Shown: one piece after another, positions 1 through 58,615 of the stretch
Position numbering within the stretch: the stretch's first letter is position 1
How the letters are laid out: every line of letters begins with the position of its first letter
From: Vicinamibacteria bacterium
Lineage (GTDB): Bacteria; Acidobacteriota; Vicinamibacteria; Vicinamibacterales; CAVVIG01
DNA length: 58,615 nt
Reading direction: 5' to 3'
Assembly: GCA_041484265.1 (NCBI GenBank)
Contig: JBGPHH010000001.1
Location: forward strand, 1 to 58,615
The notes under the pieces: generated by a model
Database searches by the model: none
Told to the model about the DNA's origin: nothing
The model's input: only the letters and a program-made list of their open reading frames with translations
Made by a program: the position numbers and the translations under genes

Positions 1-1
1 C

Positions 2-835
2 GTGCAGGCGGGAAACATCGGCGGTCTGGCCGACTACATGGTGGCGTTCGAGGAGGCGGTCGTCCCGATCTTTACCAACGCGCCGTCGGCCGAACTGGCC
101 ATGCTGCACTGCGTCTCCGGCGCGGGCCTGGGGATGACGATGACGCTGTCGCCGGTCGAGCCGGGATCGAATGTGGCGGTCTTTGGCATGGGGCCCGTCG
201 GGCTGAGCGCCGTGCAGGGCGCCCGCATCATGGGCGCGGCGCAGGTCATCGCGATCGACCCGGTCAAAGTGCGTCGCGACCTCGCCCTCAAGCTTGGCGC
301 CACGGCGGCGCTCGATCCGAATGTCGACAAGGGCTGGGATCTCGTCGCGCGGATCAAGAACATGTGCAAGACGACCGATCGCATCTATGCGGGCGGCAGC
401 TATCAGGCCGCCAATCGCGCAGGGATCGCGGCGAACATCGGACCCGACTTCGTGATTGAGGCTGTCGGGTACGACCGGTTCAAGCCGAAGGTCGAAGCTG
501 GGCCCGACCCGACAGGCATGGAGCCGCTGGCGCAGGTGTGGCAGACGACGCCCACGGGGGGCCATCTCTGCACCTGCGGCGTAGGCTTTCCCACGCAAGC
601 CAAGGTGTCGTTCCCGGTCGGCCAGTGGACCAACGGGAGCAAGACCCATCACTCCAGTCAGTACGGCGGCACGAACTCGATGCGCGAGATGCCGCGCTAC
701 GTCCGGCTGATCGAGCGCGGGCTCTTCGACGCCAAGTCGATGATCACGGACAAGTACAGCTTGGACAAGATCATGGACGCGTACGACGCCGTCGCGTATC
801 GCACGACGGTGACGGCGATGATCACGATGACGTAG
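2..835 (+). CDS. Zn-dependent alcohol dehydrogenase / medium-chain dehydrogenase-reductase (MDR) family protein, 5' part cut by window edge
   Basis: Open from the window start. Rossmann segment FGMGPVGLSAVQGARIMGAAQVIAIDP. The C-terminal half aligns by eye with the 19500..20927 product (GPDFVIEAVG, CGVG, RLIERGLFDAKSM). Confidence 0.8.
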   Translation: MQAGNIGGLADYMVAFEEAVVPIFTNAPSAELAMLHCVSGAGLGMTMTLSPVEPGSNVAVFGMGPVGLSAVQGARIMGAAQVIAIDPVKVRRDLALKLGATAALDPNVDKGWDLVARIKNMCKTTDRIYAGGSYQAANRAGIAANIGPDFVIEAVGYDRFKPKVEAGPDPTGMEPLAQVWQTTPTGGHLCTCGVGFPTQAKVSFPVGQWTNGSKTHHSSQYGGTNSMREMPRYVRLIERGLFDAKSMITDKYSLDKIMDAYDAVAYRTTVTAMITMT

Positions 836-915
836 GGGCTAGGGGTTAGGGGCTAGGGGCTAGGGGTTAGGGGTTAGGGGTTAGCCTAACCCCCAACCCC
901 CAACCCCTAAACCCT
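833..915. repeat. Seven tandem TAGGGG[C/T] heptamers followed by an inverted C-rich arm (TAACCCCCAACCCCCAACCCC); an imperfect long hairpin between convergent genes
   Basis: Read directly. The array starts at the TAG stop of the ADH gene. ggggtta-gcc-taacccc forms the hairpin tip, and the outer heptamers pair with mismatches. Confidence 0.85.
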
Positions 916-928
916 TCAGGGGATGAAC

Positions 929-1768
929 TCAGTTCTTGGTAGCGACGACCTGCAGATAGGCGCACTCCATTGCGAGCGTGCCGTCGGTGGCGCGATTGTA
1001 GCGGTCGAAAAGCGTCGCCACATCGCTGCGTAGCGCGTCCTGTCCGGCCGCGTCGATCGCCTGGAACGCGCGCGCCATCGGTCCGAAGTACCTACGGAAG
1101 ATCTCGATCGCCTGATCGATCGACCGGTAATACATGGTCACCGTCTTCCGCTCGGTGCGGATGGCGCTCGTCCCCGAGCCAAGCAGCTCTTTCAGACCTT
1201 CTTCGGTGCCCCAGCGCAGGGCCGGCTTGAGGCCGGCCGGCGGCGGCGCGTATTTCGCGATCGTGCGGGAGAAGTCACCACCCCATTCGGTGGGCATCCA
1301 ATTGGCCATGCCGATGCGACCGCCGGGCTTGCACACGCGCAGCAGCTCGTAGGCGGCCATCTCCTGATTGGGCGCGAACATCACCCCGAAGGTCGAGAAC
1401 ACGGCGTCGAACGTCCCGTTCGCAAAGGGGAGCGCCTGCGCATCGCCTTCGCGGAAATCGACCGTCACGCCTTCGGCGGTCGCGCGCTGCCGGCCTCGTT
1501 CCACAAGCGCCGGCACGAAGTCGATGCCCGTCACCTCGCAGAACCGCCGCGCCGCGACAAGCGCCGTGTTGCCGCTGCCGCAGGCGACGTCGAGCACTCG
1601 CGCGCCGGCGTGCGGGTTGACCGCGGCGACGACAGCTTCCGCCACCGGCACGATCGTCATCGCGATGGCGTTGAAGTCGCCGGTCGCCCAGGTCTGTTGC
1701 TGACGCCCGGTGATGGATTTGAAGTCGAGCTGTGCGCTGATGCTGACGGTCTTGTCGCTGGCCGGCAC
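929..1768 (-). CDS. Class I SAM-dependent methyltransferase
   Basis: Motif I VLDVACGSGNTALVAARR, followed by GIDFVP and DAVFSTFGVMF (post-I/II motifs). 279 aa ORF. Confidence 0.85.
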   Translation of the reverse strand: MPASDKTVSISAQLDFKSITGRQQQTWATGDFNAIAMTIVPVAEAVVAAVNPHAGARVLDVACGSGNTALVAARRFCEVTGIDFVPALVERGRQRATAEGVTVDFREGDAQALPFANGTFDAVFSTFGVMFAPNQEMAAYELLRVCKPGGRIGMANWMPTEWGGDFSRTIAKYAPPPAGLKPALRWGTEEGLKELLGSGTSAIRTERKTVTMYYRSIDQAIEIFRRYFGPMARAFQAIDAAGQDALRSDVATLFDRYNRATDGTLAMECAYLQVVATKN

Positions 1769-1922
1769 GGTGTTCCCCCTTCGACACTAATCAGGAGATG
1801 TTCAGCAGATATTACCTCTGCGACGCCGCCAGGAAATATCTACCAGCCAGAATGGGAAGCGGAGGAGGCGCTGAAGAGGCGTCTTAAAGGCTCAAGAGTT
1901 CAGGCCTGAGCCTCGAGCACGG

Positions 1923-2246
1923 CTACTCGACGCTTAGGCCCAACTCGCGCACTTGTTCCCGAAGCGTAGTCAGCTCGCGGTTGACGTCCCTGAAGCCGAG
2001 AAGCAGCGTCAGGCCCGGCTCGTGGCTCTTGTAGCCGGTGTACTTCTCAACTGTCTTATCGGCATTCTGGGGTCGTCCGTGCCTTGCGCCGCTGTAGAAG
2101 AAGGGATTTCCAAGCTCGGCTCTGACCTCGCCGATCTTGGCGGCGAACGCCCGCATTTCGGACATGAGGGCGGCTTGTCGCGCGGTGGCCTCTGAAAATC
2201 TCAGCAGCAATTGCTCAACCTTGGCTGTTCGTTCCTGGTCGCCCAC
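1923..2246 (-). CDS. Hypothetical protein (107 aa)
   Basis: ORF with protein-like composition. No recognisable motif. Confidence 0.45.
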   Translation of the reverse strand: MGDQERTAKVEQLLLRFSEATARQAALMSEMRAFAAKIGEVRAELGNPFFYSGARHGRPQNADKTVEKYTGYKSHEPGLTLLLGFRDVNRELTTLREQVRELGLSVE

Positions 2247-2386
2247 GAAGCACCTCCGCAGTGCTCACTTTATAAGCGGTAAGTCTCAGGTCTCAAGTCT
2301 GAAGTCTGTGAGGCTGTGCGCATGGCCGCACACGTTGAATCCGGCTCGCCGCGCCACTAGACTGCCAACCGTCGCCCATACAATGG

Positions 2387-3580
2387 ATGAGGCAGGTGGC
2401 TCGTTTATACGCTCGTTTCTTCTTTGTTCTCTGCTGTGGCACAACGGGATCGGCCCAATCGTGGACCCCTGTTGAGTTCGGCGCGCACGTGTCGGACCTT
2501 GGCCTCATAGGCACTCTTGGCCCGGCGGGAACCGTCGGCGTGGGAGGACGACTCGATGTGAACCTCACGCGCCGCGTCACGCTTGAAACGCAGCTCAACT
2601 GGTTCCCGAAGAGCTTGCCTACGGGCGACCGCCAGGGAGGCCAGACGCTTCAGTTGTCCCTCGGCGTTCGGGGGACGTTCATCAGGCGACGCCAGTTTGA
2701 CGTGTATGGTGTGGTCTCGCCTGGTTTCCTTCATTTCACGGACACAGTAGCTGGTTACGACAATGGGAGTGCGCTCATCGGCGGGGCGTCGCGTTTTGCT
2801 CTGACCAGCGGCTACGGCGCGGGTTTCTACCCCGCGTCGAGATGGACGGCTCGCGTTGAATTCAGCGAGACGACGTATGTCACGCCAGGGGCTGAAATCG
2901 CGCGCTCTGCCCCGGGCTCGAATGGCGCGTTCCTCATCATCTCGACACCGGCCACGGTCCAGACTCCCTGGCAAGTAACGGCCGCCGTGGGCTATCGCGC
3001 GGGTCGGCCGAGAAGCGACGACAGTGAGCAGGCCGTGTCTGGACGATGGGAGGTGGGCCCACAGTTCAGTTACGGAGTGTCAACGGATGCAGCCGGAGTC
3101 GGAACCGCGCTCGAGCGAAACGGCGGGGTTGGCGCGTTCGCTTCATACAGACTGTGGCCGTATGTGGACGTGGATGTCGCCGTCGAGGGATTCCTTCACC
3201 AGGACTCTGTGCACACGCCGTTGGACGGCGGAAAGGTCGCGCAAGGATTTGCAGGAGTCAAGGTCGGCTTGCGGCGCGATCGTGTTGGCGTGTTTATGAA
3301 GGTGAGACCTGGCGTCAGCACACACTCGATGGCGTTCGGATCGCTAGATTCGGTGTCAGGTACGGTGACCGACGCGCGCGTGACGTTCGCGCTCCTTGAC
3401 GTCGGCGGCGTACTTGAGGCGTACCTGCGTCCTCGGTTTCTGATCCGACTCGACACGGGCGTAGTGACTTCGATATTCCATCCCGTCACGATTGTCGTCG
3501 ATGGAGAAGCCATCGAGCAGCCTGCCCCGCGCGCGCTTGCACGAATTCAGATGGTTGCCGGCGTGGGACTGAAGTTTTGA
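2387..3580 (+). CDS. Putative outer-membrane beta-barrel protein
   Basis: N-terminal signal-like segment FFFVLCCGTTGSAQS, alternating beta-strand-like pattern, C-terminal ...VAGVGLKF ending in Phe. Confidence 0.55.
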   Translation: MRQVARLYARFFFVLCCGTTGSAQSWTPVEFGAHVSDLGLIGTLGPAGTVGVGGRLDVNLTRRVTLETQLNWFPKSLPTGDRQGGQTLQLSLGVRGTFIRRRQFDVYGVVSPGFLHFTDTVAGYDNGSALIGGASRFALTSGYGAGFYPASRWTARVEFSETTYVTPGAEIARSAPGSNGAFLIISTPATVQTPWQVTAAVGYRAGRPRSDDSEQAVSGRWEVGPQFSYGVSTDAAGVGTALERNGGVGAFASYRLWPYVDVDVAVEGFLHQDSVHTPLDGGKVAQGFAGVKVGLRRDRVGVFMKVRPGVSTHSMAFGSLDSVSGTVTDARVTFALLDVGGVLEAYLRPRFLIRLDTGVVTSIFHPVTIVVDGEAIEQPAPRALARIQMVAGVGLKF

Positions 3581-3661
3581 ACGACCACTGAATGAGGCCT
3601 GGAGGTTAGAATAGCCACTCTGGCAGGTCGGACCCTACCGATCTGAGCAATAGGGGAGGGT

Positions 3662-4510
3662 GTGATGTTGAAGCCCCGTGCCCTCTGGTTCATCTGCGCT
3701 TCGGCCGTTCTCTGCTGCATCGGCGCGGTCCTCTTCGCACAGCAGGCGCCGGCAAGCCCGACATTCGAAGTCGCCTCCATCAAACAGAACAAGTCTGGCG
3801 ACCCTCGTTTGCAGATGGGTTTTGAACCCGGCGGCCGCTTCAATGCCGTCAATATCTCCATACGGAACCTGATTTCCATCGCGTATATCACGGCCCGGCC
3901 AGCGCTCCCGGGCCTCCGGATCGTGGGCGGCCCCGCGTGGATGGACTCGGCCCGATTCGACATCGTGGCAAAGACCGAGGGCCAATATCAGCCGGGGAGT
4001 GATGTCCCCCTGCTGCGGAACCTTCTGACTGAGCGTTTCAAACTGAAGGTCCACATCGAAACCAAGGAACTTCCGGTGTATGCGTTGGTTCTCGCGAGGC
4101 AGGACAGACGATTGGGCCCGCGCCTGACACCGTCTTCGATCAACTGCGACGTTGTGAATGGACGGGGAGGGTTGCCAGGCACCCCCAATCAGGCGGCATC
4201 GAGCTGCCGGGCCTTGGGTGCATTCGGCCGGATCAGCGGCATGGGCCTCTTGATGTCGCAATTGGCCGGCAGTCTGTCTGGTCCGGTCAACGCCATCGTG
4301 TTGGACAGGACGGGCCTGGACGGCGTGTTCGATCTGAATCTGGAGTTCACGCCGGATCAGGCGGCGTCTGGTGGTCAGCCCGTTGCCCTCGACACGGGGC
4401 CGTCGATCTTCACGGCCGTTCAAGAGCAACTGGGGCTCAAATTGGAATCCACGAAGGGACCGGTTGAGGTCGTGGTGATCGATCATGTCGAACCGCCGAC
4501 CGAGGACTAA
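3662..4510 (+). CDS. TIGR03435-family (Acidobacteria 'soil-associated') secreted protein
   Basis: Signal peptide, FEVASIKQNKSG near the N-terminus, C-terminal LGLKLESTKGPVEVVVIDHVEPPTED characteristic of the family (recognised from memory). Confidence 0.75.
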   Translation: MMLKPRALWFICASAVLCCIGAVLFAQQAPASPTFEVASIKQNKSGDPRLQMGFEPGGRFNAVNISIRNLISIAYITARPALPGLRIVGGPAWMDSARFDIVAKTEGQYQPGSDVPLLRNLLTERFKLKVHIETKELPVYALVLARQDRRLGPRLTPSSINCDVVNGRGGLPGTPNQAASSCRALGAFGRISGMGLLMSQLAGSLSGPVNAIVLDRTGLDGVFDLNLEFTPDQAASGGQPVALDTGPSIFTAVQEQLGLKLESTKGPVEVVVIDHVEPPTED

Positions 4511-4652
4511 GCAGTTCATTTACGTTTCGGCCGCTCTTTGGTGCGTCGGCGGTGCCGTGTTTACGCAGGCTCCCGGGCTGAAGCTGGAATCCACGAAGGC
4601 TCCGGTCAATGTGGTCGTCATCGATCACATCGAGCGACCGACACCGAACTGA
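4485..4652 (+). pseudogene. Internally deleted TIGR03435 paralog: signal-peptide region fused in frame to the conserved C-terminal tail (55 codons)
   Basis: Manual translation gives MSNRRPRTKQFIYVSAALWCVGGAVFTQAPGLKLESTKAPVNVVVIDHIERPTPN*. The N-terminal part resembles the signal peptide of the upstream gene and the C-terminal part resembles its last ~25 aa. Confidence 0.6.
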
Positions 4653-4857
4653 GTGAAGCCCCTTGCGGGGTTGTCGCGTGGCCTGTCATGTCCCTCCTGT
4701 TCACGTATGGACGAGATTTCAAGCTAGCCCGACCTGCCAACGTTCGCGCGGAGAAGTGCTCGCGCTCGCCGATTCCCTCCCTCGCTTTTCTTGCTACGCA
4801 AGACCACGATTGACATAGAGTCGTTGTGAGCCACCCACCACTTCTGGAGGAATCCCG

Positions 4858-5073
4858 ATGGCGAAATCGACGAAGAGAACGACAAGAGTCGTGACCATGC
4901 CGAGGCCCGCATCTGCGCCTCGGATGCAGAGCCCGTCAGCAACGGAGAATGAGATTGCCAGGCGCGCGTTTGAGCTTTACTGCGAGCGAGGCTGTCAAGA
5001 CGGACGGGACGTTGAGGACTGGCTGCAGGCCGAGCACGAACTGCGAACGACGACGAGTTCCACAGCGGCGTAA
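4858..5073 (+). CDS. DUF2934-domain small protein
   Basis: ENEIARRAFELYCERGCQDGRDVEDWLQAEHEL matches the DUF2934 signature (from memory). Confidence 0.7.
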   Translation: MAKSTKRTTRVVTMPRPASAPRMQSPSATENEIARRAFELYCERGCQDGRDVEDWLQAEHELRTTTSSTAA

Positions 5074-5121
5074 TCCGATTTCTGGGGTCCAGTCCTGAAG
5101 CGGGGGTGTCTCCTATTACCC

Positions 5122-5136
5122 CTCACACTGCTTGAC
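5122..5136. repeat. Left target-site duplication CTCACACTGCTTGAC (extendable to 18 nt with the preceding CCC)
   Basis: Identical 15-mer in direct orientation at 19431..19445, each copy immediately outside a terminal inverted repeat. Confidence 0.85.
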
Positions 5137-5172
5137 GGGGATAGCGTACAGGGAGGGGAAAAGTGCTACACC
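5137..5172. repeat. Left terminal inverted repeat core GGGGATAGCGTACAGGGAGGGGAAAAGTGCTACACC; looser similarity continues to ~5345
   Basis: The reverse complement of the right end reads GGGGTATAGCGTACAAGGAGGGGAAAAGTGCTACACC. Subterminal GCGCGC/ACGCAC-rich stretches are shared. Confidence 0.85.
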
Positions 5173-5415
5173 TCGCGCGTGGAGATCGCCTATCCGCGCG
5201 TGCGTGCGTCGTTTGCGTATGCAGAAGTCGCGCGGCGCGCGCGTCACATAGAGCCTGCGCACCCACCTAACACCCTCACACGCGTCAGCTCACACGCACG
5301 CGCGAATGCGAAGTGGCCGCACGCACACCGTTCACGATCTGCGCGCAGGTTGGGGGGGGGCGCACGGAGATCGATCAGGGCGTGTAGTTGGAGTGGTTCG
5401 GCGTTCGCAGCAACG

Positions 5416-6345
5416 TCACTGCGCTGGAATGTCCGTCTGTTCGACGCCGAATTGTAGACGAACTGTGCGGCGTTTGCGATAGACGGGGACAGTCATTCTC
5501 AATCGCGCGTCGAAATAGTCTCGCAGCATCGGTGGGCGCGGTGTCTTCAGATAGCGGTCCGGATTGCCTGCGAGGTCACCCGATGCGACGAGTTCAAGCT
5601 CATCCCTGCGCGTAACGCGTTGGACAAGTGCGGGGATGTGAGTGACGCCGACGTCCCGAAGTGCGTACGCCCTATGACTACCATTGCCGAGAACGAGGCG
5701 GTTCTCGACGCTAAGCACATTGAGAAAGTTCGAGCCATACCCAACGGACAATGCGAGGATGGCGCCGGGGCGGCCGGCTGACTGGAAAGTTTGAACTTGA
5801 GCGGGCTGCAGGAATTGCGCTTCCAGGAAACGGAAATCAGTCGAGTCGGACATAAAAGTGTACATGTTCTGCGCATTCTGCATCGCCGTGAACTGCGGCG
5901 GCTGAGGGTCAAGTAGCGCGAAACCAAAAACAGCCGCCGGCGTTGGGTTTGAGCCGAGGCGCGCCTTAAGTTGTTCGATGAAGGCGAGGTTGATGAACTT
6001 CTGAAAAACGACGAGCCGGTCCAGCTCGACCATCGCGATTTCAGTGGGGACAAAACGGTAGGCCATCTGGAACACAGGATCATTCAGAACTCCGGCGGCC
6101 AAGTGGTTAATGTCGGCCGGCACAGGCACAACCGGGGGATTGTCGGCGGCACCCGCCTCGCTCTTTTCCAGTGTAAGAACGTGGTCGTTCGCAGCCCGCC
6201 AATCCGCCGTGAGTTTTCCGAGGTCAGCTGTCTGACCGTCCACGCTCATTGTGCGAATAAACCCAAGAAGTTCGCCGATCGGCGGCCGGCCGATCAGGAA
6301 GACGTGAGGATCGGAAGCGACTGACGGGGTCAATTGAGTTGGCAT
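5416..6345 (-). CDS. Hypothetical protein (310 aa from ATG at 6345)
   Basis: The coding-like part starts at MPTQLTPSV. The upstream extension of the 387 aa ORF runs into repeat DNA. Contains LGNGSHRAYAL, faintly like the ParB/DGQHR-type motif. Confidence 0.55.
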   Translation of the reverse strand: MPTQLTPSVASDPHVFLIGRPPIGELLGFIRTMSVDGQTADLGKLTADWRAANDHVLTLEKSEAGAADNPPVVPVPADINHLAAGVLNDPVFQMAYRFVPTEIAMVELDRLVVFQKFINLAFIEQLKARLGSNPTPAAVFGFALLDPQPPQFTAMQNAQNMYTFMSDSTDFRFLEAQFLQPAQVQTFQSAGRPGAILALSVGYGSNFLNVLSVENRLVLGNGSHRAYALRDVGVTHIPALVQRVTRRDELELVASGDLAGNPDRYLKTPRPPMLRDYFDARLRMTVPVYRKRRTVRLQFGVEQTDIPAQ

Positions 6346-6438
6346 TTTGTGGTGCTCGGGGAAAATTGGCCTGCTGCCTAACAAGAACCACGCAATCCGA
6401 TGTGCGTGCGAGGCTCGAAGTCTAACGCTGCATTGAGC

Positions 6439-6775
6439 CGGATTCAATTGTGCGGACGCGTGTGCGGCTGTGCGCACAGTGCGAGAAGAAAATGCACGGG
6501 CGGGCGGCGAAATGCACGTTCGTTTCCATGCCCGGCTCACCGCGCGCACGCGCGGACGGGTACAAACAAGAAATCTCACAATTTGTCAGGAATGCAGGAC
6601 TCTCGCACACGTTCCGCGTCGTGAGGGACGGGCGCGCGAAACGCGAACGGCCCACGCGCACACAGCGAGCGATCTAGCGCGCGGAGTGCTACACCCGCGC
6701 GTGCGCGCCCGCAGATCGCGCCCGGTGTGTGTGCGTCGTTCGGCGTTCGCGCGCGCGTTCGCTGAACGCATGTTA
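6439..6775. repeat. Internal copy of the element's subterminal sequences: right-end-like (6439..6684) directly followed by left-end-like (6685..~6775)
   Basis: Shared blocks with the right end: CGGATTCAAT (6439 / 19266), GCGAGAAGA (6481 / 19301), CACGCGCACAC (6653 / 19354). AGTGCTACACC(C)GCGCG at 6685 matches 5162 (same orientation) and 19394 (inverted). Confidence 0.65.
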
Positions 6776-6787
6776 CCGCTCCGCGAT

Positions 6788-8011
6788 TCAGGCTAGTTCG
6801 TTTTGTAGCCTAACTACCTCCTTGCCGAATTCATCCAACACTGAGGGGTCGATACTAATTGTTAGCGTCATTTCAACCACTCGCGGCGTCACGGTTGGTG
6901 GAGCTGCAATCGCGGTTTCGTACGTGTCCCTAATATAAGGACCAAATTCTCGCACCTGCCGTATCAGGTCATCTACCATCTTGCTGACGATTGAACGAAG
7001 GAGGTCATAACGCCCATCAATATTCGCGGCACGCATGCGCGCGGACCAGTGAAGCGCATCCCCGTAGATGTCCGCAATCGTATCGGCGACGAAGATCAGT
7101 CTCTCCGCGTCGCCACTCACTCCCTTGGGGCCGAGCGCTTCTTGAAGCGTCTCGTTCATTAGAGCCGATAGCGCCTTGGCCATTCTCATGGTGTCTGAAA
7201 AACGGGCTCCAAACCAAGCCAATGGCTCCTTCACGTCCTCGCCCAAGCCGAGAGGAATTCCGGTCTCATGCCGCCTCCGTAAACGATGATGCGCGCTCAC
7301 TCCGTCGATCAAGGCGTGCGCGAATAGCCGATATTCCCATCCAGCAGGCTTGTCTAAGGCAATCCGCAAGCTGTCGCCGTGAAGATCTTTCAGCCAGTAT
7401 TGGTCGCCCGCCTGACGGATTCGCTTTTGGAGTGAGAGACCATGACGATGCTGATACGCGAACTGTATCCGCAATGCGTCAATGATGTCGCCCGCGTGCT
7501 TGAACTCTTGCATCCACACTTTGTCCGTTGACCGCACTTGCTCGATAAAATCGAATAGTCTTGGCGTATCTACTCGACTGACGAAGTCAGCGGTCGGATT
7601 CGATTTCCAGATCGGAACTAGCGCGAGTATCCCCTGCTCGATAAAGGCGTAGATGGGAATCCCCTTTAGCCGTGCAGTCAAATACTCCAGATTCGTCACC
7701 GACTTGGACGTCTCGTCATCGATGGTTCCGTATCGCCCGCCGATTACCAAGACGAAAATGTCAGCATCTTGCTCAACACGTTCTCGACAATTGTCGATCG
7801 TGTTGGCGTCAGGACTCAGCGGAAATGACGAGTGCTCCGATAGCAGGGGGCGGTAGCCGAGTTCGTCCTGTAGAAAGCGTCGAAGATCTTCTCTGATCTG
7901 ACGTAGGTCGTAAAATGTCGAGCTGACCATAACGCTGGGTGGATGAGAGCTTTCGTCCATGCAATCCTCGTTTCCCGAATCGTCAACTGTTCTCCCTGAC
8001 GCTGCAAGCAC
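6788..8011 (-). CDS. DUF4062-like N-terminal domain protein with an uncharacterised C-terminal domain (start may be 7960 or 7930)
   Basis: VMVSSTFYDLRQIREDLRRFLQDELGYRPLLSE...ADIFVLVIGGRYGT resembles DUF4062 (from memory). The gene is visibly less GC-rich than its surroundings. Confidence 0.6.
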   Translation of the reverse strand: MLAASGRTVDDSGNEDCMDESSHPPSVMVSSTFYDLRQIREDLRRFLQDELGYRPLLSEHSSFPLSPDANTIDNCRERVEQDADIFVLVIGGRYGTIDDETSKSVTNLEYLTARLKGIPIYAFIEQGILALVPIWKSNPTADFVSRVDTPRLFDFIEQVRSTDKVWMQEFKHAGDIIDALRIQFAYQHRHGLSLQKRIRQAGDQYWLKDLHGDSLRIALDKPAGWEYRLFAHALIDGVSAHHRLRRRHETGIPLGLGEDVKEPLAWFGARFSDTMRMAKALSALMNETLQEALGPKGVSGDAERLIFVADTIADIYGDALHWSARMRAANIDGRYDLLRSIVSKMVDDLIRQVREFGPYIRDTYETAIAAPPTVTPRVVEMTLTISIDPSVLDEFGKEVVRLQNELA

Positions 8012-8212
8012 CCGTGGACTTCGAGCGAACTCGGACGCTTATCCCAGCCGCGTCGCAAGGCACAGCTCCATCGGCCGTTCCCAGTGTCCGCAGTCGGATG
8101 GATAACCCAACCGAAGTTGCTATGGGAGCAGCGCGTACCCTGTGGCCTTCAGCTGTCCAATTCTCGGAAACGTTGAACATCATCTGAAGGCTCGGCCGGA
8201 TGTTCTAGCGAA

Positions 8213-8869
8213 CTATTTCTTCGCCGGTTCCTTCAGAGTCTTTGGGGCAAAATCTTCGCTGCTTATGACAGGTGGGCCTTCGTAGGATTGATCGACGATC
8301 TGGATCGGAATGGCTCGTTGTTTGTTCGTGAAGACCTTCGCTAACGCCTTCCTGATAGTCAACAAGTCGTCCTCAAGCTCTCCCATCGCTACGGGCATGT
8401 AACTATTCCGCCGGATGGCAACCTTGTCAAAACTGAATTCACCTACACACTTCCCCATCTCGTGTAGAAGTGTGTAGAAGAGTTCGTCCCGGTTGGCGAA
8501 ATGAACCGGTTGCGCAGAGGCATCTGGTGGGGTGTTGTTGAGCGAGTCGAGATATTCCTTCCAAACGTCCAAAACTTTCTTGTCGGCATCATTTTTCGGG
8601 TCAAAAAGCAGCTCAATCGTGTTCAGAGCCTCTACGTGCCGAGGAGATAAACGACTTCCTCTGGTCGCCATCAATTCACGGAACAGATGTGTTCTTCGAG
8701 CCTTGGCTTGCCGTCTCCGCTCAAGGAACTCCTGAATCTGAACAGCTAGAATAGGGCCGAGTACGATGGCAATGATGGTCAGGACGCCAAGCCACATCGT
8801 TGCGTCCAATCCTAGAAATGTTAAGGGCGCAGCAGCAGAGGTCGAAGGCGTGGTGGGAGGCGCCTGCAT
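8213..8869 (-). CDS. Membrane-anchored hypothetical protein (single N-terminal TM)
   Basis: TM segment MWLGVLTIIAIVLGPILAV followed by a charged soluble domain. The start lies 4 nt downstream of the cas1-like stop. Lower GC. Confidence 0.6.
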   Translation of the reverse strand: MQAPPTTPSTSAAAPLTFLGLDATMWLGVLTIIAIVLGPILAVQIQEFLERRRQAKARRTHLFRELMATRGSRLSPRHVEALNTIELLFDPKNDADKKVLDVWKEYLDSLNNTPPDASAQPVHFANRDELFYTLLHEMGKCVGEFSFDKVAIRRNSYMPVAMGELEDDLLTIRKALAKVFTNKQRAIPIQIVDQSYEGPPVISSEDFAPKTLKEPAKK

Positions 8870-8872
8870 CGA

Positions 8873-10492
8873 CTAGATTCTAGCACTCGGTGACTGGCGC
8901 GTACTTCGCCGAGCGCTATGCTGCCGGTTCGCTCGCTTGACACGTAAGTGGTTCAGCGAGATACCCACGAGTCGTGCCAGCGTCAACCAATGTCGGGGAT
9001 GCGGCCGGCGCTGCCCCGTGCGAATGAGCTTCGCGTACGGCCACGAAACGCCGAGCGCTTCTGCAAGCGCCGAGGTCATGACGCTCGTGAGGCGCGGTCG
9101 AATCTCGTTCACGTATACCTGTTCTGTTATCCACGCCGGCTGATCTGACGCCTTCCACGCGCGCAGAGCGTCCGCCTGTCGCCGCCGAGTCGCGGACCGG
9201 CGCGCCTGTGCCTCTGGCCGCTGCGTCGCGATCCATGCCTGAGGCATGCCAGCACGGATTCTGTCGGCTGCAACAACCGGCACGCAGCCTCGGCAGTAAG
9301 TCCCGTGGTGGAGAGCCGCACCGCACCGCCGACAGATCCGGGGCGGGCGTGCGGGAGGTGTGATGGGAAGCACGAAGGAACCTTTCACTTCTCGCCGGCG
9401 GCGTTGGGTGAGCCGTGTGGCCAACCGCACCGACCGTTTATATCCTCGCACCGTCGACCACAACGCGTCGGTCACCCGCTCGGCTACGGGCGCAACCACG
9501 CGTCCCCACGCCGGTGCGGTTTCCGCCAGCGTGCGCGCCAGCTCTGCCATCAGGCGACATGACCCATTGCGCTGCTCGAAGAATCCGTCGCGGCGGAGCG
9601 GTTGACGGGTGATCCAATCGAGCAGGTAGGCGTCCACGTGTGGGCGGGCGGCTTCCATGAGATCGAGCGCCAGACTGTCCCTGGCATCGGTATCCACATG
9701 AAGCAATCCGAGACCGGGATCGAGACCGAGGGCCACGGCCGCGAGCCGGGCTTCAGATTCCAAGACCGCGTAGAGGTAGTTCAGCATGGCGTTGGCGGGA
9801 TTGACGGCGACGCGCGAGGAGCCTGATACAGGTGAACGGCGTGGACCGAATGTCCGCCAGTGCTCAGGGACCCGCCGAAGATCGCTGGTGGGAAACAGCA
9901 CGGGCACGTCCCGCCACGCCGACCAATAGGCGAGGGCGCCTTGGGCCTCGATGAGCCGAACGGCGCTCGGACTGTCGGCGGTGCGGAGCGCTTCGCGCGC
10001 CGACTCAATGATGTCGACGACGGCGGCCTGTCCGAGCCGTGCACGCGCCAACCGCGCTTGGCCGGCGAGCTTCTGATCGATCAGGTCTCGGATAATCGGA
10101 AGCGCTACACCGGTGTGATGGGCCAACGCCTGCGCGCGTCGCAGGCGCGCATCCAAGGGACCCACCGGGCCGGTCGCGACCAGCACTGACCCGCCGCGAT
10201 CAAGCATGACGAACGCCGCTTGCTGGTCCGCGAGCCAGCGGATCGCCGCCAGCGAAATCATGCCATCGTTGCCGACGACGACGAGCCGCCGCAAGCCGTG
10301 GCCGACACGAGCAAAACGCGCACGTTGCCGATCGGACGCGATGCCGTCCTCGATGGCGAGGTGCCCGCGCTCAACGCGCACCTTGATCCCGTAGCCGATC
10401 AAGGTCACGACGCCGTGGCGCGGAAGAAGCGGCGCGTCAGCGCGGAATTTGAGAGACGGAGAGTGTTGGTATAGCGTGAGCGCAGCTGCCAT
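8873..10492 (-). CDS. cas1: Cas1-family integrase (casposase-like) with C-terminal Zn-ribbon and HTH extension
   Basis: Diagnostic Cas1 core NPANAMLNYLYAVLESEARLAAVALGLDPGLGLLHVDTDARDSLALDLMEAARPHVD (E...H...E/D). N-terminal beta-domain GYGIKVRVERGHLAIEDG. C-terminal CRRCGAALHHGTYCRGC plus ALAEALGVSWPYAKLIRTG. Confidence 0.9.
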   Translation of the reverse strand: MAAALTLYQHSPSLKFRADAPLLPRHGVVTLIGYGIKVRVERGHLAIEDGIASDRQRARFARVGHGLRRLVVVGNDGMISLAAIRWLADQQAAFVMLDRGGSVLVATGPVGPLDARLRRAQALAHHTGVALPIIRDLIDQKLAGQARLARARLGQAAVVDIIESAREALRTADSPSAVRLIEAQGALAYWSAWRDVPVLFPTSDLRRVPEHWRTFGPRRSPVSGSSRVAVNPANAMLNYLYAVLESEARLAAVALGLDPGLGLLHVDTDARDSLALDLMEAARPHVDAYLLDWITRQPLRRDGFFEQRNGSCRLMAELARTLAETAPAWGRVVAPVAERVTDALWSTVRGYKRSVRLATRLTQRRRREVKGSFVLPITPPARPPRICRRCGAALHHGTYCRGCVPVVAADRIRAGMPQAWIATQRPEAQARRSATRRRQADALRAWKASDQPAWITEQVYVNEIRPRLTSVMTSALAEALGVSWPYAKLIRTGQRRPHPRHWLTLARLVGISLNHLRVKRANRQHSARRSTRQSPSARI

Positions 10493-10569
10493 AGGAACTA
10501 ATCCTTCCTGTGACGGTTAGGGTCTGTCGTCTGCTGATAACAGGCGGCAGGCCCGATTTCGTGTTACGT

Positions 10570-11826
10570 TCAGGGCTGGCTGAGAAGATTCACCTCGACG
10601 GATGTCGCTAGTGCGCGCTGCCGTTCCAGCAGATCGCGCTGCGCCATTTCTGCACGCACGATGTCTTCTTGGGTGCGAGGAACCGCGCACTTCTTCCAAA
10701 ATGTCGCGACAATGCGATAGGGCACGGCGGCGCGATCCTCCACCTCAACATCGGTGTCGTTGATGGCTTCACAGAGACAGAGCCAATCCCGTTCGAGCTG
10801 AGTTCGGACATGCTCGACCTGCAGGGCCTGAATCGTTGCCGGCAACGCCTGGAGCAAGGCGTCCTTCGTGTTGCGCCCCACCTGGGACCACGTGTCGTCA
10901 ATGAGTTCGAAGATCTGATACGTCGAGAACGGCCATCCTGAACTCGGCTCTTTGGCGCACTGCTGAAAGCCATAAGACGCGCTCACGTCGGGCAAGCCTG
11001 CCATCGCCCCGGCGAGATTCGGTGGATTCCGTGCGTGTTTTCTCGGTGACGTGATAAAGGCCAACAGCTCGTGCTGCACGTAGTACGCGACTTGATCGTC
11101 GCGTGTGGCCTCAAGCTCAAGACATTGCGGTCCAAGTCGATCCCACGCCAGTTGACGCTCGTCACGAACCGTCGTGCGGCGGCCGTGCTCGGTCCGCCAT
11201 GTCTCCTTGTCCGTGGATGCGCCATCCAACGCCCCCTGTGCGAGAGCGACCTGATCCTTCGCCGTTTGCAACTCGGACTGAAGGACTGATCGGCGTGTCA
11301 GCAGGTCGTTCAAGGCGCCTGTCGTCTTCTGAATGTCGGACCGGGACGCTTCTTGTGTGGTCTCTCTCAGGAATGGCGTCAGTCGATACCACCCTGGCAT
11401 CATGCGGGCCAACGGGCTCAGCGCCGCACGCAACGCCTCGATCGTTGTGGCACGTGGCAATGCCCAACCAACATCTCCCCATCCTTGGGCCAGGAGCCCC
11501 AGGAACTGCTCGCGATGATTCAACAACGTCTGTGCGTGAATCTCCTCGGGTCGGCCCCCGCGTGTCTTCGCTCGTTCCACAAATCCCTGAGGCTCACGAT
11601 GGCTCGCCTGCCTTTTGCGGCCACGCCCCCGTCGATACGTGCGAGCTTTCACCTCTCGCACAAGTTTCACATCGCGCGGCGACCAGAGCCGGACGCTACG
11701 CCCGTTGCGGATCACCGGCTTCGGCGCCCTCACTCGCTGCGTACGAATCCATTCTTGGAGCGTCACGCGGTCGATATGTACCTTCTGGGCAACCTCCTCG
11801 GTTGTGAGCCGTCGATCCGAAGCCAT
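10570..11826 (-). CDS. Excisionase/MerR-like HTH domain protein with a large uncharacterised C-terminal region
   Basis: N-terminus LTTEEVAQKVHIDRVTLQEWIRTQRV...RLWSPRDVKLV is HTH_17/excisionase-like. The remaining ~340 aa is unrecognised. Confidence 0.6.
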   Translation of the reverse strand: MASDRRLTTEEVAQKVHIDRVTLQEWIRTQRVRAPKPVIRNGRSVRLWSPRDVKLVREVKARTYRRGRGRKRQASHREPQGFVERAKTRGGRPEEIHAQTLLNHREQFLGLLAQGWGDVGWALPRATTIEALRAALSPLARMMPGWYRLTPFLRETTQEASRSDIQKTTGALNDLLTRRSVLQSELQTAKDQVALAQGALDGASTDKETWRTEHGRRTTVRDERQLAWDRLGPQCLELEATRDDQVAYYVQHELLAFITSPRKHARNPPNLAGAMAGLPDVSASYGFQQCAKEPSSGWPFSTYQIFELIDDTWSQVGRNTKDALLQALPATIQALQVEHVRTQLERDWLCLCEAINDTDVEVEDRAAVPYRIVATFWKKCAVPRTQEDIVRAEMAQRDLLERQRALATSVEVNLLSQP

Positions 11827-12086
11827 ATATGTAGTCTATTTTAGCAGAGTGCCAAGGCAGGCCATGAAGTCCACAGTCTCTCTATGTCAAGTGCCTAGAA
11901 ATACGGTTCGCTTTCTCTACGCTACATTAAAACTATGGGTCGGCCAGGCCTTGACTACATGAAAACTAGTACGCGATTCCTCAGCGTCCATCGCGCATTA
12001 CATGGAATTCGTCACCGGGCCTTCGATCGACCGCTCTCCAAGACCCAGGCCCTTCCGGAACGCGCGGTTATTGTCTTGTCAGAATC

Positions 12087-12662
12087 ATGCGACACAGGAC
12101 TCGTCAGGCCCACGCCCGCAAATCGACGCCGCGTCCGGCACGTCAGCGCCGAGCGCGTCGGCGTCACACCGTGCGCCAAGTCCACGCCAGTCCGCGTACG
12201 GCCAGAGCCGCGAACACCCGTGAGCGCGCGCTGAAGGCCTTGCGCCACATGCGACGGGGCGCGTCGCTGTCTACCGCCAGCCGCTCGGTCCAGATGAAGC
12301 CAGGCACCCTGCTGAAATACGCCGGTGGGGCCATCTACCAGGACAAGCCGGGCGGTCGCTTTCGCGCGACGCCGAGCGACCGACTGCGGCGGACATTGCA
12401 GGTGCCGACCGCGGAAGGTCGGCTCACCGTCCCGGTCACGGGCATTCGAGCGGCTCGCCGGTTCTCCGCGTACGAGAACGCCGTCGCCCATTTCCTGAGA
12501 ACCGGTGATGTGTCGAAGCTGGCACCGTTCACGGGCAAACGATTCCGGGTCGGGAAGCGGTCGATCGCGTTCCTCACGGACCCCACTATGCTGCGCACGC
12601 TAGCGGAAGCGGACCTGCTGCGGCTCGACCACCTCTATGCCTCGCTGGTCAGCCCCCTGTGA
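12087..12662 (+). CDS. Hypothetical protein with a highly basic N-terminus (start uncertain)
   Basis: ORF whose stop overlaps the HNH start (GTGA). The Arg-rich N-terminal ~50 aa may be over-extension. Possible HTH at ALKALRHMRRGASLSTASRSV. Confidence 0.45.
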   Translation: MRHRTRQAHARKSTPRPARQRRARRRHTVRQVHASPRTARAANTRERALKALRHMRRGASLSTASRSVQMKPGTLLKYAGGAIYQDKPGGRFRATPSDRLRRTLQVPTAEGRLTVPVTGIRAARRFSAYENAVAHFLRTGDVSKLAPFTGKRFRVGKRSIAFLTDPTMLRTLAEADLLRLDHLYASLVSPL

Positions 12663-12973
12663 CCATTGAGCACCTCGCTCTCTCGGCGCCCGCCAACGCC
12701 CCATGTTGCTTGTTCTGCGGAAGCACGCAGGACATCGAGTGGCATCACGTGGGCGGGCGACACCATGTCGCGTGGTTCGTGGTTCCGCTCTGTCGAACCC
12801 ACCATGAAGAGTTGACGCTGGCCCTTCAACGCGCTCCTGTGGACATGTCCTCTACGCCCGATCCGCAGGAACGCCGAAGACGCGCTCGTCGGGCTACGCT
12901 AGTGTTCCTATGGCTGCTGGACGAGGAACACCTCCCGCCCCCCAAGACATCTTTCTCCGGGCCCACACGGTAG
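12659..12973 (+). CDS. HNH-like endonuclease (small, Zn-finger type)
   Basis: CLFCGSTQDIEWHHVGGRHH...VPLCRTHHEEL gives CxxC ... HH ... CxxHH spacing typical of HNH/His-Me nucleases. Confidence 0.65.
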   Translation: MTIEHLALSAPANAPCCLFCGSTQDIEWHHVGGRHHVAWFVVPLCRTHHEELTLALQRAPVDMSSTPDPQERRRRARRATLVFLWLLDEEHLPPPKTSFSGPTR

Positions 12974-13638
12974 GACCTAAGAAGCGCCCGCCACGCCAGC
13001 GGAAAGACCCACGCTGGCCGAACGCCGTCCTCGTCTTCGACACTGAAACCACGCTCGACACCGAGCAAGCCCTCACGATCGGCGCCTATCGGCGCTGTCG
13101 GCTCGTGGACGGTACGTACGTGTGCGCCGAAGAGGGCGTATTCCACGCCGACACGATCGACGGCCGCCAGCGCGCGGTGCTCGATGCGTACATGCGTGAG
13201 GAGACCGCCGACATCGGCATCACGTCCTTTCCCCCAAGGCTGAAGCTGTCGCGCCACTCGCGCGCCGAGTTCGTCAAGCGTGTGTTCTGGACGGCGGTCC
13301 AGCGGGGCGAGATGGTCGTCGGATTCAATCTGCCCTTCGATCTATCGCGTCTCGCTGTGCAATGGCCCACAGGGCATCACGGGAGCTGGTCCTTGGTGCT
13401 CTCCCTCCGGCGTTCTCGCAAGACGAAGCGGCTTGAAGCCAATCCGTACCGGCCACGCGTGCGCGTGACCGCGACGGACAGTCAGTCGGCCTTTATCACC
13501 GCCACCCTCCCGTATCTCCCAGGGGAATGGGCCGAGGGGCGGTTTCTCGATCTGCACACCCTCGCGAAAGCGCTGTATGACGAGTCCTCTCGTTGGATAG
13601 CCTGCATGAGCGACTGTTTGGCGTCCCAGGCAAAGTAG
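12910..13638 (+). CDS. polB: Family B DNA polymerase, N-terminal 3'-5' exonuclease part (frame 1, ends prematurely)
   Basis: Exo I VLVFDTETTLD and Exo II VVGFNLPFDLSRL. The frame breaks near 13588..13592. Confidence 0.8.
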   Translation: MAAGRGTPPAPQDIFLRAHTVGPKKRPPRQRKDPRWPNAVLVFDTETTLDTEQALTIGAYRRCRLVDGTYVCAEEGVFHADTIDGRQRAVLDAYMREETADIGITSFPPRLKLSRHSRAEFVKRVFWTAVQRGEMVVGFNLPFDLSRLAVQWPTGHHGSWSLVLSLRRSRKTKRLEANPYRPRVRVTATDSQSAFITATLPYLPGEWAEGRFLDLHTLAKALYDESSRWIACMSDCLASQAK

Positions 13639-15800
13639 AGGACTACCAGCCCACGGGTCGCATCTCCGCGGAGGAACTCACGTACTGCCGTCAGGACGTC
13701 CGCGCCACGACCGCGGTCCTCAACGAGTTGAAGCGGGAGTTCGATCGACATCCCTTGCCGAAGCTCTATCCGGACAAGGCCTACTCACCGGCATCCATCG
13801 CGAAAGCGTACCTCGATGCGATGGGCGTCATGCCGCCCAAGCAGAAGTTCAACGTGTCCGATCGCGTGCTCGGGATTGCGATGCAGGCGTACTACGGCGG
13901 ACGCGCCGAATGCCGCATCCGTCGGGTGCCGGTGCCGATCGTGCACACCGATTTCACGAGTCAATATCCCACGGTAAACGCGCTGCTCGACAACTGGAAG
14001 GTGTTGACGGCCCAGCGGCTCCGCGTGGAAGACGCCACGGCCGAGGTCCGAGCGCTCGTCAAGACGGTGACGCTGGACGACACGTTCAGCCAGGACTTCT
14101 GGAAAGACCTGTCGTTCTTTGCGCGCGTGCGACCCGATCGGGACATCTTCCCCGTCCGCACGGTCTACAACGGCCAAACGCAGAATATCGGGATCAATCG
14201 ACTGACGTCAGAACAGCCGCTCTGGTTCGCCGGGCCGGATGTCATCGCCGCCACGCTATTAGGGGGTAAGGCTCCACACATCGAAGAGGCTATTCGTCTA
14301 GTGCCGGAGGGCACGCAGGAAGGCCTGCACCCGACCAACGTGCGCGGCATGGTCGCAATCGATCCGCACACACAGGACTTCTTCCGTCACCTGGTCAAGC
14401 AACGAAAACAGCATGCAGCGGATGAATCGCTCGCGGCCTTTCTCAAGACGCTGGCAAATGCAGGGAGCTATGGCCTGTTCGTGGAACTCAACCCGGAAAA
14501 GCCATCGAAACCTGTCCCCCTGACGGTGTATTCCGGCGACACATCCTTTGTGCTCCCACGCTCACCTCTCGTCGAACAACCAGGGCCCTGGTATTTTCCA
14601 CCGATTGCGGCCCTCATCACGGCAGGTGGGCGACTCCTGCTGGCGATGCTCGAAGGCTGCGTCGAGAAGGCTGGCGGCACGTATCTCTTCTGTGACACCG
14701 ATTCGCTCTGCATCGTCGCGTCCGCGCATGAACAGCTCGTCTCGTGTCCCGGTGGCTCTCGTCAGTGGGAGAGACCGGACGCCATCAAGGCCCTTTCCCG
14801 AGCACAGGTGGTCGAGATCGCGAACCGGTTTACCGCGCTGAACCCCTACGAGACCACACACGTCCCTGGGTCGATTCTCCGGATTGTGGAGATCAACAAT
14901 GACGCGGCCGGTCGACCGCGACATTTGTTCGGGTACGCGATTTCCGCGAAGCGATACGCGCTGTATGAGCACGCGGGCGACGCTGTGGCGATCATCGACC
15001 CGAAGGCGCACGGGCTCGGCTACCTGTATCCGCCGAAAGCGATAGAGAAGGACGATGAGGACGCGCTGGACTGGACCTTCGAGGCGTGGGAGTGGTTGGT
15101 GCGCGACGCCTTGGACTTGCCCGCCACGGACCCGACGTGGCTCCAGCTCCCCGCGATGATGCGTGTGGTGCTGAGCACACCGCTGGTCCTGGAGCGGCTG
15201 AACCGTCGCACCCGTCCGTACAACTTTCTCTTCTGCCCGCTCATCATGGGCTATCCGGCAGGTGTCGATCCGAAACGATTCACGCTGATCGCCCCCTTCA
15301 CGAAACGACGCGAGCGGTGGCTCGACTCCCGATGTATCAACGTGTACGACGGCACGCCGTACAGCCTGGCGCTGCAACAGACCGAGAAACTCGACAAGGT
15401 GATTCCGCAGACGTTCGGCTCCATCCTGCGGCGGTATCGGGACCATCCCGAGGCGAAGTCGCTCGCACCCGATGGCACCCCGTGCACGGCTGACACGCAG
15501 GGCCTCCTGAAACGGGCATCGGTCATCGCGGGAGCACATCGGTATGTGGGCAAAGAGACCGATCGGCGCTGGGTGCACGGGGAACACCTGAGTCTGTTGG
15601 AATCGCGACTCATCGCCTACGAGGCCGCTGGTGGGATGGTGGTGGCCGATGCGGAAATCCGGCGACAACTCGACGCGTTGGGGATGCGCGAAGCGATGCG
15701 ACGGGGCGTGAGCCAGCACACGCAGGAGAAGATCCTGGATGGTCAGCCCGTCCGCCGCGCGACCCTGCTACGGGTCATCGCAGCGCTGAACCGCGACTGA
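13593..15800 (+). CDS. polB: Family B DNA polymerase, Exo III + polymerase part (frame 3)
   Basis: Exo III LTYCRQDVRAT, Pol A VHTDFTSQYPTV, Pol B KTLANAGSYGLF, Pol C YLFCDTDSLCI, KxY SAKRYALY. Confidence 0.85.
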   Translation: MDSLHERLFGVPGKVEDYQPTGRISAEELTYCRQDVRATTAVLNELKREFDRHPLPKLYPDKAYSPASIAKAYLDAMGVMPPKQKFNVSDRVLGIAMQAYYGGRAECRIRRVPVPIVHTDFTSQYPTVNALLDNWKVLTAQRLRVEDATAEVRALVKTVTLDDTFSQDFWKDLSFFARVRPDRDIFPVRTVYNGQTQNIGINRLTSEQPLWFAGPDVIAATLLGGKAPHIEEAIRLVPEGTQEGLHPTNVRGMVAIDPHTQDFFRHLVKQRKQHAADESLAAFLKTLANAGSYGLFVELNPEKPSKPVPLTVYSGDTSFVLPRSPLVEQPGPWYFPPIAALITAGGRLLLAMLEGCVEKAGGTYLFCDTDSLCIVASAHEQLVSCPGGSRQWERPDAIKALSRAQVVEIANRFTALNPYETTHVPGSILRIVEINNDAAGRPRHLFGYAISAKRYALYEHAGDAVAIIDPKAHGLGYLYPPKAIEKDDEDALDWTFEAWEWLVRDALDLPATDPTWLQLPAMMRVVLSTPLVLERLNRRTRPYNFLFCPLIMGYPAGVDPKRFTLIAPFTKRRERWLDSRCINVYDGTPYSLALQQTEKLDKVIPQTFGSILRRYRDHPEAKSLAPDGTPCTADTQGLLKRASVIAGAHRYVGKETDRRWVHGEHLSLLESRLIAYEAAGGMVVADAEIRRQLDALGMREAMRRGVSQHTQEKILDGQPVRRATLLRVIAALNRD

Positions 15801-15940
15801 GGTTACGATAGTCGGACTCAATAATTTCTCATCAGGCGCTGGGATCACGGAAGACGTAGAGCGGATAGTTGCCCTGGCTCCTGAGCAGCGGCTATCCGCG
15901 AGGGTTGCTCTAGGGTGGTGAACAAGCGACAGGAGAAGAC

Positions 15941-16342
15941 ATGAGATCTGCTGCGTTGCTCTTTGCTCTCTTCAGCGTCGTGGTCGGGGTGATAGGCCTC
16001 GTCGTACCCGACAGCCTGATGGCGATGATGAGACAGTCCATGATTACGCCGGCCGGACTCTACGCATTCCTGGCCCTTCGCGTCGCTGTGGGGCTCCTGA
16101 TGATTCTGGTTGCCCCGACCTCTCGTGCGCCGAAGACCTTGCGCGCGTTTGGGGCCGTGGTGGCGCTGCAGGGACTCGCGCTGCCGTTTGTCGGGATCGA
16201 GCGCACGCAACTGGTTCTCGAATGGGAGACGAGCCTGGGAACCGCAGTCCTGCGCGGCGGGGCTGTGCTGGCCTTGGCCGTCGGCAGTTTCATCGCGTTT
16301 GCTGTTACACCTGTCCGGCGCCCTACGGGCGGAGCAAAGTAG
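15941..16342 (+). CDS. Small multi-pass membrane protein (hypothetical)
   Basis: Four hydrophobic segments (e.g. LLFALFSVVVGVIGLVV and GLLMILVAP). 133 aa. Confidence 0.55.
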   Translation: MRSAALLFALFSVVVGVIGLVVPDSLMAMMRQSMITPAGLYAFLALRVAVGLLMILVAPTSRAPKTLRAFGAVVALQGLALPFVGIERTQLVLEWETSLGTAVLRGGAVLALAVGSFIAFAVTPVRRPTGGAK

Positions 16343-16531
16343 TCCAGGAATTCTCTACGGTGCCAGGTCATTCGAGCGCATACTTTAGGGGCCTTACGCC
16401 TTTGGCCCTCTGGCGCGAGCGGTGCCGAGTCCATGAGGGCGTGTAGAACGAAGGAATAGGGTCATGCACCGCGTAGTTCGCCAGCTTTCACCCGACTCGC
16501 CCGTCACCGCGCTCGCGGAATAGCGCGTCCA

Positions 16532-19201
16532 GTGGCATTCGTTGCTGGCGCGCGTCTCGGTCCTTATGAGATTGTCGGGCCGCTTGGTGCGGGCGGCATG
16601 GGCGAGGTCTACAAAGCCCGCGACACACGCCTGGATCGCACGGTCGCCATTAAGGTCCTACCCGCCCAGCTCGCGTCCGATCCGCAGTTCCGCGAACGCT
16701 TCGAGCGCGAAGCGCGTGCCGTCGCAGCGCTGAATCATCCGCACATCTGCACGCTGCACGACATTGGTACGCAGGATGGCGTCCAGTTTCTGGTCATGGA
16801 GTATCTCGACGGGGAGACGCTAGCGGACCGCCTCAAGAAAGGACCGCTGCCCCTCGGTCAGGCTCTCCAATACGCCATCCAGATGGCCAGTGCCCTCGAC
16901 GCCGCGCATCGCGTGGGGATCACGCACCGCGATCTGAAGCCGGGCAATGTGATGGTGACGAAAGGTGGCACCAAGCTGCTCGATTTCGGACTTGCAAAGA
17001 CAGCTCCCGGTCGGGGCCAGCCGGTTCTCACGGACGCGCCGACGATGAGCACACCGCTGACCGGACACGGCACCGTTCTCGGCACGTTGCAGTACATGGC
17101 ACCCGAGCAGCTGGAAGGGCAGAGTCTCGATGGTCGGACAGACATCTTTGCCTTTGGCGCTGTTCTTTATGAGATGGTCACCGGCAAGAAGGCATTCGAG
17201 CGTAAGACGCACGCGAGCCTGATTGGAGCGATCCTGAAGGACTCACCCCCGGCGATCGCTACGCTCCAACCGCTGACTCCGCCGGCGCTCGACCGCGTCG
17301 TCAATACCTGCTTGGCGAAAGATCCGGATGACCGCTGGCAAACCGCGCGCGATTTACTAAGGGAGCTGAAGTGGATTGCGGAGGGTGCGCAAGCGGCCTT
17401 CGCCCCAACCATGACGGCTGCAGCCGTCCCATCACGGATGCATGGACGCGAACGTGTGGCGTGGATTGGTGCCATCGTCGCGTTCCTTGCAGCCAGTGCC
17501 TTTGCGCTCATCGCATTTGGGCACGCAGCTCCGCTGCCGCCCATCGTGCGCTTCGATGTCAGCACCGCTCCGACGTCGGACTCCACATCCTTTGCCTTGT
17601 CCAGCGACGGGAGTCAGTTGGTGTTTGTTGCTACCGCCGACGGCGTCTCGAAGCTCTGGCTAAGGTCGCTCGATCGAACGACCGCGCAGCCGCTCGCGGG
17701 AACGGATGGCGCAACGTACCCGTTCTGGGCACCAAGCAGTTCCTCTATTGGATTCTTCGCCAACAGCAAGCTGAAACGACTCGATCTGGCGGGTGGTCTG
17801 CCGCAGACCCTGGCCGACGCGCCGCTCGGACGTGGCGGCACGTGGAGTCAGGACGACGTCATCGTGTTTGCACCATCGGTTGCGAATCCGTTGATGCGCG
17901 TTGCGGCAACCGGCGGGGTGTCGACGCCAGTGACACGACTCGACCAAGGGTATTTGAGCAATCGGTCTCCGCAGTTCCTTCCAGACGGTCGACAATTTAT
18001 CTTCTCGGCGACGAATGGCGGCAACCAACCGAGAACGGTGTACTTAGCCTCTCTCGACGGTGGTCTTCCCAAGCGCTTGTTTCAAGGCGGCGACGCGGAT
18101 TCGGTCTATGCCCAGCCTGGGTATCTTCTCACGACCGAGCAGGGCCTCTTGATCGCTCGACGTGTGATTCTCCCGAGCGGCGATGTCGGCGATCCGATCA
18201 CAATCGAACAGCCAGTCGGGCGGGACGGAAATGGTCACGGCGCTTTCAGCGTATCCGGAGCCGGCGTGCTGGCGCACCGGGCCGCACCTGTCGATCGTCG
18301 ACAACTGGTGTGGATCGATCGAACCGGGAAGCGGCTTGGCACAGTCGGTCCTGTGGATGACGGCTCTCTTCTCAATCCTGCCCTCGCGCCAGATCAACGG
18401 CGTGTTGCGGTGAGTCGCACCGTTGAGAACAACTCGGACGTGTGGATCCTGGATAGGACTCGTGATACCCGCACACGGATCACCGTAGCCCCAGTTTTTG
18501 AGGACATGCCCGTCTGGTCGCCGGACAGCACGCGTCTGATCTTTAGACGAGGCGTGGATCTGTACGAAAGACTCGTGAGCGGCGGGTCTGAACAGAGGGT
18601 GTTCAGCCCAGAGCGCGCACCGAATGCACACGACTGGTCGCTTGATGGCCAGTTCCTCCTCTACTCCGTACTGGGTGAAAAGACCGGCAACGACTTATGG
18701 GTGCTTCCATTGACCGGCGACCACAAGCCGTTTGCCATCGCCAACACTTCCTCCATCGAGCGAAACGGACAGTTCTCGCCAGACGTACGCTGGGTTGCCT
18801 ACGACTCGAACGAATCGGGTCGTTTCGAGGTGTACGTGCAGGCATTTCCCGGTCCGGGATGGAAGGGACTGATCTCCACGGCCGGAGGGAGTTCACCCCG
18901 TTGGCGCCGTGATGGCAAGGAGTTGTTCTATCTCGCGTCAGACGGCACGATGATGGCTGTACCCGTGCGTGCTGCGGTCGACAATCAATCGCTCGAAGTG
19001 GGCACAATCACGCCGTTGTTCCGGGCACCGATTGTCTTCGGCGGACTTGCTCCTCCGCCTGGCAATCCCCGTCAGCAATATGACGTGGCGGCGGATGGCC
19101 TACGATTTCTGATCAACGTCACGGTCGACGATGTCACGGTGCCGCCGATCACCATCGTCCTCAACTGGCAATCAACGCTCGGAGCGCGCGAAAAGCGATG
19201 A
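16532..19201 (+). CDS. Ser/Thr protein kinase fused via a TM segment to a TolB-like (WD40-like/PD40) beta-propeller
   Basis: GAGGMGEVYKARD, VAIKVL, HRDLKPGNVMV, DFGLAK, APEQ. TM WIGAIVAFLAASAFALIAF. C-terminal repeats such as SPDGRQFIF, SPDSTRLIF, SPDVRWVAY. Confidence 0.9.
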   Translation: MAFVAGARLGPYEIVGPLGAGGMGEVYKARDTRLDRTVAIKVLPAQLASDPQFRERFEREARAVAALNHPHICTLHDIGTQDGVQFLVMEYLDGETLADRLKKGPLPLGQALQYAIQMASALDAAHRVGITHRDLKPGNVMVTKGGTKLLDFGLAKTAPGRGQPVLTDAPTMSTPLTGHGTVLGTLQYMAPEQLEGQSLDGRTDIFAFGAVLYEMVTGKKAFERKTHASLIGAILKDSPPAIATLQPLTPPALDRVVNTCLAKDPDDRWQTARDLLRELKWIAEGAQAAFAPTMTAAAVPSRMHGRERVAWIGAIVAFLAASAFALIAFGHAAPLPPIVRFDVSTAPTSDSTSFALSSDGSQLVFVATADGVSKLWLRSLDRTTAQPLAGTDGATYPFWAPSSSSIGFFANSKLKRLDLAGGLPQTLADAPLGRGGTWSQDDVIVFAPSVANPLMRVAATGGVSTPVTRLDQGYLSNRSPQFLPDGRQFIFSATNGGNQPRTVYLASLDGGLPKRLFQGGDADSVYAQPGYLLTTEQGLLIARRVILPSGDVGDPITIEQPVGRDGNGHGAFSVSGAGVLAHRAAPVDRRQLVWIDRTGKRLGTVGPVDDGSLLNPALAPDQRRVAVSRTVENNSDVWILDRTRDTRTRITVAPVFEDMPVWSPDSTRLIFRRGVDLYERLVSGGSEQRVFSPERAPNAHDWSLDGQFLLYSVLGEKTGNDLWVLPLTGDHKPFAIANTSSIERNGQFSPDVRWVAYDSNESGRFEVYVQAFPGPGWKGLISTAGGSSPRWRRDGKELFYLASDGTMMAVPVRAAVDNQSLEVGTITPLFRAPIVFGGLAPPPGNPRQQYDVAADGLRFLINVTVDDVTVPPITIVLNWQSTLGAREKR

Positions 19202-19393
19202 ACATCCGTCCGGATGTTCGACCCTGGACGGCGGGATTGAAGACGTAGCCGCTCGCGCGGTGGGTCGGATTCAATCTGCGTGCGGCCATGCCCGCACCAC
19301 GCGAGAAGACGCTCCGCGCGTTAGCGAACATGCGCGCGCAAACGGGAATGGCGCACGCGCACACGGGGGGTCGAACTGAGCGCGCAGGACGCG

Positions 19394-19430
19394 GGTGTAG
19401 CACTTTTCCCCTCCTTGTACGCTATACCCC
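19394..19430. repeat. Right terminal inverted repeat core
   Basis: GGTGTAGCACTTTTCCCCTCCTTGTACGCTATACCCC is the reverse complement of the left TIR, with 1 indel and 1 mismatch. Confidence 0.85.
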
Positions 19431-19445
19431 CTCACACTGCTTGAC
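19431..19445. repeat. Right target-site duplication CTCACACTGCTTGAC
   Basis: Identical to 5122..5136, in direct orientation. Confidence 0.85.
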
Positions 19446-19469
19446 ACATGTCTTAGCGGGGTCGATACT
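19441..19469 (+). promoter_or_regulatory. Putative sigma70-like promoter of the Tat-ADH gene: TTGACA - 17 nt - GATACT
   Basis: TTGACA at 19441..19446 (its first 5 nt lie inside the TSD) and GATACT at 19464..19469. GGAGGAGGG Shine-Dalgarno ~9 nt before the ATG at 19500. Confidence 0.35.
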
Positions 19470-19499
19470 CCTCCCCATCCCCGGAGGAGGGAATAAGTT

Positions 19500-20927
19500 A
19501 TGTCTATCAATCCATACGATGACGAATCAGGCGTAGAGCGACCGGGGCAGCCGGTTTCCCGGAGAGACTTGTTCAAGACCGGTGCGGCCGCCGTCGTCGG
19601 CGGCGCAGCCTCGGTCCTCGGTGGCGGCACGGCGTTCGCTCAGGCGCCGGCGGTGCAGACAAGCAGCACCGGCAAGAACATGGCGGGCACGAAGTTTCGC
19701 GCCTACGTCCGTCACGCCGACTTCAAGAGCACGACCGTCGAGACGGTGACGCTGCTGCCGATTCAGCCGCGGCAAGTCGTCATCCGCCTGGAAGCCGCGC
19801 AGGCGTGCTACACGATCGTCAATGCGCTCGCCCCAGTACCGCCGGCCCCGCCCGCGCCACCCGCACCGGGTGCGCCGCCCGCGGCGCCGCCGAATCCAGC
19901 TGCCCGCAACGCCGCGATTGTCGGCCACGGCGGCGTCGGCATCGTCGAGCAGGTCGGCTCGATGGTCAAGCGCGTCGAGGTCGGCGACCGGGTCATCGTG
20001 CCGGTCACCGCGCAGTGCGGCGAATGCTACAACTGCCTCCACGGCAAGGCCGACCGGTGCCAGTCGGGTGTCAATCGCCCGCTGCTGCCGATGGCGACGC
20101 TCGCCGATGGTTCGCCCGTCAACGGCAACCTGGGCGCGTTCGCCGAGCTGATGGTCGCGTGGGAAGAGCAGACGGTGCCGATTTTCAGCAAGCACAACGC
20201 CGTTGAGCTCTCGCTGCTGTCGTGCGTCGCGACAACAGGCTTGGGCATGGCGATGATGCGGGTACCGGTCGAGGCCGGAAGCCACGTCGTCATTTTCGGC
20301 GCAGGCCCCGTGGGCCTCGCCGCGATCCAGGGCGCGCGGATCATGGCCGCGTCGAAGATCATCGCGGTCGAGCCGATTGCGTATCGCCGTGCGCTGGCCA
20401 CGAAGGTCGGGGCGACGGCCGTTCTCGATCCGAACGTCGACGCCGCCAATCTCGTGCAGAAGCTCAGAACGATGACGACGGGAGAAACGGACCGCGCGTT
20501 TGCCGGCGGCAGAGGGCCGGCGGCCGACGGCCCCGACTTCATCATCGAAGCGGTCGGCGGAGATCGCTTCCCGCCGAAGACGGCCGAGAAGAGCCCGGAT
20601 CCGACCGGCGCGGGAGTGCTCCAGCAGGCGTGGCAACTCTGTCCGCCCGGCGGGTGGATCAGAACGTGCGGGGTCGGTCATCCCGCTGGCACCACCGTCA
20701 CGTTCCCGGCAGGCGCGTGGTCGAACGGTACCAAGCAGCAGGCCGGCGGCAATTTCGCCGGCGTCAACACCAAGCGCGACATCCCGATGTTCGTCCGCTT
20801 GATCGAAGCGGGCCAGTTCGACGCGAAGTCGATGGTGGGCAAGACCTACAAGATCGACCAGGCGCGTGAGGCGCTGCAGGCGGCGGCCGACCGCACGTCG
20901 ATCTCATCGGTGATGACCTTCACGTAA
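19500..20927 (+). CDS. Zn-dependent alcohol dehydrogenase family protein with a twin-arginine (Tat) signal and a Pro/Ala-rich insertion
   Basis: SRRDLFKTGAAAVVGGAASVLGGGTAFAQA (Tat-like RR + h-region + AxA). GHGGVGIVEQVG, structural-Zn CGECYNCLHGKADRC, Rossmann FGAGPVGLAAIQG. Insertion PVPPAPPAPPAPGAPPAAPPNPAA. Confidence 0.85.
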   Translation: MSINPYDDESGVERPGQPVSRRDLFKTGAAAVVGGAASVLGGGTAFAQAPAVQTSSTGKNMAGTKFRAYVRHADFKSTTVETVTLLPIQPRQVVIRLEAAQACYTIVNALAPVPPAPPAPPAPGAPPAAPPNPAARNAAIVGHGGVGIVEQVGSMVKRVEVGDRVIVPVTAQCGECYNCLHGKADRCQSGVNRPLLPMATLADGSPVNGNLGAFAELMVAWEEQTVPIFSKHNAVELSLLSCVATTGLGMAMMRVPVEAGSHVVIFGAGPVGLAAIQGARIMAASKIIAVEPIAYRRALATKVGATAVLDPNVDAANLVQKLRTMTTGETDRAFAGGRGPAADGPDFIIEAVGGDRFPPKTAEKSPDPTGAGVLQQAWQLCPPGGWIRTCGVGHPAGTTVTFPAGAWSNGTKQQAGGNFAGVNTKRDIPMFVRLIEAGQFDAKSMVGKTYKIDQAREALQAAADRTSISSVMTFT

Positions 20928-20959
20928 ACGCGTCACCCGGCGTGGCGGAGTAGGCATGT

Positions 20960-20994
20960 GGGCCGGGTCCTTCTGGACCCGGCCCTTTATTTTT
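20960..20994 (+). terminator. Rho-independent terminator
   Basis: GGGCCGGGTCC-TTCT-GGACCCGGCCC followed by TTTATTTTT, 30 nt after the ADH stop. Confidence 0.8.
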
Positions 20995-21022
20995 CTGGCT
21001 GTGTTTTCGACCGGAGGTTGGT

Positions 21023-22753
21023 ATGAGGCAGCAAGGAATGACGAGAATTGCCCTAGCCGCGGCTGCCACGCTGCTCGTGGTCGGCGGCGTCTTCGTTCTG
21101 CGCGGCTCTGCGCAGCGGACGCCCGAGAGCCAACTCATAGACGAAGTAGCGATCGCGCTCGGCGGCAAACAGCGCGTGCTGGGTGTGCGGACGCTCGTCG
21201 TCGAAGGCGGAGGACGGCAAGGTGATCTCGCGGCATTGATGACGGCTGACTCGCCGCTCGTCGGCTGGGAAGTTCGGTTCAAGCGAACGTACGACTTGGC
21301 CAACGGCTGGATGCGAAACTGGCAGTCCAACCGGTCCCTGTTTCCCGCCCGCTTCGATCTGCAGCCGGCAGGAGGCGCGCGAGTTGTGAACGCGCTCGAC
21401 GGAGACATCGCCTTCACGGTGCCGGCCGATGGGACGATGATGGGGGCTTGGGCCGACTCCAACCCTGACGGGCTGACCAGCATCGGATCGACGTGGGGCA
21501 TCGGTGCGGCCGAGCGTCCGGCGACGATGGAGGCCTGGCCCACCAACTATTCGAGTGGTCCGCCTCCTCCGCAACGGACCTTCGGCCAGGCGGCTGTCAC
21601 GCGGCGGCTCGACATGCTGCAGCACCCGCTGACGATCGTGCGGGCCGCGCTGAACGCCGCCCGGCTCTCGGGCCTGCATACGGAAGACAGCCGTCAGGTC
21701 TTGGACATCACCACGCAGAAGGGCGACAAGCTGACGCTCGCCATCGACAAGACCACCAAGCTGCCAGTGTCGGTCAGCCGAATGGATGGGAACAACTATT
21801 GGGGCGACGTTGTGCTCCGGACGACGTTCTCTTCGTACGAGGACGTGAGCGGACTGAAACTGCCACGGCGATTCCTGACGACGCTGGACAAGTTCTTCCA
21901 AACAGACTTCTACGTGTCGTGGAACACAGTCGATGGCGACATCGGCGATCTCGCGGCGCCGGCCTCGGTCGTGAACGCCACGCCGCCTCCGCCGCAGCCG
22001 GTGGTGCTCGTGGCGGAGGAGGTCCCGGGCGTGAACGGCGTCTGGAAGATCTGGGCGCGACAGGGCGATGTCAGGCCCGATCAGCGGCCCGACACCAACG
22101 CCACCTGTCTGATGGAGTTGTCCGATCACATGGTGCTGTTCGACGTGCCTGGCGGCGACCCCTTCGTCCAGGCCGTGATCGCGAAAGCCAAGGAGCTGCG
22201 GCCGAACAAACCAATTACCCAGCTGATTCTGTCGCACTTCGACCCCGGACACACGGCTGGTCTCCGGGGCGGCGTCGCGGCCGGCATGGAGATCGTCACC
22301 TACAAGGCCAACATCGCGATCTTCACAGACCTGGTCGGGCGCAAGCACGCGATCAATCCGGATGCGCTCTCCCAGATCCCGAAGCCGCTCAAGATCACGT
22401 CGGTCGACGACGTGTATGTCATCAAGGACGCGCTGCGGGAAATCCAGCTCTATCACAAGATTGGCGACGGCGAGAGCGCCACGATGGTCATCGCGTACCT
22501 GCCGCGTGATCGGGTCCTTGTGAATACCGATGCGTGGAACGTGATCACGCAGCAGACGCCGAACGACTCGGACTCTCCGAGCATGTTCGACAATATCGAG
22601 CGACGGCACTTGCAGGTCGAGCGGCACGTGCCGCTCCATTCGATCGGCATGCCGACGCAGGCCGAGTTTCTCAAACAGCTCGCCTACACCAGGACGCTCG
22701 AGTACCAGTTCTTCCGGCTGGCGCAGCGGCTCCGGGTCGATAACGCATTCTAG
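21023..22753 (+). CDS. Secreted protein with a C-terminal degenerate metallo-beta-lactamase-like domain
   Basis: Signal-like MTRIALAAAATLLVVGGVFVL. The C-terminal VLFDVPGG...ITQLILSHFDPGHTAG occupies the position of HxHxDH but lacks the first His. Confidence 0.55.
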   Translation: MRQQGMTRIALAAAATLLVVGGVFVLRGSAQRTPESQLIDEVAIALGGKQRVLGVRTLVVEGGGRQGDLAALMTADSPLVGWEVRFKRTYDLANGWMRNWQSNRSLFPARFDLQPAGGARVVNALDGDIAFTVPADGTMMGAWADSNPDGLTSIGSTWGIGAAERPATMEAWPTNYSSGPPPPQRTFGQAAVTRRLDMLQHPLTIVRAALNAARLSGLHTEDSRQVLDITTQKGDKLTLAIDKTTKLPVSVSRMDGNNYWGDVVLRTTFSSYEDVSGLKLPRRFLTTLDKFFQTDFYVSWNTVDGDIGDLAAPASVVNATPPPPQPVVLVAEEVPGVNGVWKIWARQGDVRPDQRPDTNATCLMELSDHMVLFDVPGGDPFVQAVIAKAKELRPNKPITQLILSHFDPGHTAGLRGGVAAGMEIVTYKANIAIFTDLVGRKHAINPDALSQIPKPLKITSVDDVYVIKDALREIQLYHKIGDGESATMVIAYLPRDRVLVNTDAWNVITQQTPNDSDSPSMFDNIERRHLQVERHVPLHSIGMPTQAEFLKQLAYTRTLEYQFFRLAQRLRVDNAF

Positions 22754-22774
22754 GTCGCGGTATAATCAGCTCCC

Positions 22775-23626
22775 ATGAACACACGCCTTTCGCTCGTCCT
22801 GGTCGTCGGCCTCGCACTTCTCGGCGGCTACGTGTACGGCCAGCAGGCCGCGCCCCAGCCCTCCAAATTGAATCTCGTGAAGGTCAAGGACGATCTGTAT
22901 GTGATTCACAACCCGTTCGTTCCCGGCAACACCACCGCCTTGATTACCAACCAGGGCGTGGTGCTCGTCGACGACAAGTTCGAGATCGATCACGACAACA
23001 TCATCGCGATGCTGAAGACGGTGACGAACCAGCCGATTAAGTACGTCGTCAACACGCACCATCACGGTGATCACTCTGGCGATAACGCGAAGATGCAGGC
23101 GCTTGGCGCGCAGGTCGTGGCATCAGAGCAGGCGCGGTTGCACATGGTGGACGGCAAGCAGGCTGGCCAGCCCGTCATGACGTTCACCGACCGCGCGTTC
23201 ATCCACCTGGGCGGCCAGGCCGTGGAGCTCTATTACTTCGGCCGCGCGCACACGAGCGGCGACATCTTCGTGTATTTCCCAGCGCAGCGGACGCTCGCCG
23301 CCGGCGACGCCTTCACGTTTGGCGACGCCACACCGCAGCTCATCGATTATCCGGGCGGCGGCAGCGCCAAAGCATGGACGGCCACGCTCGACGGCGCGCT
23401 GCGCCTCGACTTTGATACGGTCGTTCCGGGCCACGGCGATGTGACGACCAAGGCCGAGATGGCGAAGTTCCGCGACAGCACGCTCGCGATGCGGACTCGC
23501 GTGCACGAGCTCATCCTGCAGAAGAAGTCGAAAGACGAGATTGGCGCGGTGCTGAAGTCAGAGCTTCACGGGGCCCAGATGATTTTCCCGGGACTGCTCG
23601 ACGGCCTCATCGCCGAGCTCCAGTAG
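22775..23626 (+). CDS. MBL-fold metallo-hydrolase (secreted)
   Basis: Signal peptide. Canonical [14 protein letters not shown], later HTSGD and PGHGD. Confidence 0.85.
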
Positions 23627-24864
23627 GTCAGCAGCGCAGCCGCCAGACCACATCCGGCGGCGAATGACAGCCACACGCCGGGCACAGCCCGATTCCCAGT
23701 CAGCTGGATCAAGTACGTACTGATGGCTGGTGTGAACCCGCCAAAAATCGCGGTCGCGAGACTGTACGCCAGCGAGAAGCCGACGGTGCGCACGTCAATC
23801 GGCATGATCTCGGTGAGGAACACGACCATCGCGCCGTTGTAGCTTCCGTAGAGAAACGAGAGCCAGAGCTCCACCGCCAACAGCTTTGAAAACGATGGCG
23901 CTGCCACCAGCCACGCCATCGCCGGATACGCAGTCGCCAGCGTCAGCAGCGTGCAGGTCACGAGCAACGGCCGTCGGCCGATTCGGTCGGACAGCGCTCC
24001 CATGATGGGGAGCCACACCAAGTTGGACGCTCCGACGCACAGCGTGACGATCAGGCTGTCAGTGGTCGCCAGGTGAAGCACGGTACTGCCAAACGTGGGC
24101 GTGAACGCCGTGATCATGTAGAACGCCACGGTCGTCATCGTCACCATCATCGTGCCGATCGCCACGAGCCTCCAGTTGGCGGCGAGCGATCGGAGGATCT
24201 CCGGCGTGGCAGGGTGCCGCCGGCGCGCGAGGAAGTCGCCGGTCTCCTCGAGCGAATGTCTGAGGCTGAAGAGAAACGGAATGATGGCGCAGCCGACCCA
24301 GAGCGGGACACGCCAGCCCCACGCGGCCATAGCCTCCGGTGACAACATGGAAGTCAGCACCACTCCAAGGAGCGCCGCGAACATGACGGCCGCCTGCTGG
24401 CTGCCGGACTGCCAGCTGACGTAGAAGCCTTTGTGTCCCGGGCTGGCAATCTCTGAGAGATAGACAGACACGCCGCCGAGCTCCATCCCCGCCGAAAAAC
24501 CTTGCAGCAGGCGGCCGGCCAGCACGAGTAGCGGCGCCAGCAGGCCGATGGTGGCGTACCCAGGCACGCAGGCGATTGACACCATGCCGACAGACATGAG
24601 GCCGAGTGTGAGCAGAAGCCCCGCGCGCCGCCCGTGCTTGTCCGTGTAGGCTCCGAGCACAATGGCTCCGAGCGGCCGCATCAGGAACCCGGCGCCAAAC
24701 GTCATCAGCGACAACATCAGCGAAACGAAGGGATTGCCGCTCGGGAAGAAGGCGGTGCCGATCGCCGAGGCGTAGTAGCCGAAGACCATGAAGTCGTACA
24801 TCTCCAGAAAATTTCCACTGGAGACGCGTACGACGGGCCAGACTTTTGATGTCCTGGCGGACAT
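23566..24864 (-). CDS. MFS transporter, metabolite:H+ symporter-like
   Basis: 12 TM-like segments. [16 protein letters not shown]-terminal motif and [10 protein letters not shown] loop typical of the MHS family. Confidence 0.8.
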
Positions 24865-24899
24865 TGACCCATCCTAGGCTGTGTGCTAGGTTCCGCGCT

Positions 24900-25292
24900 A
24901 TGAGAAGAAGCGCCTCGATTCTGGCCGTGGCTCTTGGATTGTTGTGTTGCCAGACGCCCGCTTTGCTGGCGCATCACAGCAACTCTGCCTTCCAGGTTGA
25001 CAGGATCATCGAGTTGAAAGGCGTCGTCACCGCATTGAAGTGGGTGAACCCTCACATCTGGATCGATCTGACCGTCGACGACGGGAAGGGCGGGAAGGTC
25101 CAGTGGCAAGTGGAGGGGCGTCCCCCCGGGATCTTGAGTCGGGCAGGCTGGACCAGGAACTCGGTCAAGCCCGGCAGCACCGTCACCATCCACTGCAGCC
25201 CGGCCAAGGATGGCAGCCACGTCGCGCTGGTGGCGCGCGTCACGCTCGCGGACGGCACCGTGCTGGCCAACGCGCCTCCGAATAATCCGTAG
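24900..25292 (+). CDS. DUF6152-family secreted protein
   Basis: MRRSASILAVALGLL signal, then HHSNSAF...KWVNPHIWIDL...WQVEG (family recognised from memory). ATG at 24900 preferred over 24846. Confidence 0.6.
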   Translation: MRRSASILAVALGLLCCQTPALLAHHSNSAFQVDRIIELKGVVTALKWVNPHIWIDLTVDDGKGGKVQWQVEGRPPGILSRAGWTRNSVKPGSTVTIHCSPAKDGSHVALVARVTLADGTVLANAPPNNP

Positions 25293-25302
25293 GTGAACGC
25301 TG

Positions 25303-26127
25303 ATGTTCAAGATCATCACGATGTCATTGATGGGCGCGGTCGTTGTCGCAGGGCTGGTCGTGCTCACGCCGGCACCCATGCGGGCGCAGAGCGCCGGCCC
25401 GACGGCAGCGCCGCCCGACTTCACCGGTGTCTACTACCCGACCGTGGGCCCTGGTGGCGCCGGCGGTGGACAGCGCGGCCCGGCGCCAGGCGCAGCGCCA
25501 GCGGGACAGCGGCAAGGGCCGCTGCCGCCGCCGACGCGATCAGCGCCTACTTCGGACGGCTCGCAGGGTCGGGCGCCGAATGCACCCAAGCTCACGCCGG
25601 AGTACATGGCGAAGTGGGAGGTGATGCGGAAGTCGCGAATGGGAGGATCGTCGGAGTTCGATCCAGTCGCCCAATGCATTCCGCAGGGCATGCCGTCGAT
25701 GATGGGCATGCTGTACGGCATGGAGATTCAACAGACCAAAGACAAGATCACGATGTTCGGCGAGTTGAACGACATGTATCGCCGCATCTACCTCGACAGT
25801 CGCAAGCCGTCGCAGAAGGTGCTGGACGATCCGACGTATGCGGGATATTCGACCGGCCATTGGGAGGGCGATACGTTGGTCGTCGACACCGTGGCGCTCC
25901 ATCCCAACTCACTCATGGACGGATTCTCGCCACACAGCGACCAGATGACGGTGAAGGAGCGGATCCGGCTCATCGCACCGGGCCTTCTCGAGGATCGGAT
26001 CACCGTCTTCGACCCCAAGGCACTTCTGGAGCCGCACGAGAGCGCGCGTACGTACCGCAAGGCGTCACAGCCGAACGACGAGCTCCGCGAGTTCGCCTGT
26101 GCAGAGGGGCTGGGCCTCGCAAAGTAA
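25303..26127 (+). CDS. Secreted hypothetical protein (partner of the DUF6152 gene)
   Basis: Signal peptide MSLMGAVVVAGLVVLTPAPMRAQS. GHWEGDTLVVDT motif, also seen as GEWEGNTLTTYT in the 53475..54437 product. Confidence 0.6.
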   Translation: MFKIITMSLMGAVVVAGLVVLTPAPMRAQSAGPTAAPPDFTGVYYPTVGPGGAGGGQRGPAPGAAPAGQRQGPLPPPTRSAPTSDGSQGRAPNAPKLTPEYMAKWEVMRKSRMGGSSEFDPVAQCIPQGMPSMMGMLYGMEIQQTKDKITMFGELNDMYRRIYLDSRKPSQKVLDDPTYAGYSTGHWEGDTLVVDTVALHPNSLMDGFSPHSDQMTVKERIRLIAPGLLEDRITVFDPKALLEPHESARTYRKASQPNDELREFACAEGLGLAK

Positions 26128-26162
26128 GTCGCGTAGGCCTGACCTTATGAGGTCCGGCTACT

Positions 26163-26789
26163 TCACCGGGCGCGCCTCAGTCGGCGCTGCGCGTCGGGCC
26201 AGAATTCTTCGTAGAGATTCCAGATCAATCGCGAGAGGAAGCCGTCGGCGGTTCCGATGGCGATTTGGCCCGGCGTCGTGGCGCTCGACGGCAGCCACGC
26301 GGTCTCGAGGAGGCCATTGACGCTATTGCCGACATAGCGCCCCCACGCAGGGGCGATGTGACCGTCCGGCCGCGGCGCCAGGACGACGGTCTCCATCGCA
26401 TAGCGTGTTCTGGCCCACACGCCCTGGCGATGCGATCTGATGTACCGCGGATCCTCGCCCCACAACGCGCCCACGCCTGCTTCAAGCGTGTTCGACAGCG
26501 CGACGTCGACTTCGCGATTCAGGTAGCGCTGACCGAATCCGGCCCACGAACGGTCCCATTCCTCAGGAAAAGCTCTCGCGGTTTGCCAACTTGCGGCAAC
26601 GACGCCAATGGCGAGGGATCGGGGACCCACCACACCATCGACCACCCAGAGCGTACGTTCGCGATGGGTGATCGGTACGTACCTGAACGCCGGCTCCTGC
26701 GACGACGGTTCCTGCGCGAGGGCCGACGCTGGCAAGAACGATACAACCAGCAGAAACCTTCCGATCGTCGTACGCGAAGCGGCCATCAT
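26163..26789 (-). CDS. Secreted hypothetical protein
   Basis: Signal peptide GRFLLVVSFLPASALAQEP. 208 aa. Confidence 0.55.
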   Translation of the reverse strand: MMAASRTTIGRFLLVVSFLPASALAQEPSSQEPAFRYVPITHRERTLWVVDGVVGPRSLAIGVVAASWQTARAFPEEWDRSWAGFGQRYLNREVDVALSNTLEAGVGALWGEDPRYIRSHRQGVWARTRYAMETVVLAPRPDGHIAPAWGRYVGNSVNGLLETAWLPSSATTPGQIAIGTADGFLSRLIWNLYEEFWPDAQRRLRRAR

Positions 26790-26808
26790 GGCGACGAGAC
26801 GTTGGAGG

Positions 26809-27081
26809 TCAGTACTCGGTCAACGCGTCGTCCGGATAGCAGTAAAGCCACCGCTCGCCGGGCTCGGCCGAGGCCACCACTGGATGGCTCGTGGCCTTGG
26901 CGTGTTTGCTGGCGTGACGGTTCGGCGACGAGTCGCAGCAGTGCGTGCCGCCGCACGACTGGCAGGTACGTAAATGCACCCACTGCGAGCCTGTCTTCAC
27001 GCACTCGTCGCACTGCCGCACCTTCGGCAGCTTGGGATTGGCAATGCCATAGAAATGCGGGCAGTGTTTGTCGCCGGTCAT
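26809..27081 (-). CDS. UBP-type zinc-finger protein
   Basis: CPHF...CDECVKTGSQWVHLRTCQSCGGTHCCDSSPNRHASKHAKATSHP. The ATG at 27081 overlaps the upstream stop (ATGA). Confidence 0.7.
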   Translation of the reverse strand: MTGDKHCPHFYGIANPKLPKVRQCDECVKTGSQWVHLRTCQSCGGTHCCDSSPNRHASKHAKATSHPVVASAEPGERWLYCYPDDALTEY

Positions 27082-27977
27082 GCGGTCCTCTCGAGCTCCG
27101 AGCGATTCCACTTCGCCAGATTGGCGGCGGCCTCATAGGAGCTTTGCAGAAAATCCATCAAGGTATCGTGCGGTGAGGGTGCGGTTCGGGCGTCGTCGTA
27201 CATCAGAACGAACTCGGCAAGATCGGCGCGGTACGATGCGGCGGCCGGAAGAATCGACGCCGTCTTGAATCCCGGCGGTTCGGGCGCCGCGTAGGCGTAG
27301 AACGCCGGACCGGTCACGGCGCCGCCTCCCGGCCAGAACCCGGCGCTGATGACTTCGTGTGAATACCCCTCTCGCTGAATAGGGTCGGAGCGATCGGGCG
27401 CGCGGCGGCCGTTGAAGCGCGTCACCGCCAGGTCGAAGCCGCCCCAGAAGAAATGCACCGGGCTCGACTTGCCGATGAAGCGGCCTCGAAATTCCTGAAG
27501 CACGAGGTCGATCTGCCGCATCACCTGCCACCAGCGCCTGGCCCACTCGGCCTCGTACGAGGCATGCTGGCGATCCTGGTCGAAGCGAACAAGCGGCGGC
27601 GGGATCTCGACCGGCATCGGCCAGATGTGGACGTCGATGTGGAGATTGCCGAGGGCCTGCCTGACGCGTGAGTAAAAGTCCTGAACCGTCATCGGCGCGA
27701 GCGCAATCGCCTGCCGTGCTCCGTCGCTCGTCTCGATGCGAAGCTGGTGGTCGATGAAGTCGAAAGTGATCTCAAAGGACCGATCGCGGTACGGGATGGG
27801 CGAGGTGGTCAGGCCGCGTGCGGTGACGTAGAGCGTGGTGTGCCACCAGTGATTCACAGGGGGTGCGAGCGCGAGGCGGATCTTGCCCACGATCTGGGTC
27901 CACAAGTGGAGCGTCGCGTAGGTATCGGCCCACGCGGCCAGCGGAAGGGGCGGCCAGGAACTCTCTGCGAGGCTCAT
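27078..27977 (-). CDS. DUF5996-family protein
   Basis: From MSLAESSWPPLPLAAWADTYATLHLWTQIVGKIRLA (family recognised from memory). The longer 529 aa ORF extension is antisense to the sigma gene and was discarded. Confidence 0.65.
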   Translation of the reverse strand: MSLAESSWPPLPLAAWADTYATLHLWTQIVGKIRLALAPPVNHWWHTTLYVTARGLTTSPIPYRDRSFEITFDFIDHQLRIETSDGARQAIALAPMTVQDFYSRVRQALGNLHIDVHIWPMPVEIPPPLVRFDQDRQHASYEAEWARRWWQVMRQIDLVLQEFRGRFIGKSSPVHFFWGGFDLAVTRFNGRRAPDRSDPIQREGYSHEVISAGFWPGGGAVTGPAFYAYAAPEPPGFKTASILPAAASYRADLAEFVLMYDDARTAPSPHDTLMDFLQSSYEAAANLAKWNRSELERTA

Positions 27978-28019
27978 CTGACTCCCGGCGATCATATCCT
28001 GTAACCTTTCTCCGTCGAT

Positions 28020-28640
28020 GTGGTTATCACCCCTGAGAGTAGACGTCCAGACGTGACAGACGAAGCCTTGATGTTCGCCGTGCGAGACGGAGACGTCGCC
28101 AAGCTGGGCACGCTGTTCGAGCGTTACCACGTGGCGCTGTTCGACTTCTTGAACCGGACGACCGGCGACCGGGCGGCGGCCGAAGACCTGGTGCAGGACG
28201 TGTTCGTCCGGATCCTGAAGTATCGGCGGACGTTCCGCGAAGACAGTTGCTTCGAGGCGTGGGTCTTCGGGATCGCACGGAACGCGAGGACCGATCACTT
28301 CAGAAAACGGAGCCCCCTGGAGCTTCTTGGCGATCGCGACCTCGATGTCGTGGCGCCAGGTCCGGGCCAGGCCCAGCGATTCGAAGCCGAGCGGGACACG
28401 ACGCGGCTGAAGCGGGCGCTGATGCTCATGGCCGACGACAAGCGCGAGCTGCTGGTGCTTGCCCGCTATCAGGACATGAGCTACGAACGAATCGGCGCGG
28501 TGCTCGGCATCGAGGTGGGTGCCGTGAAAGTCCGCGTCCACCGGGCCGTCAAGGAACTGCGAGCGATCTTTTTGAAACTGACTGATGGGGACCAGACATG
28601 GAATGTGAAGAAGTCCGGAACCGACTTGCGGATCATCTGA
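28020..28640 (+). CDS. ECF-type RNA polymerase sigma factor (start possibly 28053 or 28071)
   Basis: Region 2 DLVQDVFVRILKY. Region 4 YERIGAVLGIEVGAVKVRVHRAVKELR. Confidence 0.85.
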   Translation: MVITPESRRPDVTDEALMFAVRDGDVAKLGTLFERYHVALFDFLNRTTGDRAAAEDLVQDVFVRILKYRRTFREDSCFEAWVFGIARNARTDHFRKRSPLELLGDRDLDVVAPGPGQAQRFEAERDTTRLKRALMLMADDKRELLVLARYQDMSYERIGAVLGIEVGAVKVRVHRAVKELRAIFLKLTDGDQTWNVKKSGTDLRII

Positions 28641-29434
28641 AGGCCGAGCTGGCCGACCTGGAAGCAACGACCCGCGTGGAATTGCTCGAACACCTGGCCA
28701 CGTGTGCGGCCTGTCGAGCGGAGGCTGAGGAGGCCGAAGACGTGTGGGCGAGGCTCGGCGAGATCCCGGGGAACCGGATGGACCAGGTCGCCATGCGCGC
28801 GCGGTTCGACGAGATGCTCGAGGTCTACCAGCACGGGCTCCGCGACGAGCGATTGGCGACCGATAACCAGCGACCGCTGGCTATCGCGTGGTGGCCACGG
28901 CGGCCGATTCTTCAAGCAACGTTCGCGGCGGCGCTGCTGGTGGTTGGTGTCCTGGCGGGTGGCGTCTTTGACCGCCTCCTTCCCAAGCCGACACCTGTGC
29001 CCGGTGCCGATCTCACCGAGCTCCGCCGCGAGCTCAAGGACGTGCGCGAGATGCTCACGCTCTCGCTGATGCAGCAGCAGTCGGCGACCGAACGCCTCCG
29101 CGGCGTCAGCTGGAGCAACGACATCGATCAGCCGGGGAGCGCGATCGTCAGCGCGCTGCTCGACACGCTGCTGCATGATCCGAACGTCAACGTGCGGCTG
29201 GCGGCGGTCGATGCGCTTCGCCGATTCAGCGGACAGGACAGCGTCCGCAAGGGCACGGCGCAGGCCTTGGCCGATGCGTCGTCTCCGCTCCTGCAGGTGG
29301 CGATCATCGATTTCATGGTGGAAACCAAGGACACCGGTGCCGCTGGGACGCTGCGACGGCTTTCGCAGGATGCGATGGTCAACGAGGCGGTGCGGGGCCG
29401 TGCCGTCCAGGGTCTCGAGCGGTTGGGTTTGTAA
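28598..29434 (+). CDS. Anti-sigma factor (zf-HC2-like N-terminus, one TM, C-terminal HEAT-like repeats)
   Basis: CEEVRNRL...HLATCAACRAE, TM ATFAAALLVVGVLAGGVF, HDPNVNVRLAAVDALRRF. Overlaps the sigma gene by 43 nt. Confidence 0.75.
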   Translation: MECEEVRNRLADHLKAELADLEATTRVELLEHLATCAACRAEAEEAEDVWARLGEIPGNRMDQVAMRARFDEMLEVYQHGLRDERLATDNQRPLAIAWWPRRPILQATFAAALLVVGVLAGGVFDRLLPKPTPVPGADLTELRRELKDVREMLTLSLMQQQSATERLRGVSWSNDIDQPGSAIVSALLDTLLHDPNVNVRLAAVDALRRFSGQDSVRKGTAQALADASSPLLQVAIIDFMVETKDTGAAGTLRRLSQDAMVNEAVRGRAVQGLERLGL

Positions 29435-29447
29435 AGCTTGAGAGGAA

Positions 29448-30332
29448 ATGACCATGAGACTTCTTCTCTGGGCTCTGTCGTGGGTGGTGGCGATGTTCTC
29501 GACCGTGGGTGTGGCGTGGCCGGCGGCCCCGGTCGTCGACGTCCAGGACACGGTCCGACGCACTCTTCAGTGGTCGAGTGCCGGAGACCACCTCCTGGAG
29601 GTCAGCAACATCAGTGGCTCGATCCGCATCGTCGCCTCCGACAGGCGGGACATCGAGTTGGTGGCCGAGCGGACGATTCACGCCGACAGCGACGCGGCCG
29701 CGAGTGACGCGAAGCGAGACGTGCGGCTGGATGTCTCCGAGAGCGCCGGGACGGTTCGCGTCTGCGCCGATGCCGAGCGCTGCGGCTGCCGCACCTCGGA
29801 TCGCTCGACCGATCGCTGGAGCTTCGGCCGGTGGAGAGAGGATCGGTATCGCGTGGAGATCGACTTCGAGCTGCGCGTGCCGAAGGACACGAGGCTGATG
29901 GTGTGCACCATCAACGGTGGCCGGGTCACGATCGACGGCGCGGCGGGGGACTTCGACGTGAGAAACGTCAACGGCGGAATCGACATGACCGGGATTACGG
30001 GATCGGGACGCGCCGAGACCGTCAACGGGAGCCTCAACGCCTCGTTCGCGGCGAACCCGAAATCGGCTTCGTCATTCAAGACGGTGAACGGCGATATCGT
30101 GGTCGCGTTCCCACGAACCCTGGCCGCCGACCTTCGGCTCAAGACGTTCAACGGTGGCCTCTACACAGACTTCGACGTGACGCCTCTCGCGCCCGCTCCC
30201 GCTGCCGAGCGCCGCAACGGCCGATTCGTTTACCGCACCAATCAGTTCGCCGCGGTGCGCGTCGGACAAGGCGGTCCCGAGCTCACTTTTGAAGGCTTCA
30301 ACGGCGACGTGCGCGTGATTGAAAAGAAATAG
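29448..30332 (+). CDS. DUF4097-domain (putative adhesin-like beta-helix) protein
   Basis: Signal peptide. Repeated NGG/NGS/NGD strands (NVNGGIDMTGITGSGRAETVNGSLNA). Confidence 0.7.
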   Translation: MTMRLLLWALSWVVAMFSTVGVAWPAAPVVDVQDTVRRTLQWSSAGDHLLEVSNISGSIRIVASDRRDIELVAERTIHADSDAAASDAKRDVRLDVSESAGTVRVCADAERCGCRTSDRSTDRWSFGRWREDRYRVEIDFELRVPKDTRLMVCTINGGRVTIDGAAGDFDVRNVNGGIDMTGITGSGRAETVNGSLNASFAANPKSASSFKTVNGDIVVAFPRTLAADLRLKTFNGGLYTDFDVTPLAPAPAAERRNGRFVYRTNQFAAVRVGQGGPELTFEGFNGDVRVIEKK

Positions 30333-30351
30333 CCAAGAAGGACAGGCACAT

Positions 30352-31176
30352 ATGAAACGGATTGGTTTCTTCGTCGTCACTCTCGCCGCCCTGCTCACGA
30401 CCCGCGCCTTCGTCTTTGCGCAGGGCGATGCCGATCGCCTGACCGTGCCGTTCAGCGACCCCTCGCGACCGGGCACGGTGAAGGTCAATCTGCTGCAGGG
30501 CCGGATCACGGTGAAGGGCGTGGATCGGAAGGATGTCGCCGTGACGCCGTCGGGGGCGCGTCAGATTCCGCGCCGCGAGCCTCAGGAATCAACCGGCCTC
30601 CGACGGCTGTCTCAGCCGGCCGGCGTGACGATCGAAGAAGAGAACAATGTGATGTCGATTGGGTCCGGACGGTTCGGTGGAGGCGATCTGAACATCGAGG
30701 TCCCTCTCAAGACGAACCTGCGGCTGACCACGCTCAGCGGCGGCCCTCTCAACGTCGAGGGCGTCGAGGGTGAGATTGAAGTGACCAACATGAACGGCCC
30801 GATCTCCCTGACCGACGTGGCCGGCTCCGTCGTCGCCCATTCGATGAATGGGAAGGTCGTGGCCACGCTCAGGCAGATCACGCCTCAGAAGCCGATGGCG
30901 TTCACGTCCATGAATGGCGCCGTCGACGTGACGCTGCCGCCGGCCGTCAAGGCCAACCTGAAGCTGCGCAGCGATAACGGCGATATCTTCACGGATTTCG
31001 ACGTGCAGCTTCAGCCGAGGGCGGCGAAGGTGCCGACCGTGCAGGATTCGCGCGGCCGCGGCGGGCGCTTTCGCCTCGAGGTCGATAATTCGATCAGCGG
31101 CTCGGTCAACGGTGGAGGCCCGGAGTTCGAGCTGCGCACCTTCAACGGAACAATTTTTCTTCGGAAGGGGAAATAG
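30352..31176 (+). CDS. DUF4097-domain protein (paralog of the preceding gene)
   Basis: MKRIGFFVVTLAALL signal. NMNGPISLTDVAGSVVAHSMNGKVVA repeats and C-terminal FNGTIFLRKGK. Confidence 0.7.
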   Translation: MKRIGFFVVTLAALLTTRAFVFAQGDADRLTVPFSDPSRPGTVKVNLLQGRITVKGVDRKDVAVTPSGARQIPRREPQESTGLRRLSQPAGVTIEEENNVMSIGSGRFGGGDLNIEVPLKTNLRLTTLSGGPLNVEGVEGEIEVTNMNGPISLTDVAGSVVAHSMNGKVVATLRQITPQKPMAFTSMNGAVDVTLPPAVKANLKLRSDNGDIFTDFDVQLQPRAAKVPTVQDSRGRGGRFRLEVDNSISGSVNGGGPEFELRTFNGTIFLRKGK

Positions 31177-31275
31177 GCCAAACCATTGGGTGCGGAGAAC
31201 GTCTACACTCAACATACTTGGTGCGAGAAGTGCGAGAGGTGCGACCGTGCGACGCAGTGAGCGGCTACTCCCGCA

Positions 31276-34005
31276 ATGTCTAAGCACTTGAGCACCCACG
31301 CACCTCGGCACCCTCGCACCGTTCGCAGCCTCGCACCTTCGCACTTTTTGAGGTGCGTCATCGCCGTCGCCCTCACCGTCTTCGTGCCGGCGTTTGCCGC
31401 CGCTCAGCAGCCGACCCGCATCGAGCACATGCACAGCACCCTGCAGGCCATGCGGACGCCGACGCCGCCAGTCATCGACGGCCGGCCGACCGACGAGGTG
31501 TGGCTGCTCGCGCGACCGGCGACGGCCTTCACCCAGCAGGATCCCGATGAGGGAAGACCGGCGACCGAGCGCACGGAAGTCCGCGTCCTCTACGACGACA
31601 CCGCTCTGTACATTTGTGCGCGGCTGTTTGACAGTCAGCCGGCGCTCATCTCGCGGCGGCTGGCCAAGCGAGACGACGATGCGGATGCGGACTGGGTGAC
31701 GATCTATCTCGACTCCATGCTCGACCACCTGACAGGCGTGTCGTTCCGCGTCAGCGCGTCCGGTGTGCAGAGAGACGCGGCGATCTTCAACGACACGTTC
31801 GAGGACTCGACGTGGGACGCTGTCTGGCAGTCCGCCGTGTCGATGGACGAAGGGGGTTGGTCCGCTGAGGTCCGGATTCCGCTATCGCAGCTTCGCTTCA
31901 AGGTTGCCCAGCAGCAGAGCTGGGGCATCAACGTGTCGCGCTTCATTCGCCGGAAGAACGAGACTGACTGGCTGGAATTGGTCCCCAAGCGCGAGACGGG
32001 ACTCGCCTCGCGGATGGCGCACATTGACGGCTTTGACGGCTTCCAGCCCAAGACGCACATCCAGGCGGTGCCATACACGGCTGCACGCAGCGAGTTCATT
32101 CGACCGAAGTCCGGCGATCCGTTCAACAGCGGCTCACGCGAGTTTGGCGCGGCCGGCGTCGATGTGAAGTGGGGCATCACCAGCAACTTCACGCTCGACG
32201 GGACGATCAATCCCGACTTCGGTCAGGTCGAGGTGGACCCGGCGGTCGTCAACCTTTCGGCGTTCGAGACCTTCTTTCCGGAGAAGCGACCGTTCTTCCT
32301 CGAAGGCAGCCAGATCTTCAACAACTTCGGTCAGAACGGCGCCAACAGCCAGTGGGGATTCAACACCTCTGATCCCGCGCTGTTTTATTCGAGGCGCATC
32401 GGCCGTGCGCCGCAGCTGCACGCCTCCGGCGATTTCGTCGATCCGCCGGCCGCTACGACGATTCTGGGCGCCGCGAAGCTGACGGGGAAAACGCCGAGCG
32501 GGTGGAGTGTCGGATTGGCGAACGCGGTGACCGATCGCGAGACCGCGAGCACGATGACGGGGTCGGTGTTCGGCCAGACAGAGGTTGAGCCGCTCTCGAA
32601 CTATTTCGTCGCGCGGATGCAGCGCGATATCGGACGCCGGGCCGGCGTCGGCTTTATCACGACGGCCGTCACACGCAGCCTTCGGACGCCAACGCTCACC
32701 GACAGTCTGGCCGACAACGCCGACGTCGTCGGAGGCGACGGGTACTGGTTTCTGAGCGATAAACGCGACTGGGTGATCAACGGCAAACTCGCCGTGAGCC
32801 GCATCAGCGGATCGCCGGCCGCCATGCTGCGCGCGCAGCAGGCGCCTCAGCGCTACTACCAGCGTCCGGACGCGGCGCAGGTCTCGCTGGATCCGAACCG
32901 GAAGGCGCTCGCCGGCTTCACAGGGCGCGTCAACCTCAACCGCAACAGCGGGCTGTGGCTGGCCAATGCGTCGTTCTGGGGTGTCAGCCCCGGCTTCGAG
33001 TCAAACGATCTGGGCTTCATGGGCACGAGCGATCGGGCCGGCGGGCACTTCGTCTTGCAGCGGCGCTACGTGACCCCGGACCGATTCACGCGCGCGAAGA
33101 ACTGGTGGGTGGCGAAGTCGTGGGTCTGGAACTTCAATCGCGACATGCAGAGCGACGGCGTGCAGGGCCAGATGTCGTTGACGTTCCTGAACTACTGGTA
33201 CCTCAATGGCGGCGGCAACTGGTTTGCCCGCGTCCAGGACGACAGAATCACGCGCGGCGGACCGTCTATGGTCTCGCCCTCGGGTTCCGGGTGGAATGTG
33301 AACTCGGGCACCGACTCGCGTCGAGTGTTGTCGCTCCAGTGGTACGTGAATGGTTTCTCGAACGAGGCCGGGAGCTGGAACAGGAACGTCGGCACAACCG
33401 TCAGCCTCAAGCCGTCGCCGATGCTGACGATTTCCACCGGGCCGCAGTTCAGCCGATCGCTGACCTTCGCGCAGTACGTGACGACGGTCACCGATGCTAC
33501 GGCTGTGGACACCTACGGCCAACGCGACGTGTTCGGCTCGCTGGACCAGACGCAGTTGTCGATGACGACGCGCGTCAACGCGATTCTGACGCGACGCGTG
33601 TCTCTTCAGGTCTTTGCGCAGCCGCTTCTCGCGGTAGGCCGCTACAGCGCCTTCAAGGAACTCGCCAGACCGAGGGCATTCGACTTTCGCGGCTACGGTT
33701 CTCCGGGCACGCTTCTAAGCTACGACGCTGCGTCCCAGAACTACATCGTCGATCCCGACGACGCAGGCCCGGCAGGCTCGTTCTCGTTCGGTAATCCCGA
33801 CTTCAACTTCAAGTCGCTGCGCCTCAACACCGTGTTCCGCTGGGAACTAAAGCCCGGGTCAGCCATCTACGCCGTGTGGACGCGCCAGCAGCAGGACCAG
33901 GTCAATCCCGGCGACTTCCAGCTCGGACGCGATGCGTCGGCTCTATTCTCCGCGCCAGGAGATGACGTGTTCCTCGTCAAGATCGCGTATTGGGTTGGAA
34001 GGTAG
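31276..34005 (+). CDS. DUF5916 / CBM9-like domain outer-membrane protein
   Basis: N-terminus IDGRPTDEVW...FTQQDPDEGRPATERTEVRVLYDDTALYI (CBM9-like), then a long beta-rich C-terminal region (family from memory). Confidence 0.65.
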   Translation: MSKHLSTHAPRHPRTVRSLAPSHFLRCVIAVALTVFVPAFAAAQQPTRIEHMHSTLQAMRTPTPPVIDGRPTDEVWLLARPATAFTQQDPDEGRPATERTEVRVLYDDTALYICARLFDSQPALISRRLAKRDDDADADWVTIYLDSMLDHLTGVSFRVSASGVQRDAAIFNDTFEDSTWDAVWQSAVSMDEGGWSAEVRIPLSQLRFKVAQQQSWGINVSRFIRRKNETDWLELVPKRETGLASRMAHIDGFDGFQPKTHIQAVPYTAARSEFIRPKSGDPFNSGSREFGAAGVDVKWGITSNFTLDGTINPDFGQVEVDPAVVNLSAFETFFPEKRPFFLEGSQIFNNFGQNGANSQWGFNTSDPALFYSRRIGRAPQLHASGDFVDPPAATTILGAAKLTGKTPSGWSVGLANAVTDRETASTMTGSVFGQTEVEPLSNYFVARMQRDIGRRAGVGFITTAVTRSLRTPTLTDSLADNADVVGGDGYWFLSDKRDWVINGKLAVSRISGSPAAMLRAQQAPQRYYQRPDAAQVSLDPNRKALAGFTGRVNLNRNSGLWLANASFWGVSPGFESNDLGFMGTSDRAGGHFVLQRRYVTPDRFTRAKNWWVAKSWVWNFNRDMQSDGVQGQMSLTFLNYWYLNGGGNWFARVQDDRITRGGPSMVSPSGSGWNVNSGTDSRRVLSLQWYVNGFSNEAGSWNRNVGTTVSLKPSPMLTISTGPQFSRSLTFAQYVTTVTDATAVDTYGQRDVFGSLDQTQLSMTTRVNAILTRRVSLQVFAQPLLAVGRYSAFKELARPRAFDFRGYGSPGTLLSYDAASQNYIVDPDDAGPAGSFSFGNPDFNFKSLRLNTVFRWELKPGSAIYAVWTRQQQDQVNPGDFQLGRDASALFSAPGDDVFLVKIAYWVGR

Positions 34006-34138
34006 GTCAGCAGTCGCCAGCCACTAGTCGGTCGCCAGGAAGACTTCAGTCCGGCCACAGATTCATCCGAATTCCCTTATTGACTCCTTGTGCAAGTTAG
34101 ATTGATTATTTGCGCCTACAAATCGTGTAGGACTGAGG

Positions 34139-34591
34139 ATGACATTGCAAAAAGACCACACAAGATCTTCCGTAATCGGCTTCCTATTACTTACCCTCCT
34201 ACTGATTGCCCCGCAGAGAGTTCGGTCGACCGACGGCCGCGATTTCACTGGCTCCTATGAGATCTCGAACGTCACCGAGCAGGGCGACACCGTGCGCCTC
34301 ACCCTTACCGTGCACGTATACAACTACTCCGACGCCGACGTGGCCGCCGCCACGGTCACACTGCAAGATTTGCTAGTGTCTGCGACCAACTACGGCTCGT
34401 ACCCAGAGACTGTTTCGATCCCGGATCGACAGAGCGTGCGCCTGTCCGCTGAATTCACGGTTCCCTATCAGGAGTACGACCGCTGGCAACGTGGCGCCAC
34501 ACCGTCCCTGCGCATTGAATACACCAATGTGGCCGAGAATCCGGTCCGCCGAATGATTGAGCTGGGCCAGGGCCAAATGGGAGAGGAGTAG
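34139..34591 (+). CDS. Secreted hypothetical protein
   Basis: Signal-like VIGFLLLTLLLIAP. Ends 2 nt before the giant NHL gene. Confidence 0.5.
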   Translation: MTLQKDHTRSSVIGFLLLTLLLIAPQRVRSTDGRDFTGSYEISNVTEQGDTVRLTLTVHVYNYSDADVAAATVTLQDLLVSATNYGSYPETVSIPDRQSVRLSAEFTVPYQEYDRWQRGATPSLRIEYTNVAENPVRRMIELGQGQMGEE

Positions 34592-34593
34592 CC

Positions 34594-37500
34594 GTGCGCC
34601 GAATATTTCCCGTCGCGCTGGCCTTCCTGCTTTCCGCGCCACTCGCGAGCGCGCAAGTCATTAGCACCGTCGCTGGTGGCGGCCCCAACAACCTCCCCGC
34701 AACGGCGGCAAATCTGGGCTTTCCTTCTCGTCTCGTGTTGGACAGCGGTGGAAATATTTACGTTACCGCCGGACAGCGAGTCTTCAAGGTGGATACTTCC
34801 GGCACATTGACAGTGGTAGCTGGCATCGGCGTCTCTGGTTTCAGTGGCGATGGAGGTCCGGCGACGAATGCGAGCCTGAGCGGACCTTCCGATGTCGCCG
34901 TGGATGGGGCCGGCAATCTATTCATTGCTGATCGCGGCAACGGGCGCGTCCGCCGAGTGGATGCGGCCACCGGGATCATCAGCTCGATCGCCCCCTCCAT
35001 CGGCTCTCCAGGACAGTCGCCGACCGGAGTCGCGGTTCTGAGCGATGGAAGAGTCCTCTGGTCAGATTTTGTTGCCCATGTGATCCGCCGCTTGGATTCC
35101 CCACTGGTGGCCACAGTTGTCGCCGGCACAGCGGGATTAAGCGGGTTCTCAGGTGATGGGGGAGCCGCAACGGGCGCGACCCTCGCTAATCCGTTCGATG
35201 TTGCTGTTGACGCCCAAGACAATATCTTCATCGCCGATCTCAACAACCGCCGAATTCGGAAGGTCACTGCGGCGACTGGCCAGATCAGCACCGTGGCGGG
35301 AAACGGCACCTTCTGCAACACGTTTCTGTGCGGAGAGGGCGGCCTCGCCATCAATGCCGGGTCCGGCGCGAACAGTTTCCAAACCGCCACGGTCGATCCG
35401 TTCGGAAATATCTTCATCAGCGATCAAGGCAACAACGTGGTTCGGCGCGTTGACGGCGTCACAGGGATCATTACCACCGTGGCAGGCGTCTTTGGTGGCG
35501 GTTCCTTCTCGGGTGATGGAGCAAGGGCGAGCCTTGCGCACTTTAATATCCCGGTCGGCATGGCGTTCGATGCGGCCGGAAACCTGTATGTCGCGGACTC
35601 CAGTAACAACCGCGTCCGGCGCGTCACGCCCGGGGTCGACGGTAAGGTTACCGGGGCGGCCGACGAGATCATTTCGACCTTCGCAGGCAACGGGAGCGCG
35701 ACCTTCGGGGGCGACGGCTTCGCCGCTGTCGCGGCCAGTCTTGGTGGCCCTTTAGGTCCCGCAATAGACGGCGCAGGAAACATTTTTATTAGTGATTTCA
35801 CCAACCGTCGCATCCGGCGCGTGGACGCCGTCACGGGAATCATGACCACGTTCGCGGGCAACGGCGTGAGCGCGTTCGGCGGCGACAACGGGCCTGCCGC
35901 CGGTGCTTCATTTAATGGCCCACTCGGCCTGTCGTTCGACGCCGCGGGAAATCTCTTCGTGGCCGATAACAACAATCAACGCATCCGCCGCATCGACGGC
36001 GTGACTGGAACCATCACAACAGTTGCGGGAAGCGGCTCGTCTGGCTTTGCCGGAGACGGTGGGTCAGCCACAGATCCAGGGGTTGCGATGGGGTCTCCGC
36101 AGAAGGTGGTTGTGGACAGCGCTGGAAACATGTATTTCTCCGATTTCAGCAACAACCGCATTCGCAAAGTGGCCGGCGGCATCATCAGCACCTTCGCCGG
36201 AACCGGTTCAACCGCGTATAACGGAGACAACATCGCGGCCGCATCCGCGAACTTGAATGGCCCTGTCGGGATTGCCGTGGACAGTCCCGGTAACCTTTAT
36301 ATAGCGGAGCTTAACGGAGGCCGTGTCCGCAAAGTTGACACAACCGGAAAGATCACCACTGTAGCGGGAACCGGTGTGTTGGGGTTCTCGGGCGATGGTG
36401 GACCGGCCACCAGCGCTCGGCTGAATCCCTGGGATGTCGCCGTAGACAGCGCGGGCAACCTGTATATAGCCGAAAGCGCGAACAACCGCGTTCGTCGGGT
36501 GAACGCCGCCACAGGCGTCATCAACACGGTGGCCGGTACTGGCGGGCTCGGATTTCAGGGCGATGGCGGCCCGGCGGTCAGCGCGCTGCTTGCGAACCCG
36601 CGTGGCATCTTCGTGAGCCCATCTGGTGGCAATCTCTTCATAGCAGACACACTCAACAACCGCGTTCGGCGCGTCTCATTTGATTCCACACCGCCAGTGA
36701 TTACGCTCAGCGTGACCAGCACCCTGGGAAACAACGGCTGGTATACCAGTAATGTGACCGTCAACTGGACCGTGACTGATCCGGAATCGGCCGTCACGTC
36801 GCAGACCGGATGCGGCTCGAGCAGCGTGACCTCCGACACGACGGGCACGACATTTACGTGCACGGCCACTAGCGCCGGTGGCACGGCGTCGCAATCGGTG
36901 ACCATCAAGCGGGATGCGACCCAGCCAGACCTCACGGCGACGACAGTGCCTGGAAGTCCGGCTGCTTCCGGTTGGTACAACATCACGACCGGCACGCCGA
37001 CGATTACGTTCTTCTGTCAGGACGCGACGTCGGGTGTTGCCGGCACGTGTCCCGCGGCTGTCACACTCGGCGACGGTCAGAATCAGTCTCTGAGTCTGAC
37101 CGTTCATGATCAGGCGGGCAATGCCGCGTCACTGACGGTCGGTCCCCTGAACGTCGATCAGATAGCGCCGCTCATCGGAACCCATGGGGACGAAAACGCC
37201 GTGGCCGCGGGCGCGCCGAATGCGGTGGTCACCTACACGGCGCCTTTGGTGACAGACGCCACGAGCGGTCCGCAGCCGGCGTCGTGCCTGCCCGCATCGG
37301 GTAGTTCGTTCGCTGTGGGAGACACTACGGTCACTTGCAATGCCAGCGATGTCGCCGGCAATCCAGCTGTCTCGACGACCTTCGTCGTGCATGTCACGGA
37401 TGCGACGCCGCCGGTGATCACGGTGAATGTGACTGGCACAATCGGAAACAACGGCTGGTATACGAGCAACGTGTCGGTGAGTTGGACCGTGACGGATCCG

Positions 37501-39195
37501 GAATCCGCGGTCACCTCGACGACCGGGTGCACCACGAGCAACGTGACTGCCGACACGGGGGGCACGACGTTCACCTGCTCGGCGACGAGCAGTGGGGGCA
37601 CGGCGTCTCAGTCGGTCACCGTCAAGCGCGACGCCACGCCGCCAACGCTGACGAGCGCGACCACGCCGGCAAGCCCAGCCGCATCGGGCTGGTACAACAT
37701 CGCCACGGGCGCGCCGACGATCGCCTTTGTGTGCCAGGACAACCTGTCGGGCCTCGATGGTGCGTGCCCGGCGGGCGTGACCCTCGGTGACGGCGCCAAC
37801 CAATCAGTGTCGCGCACGATTCACGATCAGGCGGGCAATCCCGCGTCCGTCACCGTATCGAATCTCAAGGTCGACCTGACGCCGCCGACGATCACCGGCA
37901 CGACGACGCCGGGGAGCCCGGCTGCTTCGGGCTGGTACAACATTGCCACGGGCGCGCCGACGATCGCGTTCTCATGTCAGGATAGGACGTCGGGTGTCGC
38001 CGGCACGTGTCCCGCCGCCGTCACACTCGGCGATGGAGCAAACCAGTCCGTATCGCGAACCATTCAGGATCAGGCAGGCAACCCTGCGTCATCAACCGTA
38101 GGTCCCTTGAGTGTGGACATCGCCGCTCCAGCGATCGCCGCCCACGGCGACGAAACCGCTGAGGCGACGGGACCGTCTGGTGCCATCGTGGCGTACACGA
38201 TTCCATCCGTCTCCGACGCGACGAGTGGACCAGGCCCCGTGTCGTGTCTGCCCGCGTCAGGGACCCAGTTTGCGCTGGGCAACACGACGGTCATGTGCCA
38301 CGACAACGATGTCGCCGGCAATCCCGCGACTGCGGTCACCTTCGTGGTGCATGTGGTTGATACCATCGCGCCGGTGATCGTGTGTGGTTCAGCCGACGGG
38401 CTGTGGCATGCCTCGAATGTGAGCATTGCCTGCACCGCCTCGGACTGCGGCTCAGGTCTGGCCAATGGGGCAGATGCCAGCTTCTCGCTCGTCACCGTGG
38501 TCGCGAGTGGGACCGAGATGCCCAACGCACAAACCGGTACCCGCACTGTCTGCGATGTGGCCGGCCACTGTGCGGTCGCGGGTCCCATCGGGGGGAACAA
38601 AGTAGACAGGAAAGGGCCGTCGATCACTTTTGCGACTCCCCCGAATGGCGCCATTTACGTGATCAATCAAGCCGTCGCCGCGAGCTATTCGTGCAACGAC
38701 GCCGGTTCCGGCATGGGTTCGTGTGCGGGGACGTTGGTGAGCGGTGCGAACATCAACACAGCCACGGTCGGCAGCAAGACCTTCACCGTGACGGCGACCG
38801 ACGCGGCAGGCAACTCCGTTTCGGAAACGCACACCTACACGGTGCAGTACACCTTCGTCGGTTTCCTGCAACCCACCGACAATCTGCCGGTGATCAACGT
38901 GGCAAGCGGGGGGCGGACCATCCCGGTGAAATGGCAGCTGACGAATGCTAGCGGCGTCCAGGTCACCGATCTCGCATCGTTGGTCTCGCTGCTTTCGGCG
39001 CCAATCGCCTGCGACGCGTCGCCGAGCGACATCGTCGAGGAACAGCTGACCTCGCCGGGCTCAACGGTGTTTCGCTACGACGGAACCCAATTCATCTTCA
39101 ACTGGCAGACGACCAAGGGCTGGAGCGGCTGCCGGCTGCTGCAGGTACAACTGGCCGACGGCACCTCTCACTACGCGAAGTTCAACTTCAAGTAA
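34594..39195 (+). CDS. Giant surface protein: NHL-repeat beta-propellers followed by HYR/Ig-like modules
   Basis: Many NHL units (GNLYVADSSNNRVRRV, GNLFVADNNNQRIRRI). C-terminal HYR-like units (VTYTAPLVTDATSGPQPASCLPASGSSFAVGDTTVTCNASDVAGN). Confidence 0.85.
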   Translation: MRRIFPVALAFLLSAPLASAQVISTVAGGGPNNLPATAANLGFPSRLVLDSGGNIYVTAGQRVFKVDTSGTLTVVAGIGVSGFSGDGGPATNASLSGPSDVAVDGAGNLFIADRGNGRVRRVDAATGIISSIAPSIGSPGQSPTGVAVLSDGRVLWSDFVAHVIRRLDSPLVATVVAGTAGLSGFSGDGGAATGATLANPFDVAVDAQDNIFIADLNNRRIRKVTAATGQISTVAGNGTFCNTFLCGEGGLAINAGSGANSFQTATVDPFGNIFISDQGNNVVRRVDGVTGIITTVAGVFGGGSFSGDGARASLAHFNIPVGMAFDAAGNLYVADSSNNRVRRVTPGVDGKVTGAADEIISTFAGNGSATFGGDGFAAVAASLGGPLGPAIDGAGNIFISDFTNRRIRRVDAVTGIMTTFAGNGVSAFGGDNGPAAGASFNGPLGLSFDAAGNLFVADNNNQRIRRIDGVTGTITTVAGSGSSGFAGDGGSATDPGVAMGSPQKVVVDSAGNMYFSDFSNNRIRKVAGGIISTFAGTGSTAYNGDNIAAASANLNGPVGIAVDSPGNLYIAELNGGRVRKVDTTGKITTVAGTGVLGFSGDGGPATSARLNPWDVAVDSAGNLYIAESANNRVRRVNAATGVINTVAGTGGLGFQGDGGPAVSALLANPRGIFVSPSGGNLFIADTLNNRVRRVSFDSTPPVITLSVTSTLGNNGWYTSNVTVNWTVTDPESAVTSQTGCGSSSVTSDTTGTTFTCTATSAGGTASQSVTIKRDATQPDLTATTVPGSPAASGWYNITTGTPTITFFCQDATSGVAGTCPAAVTLGDGQNQSLSLTVHDQAGNAASLTVGPLNVDQIAPLIGTHGDENAVAAGAPNAVVTYTAPLVTDATSGPQPASCLPASGSSFAVGDTTVTCNASDVAGNPAVSTTFVVHVTDATPPVITVNVTGTIGNNGWYTSNVSVSWTVTDPESAVTSTTGCTTSNVTADTGGTTFTCSATSSGGTASQSVTVKRDATPPTLTSATTPASPAASGWYNIATGAPTIAFVCQDNLSGLDGACPAGVTLGDGANQSVSRTIHDQAGNPASVTVSNLKVDLTPPTITGTTTPGSPAASGWYNIATGAPTIAFSCQDRTSGVAGTCPAAVTLGDGANQSVSRTIQDQAGNPASSTVGPLSVDIAAPAIAAHGDETAEATGPSGAIVAYTIPSVSDATSGPGPVSCLPASGTQFALGNTTVMCHDNDVAGNPATAVTFVVHVVDTIAPVIVCGSADGLWHASNVSIACTASDCGSGLANGADASFSLVTVVASGTEMPNAQTGTRTVCDVAGHCAVAGPIGGNKVDRKGPSITFATPPNGAIYVINQAVAASYSCNDAGSGMGSCAGTLVSGANINTATVGSKTFTVTATDAAGNSVSETHTYTVQYTFVGFLQPTDNLPVINVASGGRTIPVKWQLTNASGVQVTDLASLVSLLSAPIACDASPSDIVEEQLTSPGSTVFRYDGTQFIFNWQTTKGWSGCRLLQVQLADGTSHYAKFNFK

Positions 39196-39212
39196 TCGAA
39201 ACGACTGATGAC

Positions 39213-39242
39213 CACCGGAGGTCCAATTGAGGGCCTCCGGTG
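39213..39242 (+). terminator. Stem-loop after the NHL gene (no U-tract)
   Basis: CACCGGAGGTCC-AATTGA-GGGCCTCCGGTG, a 12 bp stem including one G-U pair. Confidence 0.35.
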
Positions 39243-39254
39243 TCTAACGTGCCG

Positions 39255-40823
39255 ATGCGTGGCCCGTGGGCCATCCTCCTGCTCACCGCCCTGGCCGGGC
39301 TGACTGCCTGCTCCCCGGCCAAGCCGGCTGTCGTCGCGCCGAAAACACCGGACCGTGTGGATAGCCGGGCCCCCGAACGGCTCGCCGAGGCTGATGCGCT
39401 CGTCCGCGCCGGCTGTCTCGACTGTCTTGTATCCGCGTTCAACACCTACGACTCACTGCGAACCGTCCCTCAGGTCGCCGGCGTCGCTACCGAACGGGCG
39501 ACTCGGACGGCGGTGCTGGCAGGGCTCCGCGAACGGGAGCTCGGGATTGAGGAGAGCGGCTATTTCGAGCGAGCGCGGCAGCTGGCGGCCGCCGCTGAGT
39601 CGCTGAACGAGATCATCGACCCCATCCTCGAGATTGCCGAGACGATGCCCTCGCGGACGGCTGGAGGTTCGCCGGCCTCTGGCGACCTGCCATTGAACCG
39701 CAGGCTGCTCGCCAGCAGGAATCGTGACGCGTGGCCGGCACGGCTCCACCCGCAGATCGGCGACGATCCGTTGTCGGCGTATCTCTGGCTCGGGTTCAAT
39801 TGCGCGTACAACACGCCGACGCGGCAGGCCGCCAGCGGGTGGGTGGCGGAACTGGCCGCGTGGCGCGATGTGCCGCTGATCGATCTGGAGCGCGCGACGT
39901 GCGGCATCCTGGACGCGGTGACCCTCGACCGCTTGATGCAGGGCGACGACCGTTTCGTCGAGGTCCACTACTACCTTTCCTTGACCTCGACGCTCACCGG
40001 TAAGCTCGATGACGCCGTCGACCATCTGCAGCGGGCGTACGCGTGGCGACCGCGCTGGCCGGTCGTGACCAATGCCCTGGCGAATCTCTATCTCTCGGTT
40101 GAAGAATTCGAGTCCGCCGCCGACTTCTACGATCGCACCCTCGCGATCGAGGCAGGCGAGCCGGACGCGCTGCTCGGGAAGATTCGCGCGCTCTTCTACC
40201 TGGGACGCTACACGAGCGCGATCGCCGCGACCGACGATCTCATCGCACTGGGTCGGTGGCACATAGGCGAGGCGCGCTATTGGCGGGCGTTCGCCGAACT
40301 GCAGCTGGAGCAGTACGACGCCGCGTGGGCCGATGTCGAGGCGGCCGCCAAGCTGTGGATCCAGGCCCCCGTATCGAAGCTGGCGGGCATCATCGCGTAT
40401 CGCCGAAGGGAAACCGAGGTGGCACGCGCGAAATTCGACGAGTCGCGTGCGCTCGATCGCGGCGATTGCGAGACCCAGTTCTATCTGGGCGGCGTGCTCG
40501 GCGAGCTCAGTCAGTGGACGCAAGCCGAGGCGGTGTTGATGGAAGCTGGCCCGTGCTTCGAACGGGCCGAGCGAGCCCTCGTCGTGGACATCGACAGAAT
40601 TCGGAAGTCGGACATGCCGGCGGATCGCCGGGAGCGCCAGATCGCATCACGCGAGCAACAGATCGCCTCGGGCCGCCGCATGATGGCGACGACGTGGTTC
40701 AACCTGGCGGCGGCCTGCTACAACTTGTCTCGAAAAGACGCTGCGCGACAGTGGGCGGAGAAAGTCGCGACCGACGAAGAGTTCGGTGCGCGCGCACGCG
40801 ACCTGCTGTCGAGGCTCAAGTAG
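39255..40823 (+). CDS. TPR-repeat lipoprotein
   Basis: MRGPWAILLLTALAGLTACSP lipobox. TPR-like helices throughout. The ATG at 39255 is preferred because the GTG at 39240 lies in the hairpin. Confidence 0.7.
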   Translation: MRGPWAILLLTALAGLTACSPAKPAVVAPKTPDRVDSRAPERLAEADALVRAGCLDCLVSAFNTYDSLRTVPQVAGVATERATRTAVLAGLRERELGIEESGYFERARQLAAAAESLNEIIDPILEIAETMPSRTAGGSPASGDLPLNRRLLASRNRDAWPARLHPQIGDDPLSAYLWLGFNCAYNTPTRQAASGWVAELAAWRDVPLIDLERATCGILDAVTLDRLMQGDDRFVEVHYYLSLTSTLTGKLDDAVDHLQRAYAWRPRWPVVTNALANLYLSVEEFESAADFYDRTLAIEAGEPDALLGKIRALFYLGRYTSAIAATDDLIALGRWHIGEARYWRAFAELQLEQYDAAWADVEAAAKLWIQAPVSKLAGIIAYRRRETEVARAKFDESRALDRGDCETQFYLGGVLGELSQWTQAEAVLMEAGPCFERAERALVVDIDRIRKSDMPADRRERQIASREQQIASGRRMMATTWFNLAAACYNLSRKDAARQWAEKVATDEEFGARARDLLSRLK

Positions 40824-40828
40824 GAACT

Positions 40829-42745
40829 CTACAAGCCGAGGATCTTCCTGGCGGTCGCGTTGTCGGGGTTGCCTCGGAGGACGCGCTCCAGGCAGGTTCT
40901 GGCCTTGGCGTCCTGGCCGGACTGGTAATACATCACGCCCATATTGAAATAGAAATCGTCGTACGCCGCCTGGCTCCGCTTGAGGCACTCGAGAAAAAGA
41001 GTCTCCGCGACCTGGAAGTCTCCGCGGTACCAAAAGAAGAGCGCCATCACCTGAAGTCCGTTTGGATGGATGGCCGGCCTGAAAAAACCGTCGGCTATGC
41101 GGTGCCAGGTTGGGGGAGCCGGTTCCTGCAGCATCGCCAGCGCGCTCGGACTCGCTTCTCTGGACAGCGTCATGTCCGCCAGCAACCGGTCGACATCGAG
41201 TGTCGGCACCTGCGGCGCGTAGTCCCTCCGCAAGAAGACACACGCCGATTCGTCGAGGAACACCGGGCGCCAATCCGGCATCTTGTTGAGGTCGGTCACC
41301 CATTGACGGGCGGTCGCGGGACTGAAGAACAGAATGTCTGGTTGGTACTTGGCGATGGTCCGTTCGAGTCCGCCAGGGCTCAGAGACGACAGACTCTCGA
41401 CGTAGAGCTCCTCGCCCATGACCTCCGTTCGTCCGTCGATGAATACCTGTCCCGGGCGCGTCCAATCCAGCCAGCCGCCGGTGTTCACTTGATTGAGAAT
41501 CCGCCCATCCAAATGGTTTTGGACCAGGAACTCGGCGGCGTGGACGGGCTGAGTCTCGCGGTCGAGCCCGACGCCAAAACGGTCCAATCGTGCTTCCAAC
41601 ACGTACTGAGCGCTGGTGATCGTTCGCGACGCCATGCCCAGCATCACAAGAGTCAACGCCCAGCCGGCGGCCGGCCTGGACAGGGTGCGGGCTTGCAGCT
41701 GCCTGAACCAGCCCCAATTCACGTCCTTCCAACTGGCGGCGGCGATAGGGAGAGTGGCGATGACGAACAGGGGAATGTTTCTGAGGGCGGTGGCCGACAG
41801 ATAAAACAGCACACCGGCGAGAAGGAACTCGTGGACCTTCCTCTTCTTCAGTGTGGAGACGAAAAAGAAGAGGAGAAGAACGCAATACAACTGATAGGAA
41901 TAAATCGTCAGCGCAGGATAGGTGAACCGGCCTCCCATTGACCAGGGAGATTGAAACTCGGCAATCGTTTGCTTGAACGGGCTCGCGGCGTCGAGCGTGG
42001 CGAGATAGGTGAATGGCAGCAGCGCCCCACGGATGAAGTACGGATTGATGAGTGACGAGGCGATCGCCGCCGTCGAGTAGCGCCACAGGGTCTTGTCGAG
42101 CTTGGCGGAATGGACCAGATCGGCGACCAAATAGAATCCCATTACCCCCCAGCCGATCCCGAACAGCCCTTCACAGTTGGTCCAAATCACCTGAATGACG
42201 GGAAGCAGGAAGAGGACGTTGCGGCCGTGGCTGCGCCGCAGCTCGAGGACCAGGAGCATGAGCGACATGAACAGCCAGCTGAGGATCTCGGGCCTCATAT
42301 GGAAACGCACTTCGCTGGCCAGGATCGCCAGCAAGAGGAGAGGTGCGCACGTCCACAAGGGAGCGCCGGTCATCTGCAGGCGCTTCTGGGTCACGGCAAA
42401 CACGGCCCCGATCAGGGCAATGTTGAGAACGGAAAGGGAGACGTATCCGCCTGCGCGGTAGGTCGTATAGATCAGGACTTGATACAGCCAATGCAGATCC
42501 AGGTAATCGGCGGTCGAACGCGTGTAGGTGTAAACGTCCCGTGACAGGAAGGCGCGGTGCTCGAGAATCCACTGGCCGCCTCTGAGGTGATAGCCCAGAT
42601 CGGTATCGCCGAGGTAACGCGTAGCGAGAAGCGCTAAGAGCACGAAGCCTGAGACCAGGGCGACAACCCACGCATTGGTGCCTGCTGGTGGCGGGATCTC
42701 GGCCGCCTTCCCGTGGCTGGGGGGCGGTGTTCGACGCTTCTTCAT
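40829..42745 (-). CDS. Multi-pass membrane protein with C-terminal TPR (possibly GT-C-type glycosyltransferase-like)
   Basis: >10 hydrophobic segments. C-terminus FYFNMGVMYYQSGQDAKARTCLERVLRGNPDN. Confidence 0.6.
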   Translation of the reverse strand: MKKRRTPPPSHGKAAEIPPPAGTNAWVVALVSGFVLLALLATRYLGDTDLGYHLRGGQWILEHRAFLSRDVYTYTRSTADYLDLHWLYQVLIYTTYRAGGYVSLSVLNIALIGAVFAVTQKRLQMTGAPLWTCAPLLLLAILASEVRFHMRPEILSWLFMSLMLLVLELRRSHGRNVLFLLPVIQVIWTNCEGLFGIGWGVMGFYLVADLVHSAKLDKTLWRYSTAAIASSLINPYFIRGALLPFTYLATLDAASPFKQTIAEFQSPWSMGGRFTYPALTIYSYQLYCVLLLFFFVSTLKKRKVHEFLLAGVLFYLSATALRNIPLFVIATLPIAAASWKDVNWGWFRQLQARTLSRPAAGWALTLVMLGMASRTITSAQYVLEARLDRFGVGLDRETQPVHAAEFLVQNHLDGRILNQVNTGGWLDWTRPGQVFIDGRTEVMGEELYVESLSSLSPGGLERTIAKYQPDILFFSPATARQWVTDLNKMPDWRPVFLDESACVFLRRDYAPQVPTLDVDRLLADMTLSREASPSALAMLQEPAPPTWHRIADGFFRPAIHPNGLQVMALFFWYRGDFQVAETLFLECLKRSQAAYDDFYFNMGVMYYQSGQDAKARTCLERVLRGNPDNATARKILGL

Positions 42746-42812
42746 GAGCCTCGGGAGAGTCTACAGGTTGTTCGCCTCCCACACGTACGTTGTGTCCGGC
42801 TTCAGCCGGACC

Positions 42813-45191
42813 TCAATCAACCCGTAGCAGCGCCGCCGGCTCGATCCTGAGCGCCCGTCGCGACGGGATCCACATTGCCAACAGGCCGACACCTGTCAAG
42901 ATGAGGGCTGGAAGCACGAAGGCCGGCCACGACGGGGTGTCGTAGATCGAGCCGGCGCCACCCGAGGCTCGCACGACGCGGCTGAGTGCGAAGGTGGCGC
43001 CAGTGCCCAGGAGCGATCCCATGGCGATCAGGCGGAAGGTCAGCGTGGCCACGATCCGAGCAATGTCTCGTCGCGTCGCGCCCATGGCGACGCGCACGGC
43101 CAGCTCTTTCGATCGGCGTGCGACGGCAAAGGCGAGCACCGCGTAGACACCCACGCTCGTCAGCGCGATGCCGACCGCGATCAGGGGCAGGAGCGGAGCG
43201 GTTCCAGCCAGCGTCTCCTGCGCGCCAATCGCCAGGATCTCGTCCACATTGGTTGTGCGGGCGACAACCGTTCCGCGCCCGACCCGAGGAATGTCTCGAC
43301 GCAGGCCGACGACGAGCGGCCCCATGGCTGTCGGCGTCCGGACGACGAACACCAGACGCGTCGCGGCGCCCCCATTTGCGGCGAGCGGGAGGTACATGGC
43401 TGGTGCCGGGCGCGAGAGCGGAAACGGGAGATAGTCAGCGACCACACCCACCACCTCATAGCCCGTCCGATCCAGCCAGAGATGAGCGCCGATAGGATTC
43501 TGTCCGGTCAGGAGCCGGCTGGCCAGCGACTCGTTGACGATGGCGACGGTCGGCGCGGTCGATCGGTCATCGTCCACGAAAGCGCGACCGGCACGCATGC
43601 GCACGCCGAGCGTTTCAAAGAAGCGGGGGCTCACGAGCGACCGGGCCGCCCTCACCGCATTGGCGCCGCCGGCGTCAAGCGCCACCGGGGCCGCCGGCAG
43701 CGTCAAGCCTGCGCCAAACGGCGCGGACGAAGCCGCGGCCGCCGTGGTGATGTCGGGATTGCTGGTGAGAGACGCCAGAATCGGTTCGGCGGGGACGCCT
43801 TCAGGATTCTCGACGGTGACGACGAGCAGGGAATGAGTCGGATACCCGAGGTCGGAGGACAACTGGCGACGATATCCGTCGATCATGGCGCCGGCCACGA
43901 CGAGCAGCGCCACGGTCGCCGTGATTTCGGTGATGACCAGCGCGTGACGCCAGCGTTGACGCGTGCGCTCGGAGGCGACGGCCCTGAGCGGATTGGCTTG
44001 AAGCCGGCGGGTTTCGTACACCGCCGGCGCCAGCCCGGCGAGCAATCCGGTCAGGAAGGTCAGGGCGACCGACCCCACGATGACGCCCGAGTGAATCGAG
44101 GTATCGAACATGCGCGTCAACGGCCCGGAGTGGTAACGAATAAAGGCGCTGATGGCCATCGTCGCGCACAAGCCGAGCAGGCCACCGGTCGTGGCGATGA
44201 CCACGGATTCGGTGAGCAGCGTCCGGACAAGACGTCCGCGGCTCGACCCGAGCGACGTGCGGATCGCAAACTCGTGCTCGCGCGCCGTCCACTGCGCAAT
44301 GAGGAGGACCGCGACGTTCGCGCAGCAGATGAGCCACGTCAGCAAGACGCAGCCGGCAAATAGAAAAGGCGTGACCAACGCGACCTGATGGCTGATCGGT
44401 GTACCGCCGACGCCTTCAACACTCACGCGAATCGCGCGATCCGTCTGATGAAGCGTCCGTACGTACTCGGCAAGGCCTGGGCCGAGCGACACTTCCAGAC
44501 CGGACTCAGAGACTCCGCCTGGACGCCGGACGACGACCTCGAGGGTGTTGTCGGCTGGAAGGGCGTTGATGTCGAGCGCGGTCCAGACAAAGGCGTCGAT
44601 GCTCATGAACCAGAATCGCTCCGGCATCACGCCGGCGACGATGTACGGCCGATCGGTGATCCAGACTGTCTGTCCGATCGCATCCGGGCGCTCGTCGAAC
44701 AGGAGTTCCCAGACCCGGTGTGAGAGCACGACCGAAGAGGCATCGCCACTCGAGAGCTGGTCGAACGTCCGGCCGACAGCTGCCTGCACGCCGAGGACTG
44801 AAAAGAGATTCGGTGTGACGGCCTGAACACTCAGCGTCTCGGTTCGATCGCCCGCGCGCACGTCGTCTCGACGGCTGGGCCGAACCCCCGCCCACTGCTG
44901 ACCGGTATTGGGCGTCTCGGTCCACGCTCTGTACAAGTCGAGAGGAACGGGGCGTGGTGGGCCGCCGTCGTGGGTCTGGACGAACGAGAGCTGTTCCGGC
45001 TGGCGATAGAGGGGCGGTGGGTTTCTGAAGATCGTGTCGCGGATGGCGAGCGCGGCGCTCGCGATGCCGATGCCAGCGGCCAGCGACAACACGGCCACCG
45101 TGGCGGCCACGGGATAGCGCGTGAGGCTCCGTACGGCGGCTCGAAGATCCTGCGTCAGCTGATCCAGCCATGGCCCGGAGAGAATTGTCAT
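42813..45191 (-). CDS. ADOP-family duplicated FtsX/MacB-type ABC permease
   Basis: LTQDLRAAVRSLTRYPVAATVAVLSLAAGIGIASA N-terminus and two FtsX-like 4-TM halves. ~790 aa is typical of TIGR03434 (from memory). Confidence 0.8.
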   Translation of the reverse strand: MTILSGPWLDQLTQDLRAAVRSLTRYPVAATVAVLSLAAGIGIASAALAIRDTIFRNPPPLYRQPEQLSFVQTHDGGPPRPVPLDLYRAWTETPNTGQQWAGVRPSRRDDVRAGDRTETLSVQAVTPNLFSVLGVQAAVGRTFDQLSSGDASSVVLSHRVWELLFDERPDAIGQTVWITDRPYIVAGVMPERFWFMSIDAFVWTALDINALPADNTLEVVVRRPGGVSESGLEVSLGPGLAEYVRTLHQTDRAIRVSVEGVGGTPISHQVALVTPFLFAGCVLLTWLICCANVAVLLIAQWTAREHEFAIRTSLGSSRGRLVRTLLTESVVIATTGGLLGLCATMAISAFIRYHSGPLTRMFDTSIHSGVIVGSVALTFLTGLLAGLAPAVYETRRLQANPLRAVASERTRQRWRHALVITEITATVALLVVAGAMIDGYRRQLSSDLGYPTHSLLVVTVENPEGVPAEPILASLTSNPDITTAAAASSAPFGAGLTLPAAPVALDAGGANAVRAARSLVSPRFFETLGVRMRAGRAFVDDDRSTAPTVAIVNESLASRLLTGQNPIGAHLWLDRTGYEVVGVVADYLPFPLSRPAPAMYLPLAANGGAATRLVFVVRTPTAMGPLVVGLRRDIPRVGRGTVVARTTNVDEILAIGAQETLAGTAPLLPLIAVGIALTSVGVYAVLAFAVARRSKELAVRVAMGATRRDIARIVATLTFRLIAMGSLLGTGATFALSRVVRASGGAGSIYDTPSWPAFVLPALILTGVGLLAMWIPSRRALRIEPAALLRVD

Positions 45192-45237
45192 TGACAGAGG
45201 ATTCTATAATTAGCTAATGTGCTAATCAACTAAGAAT

Positions 45238-45546
45238 ATGGCGACCACCGATGCGGTCTTCCGGGCCCTCGCGGATGAGACCCGACGGGGCATTTTGAAG
45301 ATGCTGCGGAGCGGGCCGCGGACCTCGGGTGAAATTGCGGATCGTTTCGACTCCAGCTGGCCGACGATTTCACGGCACCTGGCCGTTCTGCGCGATGCCG
45401 GGCTCGTGACCACCGAGCGGAAAGGGCAGGAGATTCACTACGAACTGAACACCACGGTGTTCGAAGATGTGGTGCAGCATCTGATGGGTTGGATCAAGCC
45501 CAGGCTGGCGAGTGGCAAGGCGCGCCCGAGGGGCCAAGAGATATAG
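45238..45546 (+). CDS. ArsR/SmtB-family transcriptional regulator
   Basis: FRALADETRRGILKMLRSGPRTSGEIADRFDSSWPTISRHLAVLRDAGLV. Confidence 0.85.
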   Translation: MATTDAVFRALADETRRGILKMLRSGPRTSGEIADRFDSSWPTISRHLAVLRDAGLVTTERKGQEIHYELNTTVFEDVVQHLMGWIKPRLASGKARPRGQEI

Positions 45547-45558
45547 AGGAGGTGTGAG

Positions 45559-46227
45559 ATGAGCGGATTCGCGAGCTGGCGCCATCTGATCGTCATTGCG
45601 ATCGGCTATCTGGCGAGCCTCGTGCTGTTTTCGAGGATTCCTGGTTTTGCGCCAGGCGGCGATCCGCTGTCAGCGCGAATCGAAATCGCGTTGGTCCTTC
45701 CAACAGCCGCCGCCGTGATCTACCTCGTGGTCAGCCGCGTGTGGGCGCGGGATTCAAGGCGAGAGACCGCCGGTGCGTTCGAGCCGACGTACGGCGCCAT
45801 TGTGTTTGCTGTCATTCTTTTCCTGATTGCGATTCACCTGATGATGATCGGGGCATTGACCGGCGTTCTGACCGAGAGGACGTGGCTCACACGAACGACG
45901 ATCGTGCTGTTCGGCGTGTTGATGATCAGGATTGGGGACTTGCTGCCCCGAACGAGGCCAAACCTCGCGCTCGGTTTTCGCACCCCCGGGACGCTCGCGA
46001 ACCGCTGCCTCTGGATCCAAACGCACCGGATGGCCGGCTACCTGATGGTCTGTCTCGGCCTGGTGTTCATGGTATCTGGAGCCTTTCTGTCGAATCCGAA
46101 CTTTGAGCGTGTGATGGTGTCCGCCACGCTCGGCGGTCCGGCTCTCTTTGTCGTGTCGTACTGCCTGTATTCTTTCCGCCTTCGCAAGGGTCCGGCTGAA
46201 GCCGGACCCTACGGCCCTAACATGTAG
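45559..46227 (+). CDS. SdpI-like membrane protein
   Basis: 6 TM-like segments. Position directly after an ArsR/SdpR-like regulator. RTRPNLALGFRTPGTL resembles the SdpI family loop. Confidence 0.55.
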   Translation: MSGFASWRHLIVIAIGYLASLVLFSRIPGFAPGGDPLSARIEIALVLPTAAAVIYLVVSRVWARDSRRETAGAFEPTYGAIVFAVILFLIAIHLMMIGALTGVLTERTWLTRTTIVLFGVLMIRIGDLLPRTRPNLALGFRTPGTLANRCLWIQTHRMAGYLMVCLGLVFMVSGAFLSNPNFERVMVSATLGGPALFVVSYCLYSFRLRKGPAEAGPYGPNM

Positions 46228-47009
46228 TGTGGACGGATGGCCCCAAAGTGCTCAAAGCGTGCAATCTCAACAAGCGCTATCAGGCCTTGCTCGCCGTCGA
46301 CAACGTCAGCTTCACCATCAGTCCGGGCGAAATCCTCGGCTATCTCGGCCCGAACGGTTCCGGCAAGAGCACAACGATCAACATGGTGGTCGGCCTGCTC
46401 GAGCCGTCGAGCGGCTCGCTGTCGCTCTTCGGGCAGAAACTCAACACAGACCCTGAGGACTACAAGCGACGCATCGGCTACGTTCCTGAGGAGCCTCACC
46501 TTTATACCTACCTGACCGCTCCCGAGTACCTCCGCCTCGTCGGTCGTCTGCGAGGGCTGACGGGGTGGGGCCTTGACGAGAAGATCGAGCGCCTGCTCCG
46601 ATTGTTTGGGTTGTGGGAGAGCCGGTACGCGTCGATGTCGGCGTTCTCGAAGGGCATGCGGCAGCGCGTCCTGCTGTCGGCCGCGCTCCTCCACAACCCG
46701 GATCTGTTGGTACTGGATGAGCCGTTCTCGGGGCTCGACGTCAGCGCGGGCCAGCTGTTCACGACGCTTCTTCGTCTGTTCGTTCGAGACGGTCGCATGG
46801 TTCTCTTCAGCTCACATCGCCTCGATGTGGTCGAACAGCTCTGCTCTCGAGTGGTGATTCTTCACGGTGGCCGCGTCGTCGCCGAGGATCGGGTCGACCA
46901 GCTGCGTGGCTCGCACGCCGAGTCGCTCGAGGAGGTGTTCGCGCGGGTTACTCGTCAGGACGACTACACGAGCGTCGCGGAAGACATTCTGCAGGTCGTT
47001 CGGTCGTGA
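46227..47009 (+). CDS. ABC transporter ATP-binding protein
   Basis: Walker A GPNGSGKSTT, signature FSKGMRQR, Walker B LLVLDEPFSGLD. Confidence 0.9.
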   Translation: MWTDGPKVLKACNLNKRYQALLAVDNVSFTISPGEILGYLGPNGSGKSTTINMVVGLLEPSSGSLSLFGQKLNTDPEDYKRRIGYVPEEPHLYTYLTAPEYLRLVGRLRGLTGWGLDEKIERLLRLFGLWESRYASMSAFSKGMRQRVLLSAALLHNPDLLVLDEPFSGLDVSAGQLFTTLLRLFVRDGRMVLFSSHRLDVVEQLCSRVVILHGGRVVAEDRVDQLRGSHAESLEEVFARVTRQDDYTSVAEDILQVVRS

Positions 47010-48691
47010 GCGGCGACACGCGACCGGCGCCGTTCTCGACGCTGACGCGTCACTTCTTTCAGGGCTTCTTTCGCCTCACCTTTCTCGACGATGCCGGCGA
47101 GGAGTCGTTCAGGCGGGCGATGATCGGCGTGCTGTCGGGCATCGTCGCCTTCGGCCTGCTGCTCTTGCGCCTGTATCTCGGTAAGTACGCCGGGCTGCCC
47201 AACGCGGACGTGTACAGAGTGATGGTGCAGGCGGACCGTTTGCTGATGATCTCGCTGCCGATGCTCGTCACGGCGTTCGCCATCGCGCTCGTGTCGCGCT
47301 CGCTCTTCCCGGACGAGACGGACTTTCGCATTCTGATGGCGCTCCCGGTGCCGCGCCGGACGATCTTTGCCGCCAAGCTCACCGCATTGTTCTTGTTCGC
47401 GGCCATCTTCATCATCTGCGCGAACGTCGTGATTGGATTGCCCTTCGCGCTCGTGTCGGGCGGGCGATGGGCGGAGAGCCCGCTCCTTGATCGCGCTCTC
47501 GCTCAGGCAGCCGCAGGCACCTTGGCCTCGATCTTCGCGGTTGCCGCCATCGTCGCGATCCAGGGTCTCATCACCGTCATCGCGCCGCAGAGCTGGCTGC
47601 GGGGCTTGTCCGTCGGCACGCAAACCGTGATGGTCTGCGGCCTCGTGCTGTCCCTGCCGTTCGTAGATCGCATCCCGACTATCGCCCCCTCCCTGCACGC
47701 GAAGGCGAGCTGGCTGTACTTCGTGGCGCCCGCCTGGTTTCTTGGTGTGCAGCAATGGCTGCTTGGCAGCCGAGAGCCATATTTCGTCCGGCTCGCGTTG
47801 ATGGCGATCGTCGGGACGGCGGCGACGGCCCTGATTGCCGCCGGTTGCTACCTGGCGCTCTATCGGCGCTTCGATCGCGTCGTCGTGGACGCCACGCGCA
47901 TGGGGAGGCGCGCCCGGCATCCGCCGTTGTCGTGGCCTCGGTGGCTGCCGACAAGACATCCGGCCTATGAAGCGGTTCAGGCGTTCACCGGCGCCACGCT
48001 GCGCCGGAGCAGCCTTCATCAACTCGTCTGTTTCGGTATCTTTGCGGCCGGCTCCGCCTTGACGGCGAATAGCGTGCTCGGGAACGTCGGCAGTCAGGAG
48101 CGATTCCTCATCGGCGCGGTCCTCCGAGCGCCGCTGACGCTCATCGTCGCGACTGTCGTCGGACTTCGTGAAGCGATGCTCCTGCCGGCCAATCTGAAGG
48201 CTGCCTGGGTGTTTCAATTCACGGAAGCCGAAACCTCTCGCCGCCATCAGATGAATGCCATCAGAGACACACTGGGTGGTGCCGGCGTGCTGGCGCCCGC
48301 GGCTCTTGTGTTTCCTGTTCAGGCCGCGGTGCTCGGCCTTCGGAGCGCGCTGGCGGGGCTGCCCGTAATCGTTCTGCTCGGTTGGATGTTCGTCGAAGTG
48401 GTTCTTGGCAACTGGCGCAGGATTCCGTTCACATGTACTGTGTTGTTCGCCAAGCGGCCCGCGGCCCACACAGTGCTGATCGCCATACTCGTGCTCTTCT
48501 GGCTGGTGCCGATCGGCGGAGTCCTCGAGCAGGTTGCCATCTCTGGCCTGCGGCCATGGCTCGTGGTCACCGCCATCCTGCTGCTGATCTGTGCCGGCCT
48601 GCGGTGGGTTCGCCTCCAATCGTGGGGGCGGCTGCCACTCGAATTCGAGGACTACCTGCCGGACACGATCGAGCCACTCGGCCTGCGGTAG
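47006..48691 (+). CDS. Multi-pass membrane protein, probable permease partner of the ABC ATPase
   Basis: GTGA start/stop overlap with the ATPase gene. >10 hydrophobic segments. Confidence 0.6.
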   Translation: MSGDTRPAPFSTLTRHFFQGFFRLTFLDDAGEESFRRAMIGVLSGIVAFGLLLLRLYLGKYAGLPNADVYRVMVQADRLLMISLPMLVTAFAIALVSRSLFPDETDFRILMALPVPRRTIFAAKLTALFLFAAIFIICANVVIGLPFALVSGGRWAESPLLDRALAQAAAGTLASIFAVAAIVAIQGLITVIAPQSWLRGLSVGTQTVMVCGLVLSLPFVDRIPTIAPSLHAKASWLYFVAPAWFLGVQQWLLGSREPYFVRLALMAIVGTAATALIAAGCYLALYRRFDRVVVDATRMGRRARHPPLSWPRWLPTRHPAYEAVQAFTGATLRRSSLHQLVCFGIFAAGSALTANSVLGNVGSQERFLIGAVLRAPLTLIVATVVGLREAMLLPANLKAAWVFQFTEAETSRRHQMNAIRDTLGGAGVLAPAALVFPVQAAVLGLRSALAGLPVIVLLGWMFVEVVLGNWRRIPFTCTVLFAKRPAAHTVLIAILVLFWLVPIGGVLEQVAISGLRPWLVVTAILLLICAGLRWVRLQSWGRLPLEFEDYLPDTIEPLGLR

Positions 48692-48695
48692 TACG

Positions 48696-49118
48696 TCACC
48701 AGCCCCATTCCTTCTTGGCCGGGTCCCAGAGCGCGTAGCAATCCTGGGCCAGGCCGTTGTCGGTGAGCCCGACCGGGAGATTGGAGTCGCGGCCGCTGCT
48801 GCTCGGTTTGATAACTTGATCGTTCGCGTACCACGACGACTTCACGGTGCCCTTGTAAGGCGCCCGGACGTCGTCGACCGATTCGATGACCGCCGAGTCG
48901 ATGTGGACGCGCCACCTAGCCACGCCGCTGCCGTCCACACCGGGGCCCGAGAAGGACAGGTCGTCGCCGCTTCGCTGGAAATCCTTCACGGCGCGATTCG
49001 ACTTGAGTTGCTGCGCAAATGAGTCTCGCAAGCCGTCCGCGCCAGGCTTCCCGCTGCATCCCGCCATCGTCAGCACCGCGATGACCGCGGCAACCTGCAG
49101 AACTCCACGTTTCGTCAT
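48696..49118 (-). CDS. Lipoprotein (hypothetical)
   Basis: MTKRGVLQVAAVIAVLTMAGCSG lipobox. Confidence 0.6.
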   Translation of the reverse strand: MTKRGVLQVAAVIAVLTMAGCSGKPGADGLRDSFAQQLKSNRAVKDFQRSGDDLSFSGPGVDGSGVARWRVHIDSAVIESVDDVRAPYKGTVKSSWYANDQVIKPSSSGRDSNLPVGLTDNGLAQDCYALWDPAKKEWGW

Positions 49119-49143
49119 AGGCCGAAATCATATAATAGCCACC

Positions 49144-50283
49144 ATGTTTCAGCTGCTGATCGCGCTCGTGGCCTCAGCCGCCCTCGCCCAGAATCTGCCG
49201 GCGGGTCAGATCGTTGACGACGTGAAGTGCGCGGCCGAGCCGTCCCAGAGCTACGCGCTGTACGTCCCGTCCGGTTACACGCCCGATCGCCAGTGGCCGG
49301 TGATCTTCTTGTTCGATCCGGGCGGCCGCGGCCGCAATGGCGTCGAGCGCTACCAGATTGCCGCCGAGCAGTACGGCTTCATCGTCGCCGGGTCGAACAA
49401 CTCGCGCAACGGACAGGCGAGTTCCCCTGCCGTCACAGGGATGTCGACCGATGTGATGACGCGCTTTCACATCGACATGAAGCGCATCTACACGGCCGGC
49501 ATGTCGGGCGGGGCGCGCGTCGCGCTCGGCGTCGCTCTCGCTTCGTCTACCAAAGTCGCTGGCGTCATAGCATCGAGCGCGGGATATCCGGACGGCGTGG
49601 TGCGCAAGACGGTACCATTTCCGATTTTCGCGACCGCCGGCACTGAAGACTTCAATCTCTCGGAAATGCGGGAGCTCGATCGCAACCTGACAACGCCCCA
49701 TCGGCTGGCGATCTTCGAAGGCGGGCATCTCTGGCTGTCGAGCGCGCTGGCGCTCCAGGCCGTGGAGTTCATGGAGATTCAGGCGATGAAGACCGGCCTG
49801 AAGCCTCGCGACGAGAGAGAGATCGATCAAGTCTTTGAGAAGCACGTCGCGGTGATTGGCGCGGGCAAAGACAAGGACGCATTTCTCGCTCTGCAGGGTC
49901 TCGTTGCGGATTTCGAAGGCCTGAAGGATGTGTCGGCGTTTAAGGCTCGAGCCGCAGTTCTCGGTCGTGACAAGGGCGTACTCGACGCCATCAAGAACGA
50001 TCGAGACGATGATGAGCGAGAACGACGGGTGCTTGCGTCTGTATGGTCTGCGGAAGATCGTCTGACTATCCCCCAGCAGCGGGAGAACGCGCTGATGGAG
50101 CTTCGCCAGAAATGGCAGCAGCTCTCGATGCAGGCCAAGGGCGCCGAAGATTCCGCAGAACGGCGCCTCGCGCGTCGAGTGCTGAGCAATTTGAGTGCTG
50201 GCGTGAGCACCGCCGACCAGGACTACTTGAAGATCATCCGCGAATATCGGATAGGCCGGGGTGGGAGAGGCGGCGGACAGTGA
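49144..50283 (+). CDS. Secreted alpha/beta hydrolase (esterase-like) with a helical C-terminal domain
   Basis: MFQLLIALVASAALAQ signal, PVIFLFDPGGRG, nucleophile elbow GMSGG. Confidence 0.65.
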   Translation: MFQLLIALVASAALAQNLPAGQIVDDVKCAAEPSQSYALYVPSGYTPDRQWPVIFLFDPGGRGRNGVERYQIAAEQYGFIVAGSNNSRNGQASSPAVTGMSTDVMTRFHIDMKRIYTAGMSGGARVALGVALASSTKVAGVIASSAGYPDGVVRKTVPFPIFATAGTEDFNLSEMRELDRNLTTPHRLAIFEGGHLWLSSALALQAVEFMEIQAMKTGLKPRDEREIDQVFEKHVAVIGAGKDKDAFLALQGLVADFEGLKDVSAFKARAAVLGRDKGVLDAIKNDRDDDERERRVLASVWSAEDRLTIPQQRENALMELRQKWQQLSMQAKGAEDSAERRLARRVLSNLSAGVSTADQDYLKIIREYRIGRGGRGGGQ

Positions 50284-51674
50284 TCTCACGCCGTGAGATG
50301 CTGCAGGTCCTGGCGGTGCAGGCTCTTCGCTTGCCAGAGACCTTCGGTCAGGCCCGTGTGCTTCGGGCACCGAAGCCGCTTTCGAGCGGCGCCGTGACGA
50401 GCGACTGGCCCTCGTTCCTTGGCCCCACGCACGACGCCCACTCCACCGAGACCAAGCTGACCCGGACGCTGCCCCCGTCGCTCGTGTGGGAATTTCCGCG
50501 AGGCTCCGGGTACTCGTCGCCGGCCGTCGCGGGCGGACGCTTGGTGCTCCTCCATCGCGTGGGGGACGAAGAGGCCGTGGAGTGTCTGCACCCGGAGACC
50601 GGCGCGAGTGTCTGGCGCTTCAAGTACCCGACGACGTACAGGGATCGGTACGGGTACAACGACGGTCCGCGATCGAGTCCGGTGATTGACGGCGACCTCG
50701 TCTATGCGGTGGGCGCGGAAGGCAAGCTCCACGCGTTGAACGTCGCATCCGGAAAGCTCGTGTGGAAGCGGGATCTACGGTCGGAGTACAAAGTTCCGCA
50801 GGATTTCTTCGGCACCGCCTCGACGCCGCTCGTCGAAGGCCGGCTCCTCATTATTAATGTCGGTGCACCGGGCGGGCCGACCGTCGTCGGCCTCGACAAG
50901 ACGACCGGAAGCGAAGTCTGGCGCGCCGGGAAGGACTGGGGTCCGAGCTATGCCTCTCCGGTTCCGGCCGTCGTCCGCGGTCGGCGGCGGGTGTTCGTGT
51001 TTGCCGGAGGGGAGTCGACCCCACCGACCGGCGGCCTGATGTCGATCGATCCCGCCAACGGCCGCGTCGATTTCGCGTTTCCGTGGAGGAGCCGAAGCTA
51101 CGAGTCGGTCAATGCCTCCTGCCCGGTGGTGTTCGACGACAAGGTGTTCGTGTCGGCGAGCTACCGCGCGGGGAGTGCGCTGGTCGAGGTGAGGCCGGAC
51201 TTCACCCATCGCGTCGTGTGGACGAACGAAGAGATCGGGTTGCACTTCAATACGGCCATCTACCGCGACGGCTACTTGTACGGATTCGATGGTCGAAACG
51301 AGCCGGATGCGGGGCTCGTCTGTCTGGACGCGGCGACCGGCAAGGTCGAGTGGCGTGAGACGCCGGAGTGGTCCGAGATGATCCAGCCGACGGGTGGGTT
51401 CGGACAGCCGCAGCAGCAAACCGTGGGGACGTACAGAGGATCGCTGCTCGCCGTCGACGGTCAGTTCCTGTGTCTTGGAGAGCTCGGGCACCTGCTCTGG
51501 CTGAACCTCACGCCGAAGGGCTATGACCGCATCTCGCGCGCCTGGTTGTTCCCCGCGCGAGAGTCCTGGGCCCTGCCTGTGCTCAGTCGCGGGTTGTTGT
51601 ACGTCGTGCAGAACAGCCGCGATCTGTTCCGGCAGACGACCCCGAGGCTGCTCTGTTACGACCTCAGGGCATGA
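50280..51674 (+). CDS. PQQ-like/BamB-like beta-propeller repeat protein
   Basis: Repeats of the type GKLHALNVASGKLVWKRD and LVCLDAATGKVEWRE. Start at GTG 50280 or ATG 50298. Confidence 0.7.
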   Translation: MISRREMLQVLAVQALRLPETFGQARVLRAPKPLSSGAVTSDWPSFLGPTHDAHSTETKLTRTLPPSLVWEFPRGSGYSSPAVAGGRLVLLHRVGDEEAVECLHPETGASVWRFKYPTTYRDRYGYNDGPRSSPVIDGDLVYAVGAEGKLHALNVASGKLVWKRDLRSEYKVPQDFFGTASTPLVEGRLLIINVGAPGGPTVVGLDKTTGSEVWRAGKDWGPSYASPVPAVVRGRRRVFVFAGGESTPPTGGLMSIDPANGRVDFAFPWRSRSYESVNASCPVVFDDKVFVSASYRAGSALVEVRPDFTHRVVWTNEEIGLHFNTAIYRDGYLYGFDGRNEPDAGLVCLDAATGKVEWRETPEWSEMIQPTGGFGQPQQQTVGTYRGSLLAVDGQFLCLGELGHLLWLNLTPKGYDRISRAWLFPARESWALPVLSRGLLYVVQNSRDLFRQTTPRLLCYDLRA

Positions 51675-52999
51675 CGATGACTCAAATGACTCGCCGCGAT
51701 CACCTCGCAGGCCTGCTCGGTCTGGCGACACTCTCGTGCCTGCCGCTCGGATCGTGCGCCGCCGCGGAAGGCCCGATTCCGCCGCAGGGCGTCGGTCGCC
51801 GGATCCGGCACCTGTCGTACAGCGACCAGGGCGGTCGTCCGGACGGTGTGCAGGTGATGGTCAACCGCCGCCATGTCTATGTCGGCCACATGTTCAGCGA
51901 CGGCGTCACGATCCTGAACGCCGAGGATCCGCGTCAGCTGAAACCGGTCGGCTTCTTCACCGCGGGGGTCAATACCCGCACGCATCACCTGCAGGTCTCT
52001 GACGATCTGATGTTGCTCGCGAACGGCGCCAACATCGTCGCGATGCAATCCTACGACAACATGCGCGGGTATTTTGAGAACACGCTGGCCGACAGTATCA
52101 CCAACCGCAAGGCGTTCCGTGCTGGCCTGAGCATCCACGACATCTCCCGTCCAGGCGAGATGAAGGAAATCTCCTTCCTGCAAATGCCGGGTCTTGGCAT
52201 CAACCGTCTGTGGTGGCCGGGCGGCCGCTACGCCTACGTGTCCGCCCACTTCGACGGTTTCACCGACCACATCCTGTGCATCGTCGACCTGAAGAACATC
52301 ACCAAGCCGGAGATCGTGTCGCGCTGGTGGCTGGCCGGCATGCATCGCGCGGGCGGCGAAACCTCCGAGGTTCCCAAGGGCCGCCGCGTCGCGTTGCACC
52401 ACATGATCACCGCAGGTGATCGCGGCTACGGCGCATGGCGCGATGGCGGCTTCACCGTCCACGATATCAGCGACCCGACCGCGCCCAAGTTGCTTTCGCA
52501 CATCAACTGGTCGCCGCCCTTTCCCGGCGGTACGCACACGCCGCTGCCGCTCCCCGGACGCAAGTTGGCGGTCGTGGCCGACGAGGCGAATGCGGAGCAA
52601 TGCGCCAAGGGCACGTTTCACACGTTTGTCGTGGATGTGAGCGTGCCGGGAAATCCTGTGCCAATCTCCACGCTGCCGACGCCAAAGGATCGGGACTATT
52701 GCGCCCTTGGCACCTTCGGTCCTCACAACCTGCACGAGAACAGGCCAGGCTCTTTTCAAAGCGAGAACACGATCTTCGCAACCTGGGGCAACGCCGGCGT
52801 GCGCGTGTTCGACATCACGGACGCGTTTGCGCCGAGGGAGGTGGCCTCCTGGGAACCGCCGGTTCCCAAGCGGCTGATCGACCCGCGGCCGAATGTCGCG
52901 TTGGCCGCGAAGACGGCGGACGTCTACGTCACGACCGACGGCATCATGTATGTCAGCGACTGGAACGCCGGCCTGCACGTGCTGCAATACGAGGGGTGA
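51671..52999 (+). CDS. Beta-propeller protein, LVIVD-repeat-like, with a Tat/Sec-type signal
   Basis: MTRRDHLAGLLGLATLSCL. LCIVDL, TFVVDVS, VRVFDIT, MYVSDWNAGLHVLQY. ATGA overlap with the upstream gene. Confidence 0.55.
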   Translation: MTMTQMTRRDHLAGLLGLATLSCLPLGSCAAAEGPIPPQGVGRRIRHLSYSDQGGRPDGVQVMVNRRHVYVGHMFSDGVTILNAEDPRQLKPVGFFTAGVNTRTHHLQVSDDLMLLANGANIVAMQSYDNMRGYFENTLADSITNRKAFRAGLSIHDISRPGEMKEISFLQMPGLGINRLWWPGGRYAYVSAHFDGFTDHILCIVDLKNITKPEIVSRWWLAGMHRAGGETSEVPKGRRVALHHMITAGDRGYGAWRDGGFTVHDISDPTAPKLLSHINWSPPFPGGTHTPLPLPGRKLAVVADEANAEQCAKGTFHTFVVDVSVPGNPVPISTLPTPKDRDYCALGTFGPHNLHENRPGSFQSENTIFATWGNAGVRVFDITDAFAPREVASWEPPVPKRLIDPRPNVALAAKTADVYVTTDGIMYVSDWNAGLHVLQYEG

Positions 53000-53005
53000 T
53001 CAAGC

Positions 53006-53470
53006 ATGAAAAAGAAATCTGTCGCTCGCAAGAAGCACAAGACGTCCGCCCGGCCGGCGAAGCGACGAAAGGCGAGCCCGAAGAAATCGCACGATGCGCT
53101 GACCGCGCCGGTCAGGGGCGCCGACCGCCGTACGGTCGGTCACGTCACGCTCGAGGTGGGGCGCGCAGGGGCCGCCCGCGTGAAGCGCATGACGTATCCG
53201 CCCGGCTACCGCTGGTCGAAGGACATGAAATCCATCGTCGGCACGGACCTCTGTATGCACGCCCACGTCGGATTTCTCGTGCGGGGTGAGGTCCACGTCG
53301 AGTACGCCGATGGCTGCGTCGTCGAATTCGAAGCGCCGCAGGTCGTGGCGATCGACCCTGGACACGACGCCTGGGTGGTCGGGAAGGAGCCGGTCGTGCT
53401 GATCGAGTTCGATTTCGAAAGCGACACGGTCCGCCGGCTCGGGATGCCAGACGCCCACCGCCACGCGTGA
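53006..53470 (+). CDS. Cupin-like small protein with a basic N-terminal tail
   Basis: HAHVGFLVRGEVHVEYADG and VVAIDPGHDAWVVG are cupin-like strands. Confidence 0.45.
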   Translation: MKKKSVARKKHKTSARPAKRRKASPKKSHDALTAPVRGADRRTVGHVTLEVGRAGAARVKRMTYPPGYRWSKDMKSIVGTDLCMHAHVGFLVRGEVHVEYADGCVVEFEAPQVVAIDPGHDAWVVGKEPVVLIEFDFESDTVRRLGMPDAHRHA

Positions 53471-53474
53471 TTGG

Positions 53475-54437
53475 TTACTTCGAGACGTCCTCGGGGCTGC
53501 CGCCGGTGAGGCAGCTGACCCCAACGGCTGGCATGCCGCCGCCAGCGCCCCAGCCGCAGCAGTAGCGCGTGCAGATCGCGGGCGCGACGTACGCATCCTT
53601 CAGTCTCTTCCGGTATTCCGGATACATCGTCTCGGCGCCGCCCATGACGGCTTCAACCGGGATGTGGTACATCCTGGTCACTTCGTTCACGAACGGGTTC
53701 TTCCCCGGCAAGTAGTGCGGGACTTCTCCGACGCCTTTGATATCAGCCACTTCCGTTTCCGGCGTGCAAGGCGCCGGCACGCGCGGGAGATTCGCCGTGG
53801 GATCCGATTGCCAGCTTCTGCTGACGACGAACGGTTCGGTCAGGTAAACGGGATCCTCGATGACTTCGACAATCGTGAGCGTGTCGCCATGCCGGGAGAT
53901 GTGCATGGTGAGGGTCGCCTGATCGCTCGTGGGCACGCCGTTGCGCCTCAGATACCCTTCCTTGAAGTGCGTCGTATATGTGGTGAGCGTGTTGCCTTCC
54001 CACTCGCCGGTCGTGAAGCCGGCGAAGGTGTGCAGGGCATTCGGACCGGGGTGAGGACGTCCATCCATCCAGACGGTCAGGATCGATTTGTCGATGTAGG
54101 CACTCGTCTTCCACGCGATCACCTGGCCCGAGATCGGGTCAGTTTCAGACCACATCTCGAAGCCAAACGGGCCGATGCCGATGTACGCCGGCGTGTAGTA
54201 AAGACACTGGCGCTCGGGCAGCGACAGGACGGACGTCGAGTAGGCCAGGCCGCGCTCCCGGGCCTCGTCGTTCACCGGGAGGCCGAGAAAGTCGACGATC
54301 TCGGGCCCGGGTCCCCGCTCTTCCCAATCTTCGTGCTGTCGCGCGACCCAATGGCCGGAGAGGTCGATTTGCGCGAAGGCCGGCGTGCCGAGCAACGTTG
54401 CCGCGAGCGCGAGGAGAGCCGTCTTGTTAATCGACAT
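53475..54437 (-). CDS. Secreted hypothetical protein
   Basis: MSINKTALLALAATLLGTPAFAQ signal. GEWEGNTLTTYTTHFKEGYLRRNG is related to the 25303..26127 product. Confidence 0.6.
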   Translation of the reverse strand: MSINKTALLALAATLLGTPAFAQIDLSGHWVARQHEDWEERGPGPEIVDFLGLPVNDEARERGLAYSTSVLSLPERQCLYYTPAYIGIGPFGFEMWSETDPISGQVIAWKTSAYIDKSILTVWMDGRPHPGPNALHTFAGFTTGEWEGNTLTTYTTHFKEGYLRRNGVPTSDQATLTMHISRHGDTLTIVEVIEDPVYLTEPFVVSRSWQSDPTANLPRVPAPCTPETEVADIKGVGEVPHYLPGKNPFVNEVTRMYHIPVEAVMGGAETMYPEYRKRLKDAYVAPAICTRYCCGWGAGGGMPAVGVSCLTGGSPEDVSK

Positions 54438-54450
54438 GCAGCGGAATATA

Positions 54451-54864
54451 TCACGGGGCCATCGTGGTCCGGGCCGCCGTCTCGGCGGTCAATTCCTCGT
54501 CTCCCGCGGCAAAGCCATTGCCTCGAAGGAGAAACGCCACGATATCGAATGTCTTGGCGTCGGTCAGTTGGGTGCGCTGGTCGGCCGGCATCGTCGTCTT
54601 GATTTTCTCGACGAGAGCGGCGAGTGTCTTGCCGCGCCAGGTGGCCATGAAGCTCTCCCCTTTGAGCGCGGGGCCGGCTCGACCGGAGAGATCGCTCATA
54701 TGGCATTCGCTGCAGTTGTTTTCAAAGCTCGCCTCTCCGCGCATCGCTTGGGCGGCCGTATAGACCCCGGTCGGGATCGACTGTTCAGCGCGCGCGCCCT
54801 CGCGAGCGGTTGCGGCAAGGCCCAGCACCAAGAGCAGGGAAAGCGCGACGAATCGAAATCCCAT
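54451..54864 (-). CDS. c-type cytochrome (monohaem)
   Basis: MGFRFVALSLLLVLGLAATA signal. Haem-binding CSECH. Distal Met candidates downstream. Confidence 0.75.
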   Translation of the reverse strand: MGFRFVALSLLLVLGLAATAREGARAEQSIPTGVYTAAQAMRGEASFENNCSECHMSDLSGRAGPALKGESFMATWRGKTLAALVEKIKTTMPADQRTQLTDAKTFDIVAFLLRGNGFAAGDEELTAETAARTTMAP

Positions 54865-55003
54865 GGTTCCCGCTAGCGTATCGTGGATCCGAGATTTCCC
54901 ACCTGTTCGAGCGGCAGCGGTGTAACCTTTTTCCGTTTGGCGGGTTCTCATTCCTAGCCCCAACCGTTGTGCGTTGGCGTACGTCTAAGGCGAGGAGATC
55001 AGG

Positions 55004-57617
55004 ATGGCCCAGCCGGTTCTAAAGCGACTGTTCTGCCTGTTCGGCGTATGCCTGGCCTGCCTTTGTCCCGCCGCCGGCCTCGCGCAGACGGCGCGCGATG
55101 GCCGACTGCTGGTGACGGTGGTCGATCCAAGCGGCGCCATCGTGCCCGATGCGACCGTCACCGTCGTCGGGCTCGAGACGGCCACCAAGGCCATCGAGCG
55201 GCTTCCGGTCAAGTCCACCGACAAGGGTATCGCAACCGTTGACGGCCTCGTGCCGGGCCGGTACAGCATTCAGGCGGAGTTCCCAGGCTTCGATCTCGGT
55301 CTCTTGCGCGACGTCCGCGTGCGGGTCGGCGACAACAAGCACCTGGTTGTGCTGCCGCTCAAGAAGATCGAGGACGCAGTGACGGTGGGCCCCGGGACGC
55401 AGTCGGCGGCGTCGGACCGCGGCAATGCGACGTTCGGGCTGGCGTTATCGACGACGCAGATTGAGGCGCTCTCGGACGATCCGACCGAGCTCGCCAGCCA
55501 GTTGACCGACCTGGCCGGCTCAGAGGCCATCATCCGCGTCGACAGCTTCGAAGGCCAGCAGCTGCCGCCCAAGTCGCAGATCAAGTCGATCCACGTGACG
55601 CGCGACCAGTTTGCCGCAGAAACGGAGTTCCCTGGTTCGACGTTTGTCGACGTCATCACGCAGCCGGGCGTCGGACCGATCCGTGGCGGCGCGAACATGT
55701 CGTTTCGCGACAGCGCGCTCAATGCCCGAAATCCGTTCGCCCCCACCAAGGGCGCCGAGCAGAATCGGGGGTACGGGTTCAACATCGGCGGGGCGCTCGC
55801 CACGAACAGGAGCAATTTCTCGCTGTCGGTCAATGGTCGCAACGATTACACCACGCCCAATTTGAATGCGGCGCTCCCGACCGGCGCGAGCACGCAGGTG
55901 CTGAATCTGCGGCAACCCAACAATTTCGTCAACGTCAACGCGCTCGTGGACTATGCGTTGACGAAGGATCAGACGCTGCGTTTCGGCTACTCACAGGTCA
56001 GCAATACCTCGAGCAATCTGGGGATTGGCGCGTACGATCTCGAGGAGCGCGCATTTTCGAACTACTTCTCCAACTACACGTTCCGCGCGCTCGAGGCGGG
56101 GCCCATCGGGCGGCGCTCCTTCATCAACACGCGCATGTCGGTGACGTGGTCCGATTTTGGATCGCGCTCGACGGTCGAGGTGCCGACCATCATCGTGCAG
56201 GATGCGTTCACGAGCGGCGGGGCGCAGCAGGCAGGCGGCACGCACAGCCGGAACGTGTCGCTTGCGTCAGACCTCGACCACGTCCGCGGGATGCATTCGT
56301 GGCGCACCGGCGTCCTCGTCACGGGCGGCTGGTTCAACAGCGATGCGAACCAGAACTACCTCGGCACGTACATCTTCAGCAGTCTGGCGGACTATCAGGC
56401 CGGGCAGCCCGCCCTGTACACACGCCAGATCGGGGATCCGACGGTCAGCTATTTCAATGGCCAGGGGGCCGTTTATCTGCAGGACGACATTCGCCTCAGC
56501 AAGAGTCTGACGCTGAGTCCCGGCGTCCGGTACAGCGTCCAGACGCACGTGTCGGATTTCACCGCGGTGGCGCCGCGATTTGGCGTCACCTGGTCGCCCT
56601 TCAAGAGCGGCACGACCACGCTGCGGGCGAGCGCCGGTGTCTTCAACGGGTGGCTCCCCACATTCATCCTCGAGCAGACGCTGCGGGTCGATGGCCAGCA
56701 TCAGCGCGAACTCTCGATCGTCAACCCATCCTTTCCCGATCCCGGCACGGGCGGCGTCGTGCCGCCGACCAACAAGTACGTGCTCGGCGACTTCGGGCTC
56801 CAACGCAACCTGCGGTACAGCGCCGGCGTCGATCACACGTTTTCGCCGCGGCTGCGCGGCAACGTGCTGTACAACTACATCCACCTCTCCGAGCAGGCGC
56901 GCGGGAACAACCTGAACGCGCCGGTGGCCGGCGTGCGGCCAGACCCCAACTTCGCCAACATCATCGAAGTCGTCACGGATACCGAGATTCGCCGGCACGA
57001 GGTGTACGTGAATGCGACGTTCAACCTGACTGCGCCCTCACCCGCGGCCAACCGCGATCGGGTGAATTGGCGCCGGCTGACGTTCGTCGGCGCGTATTCG
57101 ATGATTCACGCGCGGAACAACAGCGGGGGGCCGTTTGTGGTGCCGCCGAGCGGTTCGGTCGACGCGGACTGGGGGCCTGGGGGGGGCCGACATGCCGTAC
57201 CGGATCAATGCGACGTTGACCAGCACGCAGGTGAGGAACCTGGCGATCAATCTCAATTGGGCCGCGAGCGACGGCTTTGTGTACAACGAAACGACCGGTT
57301 TCGACGACAATCAGGACGGGCTGCTCAACGACCGTCCCGCGGGCGTCGGACTCCGCAGCCTGCGGACCGCGCCGCAGTCGACCATCAACACGCGAGTCAC
57401 ATATACGTGGATGCTGGCGAACGGATCGTCCGAAATACCCACCGCGCCAGGGGCGCCAGCCCGTTATCGCGTGAGCCTGTTCCTCAACGTGACCAACCTG
57501 ATGAATCGCTCCAACCTTGGCGGTTACAGCGGCATCATGACGTCGCCATTTTTTGAACAGCCGACTGTGGCGTTCAATCCGCGGCGCATCGACGTGGGCA
57601 TGAACGTCAGCTTCTGA
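55004..57617 (+). pseudogene. TonB-dependent-receptor-like outer-membrane protein with an N-terminal CarboxypepD_reg domain, frame broken at a G8 tract
   Basis: N-terminus LLVTVVDPSGAIVPDATVTV...GRYSIQAEFPGF. Frame 2 becomes nonsense after ...DADWGPGG at 57179..57186. Frame 3 continues with MPYRINATL...IDVGMNVSF (terminal Phe). Confidence 0.75.
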
Positions 57618-57684
57618 CGGCTGAAACTTTCGCCCCCTTTCTGTGTTCTCCCTCCAGTGAACGCCACGGGACGCTGTCCCAGCT

Positions 57685-58209
57685 GTGACCGACGCACACC
57701 AGTTTGAGGCGTTCGTGCGAAGGTATCAGGACATGGTGTTTGCCACCGCCGTCCGGCTGCTCGGCGACCGGGCGGAGGCCGAGGATGTGGCGCAAACCGT
57801 GTTCTTACGGGCGTTTCAGCACTTCGACGCGATCGGGTCGAGCCCGACCGCGGCCGGTTGGCTGAAGACGGTGACGAGGAATGCTTGTCTCAATCACCTC
57901 TCGCGGTACCGGGCGCGTTGGCGGTTCTTCAGCGAGCTCGAGTCTCCCGGCCACGACCCGTTCGAGGCGGCGGTCGAACTCCCGCCGGCGCCGGAAGGGG
58001 ACCAGGCCGATCGGCGCGAGCAGCTGGAACAGGCGATCCGCAAGCTTCCAGATCATCAGCGTGTGCCGCTCGTGCTCTTCCATTTTGAAGAGGCGAGCTA
58101 TCAGGAGATCGCCGACACGCTTGGCGTGTCTTTGGCCAAAGTGAAGACCGATATCCATCGCGGCCGCGAGGCCCTGAGACGACTGCTGTCAGACCATGCA
58201 CCCCACTAA
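57685..58209 (+). CDS. ECF-type RNA polymerase sigma factor
   Basis: DVAQTVFLRAFQHF (region 2). YQEIADTLGVSLAKVKTDIHRGREALRR (region 4). Confidence 0.85.
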   Translation: MTDAHQFEAFVRRYQDMVFATAVRLLGDRAEAEDVAQTVFLRAFQHFDAIGSSPTAAGWLKTVTRNACLNHLSRYRARWRFFSELESPGHDPFEAAVELPPAPEGDQADRREQLEQAIRKLPDHQRVPLVLFHFEEASYQEIADTLGVSLAKVKTDIHRGREALRRLLSDHAPH

Positions 58210-58615
58210 TCCGGAAACACGCCGGGTCCAAAAGGACCCGGCCTTCTTGCTTGCCGAGATCGTCGGCAGGGATCTGCGGCAACTGCCGGTGCCGCGCGCG
58301 CCGCAGACGTTGCTGCCGCGTGTGATGGCGGCCGTGCAGGAATGGGCGCGGCGGCCGTGGTACACACGCGCGTGGTTCACCTGGCCGCTCGGGTGGCAGG
58401 CCGCGTCGATCGCCGCCTTCGTCCTGCTCGGAGTCGCCGGCGTGCTGTTGTTGCCGGATGCACAGGCCGCAGCGGTTCGCGTTGCGTCGACGTACGGCAC
58501 GGGAGTGGCCGGCGACGTCGCCGGCTTCGCCGGGCGCGCGGAGACGACGAGAAACGCGGCTGCGATCCTCTGGCGCGCCGTCGTTCAGCCGTTCGCGGCG
58601 TATGCGGTGGCGTTC
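58196..58615 (+). CDS. Putative anti-sigma factor / membrane protein, 3' end cut by window edge
   Basis: Manually translated open frame from the ATG at 58196 to the window end, overlapping the sigma stop by 14 nt. TM WQAASIAAFVLLGVAGVLLL. Not in the supplied ORF track. Confidence 0.5.
   Translation, partial: MHPTNPETRRVQKDPAFLLAEIVGRDLRQLPVPRAPQTLLPRVMAAVQEWARRPWYTRAWFTWPLGWQAASIAAFVLLGVAGVLLLPDAQAAAVRVASTYGTGVAGDVAGFAGRAETTRNAAAILWRAVVQPFAAYAVAF

Follow-up and report, generated by a model that had tools for sequence, protein, structure and literature searches.

The segment 5137–19430 (14.3 kb) of the analysed DNA, a stretch of 58,615 nucleotides called here the window, is very probably a casposon of the family-3 type that was inserted into a σ70-type promoter, and it belongs to a clade whose resolved members nearly all lie directly beside the −35 element of such promoters. 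Casposons are self-synthesizing DNA transposons, defined by terminal inverted repeats (TIRs) and a target-site duplication (TSD) of 14–15 nt, combined with Cas1 and a family-B DNA polymerase (PolB) and without a CRISPR array. Targeting of the −35 region has not been reported for casposons so far, and we know of no bacterial transposon that is addressed to the −35/−10 core promoter. The features of the element and its surroundings are as follows (coordinates in the window, strand, identity).

5106–5121, no strand assigned, possible TIR relic of an earlier casposon, TGTCTCCTATTACCC (compare relatives' ends ...TGTCTCCTATCCC)
5122–5136, +, left TSD copy, CTCACACTGCTTGAC; its 3′ end is a −35-like TTGAC abutting the left TIR
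5137–5172, +, left TIR, 36 nt, GGGGATAGCGTACAGGGAGGGGAAAAGTGCTACACC
5416–6579, −, cargo ORF of 387 aa (309 aa in another assembly), no profile match
6788–8011, −, cargo DUF4062 protein (TIR-like NADase), PF13271 E=3e-19, C-terminal region of ~290 aa
8213–8869, −, cargo DUF6680 protein, PF20385 E=6e-46
8873–10492, −, casposase: Cas1 domain (33–324), C4 zinc ribbon (C387, C390, C400, C403) and C-terminal helix-turn-helix (HTH)
10570–11826, −, core gene conserved next to cas1 on its upstream side, with a sub-threshold HTH_17/MerR-like helix-turn-helix at the N-terminus
12087–12662, +, small conserved core protein, 137–191 aa, annotated start near 12249
12659–12973, +, putative HNH-like zinc-finger nuclease (motif pattern, sub-threshold Pfam)
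12910–15800, +, PolB with the casposon-type "CDTDS" motif and a 1-nt frameshift near 13587
15941–16342, +, cargo small membrane protein, 133 aa
16532–19201, +, cargo Ser/Thr protein kinase fused to a PD40/TolB-like β-propeller (profile matches)
19394–19430, −, right TIR, inverted counterpart of the left arm
19431–19445, +, right TSD copy, exact direct repeat abutting the right TIR
19441–19469, +, predicted σ70-type promoter: −35 TTGACA (inside/at the end of the TSD), 17-nt spacer, −10 GATACT
19500–20927, +, host gene outside the element, zinc-type alcohol dehydrogenase-like, served by the targeted promoter

The TIRs, TSD, Cas1 and PolB are each present and an array is absent, which supports the casposon reading proposed in the initial annotation. 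The inverted 36-nt repeats described there were confirmed: in ungapped pairing (5137–5172 against 19394–19429(30), 36 nt) the arms are 94% complementary and mismatched at 2 of 36 positions, and a 22-nt TIR core has only two matches in the whole window, both at the element ends (shuffle expectation 0.00). Across relatives the TIR consensus is GGG(G/A)TA...GGGAAAAGTGC. The exact 15-nt duplication was found where it had been placed, since CTCACACTGCTTGAC occurs exactly twice, each time adjoining a TIR. Its length can be read as 14 or 15 nt, given the left flank ...TTACCC/C and the 14-nt duplications of relatives. The putative relic at 5106–5121 scores z=2 against window shuffles and is not significant alone; clear TIR relics (z≥5) occupy the equivalent position, on the promoter-distal side, at 9 of 30 related sites.

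The casposase (539 aa) matches PF01867 with E=1.8e-38 and TIGR00287 over its cut-off, and its catalytic-type residues E247, H265, D277 and E280 do not vary in the family alignment, in agreement with the intact Cas1 signature noted earlier. The HTH proteins that had been listed can be recognized in the HTH_3-like C-terminus of the casposase and in the sub-threshold HTH_17 match of the neighbouring gene, homologues of which hold the equivalent position in at least 14 loci. Among the core genes, those for the X-protein and Cas1 lie on one strand, and those for the HTH protein, the small protein, the HNH-like protein and PolB on the opposite strand. The small core protein has homologues in 61 of 80 sources searched by tblastn, and its AF2 model (pLDDT 71) gave no fold match and no sigma-like fold. 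The suggested HNH-like nuclease stands as a putative one, as the pattern CxxC...HHxGGxxH...CxxxHH is kept in 38 loci and the Pfam matches (DUF968, RecA_dep_nuc) are all sub-threshold. The full motif set claimed for PolB was found, namely Exo I (VFDTETT), Exo II (FNLPFDLS), Exo III (YCRQDV), Pol A (DFTSQYP), Pol B (KTLANAGSYG) and Pol C (FCDTDS), but the motifs are split over two frames (frame 1, 12910–13587; frame 3, 13587–15800), which had been missed. Motif C, CDTDS, groups the enzyme with the A. boonei casposon polymerase.

The remaining genes form a variable cargo. The product of 5416–6579 matched nothing in Pfam, NCBIfam or PADLOC, and one related locus (L088) has a homologue of 70% identity downstream of its Cas1. 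GC content falls to 54% at the DUF4062 gene, which is a candidate single-gene anti-phage defence; DUF4062 was shown to act as an anti-phage NADase in 2026 preprints, and a defence function is predicted here. No DUF6680 homologue was found in 79 related loci, and the match of the kinase to PD-T4-6 models is generic. Defence-type cargo in the family includes DUF4062, nSTAND3, NACHT, HEPN_AbiU2, reverse transcriptase and MTase+PD-(D/E)xK.

Relatives of this Cas1 make up more than 5000 protein clusters, so that the statement that casposons have few bacterial representatives reflects the state of the literature rather than the data. Species-representative genomes yielded 317 matches; the best 80 of the 317 are all labelled Acidobacteriota except for one MAG labelled Micrarchaeota, the closest among them being Vicinamibacterales, which agrees with the bacterial, Acidobacteria-like host proposed before. 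The clade is acidobacterial, very large and apparently undescribed, and the divergent core of the element is found again in relatives. Thirty relatives, 12.4–17.5 kb in size, possess TIRs and an own exact 14-nt TSD at many separate loci.

In 28 of the 30 relatives with resolved ends the TSD terminates in TTGAC, and in 25 of these 28 the pentamer is followed at 18–19 nt by TAnnnT (background 3.3%, P=2e-34). In 2.88 Mb this composite pattern turns up 44 times, always at a casposon end, and 19 of these loci are independent of the derivation of the rule. Within an 80-nt site the −35 and −10 boxes, spaced by 17–18 nt, are the only conserved blocks. Downstream host genes, which include valS, rpmH-rnpA, thrS, tig and nuoB, point away from the element and start 25–300 nt on. 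Relative to the promoter, the elements are oriented 17:13. The window promoter was called independently as the sole promoter-like site in 19300–19600 (10/12 matches, 0.0 expected), although its −10, GATACT, departs from TAnnnT. Exceptions to the rule are L052 (TTGTC), L086 and the copy from a cultured isolate, L091 (TSD GGGCCTTTGCGGCA).

If it acts like the homologous enzymes of A. boonei and M. mazei, the casposase would join the 3′ ends of both TIRs to target strands 14–15 bp apart, gap repair would produce the flanking duplication, and the element would probably be copied by its own PolB. One strand transfer would fall directly 3′ to the pentamer TTGAC of the −35 box, the second 14 nt upstream, so that the −35 box between them is duplicated. 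The copy beside the −10 would keep the host promoter intact, here as TTGACA-17 nt-GATACT before the gene at 19500. The −35/−10 signals may be read directly, by the zinc-binding domain (ZBD) and HTH of the casposase or by an accessory HTH protein; alternatively, RNA-polymerase-bound or bent promoter DNA may be recognized.

We infer that the promoter is chosen at the integration step. It is improbable that the casposase reads just a short motif like TTGAC and that selection leaves survivors in promoters, although insertions into coding DNA would indeed be purged and those into promoters would be near-neutral, as the duplication leaves the promoter intact. Against selection speaks the TAnnnT partner, which accompanies ~90% of casposon sites at 18–19 nt, as compared with 6% of the TTGAC pentamers lying in ORF-free stretches and 1.5% of those covered by ORFs, as does the position of the junction relative to the −35, invariant in 44/44 pattern matches. 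The target could also be found through the promoter-bound RNA polymerase holoenzyme or sigma, by tethering or through bent or melted DNA; this is rather unlikely, yet by no means negligible. The conserved blocks are those of σ70 at optimal spacing with nothing else conserved, the strand-transfer points would lie on either side of the stretch that sigma region 4 contacts, and the type I-E Cas1–Cas2 complex is guided by IHF-bent leaders (PMC6614799). However, the casposase has a zinc ribbon and HTH of its own, two further DNA-binding candidates are encoded by the element, the A. boonei casposase reads a leader motif directly, and the model of the small core protein showed no sigma-like fold.

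The Cas1 protein bears the public label "CRISPR-associated endonuclease Cas1" and a sequence-only PDB search puts a CRISPR Cas1 on top, but it is highly improbable that Cas1 is a remnant of CRISPR-Cas adaptation, or that Cas1 and PolB are passengers in another island, e.g., a tyrosine-recombinase one with att repeats. The whole window is free of CRISPR-like spaced repeats, tRNA and Rfam matches, no Cas2 is found among the element's ORFs, and no other class of recombinase or transposase was detected in the element with Pfam and NCBIfam profiles; the initial statement on CRISPR repeats therefore holds window-wide, and that on cas2 among the element's ORFs, with the rest of the window scanned in part. 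The inverted ends with their 14–15-nt duplication recur in dozens of relatives. Judged by sequence, Cas1 also appears far closer to family-3 casposases (BLASTP: AceAut-C1, 47% identity over the Cas1 domain, E=1e-72; NitAL212-C1, 34%, E=2e-51) than to any CRISPR Cas1; the M. mazei casposase and A. fulgidus Cas1 share 23–25% identity with it, and in fold comparison the M. mazei casposase 6OPM ranks best (21–23% in the fold alignment). The remnant and other-island readings are contradicted by these data. The initial description of the element as complete and recent is uncertain in view of the overlooked PolB frameshift, the mismatches between the TIR arms and the recurrence of the filled site with no empty counterpart found. 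That this is a dead or non-autonomous copy, an old insertion fixed in the population with a real frameshift, is quite possible, if somewhat short of even chances. PolB is broken between Exo II and Exo III, frameshifts occur in 15 of 72 related loci (a single ORF of ~950–1020 aa in 47/72), the TIR arms have diverged as given above, and identical filled junctions were met in three independent metagenome samples, where the flanking proteins occur only beside the element; three exact-pattern scans for the empty site of this copy were negative, and the protein collection holds no intact PolB allele. Yet the break is a lone 1-nt loss within a C run (TCC/CTC) with no further stop in 2.9 kb, as an assembly indel would look, Cas1 and the remaining core ORFs are intact, the TSD is perfect, and no independent assembly covers the site. 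The casposon of the window may therefore be currently non-autonomous, unless the frameshift is an assembly error.

The initial annotation knew of no matching layout of integrase and cargo, but precedents exist in family 3. AceAut-C1 (PMC4046053) shares the zinc-binding domain and HTH, both C-terminal, of the casposase, a 15-nt TSD, an intergenic target and HNH and HTH genes, whereas it is 20 kb long with 602-nt TIRs (14.3 kb and 36 nt here) and resides in another phylum. NitAL212-C1 (Nitrosomonas sp. AL212) has a 36-nt TIR starting GGGGTAT, as in the window, a TSD of 14 nt, a similar size (14,414 bp) and an intergenic location; however, its zinc-binding domain is N-terminal and its TSD, AGCCGGTACTGCCC, lacks a terminal TTGAC and any sign of −35 targeting, so that the promoter rule is possibly clade-specific. 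The experimentally characterized casposases of family 2 (Aciduliprofundum boonei, Methanosarcina mazei) are likewise Cas1-fold integrases with 14–15-nt TSDs and accompanied by a CDTDS-group PolB, their site preference comes from a flank ("leader") motif and the bases at the leader–TSD border, and one target site is re-used in tandem, as in the present clade; unlike it, they have archaeal hosts and, in place of promoters, use tRNA 3′ ends or other intergenic positions as targets.

Spacer acquisition by CRISPR Cas1–Cas2 uses a homologous integrase and a staggered integration that duplicates a segment of fixed length, and leader-proximal acquisition also depends on a flank with promoter signals. 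As new insertions always arise beside the flank, older units come to lie farther from it, which may be compared with the relic TIRs at casposon sites. In contrast, the present element has no Cas2, array or spacers, the inserted unit is a 12–17-kb transposon, and transcription from the promoter would run outward into the host gene, whereas that from the CRISPR leader promoter enters the array. Host-sparing, target-specific transposons are known in Tn7 at attTn7, yeast Ty3/Ty1 at Pol III genes and Tf1 at Pol II promoters. These resemble the clade in function, inserting precisely and recurrently beside essential genes and accumulating at one site, but they employ unrelated integrases (DDE enzymes). 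Pipolins (PMC11551731) are likewise integrative elements that encode a PolB and carry a variable set of defence genes, although they rely on tyrosine recombinases with att direct repeats, and their PolB (piPolB) is primer-independent.

The ends assigned to the element in the initial annotation hold: the 36-nt arms of its terminal inverted repeats (TIRs), at 5137–5172 and 19394–19429(30), are 94% complementary, and the 22-nt TIR core has no further copy in the window (0 expected by chance). The target-site duplication (TSD), CTCACACTGCTTGAC, likewise occurs exactly twice in the window, at 5122–5136 and 19431–19445, abutting the TIRs on both sides. The insertion is intergenic, between the stop of a DUF2934 gene (5073) and the start (19500) of a zinc-type alcohol dehydrogenase-like host gene (ADH). 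A pipolin or a tyrosine-recombinase island is ruled out, as the ends are inverted rather than att direct repeats and a recombinase domain is absent from all element ORFs. A CRISPR-Cas adaptation module is defined by cas2 and an array beside cas1; the element ORFs include no Cas2 and the 58.6 kb hold no CRISPR-type spaced repeats, as already noted at first reading, and the scans returned no tRNA, Rfam family or tandem array across the window. The casposon reading, in which a Cas1 integrase, PolB, TIRs and a 14–15-nt TSD are combined with neither array nor cas2 in the window, was thereby borne out. An empty site, for which a search had been proposed, was not found: the exact reconstructed junction (GTGTCTCCTATTACCCCTCACACTGCTTGACACATGTCTTAGCGGGGTCGATACT) has no match in the genome or metagenome contig collections, the promoter-only pattern has none in metagenome contigs (the source sample evidently lies outside that collection), and look-ups of both flanking host proteins returned filled sites alone, the site being occupied in three samples. 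In the clade as a whole, ~50 elements occupy a wide range of loci, and every one is flanked by a TSD of its own, which would fit mobility. The assemblies of the window locus from three samples (L001, L002, L006–L010) lack window 10500–14350, the break falling between the cas1 start and mid-PolB; because these independent assemblies all break within the core, several related copies of the casposon core in those communities, and hence assembly collapse or breakage, are suggested.

The plus-strand genes of the element are divergent from a minus-strand set that comprises cas1, the gene of a 418-aa HTH protein and three cargo genes.

Genes of the window element (coordinates, strand, product)
5416–6579, minus, cargo ORF of unknown function
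6788–8011, minus, cargo DUF4062 protein (E = 3e-19)
8213–8869, minus, cargo DUF6680 protein
8873–10492, minus, Cas1 homologue of 539 aa (PF01867, E = 1.8e-38; TIGR00287 above cut-off)
10570–11826, minus, conserved 418-aa protein with a weak, sub-threshold N-terminal HTH_17 match
12087–12662, plus, conserved small protein
12659–12973, plus, HNH-like protein
12910–15800, plus, PolB, split by a frameshift
15941–16342, plus, small membrane protein
16532–19201, plus, Ser/Thr kinase fused to a PD40 propeller

The PF01867 match answers the profile comparison proposed in the initial annotation, and the catalytic signature described there as intact is invariant in the family alignment (E247, H265, D277, and E280). 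Beyond the Cas1 domain the protein continues into a C4 zinc ribbon and then a conserved tail of HTH-like type; profile searches of this C-terminus gave weak HTH_3 and zinc-ribbon matches and no sigma-like domain. The AF2 model of Cas1 (pLDDT 80) is matched best by the M. mazei casposase structure (6OPM), narrowly ahead of CRISPR Cas1s. The HNH-like and HTH genes reported earlier were also recovered, the HNH-like motif being kept in 38 loci and the HTH_17 and HTH_3 matches staying below threshold, and for the small core protein an AF2 model (pLDDT 71) gave no fold match.

In comparison with the Cas1 alignment of Krupovic et al. 2014 (PMC4046053), the window Cas1 shares 47% identity with the family-3 casposase of AceAut-C1 (E = 1e-72) and 34% with that of NitAL212-C1 (E = 2e-51), whereas the M. 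mazei family-2 casposase and CRISPR Cas1s share 23–25% with it; this family-3 grouping is by pairwise BLASTP. The initial annotation found no counterpart for the layout, but the C-terminal zinc-binding domain plus HTH of the window casposase has a precedent in AceAut-C1, whose Cas1 carries both at the same end. NitAL212-C1 (14,414 bp, 36-nt TIR starting GGGGTAT, 14-nt TSD) resembles the window element as a whole, although its published TSD lacks the TTGAC found in the acidobacterial clade. On account of these identities and likenesses, the fold match and the PolB type, the window element is, as judged from its sequence, a family-3-type casposon and thus a new member of a known family.

That PolB type is given by motif C, CDTDS, invariant in 18 homologues and the name-giving motif of the PolB_CDTDS group, to which the A. 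boonei casposon polymerase belongs (PMC7544198); on this basis the polymerase is of the family 2/3 casposon type and not protein-primed as in family 1. Pfam gave a weak DNA_pol_B_2 match in the exonuclease part, and in the PDB no sequence matched, a profile search giving marginal hits to motif C of Pol alpha and nothing else. The Exo and Pol motifs listed at first are all present, but the reading frame is split in two in the assembly: homologues match frame 1 to ~13587 and frame 3 from there (YDES|LSLDSL), which is consistent with loss of one C in a CCC run. Most relatives have one uninterrupted PolB ORF of ~950–1020 aa (in 72 loci, 47 are intact, 15 frameshifted and 10 partial or otherwise disrupted). 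Both a real mutation and an assembly error are possible, since the sole 100% match in the protein collection is a truncated 735-aa product and no second contig or assembly spanning 13587 was found.

Casposons are treated in the literature as rare and mostly archaeal, with a handful of bacterial ones “in intergenic regions”; the published account gives six to eight bacterial casposons and describes family-3 targets merely as “intergenic,” and one group mentions an unpublished survey. The initial annotation shared this expectation of few bacterial representatives, which was overturned: the clade far exceeds the published handful, the Cas1 search yielding 5295 clusters (90% identity; the best 57–71% identical, ~515 aa). 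When the 50%-identity representatives were scanned in full with HMMER, 7469 matched; the top 150 are mostly ~500–540 aa and reach through zinc ribbon and HTH, about a quarter of them being shorter, apparently truncated products. In species-representative genomes 317 stretches encode a Cas1 relative, and the best 80 of these agree with the Acidobacteria-like host proposed at the outset: they are MAGs assigned to Acidobacteriota (Vicinamibacterales, Terriglobia, Acidiferrales, Bryobacterales), with the addition of a single MAG that carries the label “Candidatus Micrarchaeota archaeon” (L061, CAVXKJ010000003.1). The latter encodes a 56%-identical casposase of acidobacterial type, and its label is probably a binning error rather than a sign of an archaeal host. 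Plasmids gave partial CRISPR Cas1 matches and nothing else, and viral contigs a single distant match. No link of casposons to Acidobacteriota or to promoters was found in the literature searched, which lay largely outside subscription journals, so that a prior description is possible.

The insertion sites follow a rule, derived from 30 elements, the window element included, with located TIRs and exact 14-nt TSDs (12.4–17.5 kb long, median 14.4 kb). The TSD ends in TTGAC in 28 of the 30, this end adjoining a TIR, and a TAnnnT hexamer (TATACT, TACACT, TAAGAT, TAGACT) lies 18–19 nt past TTGAC in 25 of these 28, in the host DNA that follows the other TSD copy; against a background rate of 3.3% this gives a binomial P = 2e-34. 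Apart from a CCC directly before the TSD, nothing else is conserved in the 80 nt around the sites. The downstream genes are transcribed away from the element, start 25–300 nt on and vary by genome: valS (5 loci), rpmH-rnpA (4), thrS, tig, nuoB, and genes for thiolase, rhomboid proteases, secreted proteins and a response regulator. Exceptions to the rule are three related loci: L052 (TTGTC, −10 present), L086 and L091, the copy of a cultured strain (TSD GGGCCTTTGCGGCA). As an independent test, the pattern CCC-N9-TTGAC-N18/19-TAnnnT was searched on both strands of related loci L011–L089 (2.88 Mb); it occurs 44 times, in 44 of 44 cases preceded by a casposon TIR end, and nineteen of the pattern-positive loci are outside the set from which the rule was derived. 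The pattern could thus serve as a cheap detector of the clade, including solo or relic ends.

It could be argued that a gene feature other than a promoter is targeted, or that the pattern reflects survival of random intergenic insertions. A tRNA or ncRNA target was rejected, since the scan of 29 related loci found one tRNA in total, six related loci scanned with Rfam gave no match and neither occurs in the window. Such a −10 accompanies 6% of TTGAC pentamers in ORF-free DNA and 1.5% in ORF-covered DNA, and therefore survival of random intergenic insertions cannot explain the pattern. Element orientation relative to the promoter is 17:13 among the 30 elements, as expected of symmetric ends. In the window, a generic promoter scan of 19300–19600 gave one site, TTGACA (19441–19446) and GATACT (19464–19469) with a 17-nt spacer (10/12), and GGAGG lies ahead of the ADH-like gene start. 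A hybrid promoter that would run from the left TSD copy into the TIR was dismissed on inspection, as no −10-like hexamer stands at the right spacing. Because the right TSD copy has a −10 and the left copy none, the insertion duplicates the −35 box and leaves a complete core promoter ahead of the ADH host gene.

The sites are also re-used with a polarity. At 9 of the 30, another casposon's terminal repeat lies directly upstream of the TSD, on the promoter-distal side (z ≥ 5), often of a different TIR type (e.g., loci L025, L028, and L052), and on the promoter-proximal side no TIR was found at any of the 30. Relics being promoter-distal only, new insertions are placed beside the −10-bearing flank and older copies or relics are pushed away. 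Tandem target use was reported earlier for Methanosarcina casposons; its polarity with respect to the promoter has no precedent in the literature searched. Relics of this kind probably left the CCC enrichment upstream of the TSD as their final trace, given that CCC is missing at sites where no relic-like sequence is present. The left flank of the window element, TGTCTCCTATTACCC (5106–5121), resembles a family TIR end at z = 2, which is not significant, so a relic TIR there stays a mere possibility. On a Bryobacterales contig (CAVUUB010000007.1), two casposase/PolB cores (L044 and L048) lie ~20 kb apart in opposite orientation, so that more than one casposon shares a single neighbourhood.

It appears fairly likely that the casposases of the clade select sigma70 promoters, with one cut falling exactly where the −35 box ends on its 3′ side and the other 14 nt farther upstream, so that the promoter is regenerated beside the host gene. 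By analogy with characterised casposases (6OPM), a casposase oligomer would link the 3′-OH at each TIR to the two target strands at points 14 nt apart, one transfer falling on the bottom strand right after TTGAC (about −30/−31) and the other, on the top strand, 14 nt farther upstream (about −44/−45), and repair would then produce the TSD. The promoter may be read by the zinc ribbon/HTH of the casposase, by the conserved 418-aa HTH protein, by the small core protein or by the RNA polymerase holoenzyme itself. Replication of the element may depend on PolB.

Between core and TIRs the relatives carry varied cargo: reverse transcriptase, Dam-type MTase with PD-(D/E)xK, HEPN_AbiU2 with HATPase, nSTAND3, two NACHT NTPases, and nested IS elements; in L012, a related casposon, IS1595- and IS4-like transposase genes are nested. 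The window DUF4062 protein joins the DUF4062 core to a ~290-aa C-terminal region without Pfam match. In three 2026 preprints, a DUF4062 core with a variable C-terminal region characterises single-gene NADase anti-phage systems (Swarozyc, Evangelion, NIR); the window protein has this layout and is a candidate anti-phage NADase. PADLOC 2023 holds no DUF4062 model. In a second casposon, at L050, this slot is likewise filled by a DUF4062 gene, and a homologue of the cargo ORF of unknown function, with 70% identity, lies downstream of Cas1 in another relative (L088). GC is 54% over the DUF4062/DUF6680 cargo (window 7000–9000) vs. 60–67% elsewhere, which fits recently acquired foreign cargo. The kinase was rejected as PD-T4-6 defence, its PADLOC match being the generic Hanks-kinase and such kinases being common host genes in the phylum. 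Casposons of the clade may thus be vehicles for defence genes (DUF4062, STAND/NACHT, HEPN, RT), a role suggested by cargo content.

The cultured copy, L091 (GCA_014201335.1, JACHEB010000004.1 188683–202542; Acidobacteriaceae strain, Tunturiibacter gelidoferens/Edaphobacter lichenicola), is 13.9 kb long with 34-nt TIRs, a 14-nt TSD not of the TTGAC type and a cargo that includes two NACHT NTPase genes. With its Cas1 split (315+210 aa) and its TSD off the promoter rule, this copy is less than ideal as a starting point for experiments. The rest of the window, viewed at 34594–39195 and 42813–45191, looks like ordinary acidobacterial chromosome: its products include an NHL/HYR repeat protein of 1533 aa, MacB/FtsX permeases, an outer-membrane protein of TonB type and TPR proteins, and the ten large ORFs scanned include no cas genes. 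A near-perfect heptamer array (TAGGGGT/TAGGGGC, ~7.4 copies) lies at 833–884, distant from the casposon.

Acidobacteriota, a phylum that dominates in soil, therefore hosts one bacterial casposon lineage in both abundance and diversity, so that many soil “cas1” counts may be transposons, not CRISPR systems. Its sharply defined core-promoter site is a concrete handle on DNA choice by Cas1-family integrases, and an integrase placing 12–17 kb beside promoters, with the promoter preserved, is a candidate tool. Promoter-directed integration in this clade would represent a new variant of the known casposon mechanism, and, as a mode of target selection, promoter addressing would be without a described precedent in Cas1-family integrases. 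The core-promoter site has a further bearing on the long-standing model in which the CRISPR leader-repeat architecture derived from a casposon target site, and promoter addressing, if true, may show how a Cas1 integrase could couple to a promoter-containing “leader”: the promoter flank, the duplicated 14-nt unit and the newest insert lying nearest the flank mirror CRISPR leader-proximal spacer acquisition.

Follow-up and report, generated by a model that had tools for sequence, protein, structure and literature searches.

A conserved zinc-ribbon/HTH tail on the casposase of a promoter-inserted bacterial casposon, and its possible role in target reading

Family 2 casposases, such as those of Aciduliprofundum boonei and Methanosarcina mazei (PDB 6opm), are archaeal enzymes that insert mostly into tRNA genes. 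They carry a C-terminal HTH without a zinc ribbon or hairpin, generate a TSD of 14–15 bp in which one end carries a conserved motif, require a flanking 'leader', and insert in tandem at one site. The M. mazei casposase no longer integrates once its HTH is deleted, and this domain was proposed to recognize sequence beside the integration site; the Cas1 core of this enzyme makes base-specific contacts with the TSD, and DNA binding by the isolated HTH was not detected (PMC6977970). In family 1, the casposase has no HTH and nonetheless reads its target. In family 3, AceAut-C1 of Candidatus 'Acetothermum autotrophicum' (fosmid AP011671) was described as having "both ZBD and HTH fused to the C-terminus of Cas1" (Krupovic et al. 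2014), and its target motif was not reported. Our search of the literature found no characterized family 3 casposase.

We analyzed a stretch of 58,615 nucleotides from a Vicinamibacteria bacterium, referred to here as the window, in which positions 5137–19430 constitute a complete 14.3-kb casposon with TIRs, a TSD, PolB, an HNH-like ORF and cargo (Table 1). The 36-nt arms of the TIRs are 94% complementary and separated by 14.2 kb, and homologous TIRs were found at 33 related loci. The TSD is a perfect 15-bp repeat of which the window holds just two copies. PolB contains the Exo I, Exo II, Exo III and FCDTDS motifs and gave a weak match to Pfam DNA_pol_B_2; because of its single frameshift, the copy in the window may be inactive or mis-assembled. 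A PolB homologue adjoins Cas1 at about 70 of 79 related loci, the synteny of PolB, orf191 and HNH is likewise kept at about 70 of the 79, and homologues of the HNH-like ORF occupy the same position at 17 related loci. No CRISPR array-like repeats were found in the 58.6-kb window, and inside 5137–19430 no gene matched a cas family other than cas1, cas2 included. In family 2, the C-terminus of PolB has been reported to resemble the tail of Cas1; BLAST detected no such similarity here.

The first-pass annotation of this DNA had described the ORF at 8873–10492 as a Cas1 homologue with intact catalytic residues, and both claims stood. The ORF is one open frame of 539 codons with zero internal stops. 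Its product matched Pfam Cas_Cas1 over residues 33–324 (E 1.8e-38) and NCBIfam cas1 (E 4.7e-29), as well as the PDB sequences of a Cas1 (4n06) and a casposase (6opm). The latter was also the top fold match of the full-length AF2 model, which matched Cas1 structures as well. The LESE (244–247), LLHVD (263–267) and DLMEA (277–281) motifs contain the catalytic residues E245, E247, H265, D277 and E280, each of which is invariant in a 27-sequence alignment. It is very probable that this protein, with its Cas1-ZBD-HTH architecture, serves as casposase to a family 3 casposon that is intact and was inserted recently.

Table 1. Features of the casposon, its casposase and its insertion site (positions in the window)
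Feature	Position	Strand	Remarks
TSD, left copy	5122..5136	+	CTCACACTGCTTGAC
Left TIR	5137..5172	+	GGGGATAGCGTACAGGGAGGGGAAAAGTGCTACACC
Cargo 3' of cas1	5416..8869	-	DUF6680, 8213-8869; DUF4062, 6788-8011; 387-aa ORF, 5416-6579
Casposase (Cas1 homologue)	8873..10492	-	539 aa; whole ORF with stop codon
Basic C-terminal ~27 aa	8876..8962	-	Window-specific; relatives without conservation (27-sequence alignment)
Predicted Xre/Cro-type HTH, 4-helix bundle, residues 457-510	8963..9124	-	Signature S-x-x-YA..IR.G...PH.RHW
Predicted long helical hairpin, residues 404-445	9158..9283	-	AF2 models and alignment; invariant W446 right behind
Putative Cys4 zinc ribbon, residues 384-403 (C387, C390, C400, C403)	9284..9343	-	Invariant Cys, tail model, profile matches
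Arg-rich basic linker, residues 349-383	9344..9448	-	Low pLDDT; conserved T359-x-L361-T362...R367
Cas1 core, residues ~20-348	9449..10435	-	Pfam span, confident AF2 core, invariant residues, 6opm fold
418-aa protein, N-terminal HTH_17/excisionase-like motif	10570..11826	-	Directly upstream of cas1, same strand
Conserved casposon ORF, 191 aa	12087..12662	+	Between Cas1 and PolB at 58/79 related loci
HNH-like small ORF	12659..12973	+	CxxC...WHHV...C..HH pattern; weak Pfam DUF968 match, E 0.004
Family B DNA polymerase (PolB)	12910..15800	+	ORFs 12910-13638 and 13593-15800; one frameshift near 13575-13600
Cargo Ser/Thr protein kinase with PD40 repeats	16532..19201	+	PADLOC PD-T4-6-like
Right TIR	19394..19430	-	GGGGTATAGCGTACAAGGAGGGGAAAAGTGCTACACC
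TSD, right copy	19431..19445	+	CTCACACTGCTTGAC
Targeted promoter	19441..19469	+	TTGACA-N17-GATACT; upstream of zinc-dehydrogenase-like gene 19500-20927

Our placement in family 3 (AceAut-C1, NitAL212-C1, HenMar-C1 and StrAlb-C1) rests on pairwise similarity, which strongly favors it: the Cas1 cores of AceAut-C1 (E 1e-72) and NitAL212-C1 (from Nitrosomonas sp. AL212) are 47% and 34% identical to the window protein, versus E values of 1e-15 to 1e-20 for a family 2 casposase and CRISPR Cas1. AceAut-C1 and the window casposon both have a 15-bp TSD, a bacterial host and an intergenic insertion, whereas the TIRs of AceAut-C1 were reported as 602 bp rather than 36 nt. We compared the tails using P0122, an AceAut-like protein 75% identical to AceAut-C1, since the published AceAut-C1 alignment covers the core only. 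P0122 aligned end to end with the window protein, tail included, and both have CxxCG..C..C followed by TGLS..Y..IR.G..PHP.H in the same order, although tails of the AceAut branch are only about 26% identical to the window tail and have a longer hairpin region. The annotation had called the architecture unrecognized; it was in fact already published for AceAut-C1 in 2014 (Krupovic et al. 2014) and is not new. The same tail is essentially standard in a described Cas1 subgroup, although that subgroup has been described at the level of domain cartoons only.

NitAL212-C1 resembles the window casposon in its 36-nt TIR starting with GGGGTAT, its 14-bp TSD, its length of 14.4 kb and its intergenic insertion, but its TSD sequence (AGCCGGTACTGCCC) lacks TTGAC, and its ZBD, although present together with an HTH, is N-terminal. 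Family 2 casposases provided the best structural match of the window model, and the window family shares with them a C-terminal HTH, the TSD length, a conserved motif at one TSD end and repeated insertion at a site; however, the similarity of the Cas1 sequences is much lower (E 1e-15). CRISPR Cas1 has the same fold and catalytic residues as the window Cas1. In addition, both CRISPR Cas1-Cas2 and the casposon use two integration points at a fixed spacing that give rise to a duplicated 'repeat', and the joining of casposon insertions on the conserved-flank side is comparable to leader-proximal spacer acquisition. In contrast, CRISPR Cas1 is without the zinc-ribbon/HTH tail, whereas the casposon lacks a CRISPR array and carries no cas2, it is the whole 14-kb element that becomes inserted, and the promoter points away from the inserted elements.

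Structure prediction and domain searches indicated that the tail consists of four parts: linker, zinc ribbon, hairpin and HTH. The C-terminal extension noted earlier is real, although the AF2 model places the end of the Cas1 core at about residue 348 and gives the extension about 190 aa, rather than the ~370 and ~170 aa first proposed. The CxxC...CxxC zinc ribbon and subsequent HTH of that annotation were borne out by the invariant cysteines, the tail model, and fold and Pfam matches. The two strings that it quoted were recovered as residues 384–403 (PRICRRCGAALHHGTYCRGC) and 475–502 (ALAEALGVSWPYAKLIRTGQRRPHPRHW). In the 27-sequence alignment, C387, C390, G391, C400 and C403 of the ribbon were invariant, as were S483, Y486, A487, R491, G493, P497, H498, R500 and H501 of the HTH. 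The four cysteines, Y486, G493, P497, H498 and H501 were still invariant in a 25-sequence tail alignment at 24–33% identity. Judged by these alignments, conservation of the tail is far above chance.

The AF2 model of the tail alone had a pLDDT of 92.8, with values of about 96 in the HTH bundle, and contained two short beta pairs in the ribbon. Pfam DZR_2 matched 17 of 25 tails, and weak matches to the zinc ribbons of eL37 and eL40 were also obtained, marking the Cys4 ribbon as a putative zinc binder. HTH_31 or HTH_3 matched 9 of 25 relatives (best E 3e-8), although the window protein itself was unmatched. In Foldseek, the best 50 of 494 matches of the HTH were to XRE/Cro/cI/SinR/lambda-type domains only, with probabilities of at most 0.97, an rmsd of about 3 A over 52–70 alignment columns and E values of at least 0.09. 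From the model, we take the C-terminal bundle to be an Xre/Cro/lambda-repressor-like HTH. Mimicry of sigma70 region 4, which we considered because of the -35 target described below, was rejected: there was no sigma domain among these best 50 of 494 fold matches, and 1rio, the sole listed entry with sigma region 4, was matched via its lambda cI chain. In 6opm the HTH of family 2 is disordered, so its comparison with the tail was by sequence profile, which gave no match at E ≤ 10.

The tail was present in all of the top 120 homologues, its profile matched 4,771 cluster representatives, and the same Cas1-tail fusion is encoded at 79 separate genome loci. By sequence, the zinc-ribbon/HTH module is family-wide, with thousands of relatives in several phyla; nearly all of the best 79 related loci are from Acidobacteriota genomes. 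Some casposases contain tandem HTH modules in two to three copies, and one (P0220) has zinc ribbons only, with a separate Xre-type HTH gene directly downstream. TIRs and TSDs were sought at the P0220 locus and at the distant HTH-bearing loci L080–L087, and none was resolved. Two candidates for natural tail-less casposases were rejected, as P0128 was truncated by an IS3-family insertion and the P0131 gene lies at a contig end. Stand-alone tail proteins were also rejected, since the short matches inspected resembled Cas1 C-terminal fragments (e.g. P0278). P0257 is a short ORF consisting of the tail module alone; such ORFs may reflect truncation or the splitting of a gene call.

The annotation had further suggested a promoter-like target, and the insertion in the window is indeed intergenic and inside a promoter. 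The reconstructed empty site reads CTCACACTGCTTGACACATGTCTTAGCGGGGTCGATACT. TTGAC forms one end of the TSD in 32 of 34 related elements, and a TAnnnT hexamer resembling a -10 box is found 17–18 nt downstream in 29 of the 32 TTGAC sites, compared with 4.5% of control TTGACs (Fisher p 6e-35). From the TTGAC end of the TSD and the spaced -10-like hexamer we conclude that casposons of this family insert at sigma70-type promoters, often serially. Some of the bias toward promoters could stem from harmless insertions having survived, as opposed to specificity of the enzyme. Other types of target were also considered and rejected: no tRNA or known structured RNA served as the target, either in the window or at 11 other loci examined, and 6 loci gave no Rfam match.

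We infer that the tail is a DNA-reading arm for the TTGAC/promoter target. In the proposed mechanism, the Cas1 core would act as an integrase oligomer that joins the 3'-OH of both TIRs to target positions 14–15 bp apart, with one joint exactly behind the TTGAC of the promoter -35 box. The flexible linker would free the zinc-ribbon/HTH arm to read sequence and dock the complex on DNA. The likeliest substrate of the arm would be the promoter flank on the TSD side, comprising TTGAC(C), the 17–18-nt spacer and the TAnACT -10 box; this flank would correspond to the 'leader' required by family 2 casposases. With TTGAC duplicated in the TSD, the copy nearest the promoter would restore both an intact promoter and an intact target with each insertion; serial insertions would follow from the restored target, and elements would stack in a polar fashion beside the 'leader'. 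We give this explanation a confidence of about 0.5, a compromise over three layers: the identity and architecture given above, a DNA-binding arm, and reading of the promoter flank. These layers differ in strength. The tail probably serves as a DNA-binding arm needed for integration, whereas the view that it reads the promoter flank and not the TIR is tentative, at somewhat less than even odds. The most specific form of the proposal, that the tail makes a large bacterial casposase branch home to sigma70-type promoters by reading the -35 box, spacer and -10 box and thereby sets the Cas1 site after TTGAC, is possible but doubtful.

The main rival to promoter reading is that the tail binds the casposon ends, at the inner TIR or subterminal repeats, and brings the donor to the Cas1 sites while the core picks TTGAC. 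Many transposases use N- or C-terminal DNA-binding domains to bind their own ends. Common to the TIRs are a terminal GGG(G)(T)ATAG, an A-tract roughly 22–27 nt in and a C-rich inner end, which could provide sites for a conserved HTH. Four occurrences of the inner-TIR motif AAGTGCTACACC were counted in the window versus 0.08 expected, including a partial internal copy at 6684, and the two or three tandem HTH modules of some casposases would be expected with repeated subterminal sites. Moreover, target reading needs no HTH in the family 1 casposase and the M. mazei core contacts its TSD, so TTGAC could be read by the core. However, the TIRs differ strongly among subfamilies (mean pairwise distance 0.44), whereas the target is invariant and the putative recognition helix nearly so, and divergence of the tail does not follow that of the TIRs; for these reasons target reading fits better than TIR reading. 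In 34 elements, divergence of the TIRs was compared with that of the core, linker, zinc ribbon and HTH by Mantel and partial Mantel tests, and no significant correlation was obtained. The simple correlation was absent (r 0.08, p 0.12), although the partial correlation of HTH with TIR given the core (r 0.12, p 0.06) leans toward end binding. TIR distance was uncorrelated even with the core (r -0.13), indicating that this measure is noisy. Finally, the HTH-less M. mazei casposase was inactive even on a single-stranded TIR that its core binds (PMC6977970), so it is not obvious that what the truncated enzyme lacks is donor recognition. On balance, we consider binding of the casposon ends by the tail unlikely.

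Still less likely is a regulatory or architectural tail, in which the Xre-type HTH would repress casposon genes or the hairpin and zinc ribbon would oligomerize the protein or recruit PolB or the HNH protein, and in which the tail would take no direct part in choosing the site. HTHs of the Xre/Cro type are typically repressors, a long helical hairpin is a common dimerization element, and the separate HTH gene downstream of P0220 suggests that this domain can be supplied in trans. On the other hand, the fusion to the integrase has been kept across several phyla and thousands of proteins, and the family 2 HTH is needed for catalysis in vitro, where regulation is absent (PMC6977970). The divergent cas1/polB stretch at 11826–12087 would be an example of an operator region; in an unsystematic look, we noticed no repeated operator-like motif there. 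The frameshift in the neighboring polB shows that local errors or decay are possible, and the extension might by the same token be an annotation or assembly artifact, a separate downstream ORF fused by a sequencing error. This can be given almost no weight: 8873–10492 is free of stops and frame changes, the top 120 homologues are all of like length (474–560 aa, with query coverage of 86–96%, about 95% overall), the same fusion is found at 79 independent loci, and the AF2 model of the tail is confident. We retain the DNA-reading arm as our preferred explanation.

The window family comprises hundreds of intact, clean-ended elements with diverse TIRs and an invariant, easily mutated target, TTGAC-N17-TAnACT. 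Together with this invariant target, the natural variants of the tail, with a duplicated HTH or zinc ribbons only, make the question of what the tail does directly testable. If the tail reads promoters, this would bear on how Cas1 integrases gained leader-dependent site choice, and the family would offer a living counterpart of the transition proposed to lead from casposons to leader-directed acquisition of CRISPR spacers. It would also provide a DNA integrase that naturally targets promoters and whose targeting domain is defined and portable, and possibly an integrase that is programmable by domain.

The minus-strand interval 8873–10492 encodes a Cas1 homologue in one single 539-aa frame, within which every motif quoted in the first-pass annotation was found at its assigned position. 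Cas_Cas1 spans residues 33–324 (Pfam, E 1.8e-38), NCBIfam cas1 was concordant, and sequence searches of the PDB matched the protein to Cas1 4n06 and to the family 2 Methanosarcina mazei casposase 6opm. When 27 homologues of 56–71% identity were aligned over core and tail, the catalytic residues E245/E247, H265, D277 and E280 were invariant, as were C387, C390, C400 and C403 and a C-terminal block comprising S483, Y486, A487, R491, G493, P497, H498, R500 and H501. The four cysteines, W446, Y486, G493, P497, H498 and H501 were still invariant in a tail-only alignment that included relatives at 24–33% identity. This invariance across alignments indicates that the reported combination of a catalytically intact Cas1 with a C-terminal tail is real and far beyond chance.

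We excluded the possibility that the tail is a separate ORF mis-fused to cas1. The best 120 homologues were all 474–560 aa long and covered 86–96% of the query. Searched against 1.84 billion proteins, a tail-only profile matched 4,771 cluster representatives at E ≤ 1e-3; the short matches that were inspected resemble C-terminal pieces of Cas1 or ORFs made of the tail alone. Scanning one genome per species gave 313 relatives, the best 79 of which were almost all from Acidobacteriota. Some full-length casposases carry two or three tandem PH.RHW-type HTH modules (variants P0240, P0254, P0275, P0284 and P0342). In other casposases the HTH is replaced by extra zinc ribbons (P0220, P0232 and P0239), and at the P0220 locus (L080/L081) the next gene downstream encodes a separate Xre-type HTH protein. 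A 329-aa protein (P0128; L082:10001-12153) was rejected as a natural tail-less form and considered a disrupted copy because an IS3-family element (rve transposase) directly follows its truncated cas1. One casposon locus (L051, CAVXKJ010000003.1) is labelled 'Candidatus Micrarchaeota archaeon' amid otherwise acidobacterial matches; this label is probably a binning error, transfer being less likely.

The full-length AF2 model had a mean pLDDT of 79, with the Cas1 core confident up to about residue 348, and the tail modelled alone reached 92.8. The best PDB fold match of the whole model was casposase 6opm, and CRISPR Cas1 proteins ranked next. Among the top 50 of 494 fold matches listed for the tail model, only Xre/Cro/lambda-repressor-type HTH folds were matched (probability ≤0.97, ~3 Å rmsd, 52–70 alignment columns, E ≥ 0.09), with no match to sigma region 4. 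Among 25 tails, DZR_2 matched 17 and HTH_31 or HTH_3 matched 9 (best E 3e-8), and the tail of the window protein itself fell below the Pfam threshold for zinc-ribbon and HTH families. Searching the PDB with the tail profile gave weak matches to eL37/eL40-type zinc ribbons as well as XRE regulators, and missed 6opm. The invariant cysteines, confident tail model, Xre/Cro-type fold and Pfam matches in relatives support the description of a CxxC...CxxC zinc ribbon followed by an HTH. Within the linker, a T-x-L-T-Q-x-x-R-R motif is conserved: T359, L361, T362 and R367 are invariant in close relatives, and L361 and T362 nearly so across the wider clade. This basic motif may act as a functional peptide or may contact DNA.

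The first-pass annotation did not recognise this architecture, but it has already been published for AceAut-C1, an element of family 3, the bacterial casposons (Krupovic et al. 2014, PMC4046053), in an account restated in a 2023 review. The Cas1 core of AceAut-C1 is 47% identical to the window core (E 1e-72) and, as a query, retrieves the window's relatives as full-length matches. The alignment of the window protein with an AceAut-like protein (P0122, 75% identical to AceAut-C1) extends over the entire tail. A second family 3 element, NitAL212-C1, has a core 34% identical to that of the window and resembles the window element in its 36-nt TIR starting GGGGTAT and its 14-bp TSD. We found no biochemical work on family 3 casposases in the accessible literature.

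The gene belongs to a complete casposon that may carry defence genes. The order Cas1, orf191, (HNH), PolB is shared by about 70 of 79 related loci, and the window contains no tRNA gene or CRISPR-like array. CTCACACTGCTTGAC is absent from the window beyond the two TSD copies. A single frameshift near 13575–13600 splits polB into two overlapping ORFs, where related loci L001, L005 and L010 have one ORF of ~950 aa. The frameshift reflects recent inactivation or else an error in the assembly; the TIRs and TSD are otherwise pristine. A second copy of ~85 nt from the left subterminal region lies inside the element at 6684–6770, in the left-end orientation, and carries the inner-TIR motif AAGTGCTACACC. 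The motif occurs four times in the window against 0.08 expected (5161–5172, the 6684–6770 region, 10100–10111 and 19394–19405), and the repeat may be an older left end outside which the 387-aa ORF module was added, or may provide extra putative binding sites. A tandem heptamer (TAGGGGT × 7.4) lies between two host genes at 833–884.

Features of the window casposon and of the casposase tail
Feature	Position	Description	Basis
TIR pair	5137-5172 and 19394-19430	36 nt, 94% complementary	
TSD	5122-5136 and 19431-19445	perfect 15-bp direct repeat CTCACACTGCTTGAC	
Unannotated 387-aa ORF	5416-6579	cargo	
DUF4062	6788-8011	cargo	
DUF6680	8213-8869	cargo	
PolB	12910-15800	core gene; family B polymerase	
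HNH-like ORF, conserved 191-aa ORF, HTH_17 protein	within element	core genes	
Ser/Thr kinase + PD40 repeats	16532-19201	cargo; anti-phage model match, E 1e-96	PADLOC PD-T4-6
Linker	residues ~349-383 (9344-9448)	basic, predicted disordered; low-confidence at 351-377	AF2
Zinc ribbon	C387/C390/C400/C403	short beta fold	AF2 model, invariant Cys
Long helical hairpin	residues 404-445		AF2
Four-helix bundle	residues ~457-508	compact	AF2
C-terminal 27 residues	residues 513-539	basic, without conservation in relatives	alignment

TIRs and TSDs were resolved for 34 elements (loci within L001–L076). TTGAC was present at the TSD end in 32 of the 34, against a background of ~0.1% per position, and a TAnnnT hexamer followed 17–18 nt downstream in 29 of these 32 sites versus 4.5% of control TTGACs (n = 2,782; Fisher p 6e-35). 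In the window the target is TTGACA-N17-GATACT, within 19431–19469; next come a ribosome-binding site and the start ATG of a gene resembling a zinc dehydrogenase. Insertion occurred in both orientations (19 versus 15). These target sequences indicate that sigma70-type promoters are the insertion sites of this casposon family, and since the TSD duplicates the -35 box, the copy nearest the promoter remains intact. Judged by sequence motifs alone, the downstream gene is presumably valS (valyl-tRNA synthetase) in six cases (L015, L049, L054, L062, L063 and L066), rnpA-like (RNase P protein) in three (L017, L019 and L021), and nuoB-, tig (trigger-factor)- or thiolase-like in single cases among L003, L011 and L073. 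Distinct casposons with different TIRs occupy orthologous housekeeping promoters. Family 3 targets are given only as 'intergenic' in the literature; promoter targeting appears to be unreported, as we found no mention of it in the searchable casposon literature.

At 20 of the 34 sites a casposon TIR, often that of another subfamily, abuts the TSD on the promoter-distal side (at or above the 99th control percentile; p 3e-12, Mann-Whitney). Such flanks include L002, L015, L017, L018, L020, L026, L042, L062, L066 and L072, and a weak case is seen in the window at ~5080–5121. This arrangement points to serial, polar insertion at one promoter or to decayed older copies, and implies that elements would accumulate serially, with the newest adjoining the promoter. 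Family 2 elements are known to insert in tandem at one shared TSD. Two casposons (L034 and L038) lie ~19 kb apart on a single contig.

We favour a model in which the tail would read the promoter flank beside the TSD, because target and putative recognition helix hardly vary, in contrast to the TIRs, which diverge widely from one subfamily to another. The same disparity argues against the tail reading the TIRs instead, although conserved features are present in TIRs too; Mantel tests relating TIR divergence to core, linker, zinc-ribbon or HTH divergence in the 34 elements were non-significant. Alternatively, the Cas1 core itself could read TTGAC, as the family 1 casposase integrates site-specifically even though it lacks an HTH. 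In family 2, deletion of the HTH abolishes integration, and its authors propose that the HTH reads sequence beside the integration site, although DNA binding could not be demonstrated (PMC6977970). The family described here offers a clean system for asking what the casposase HTH does.
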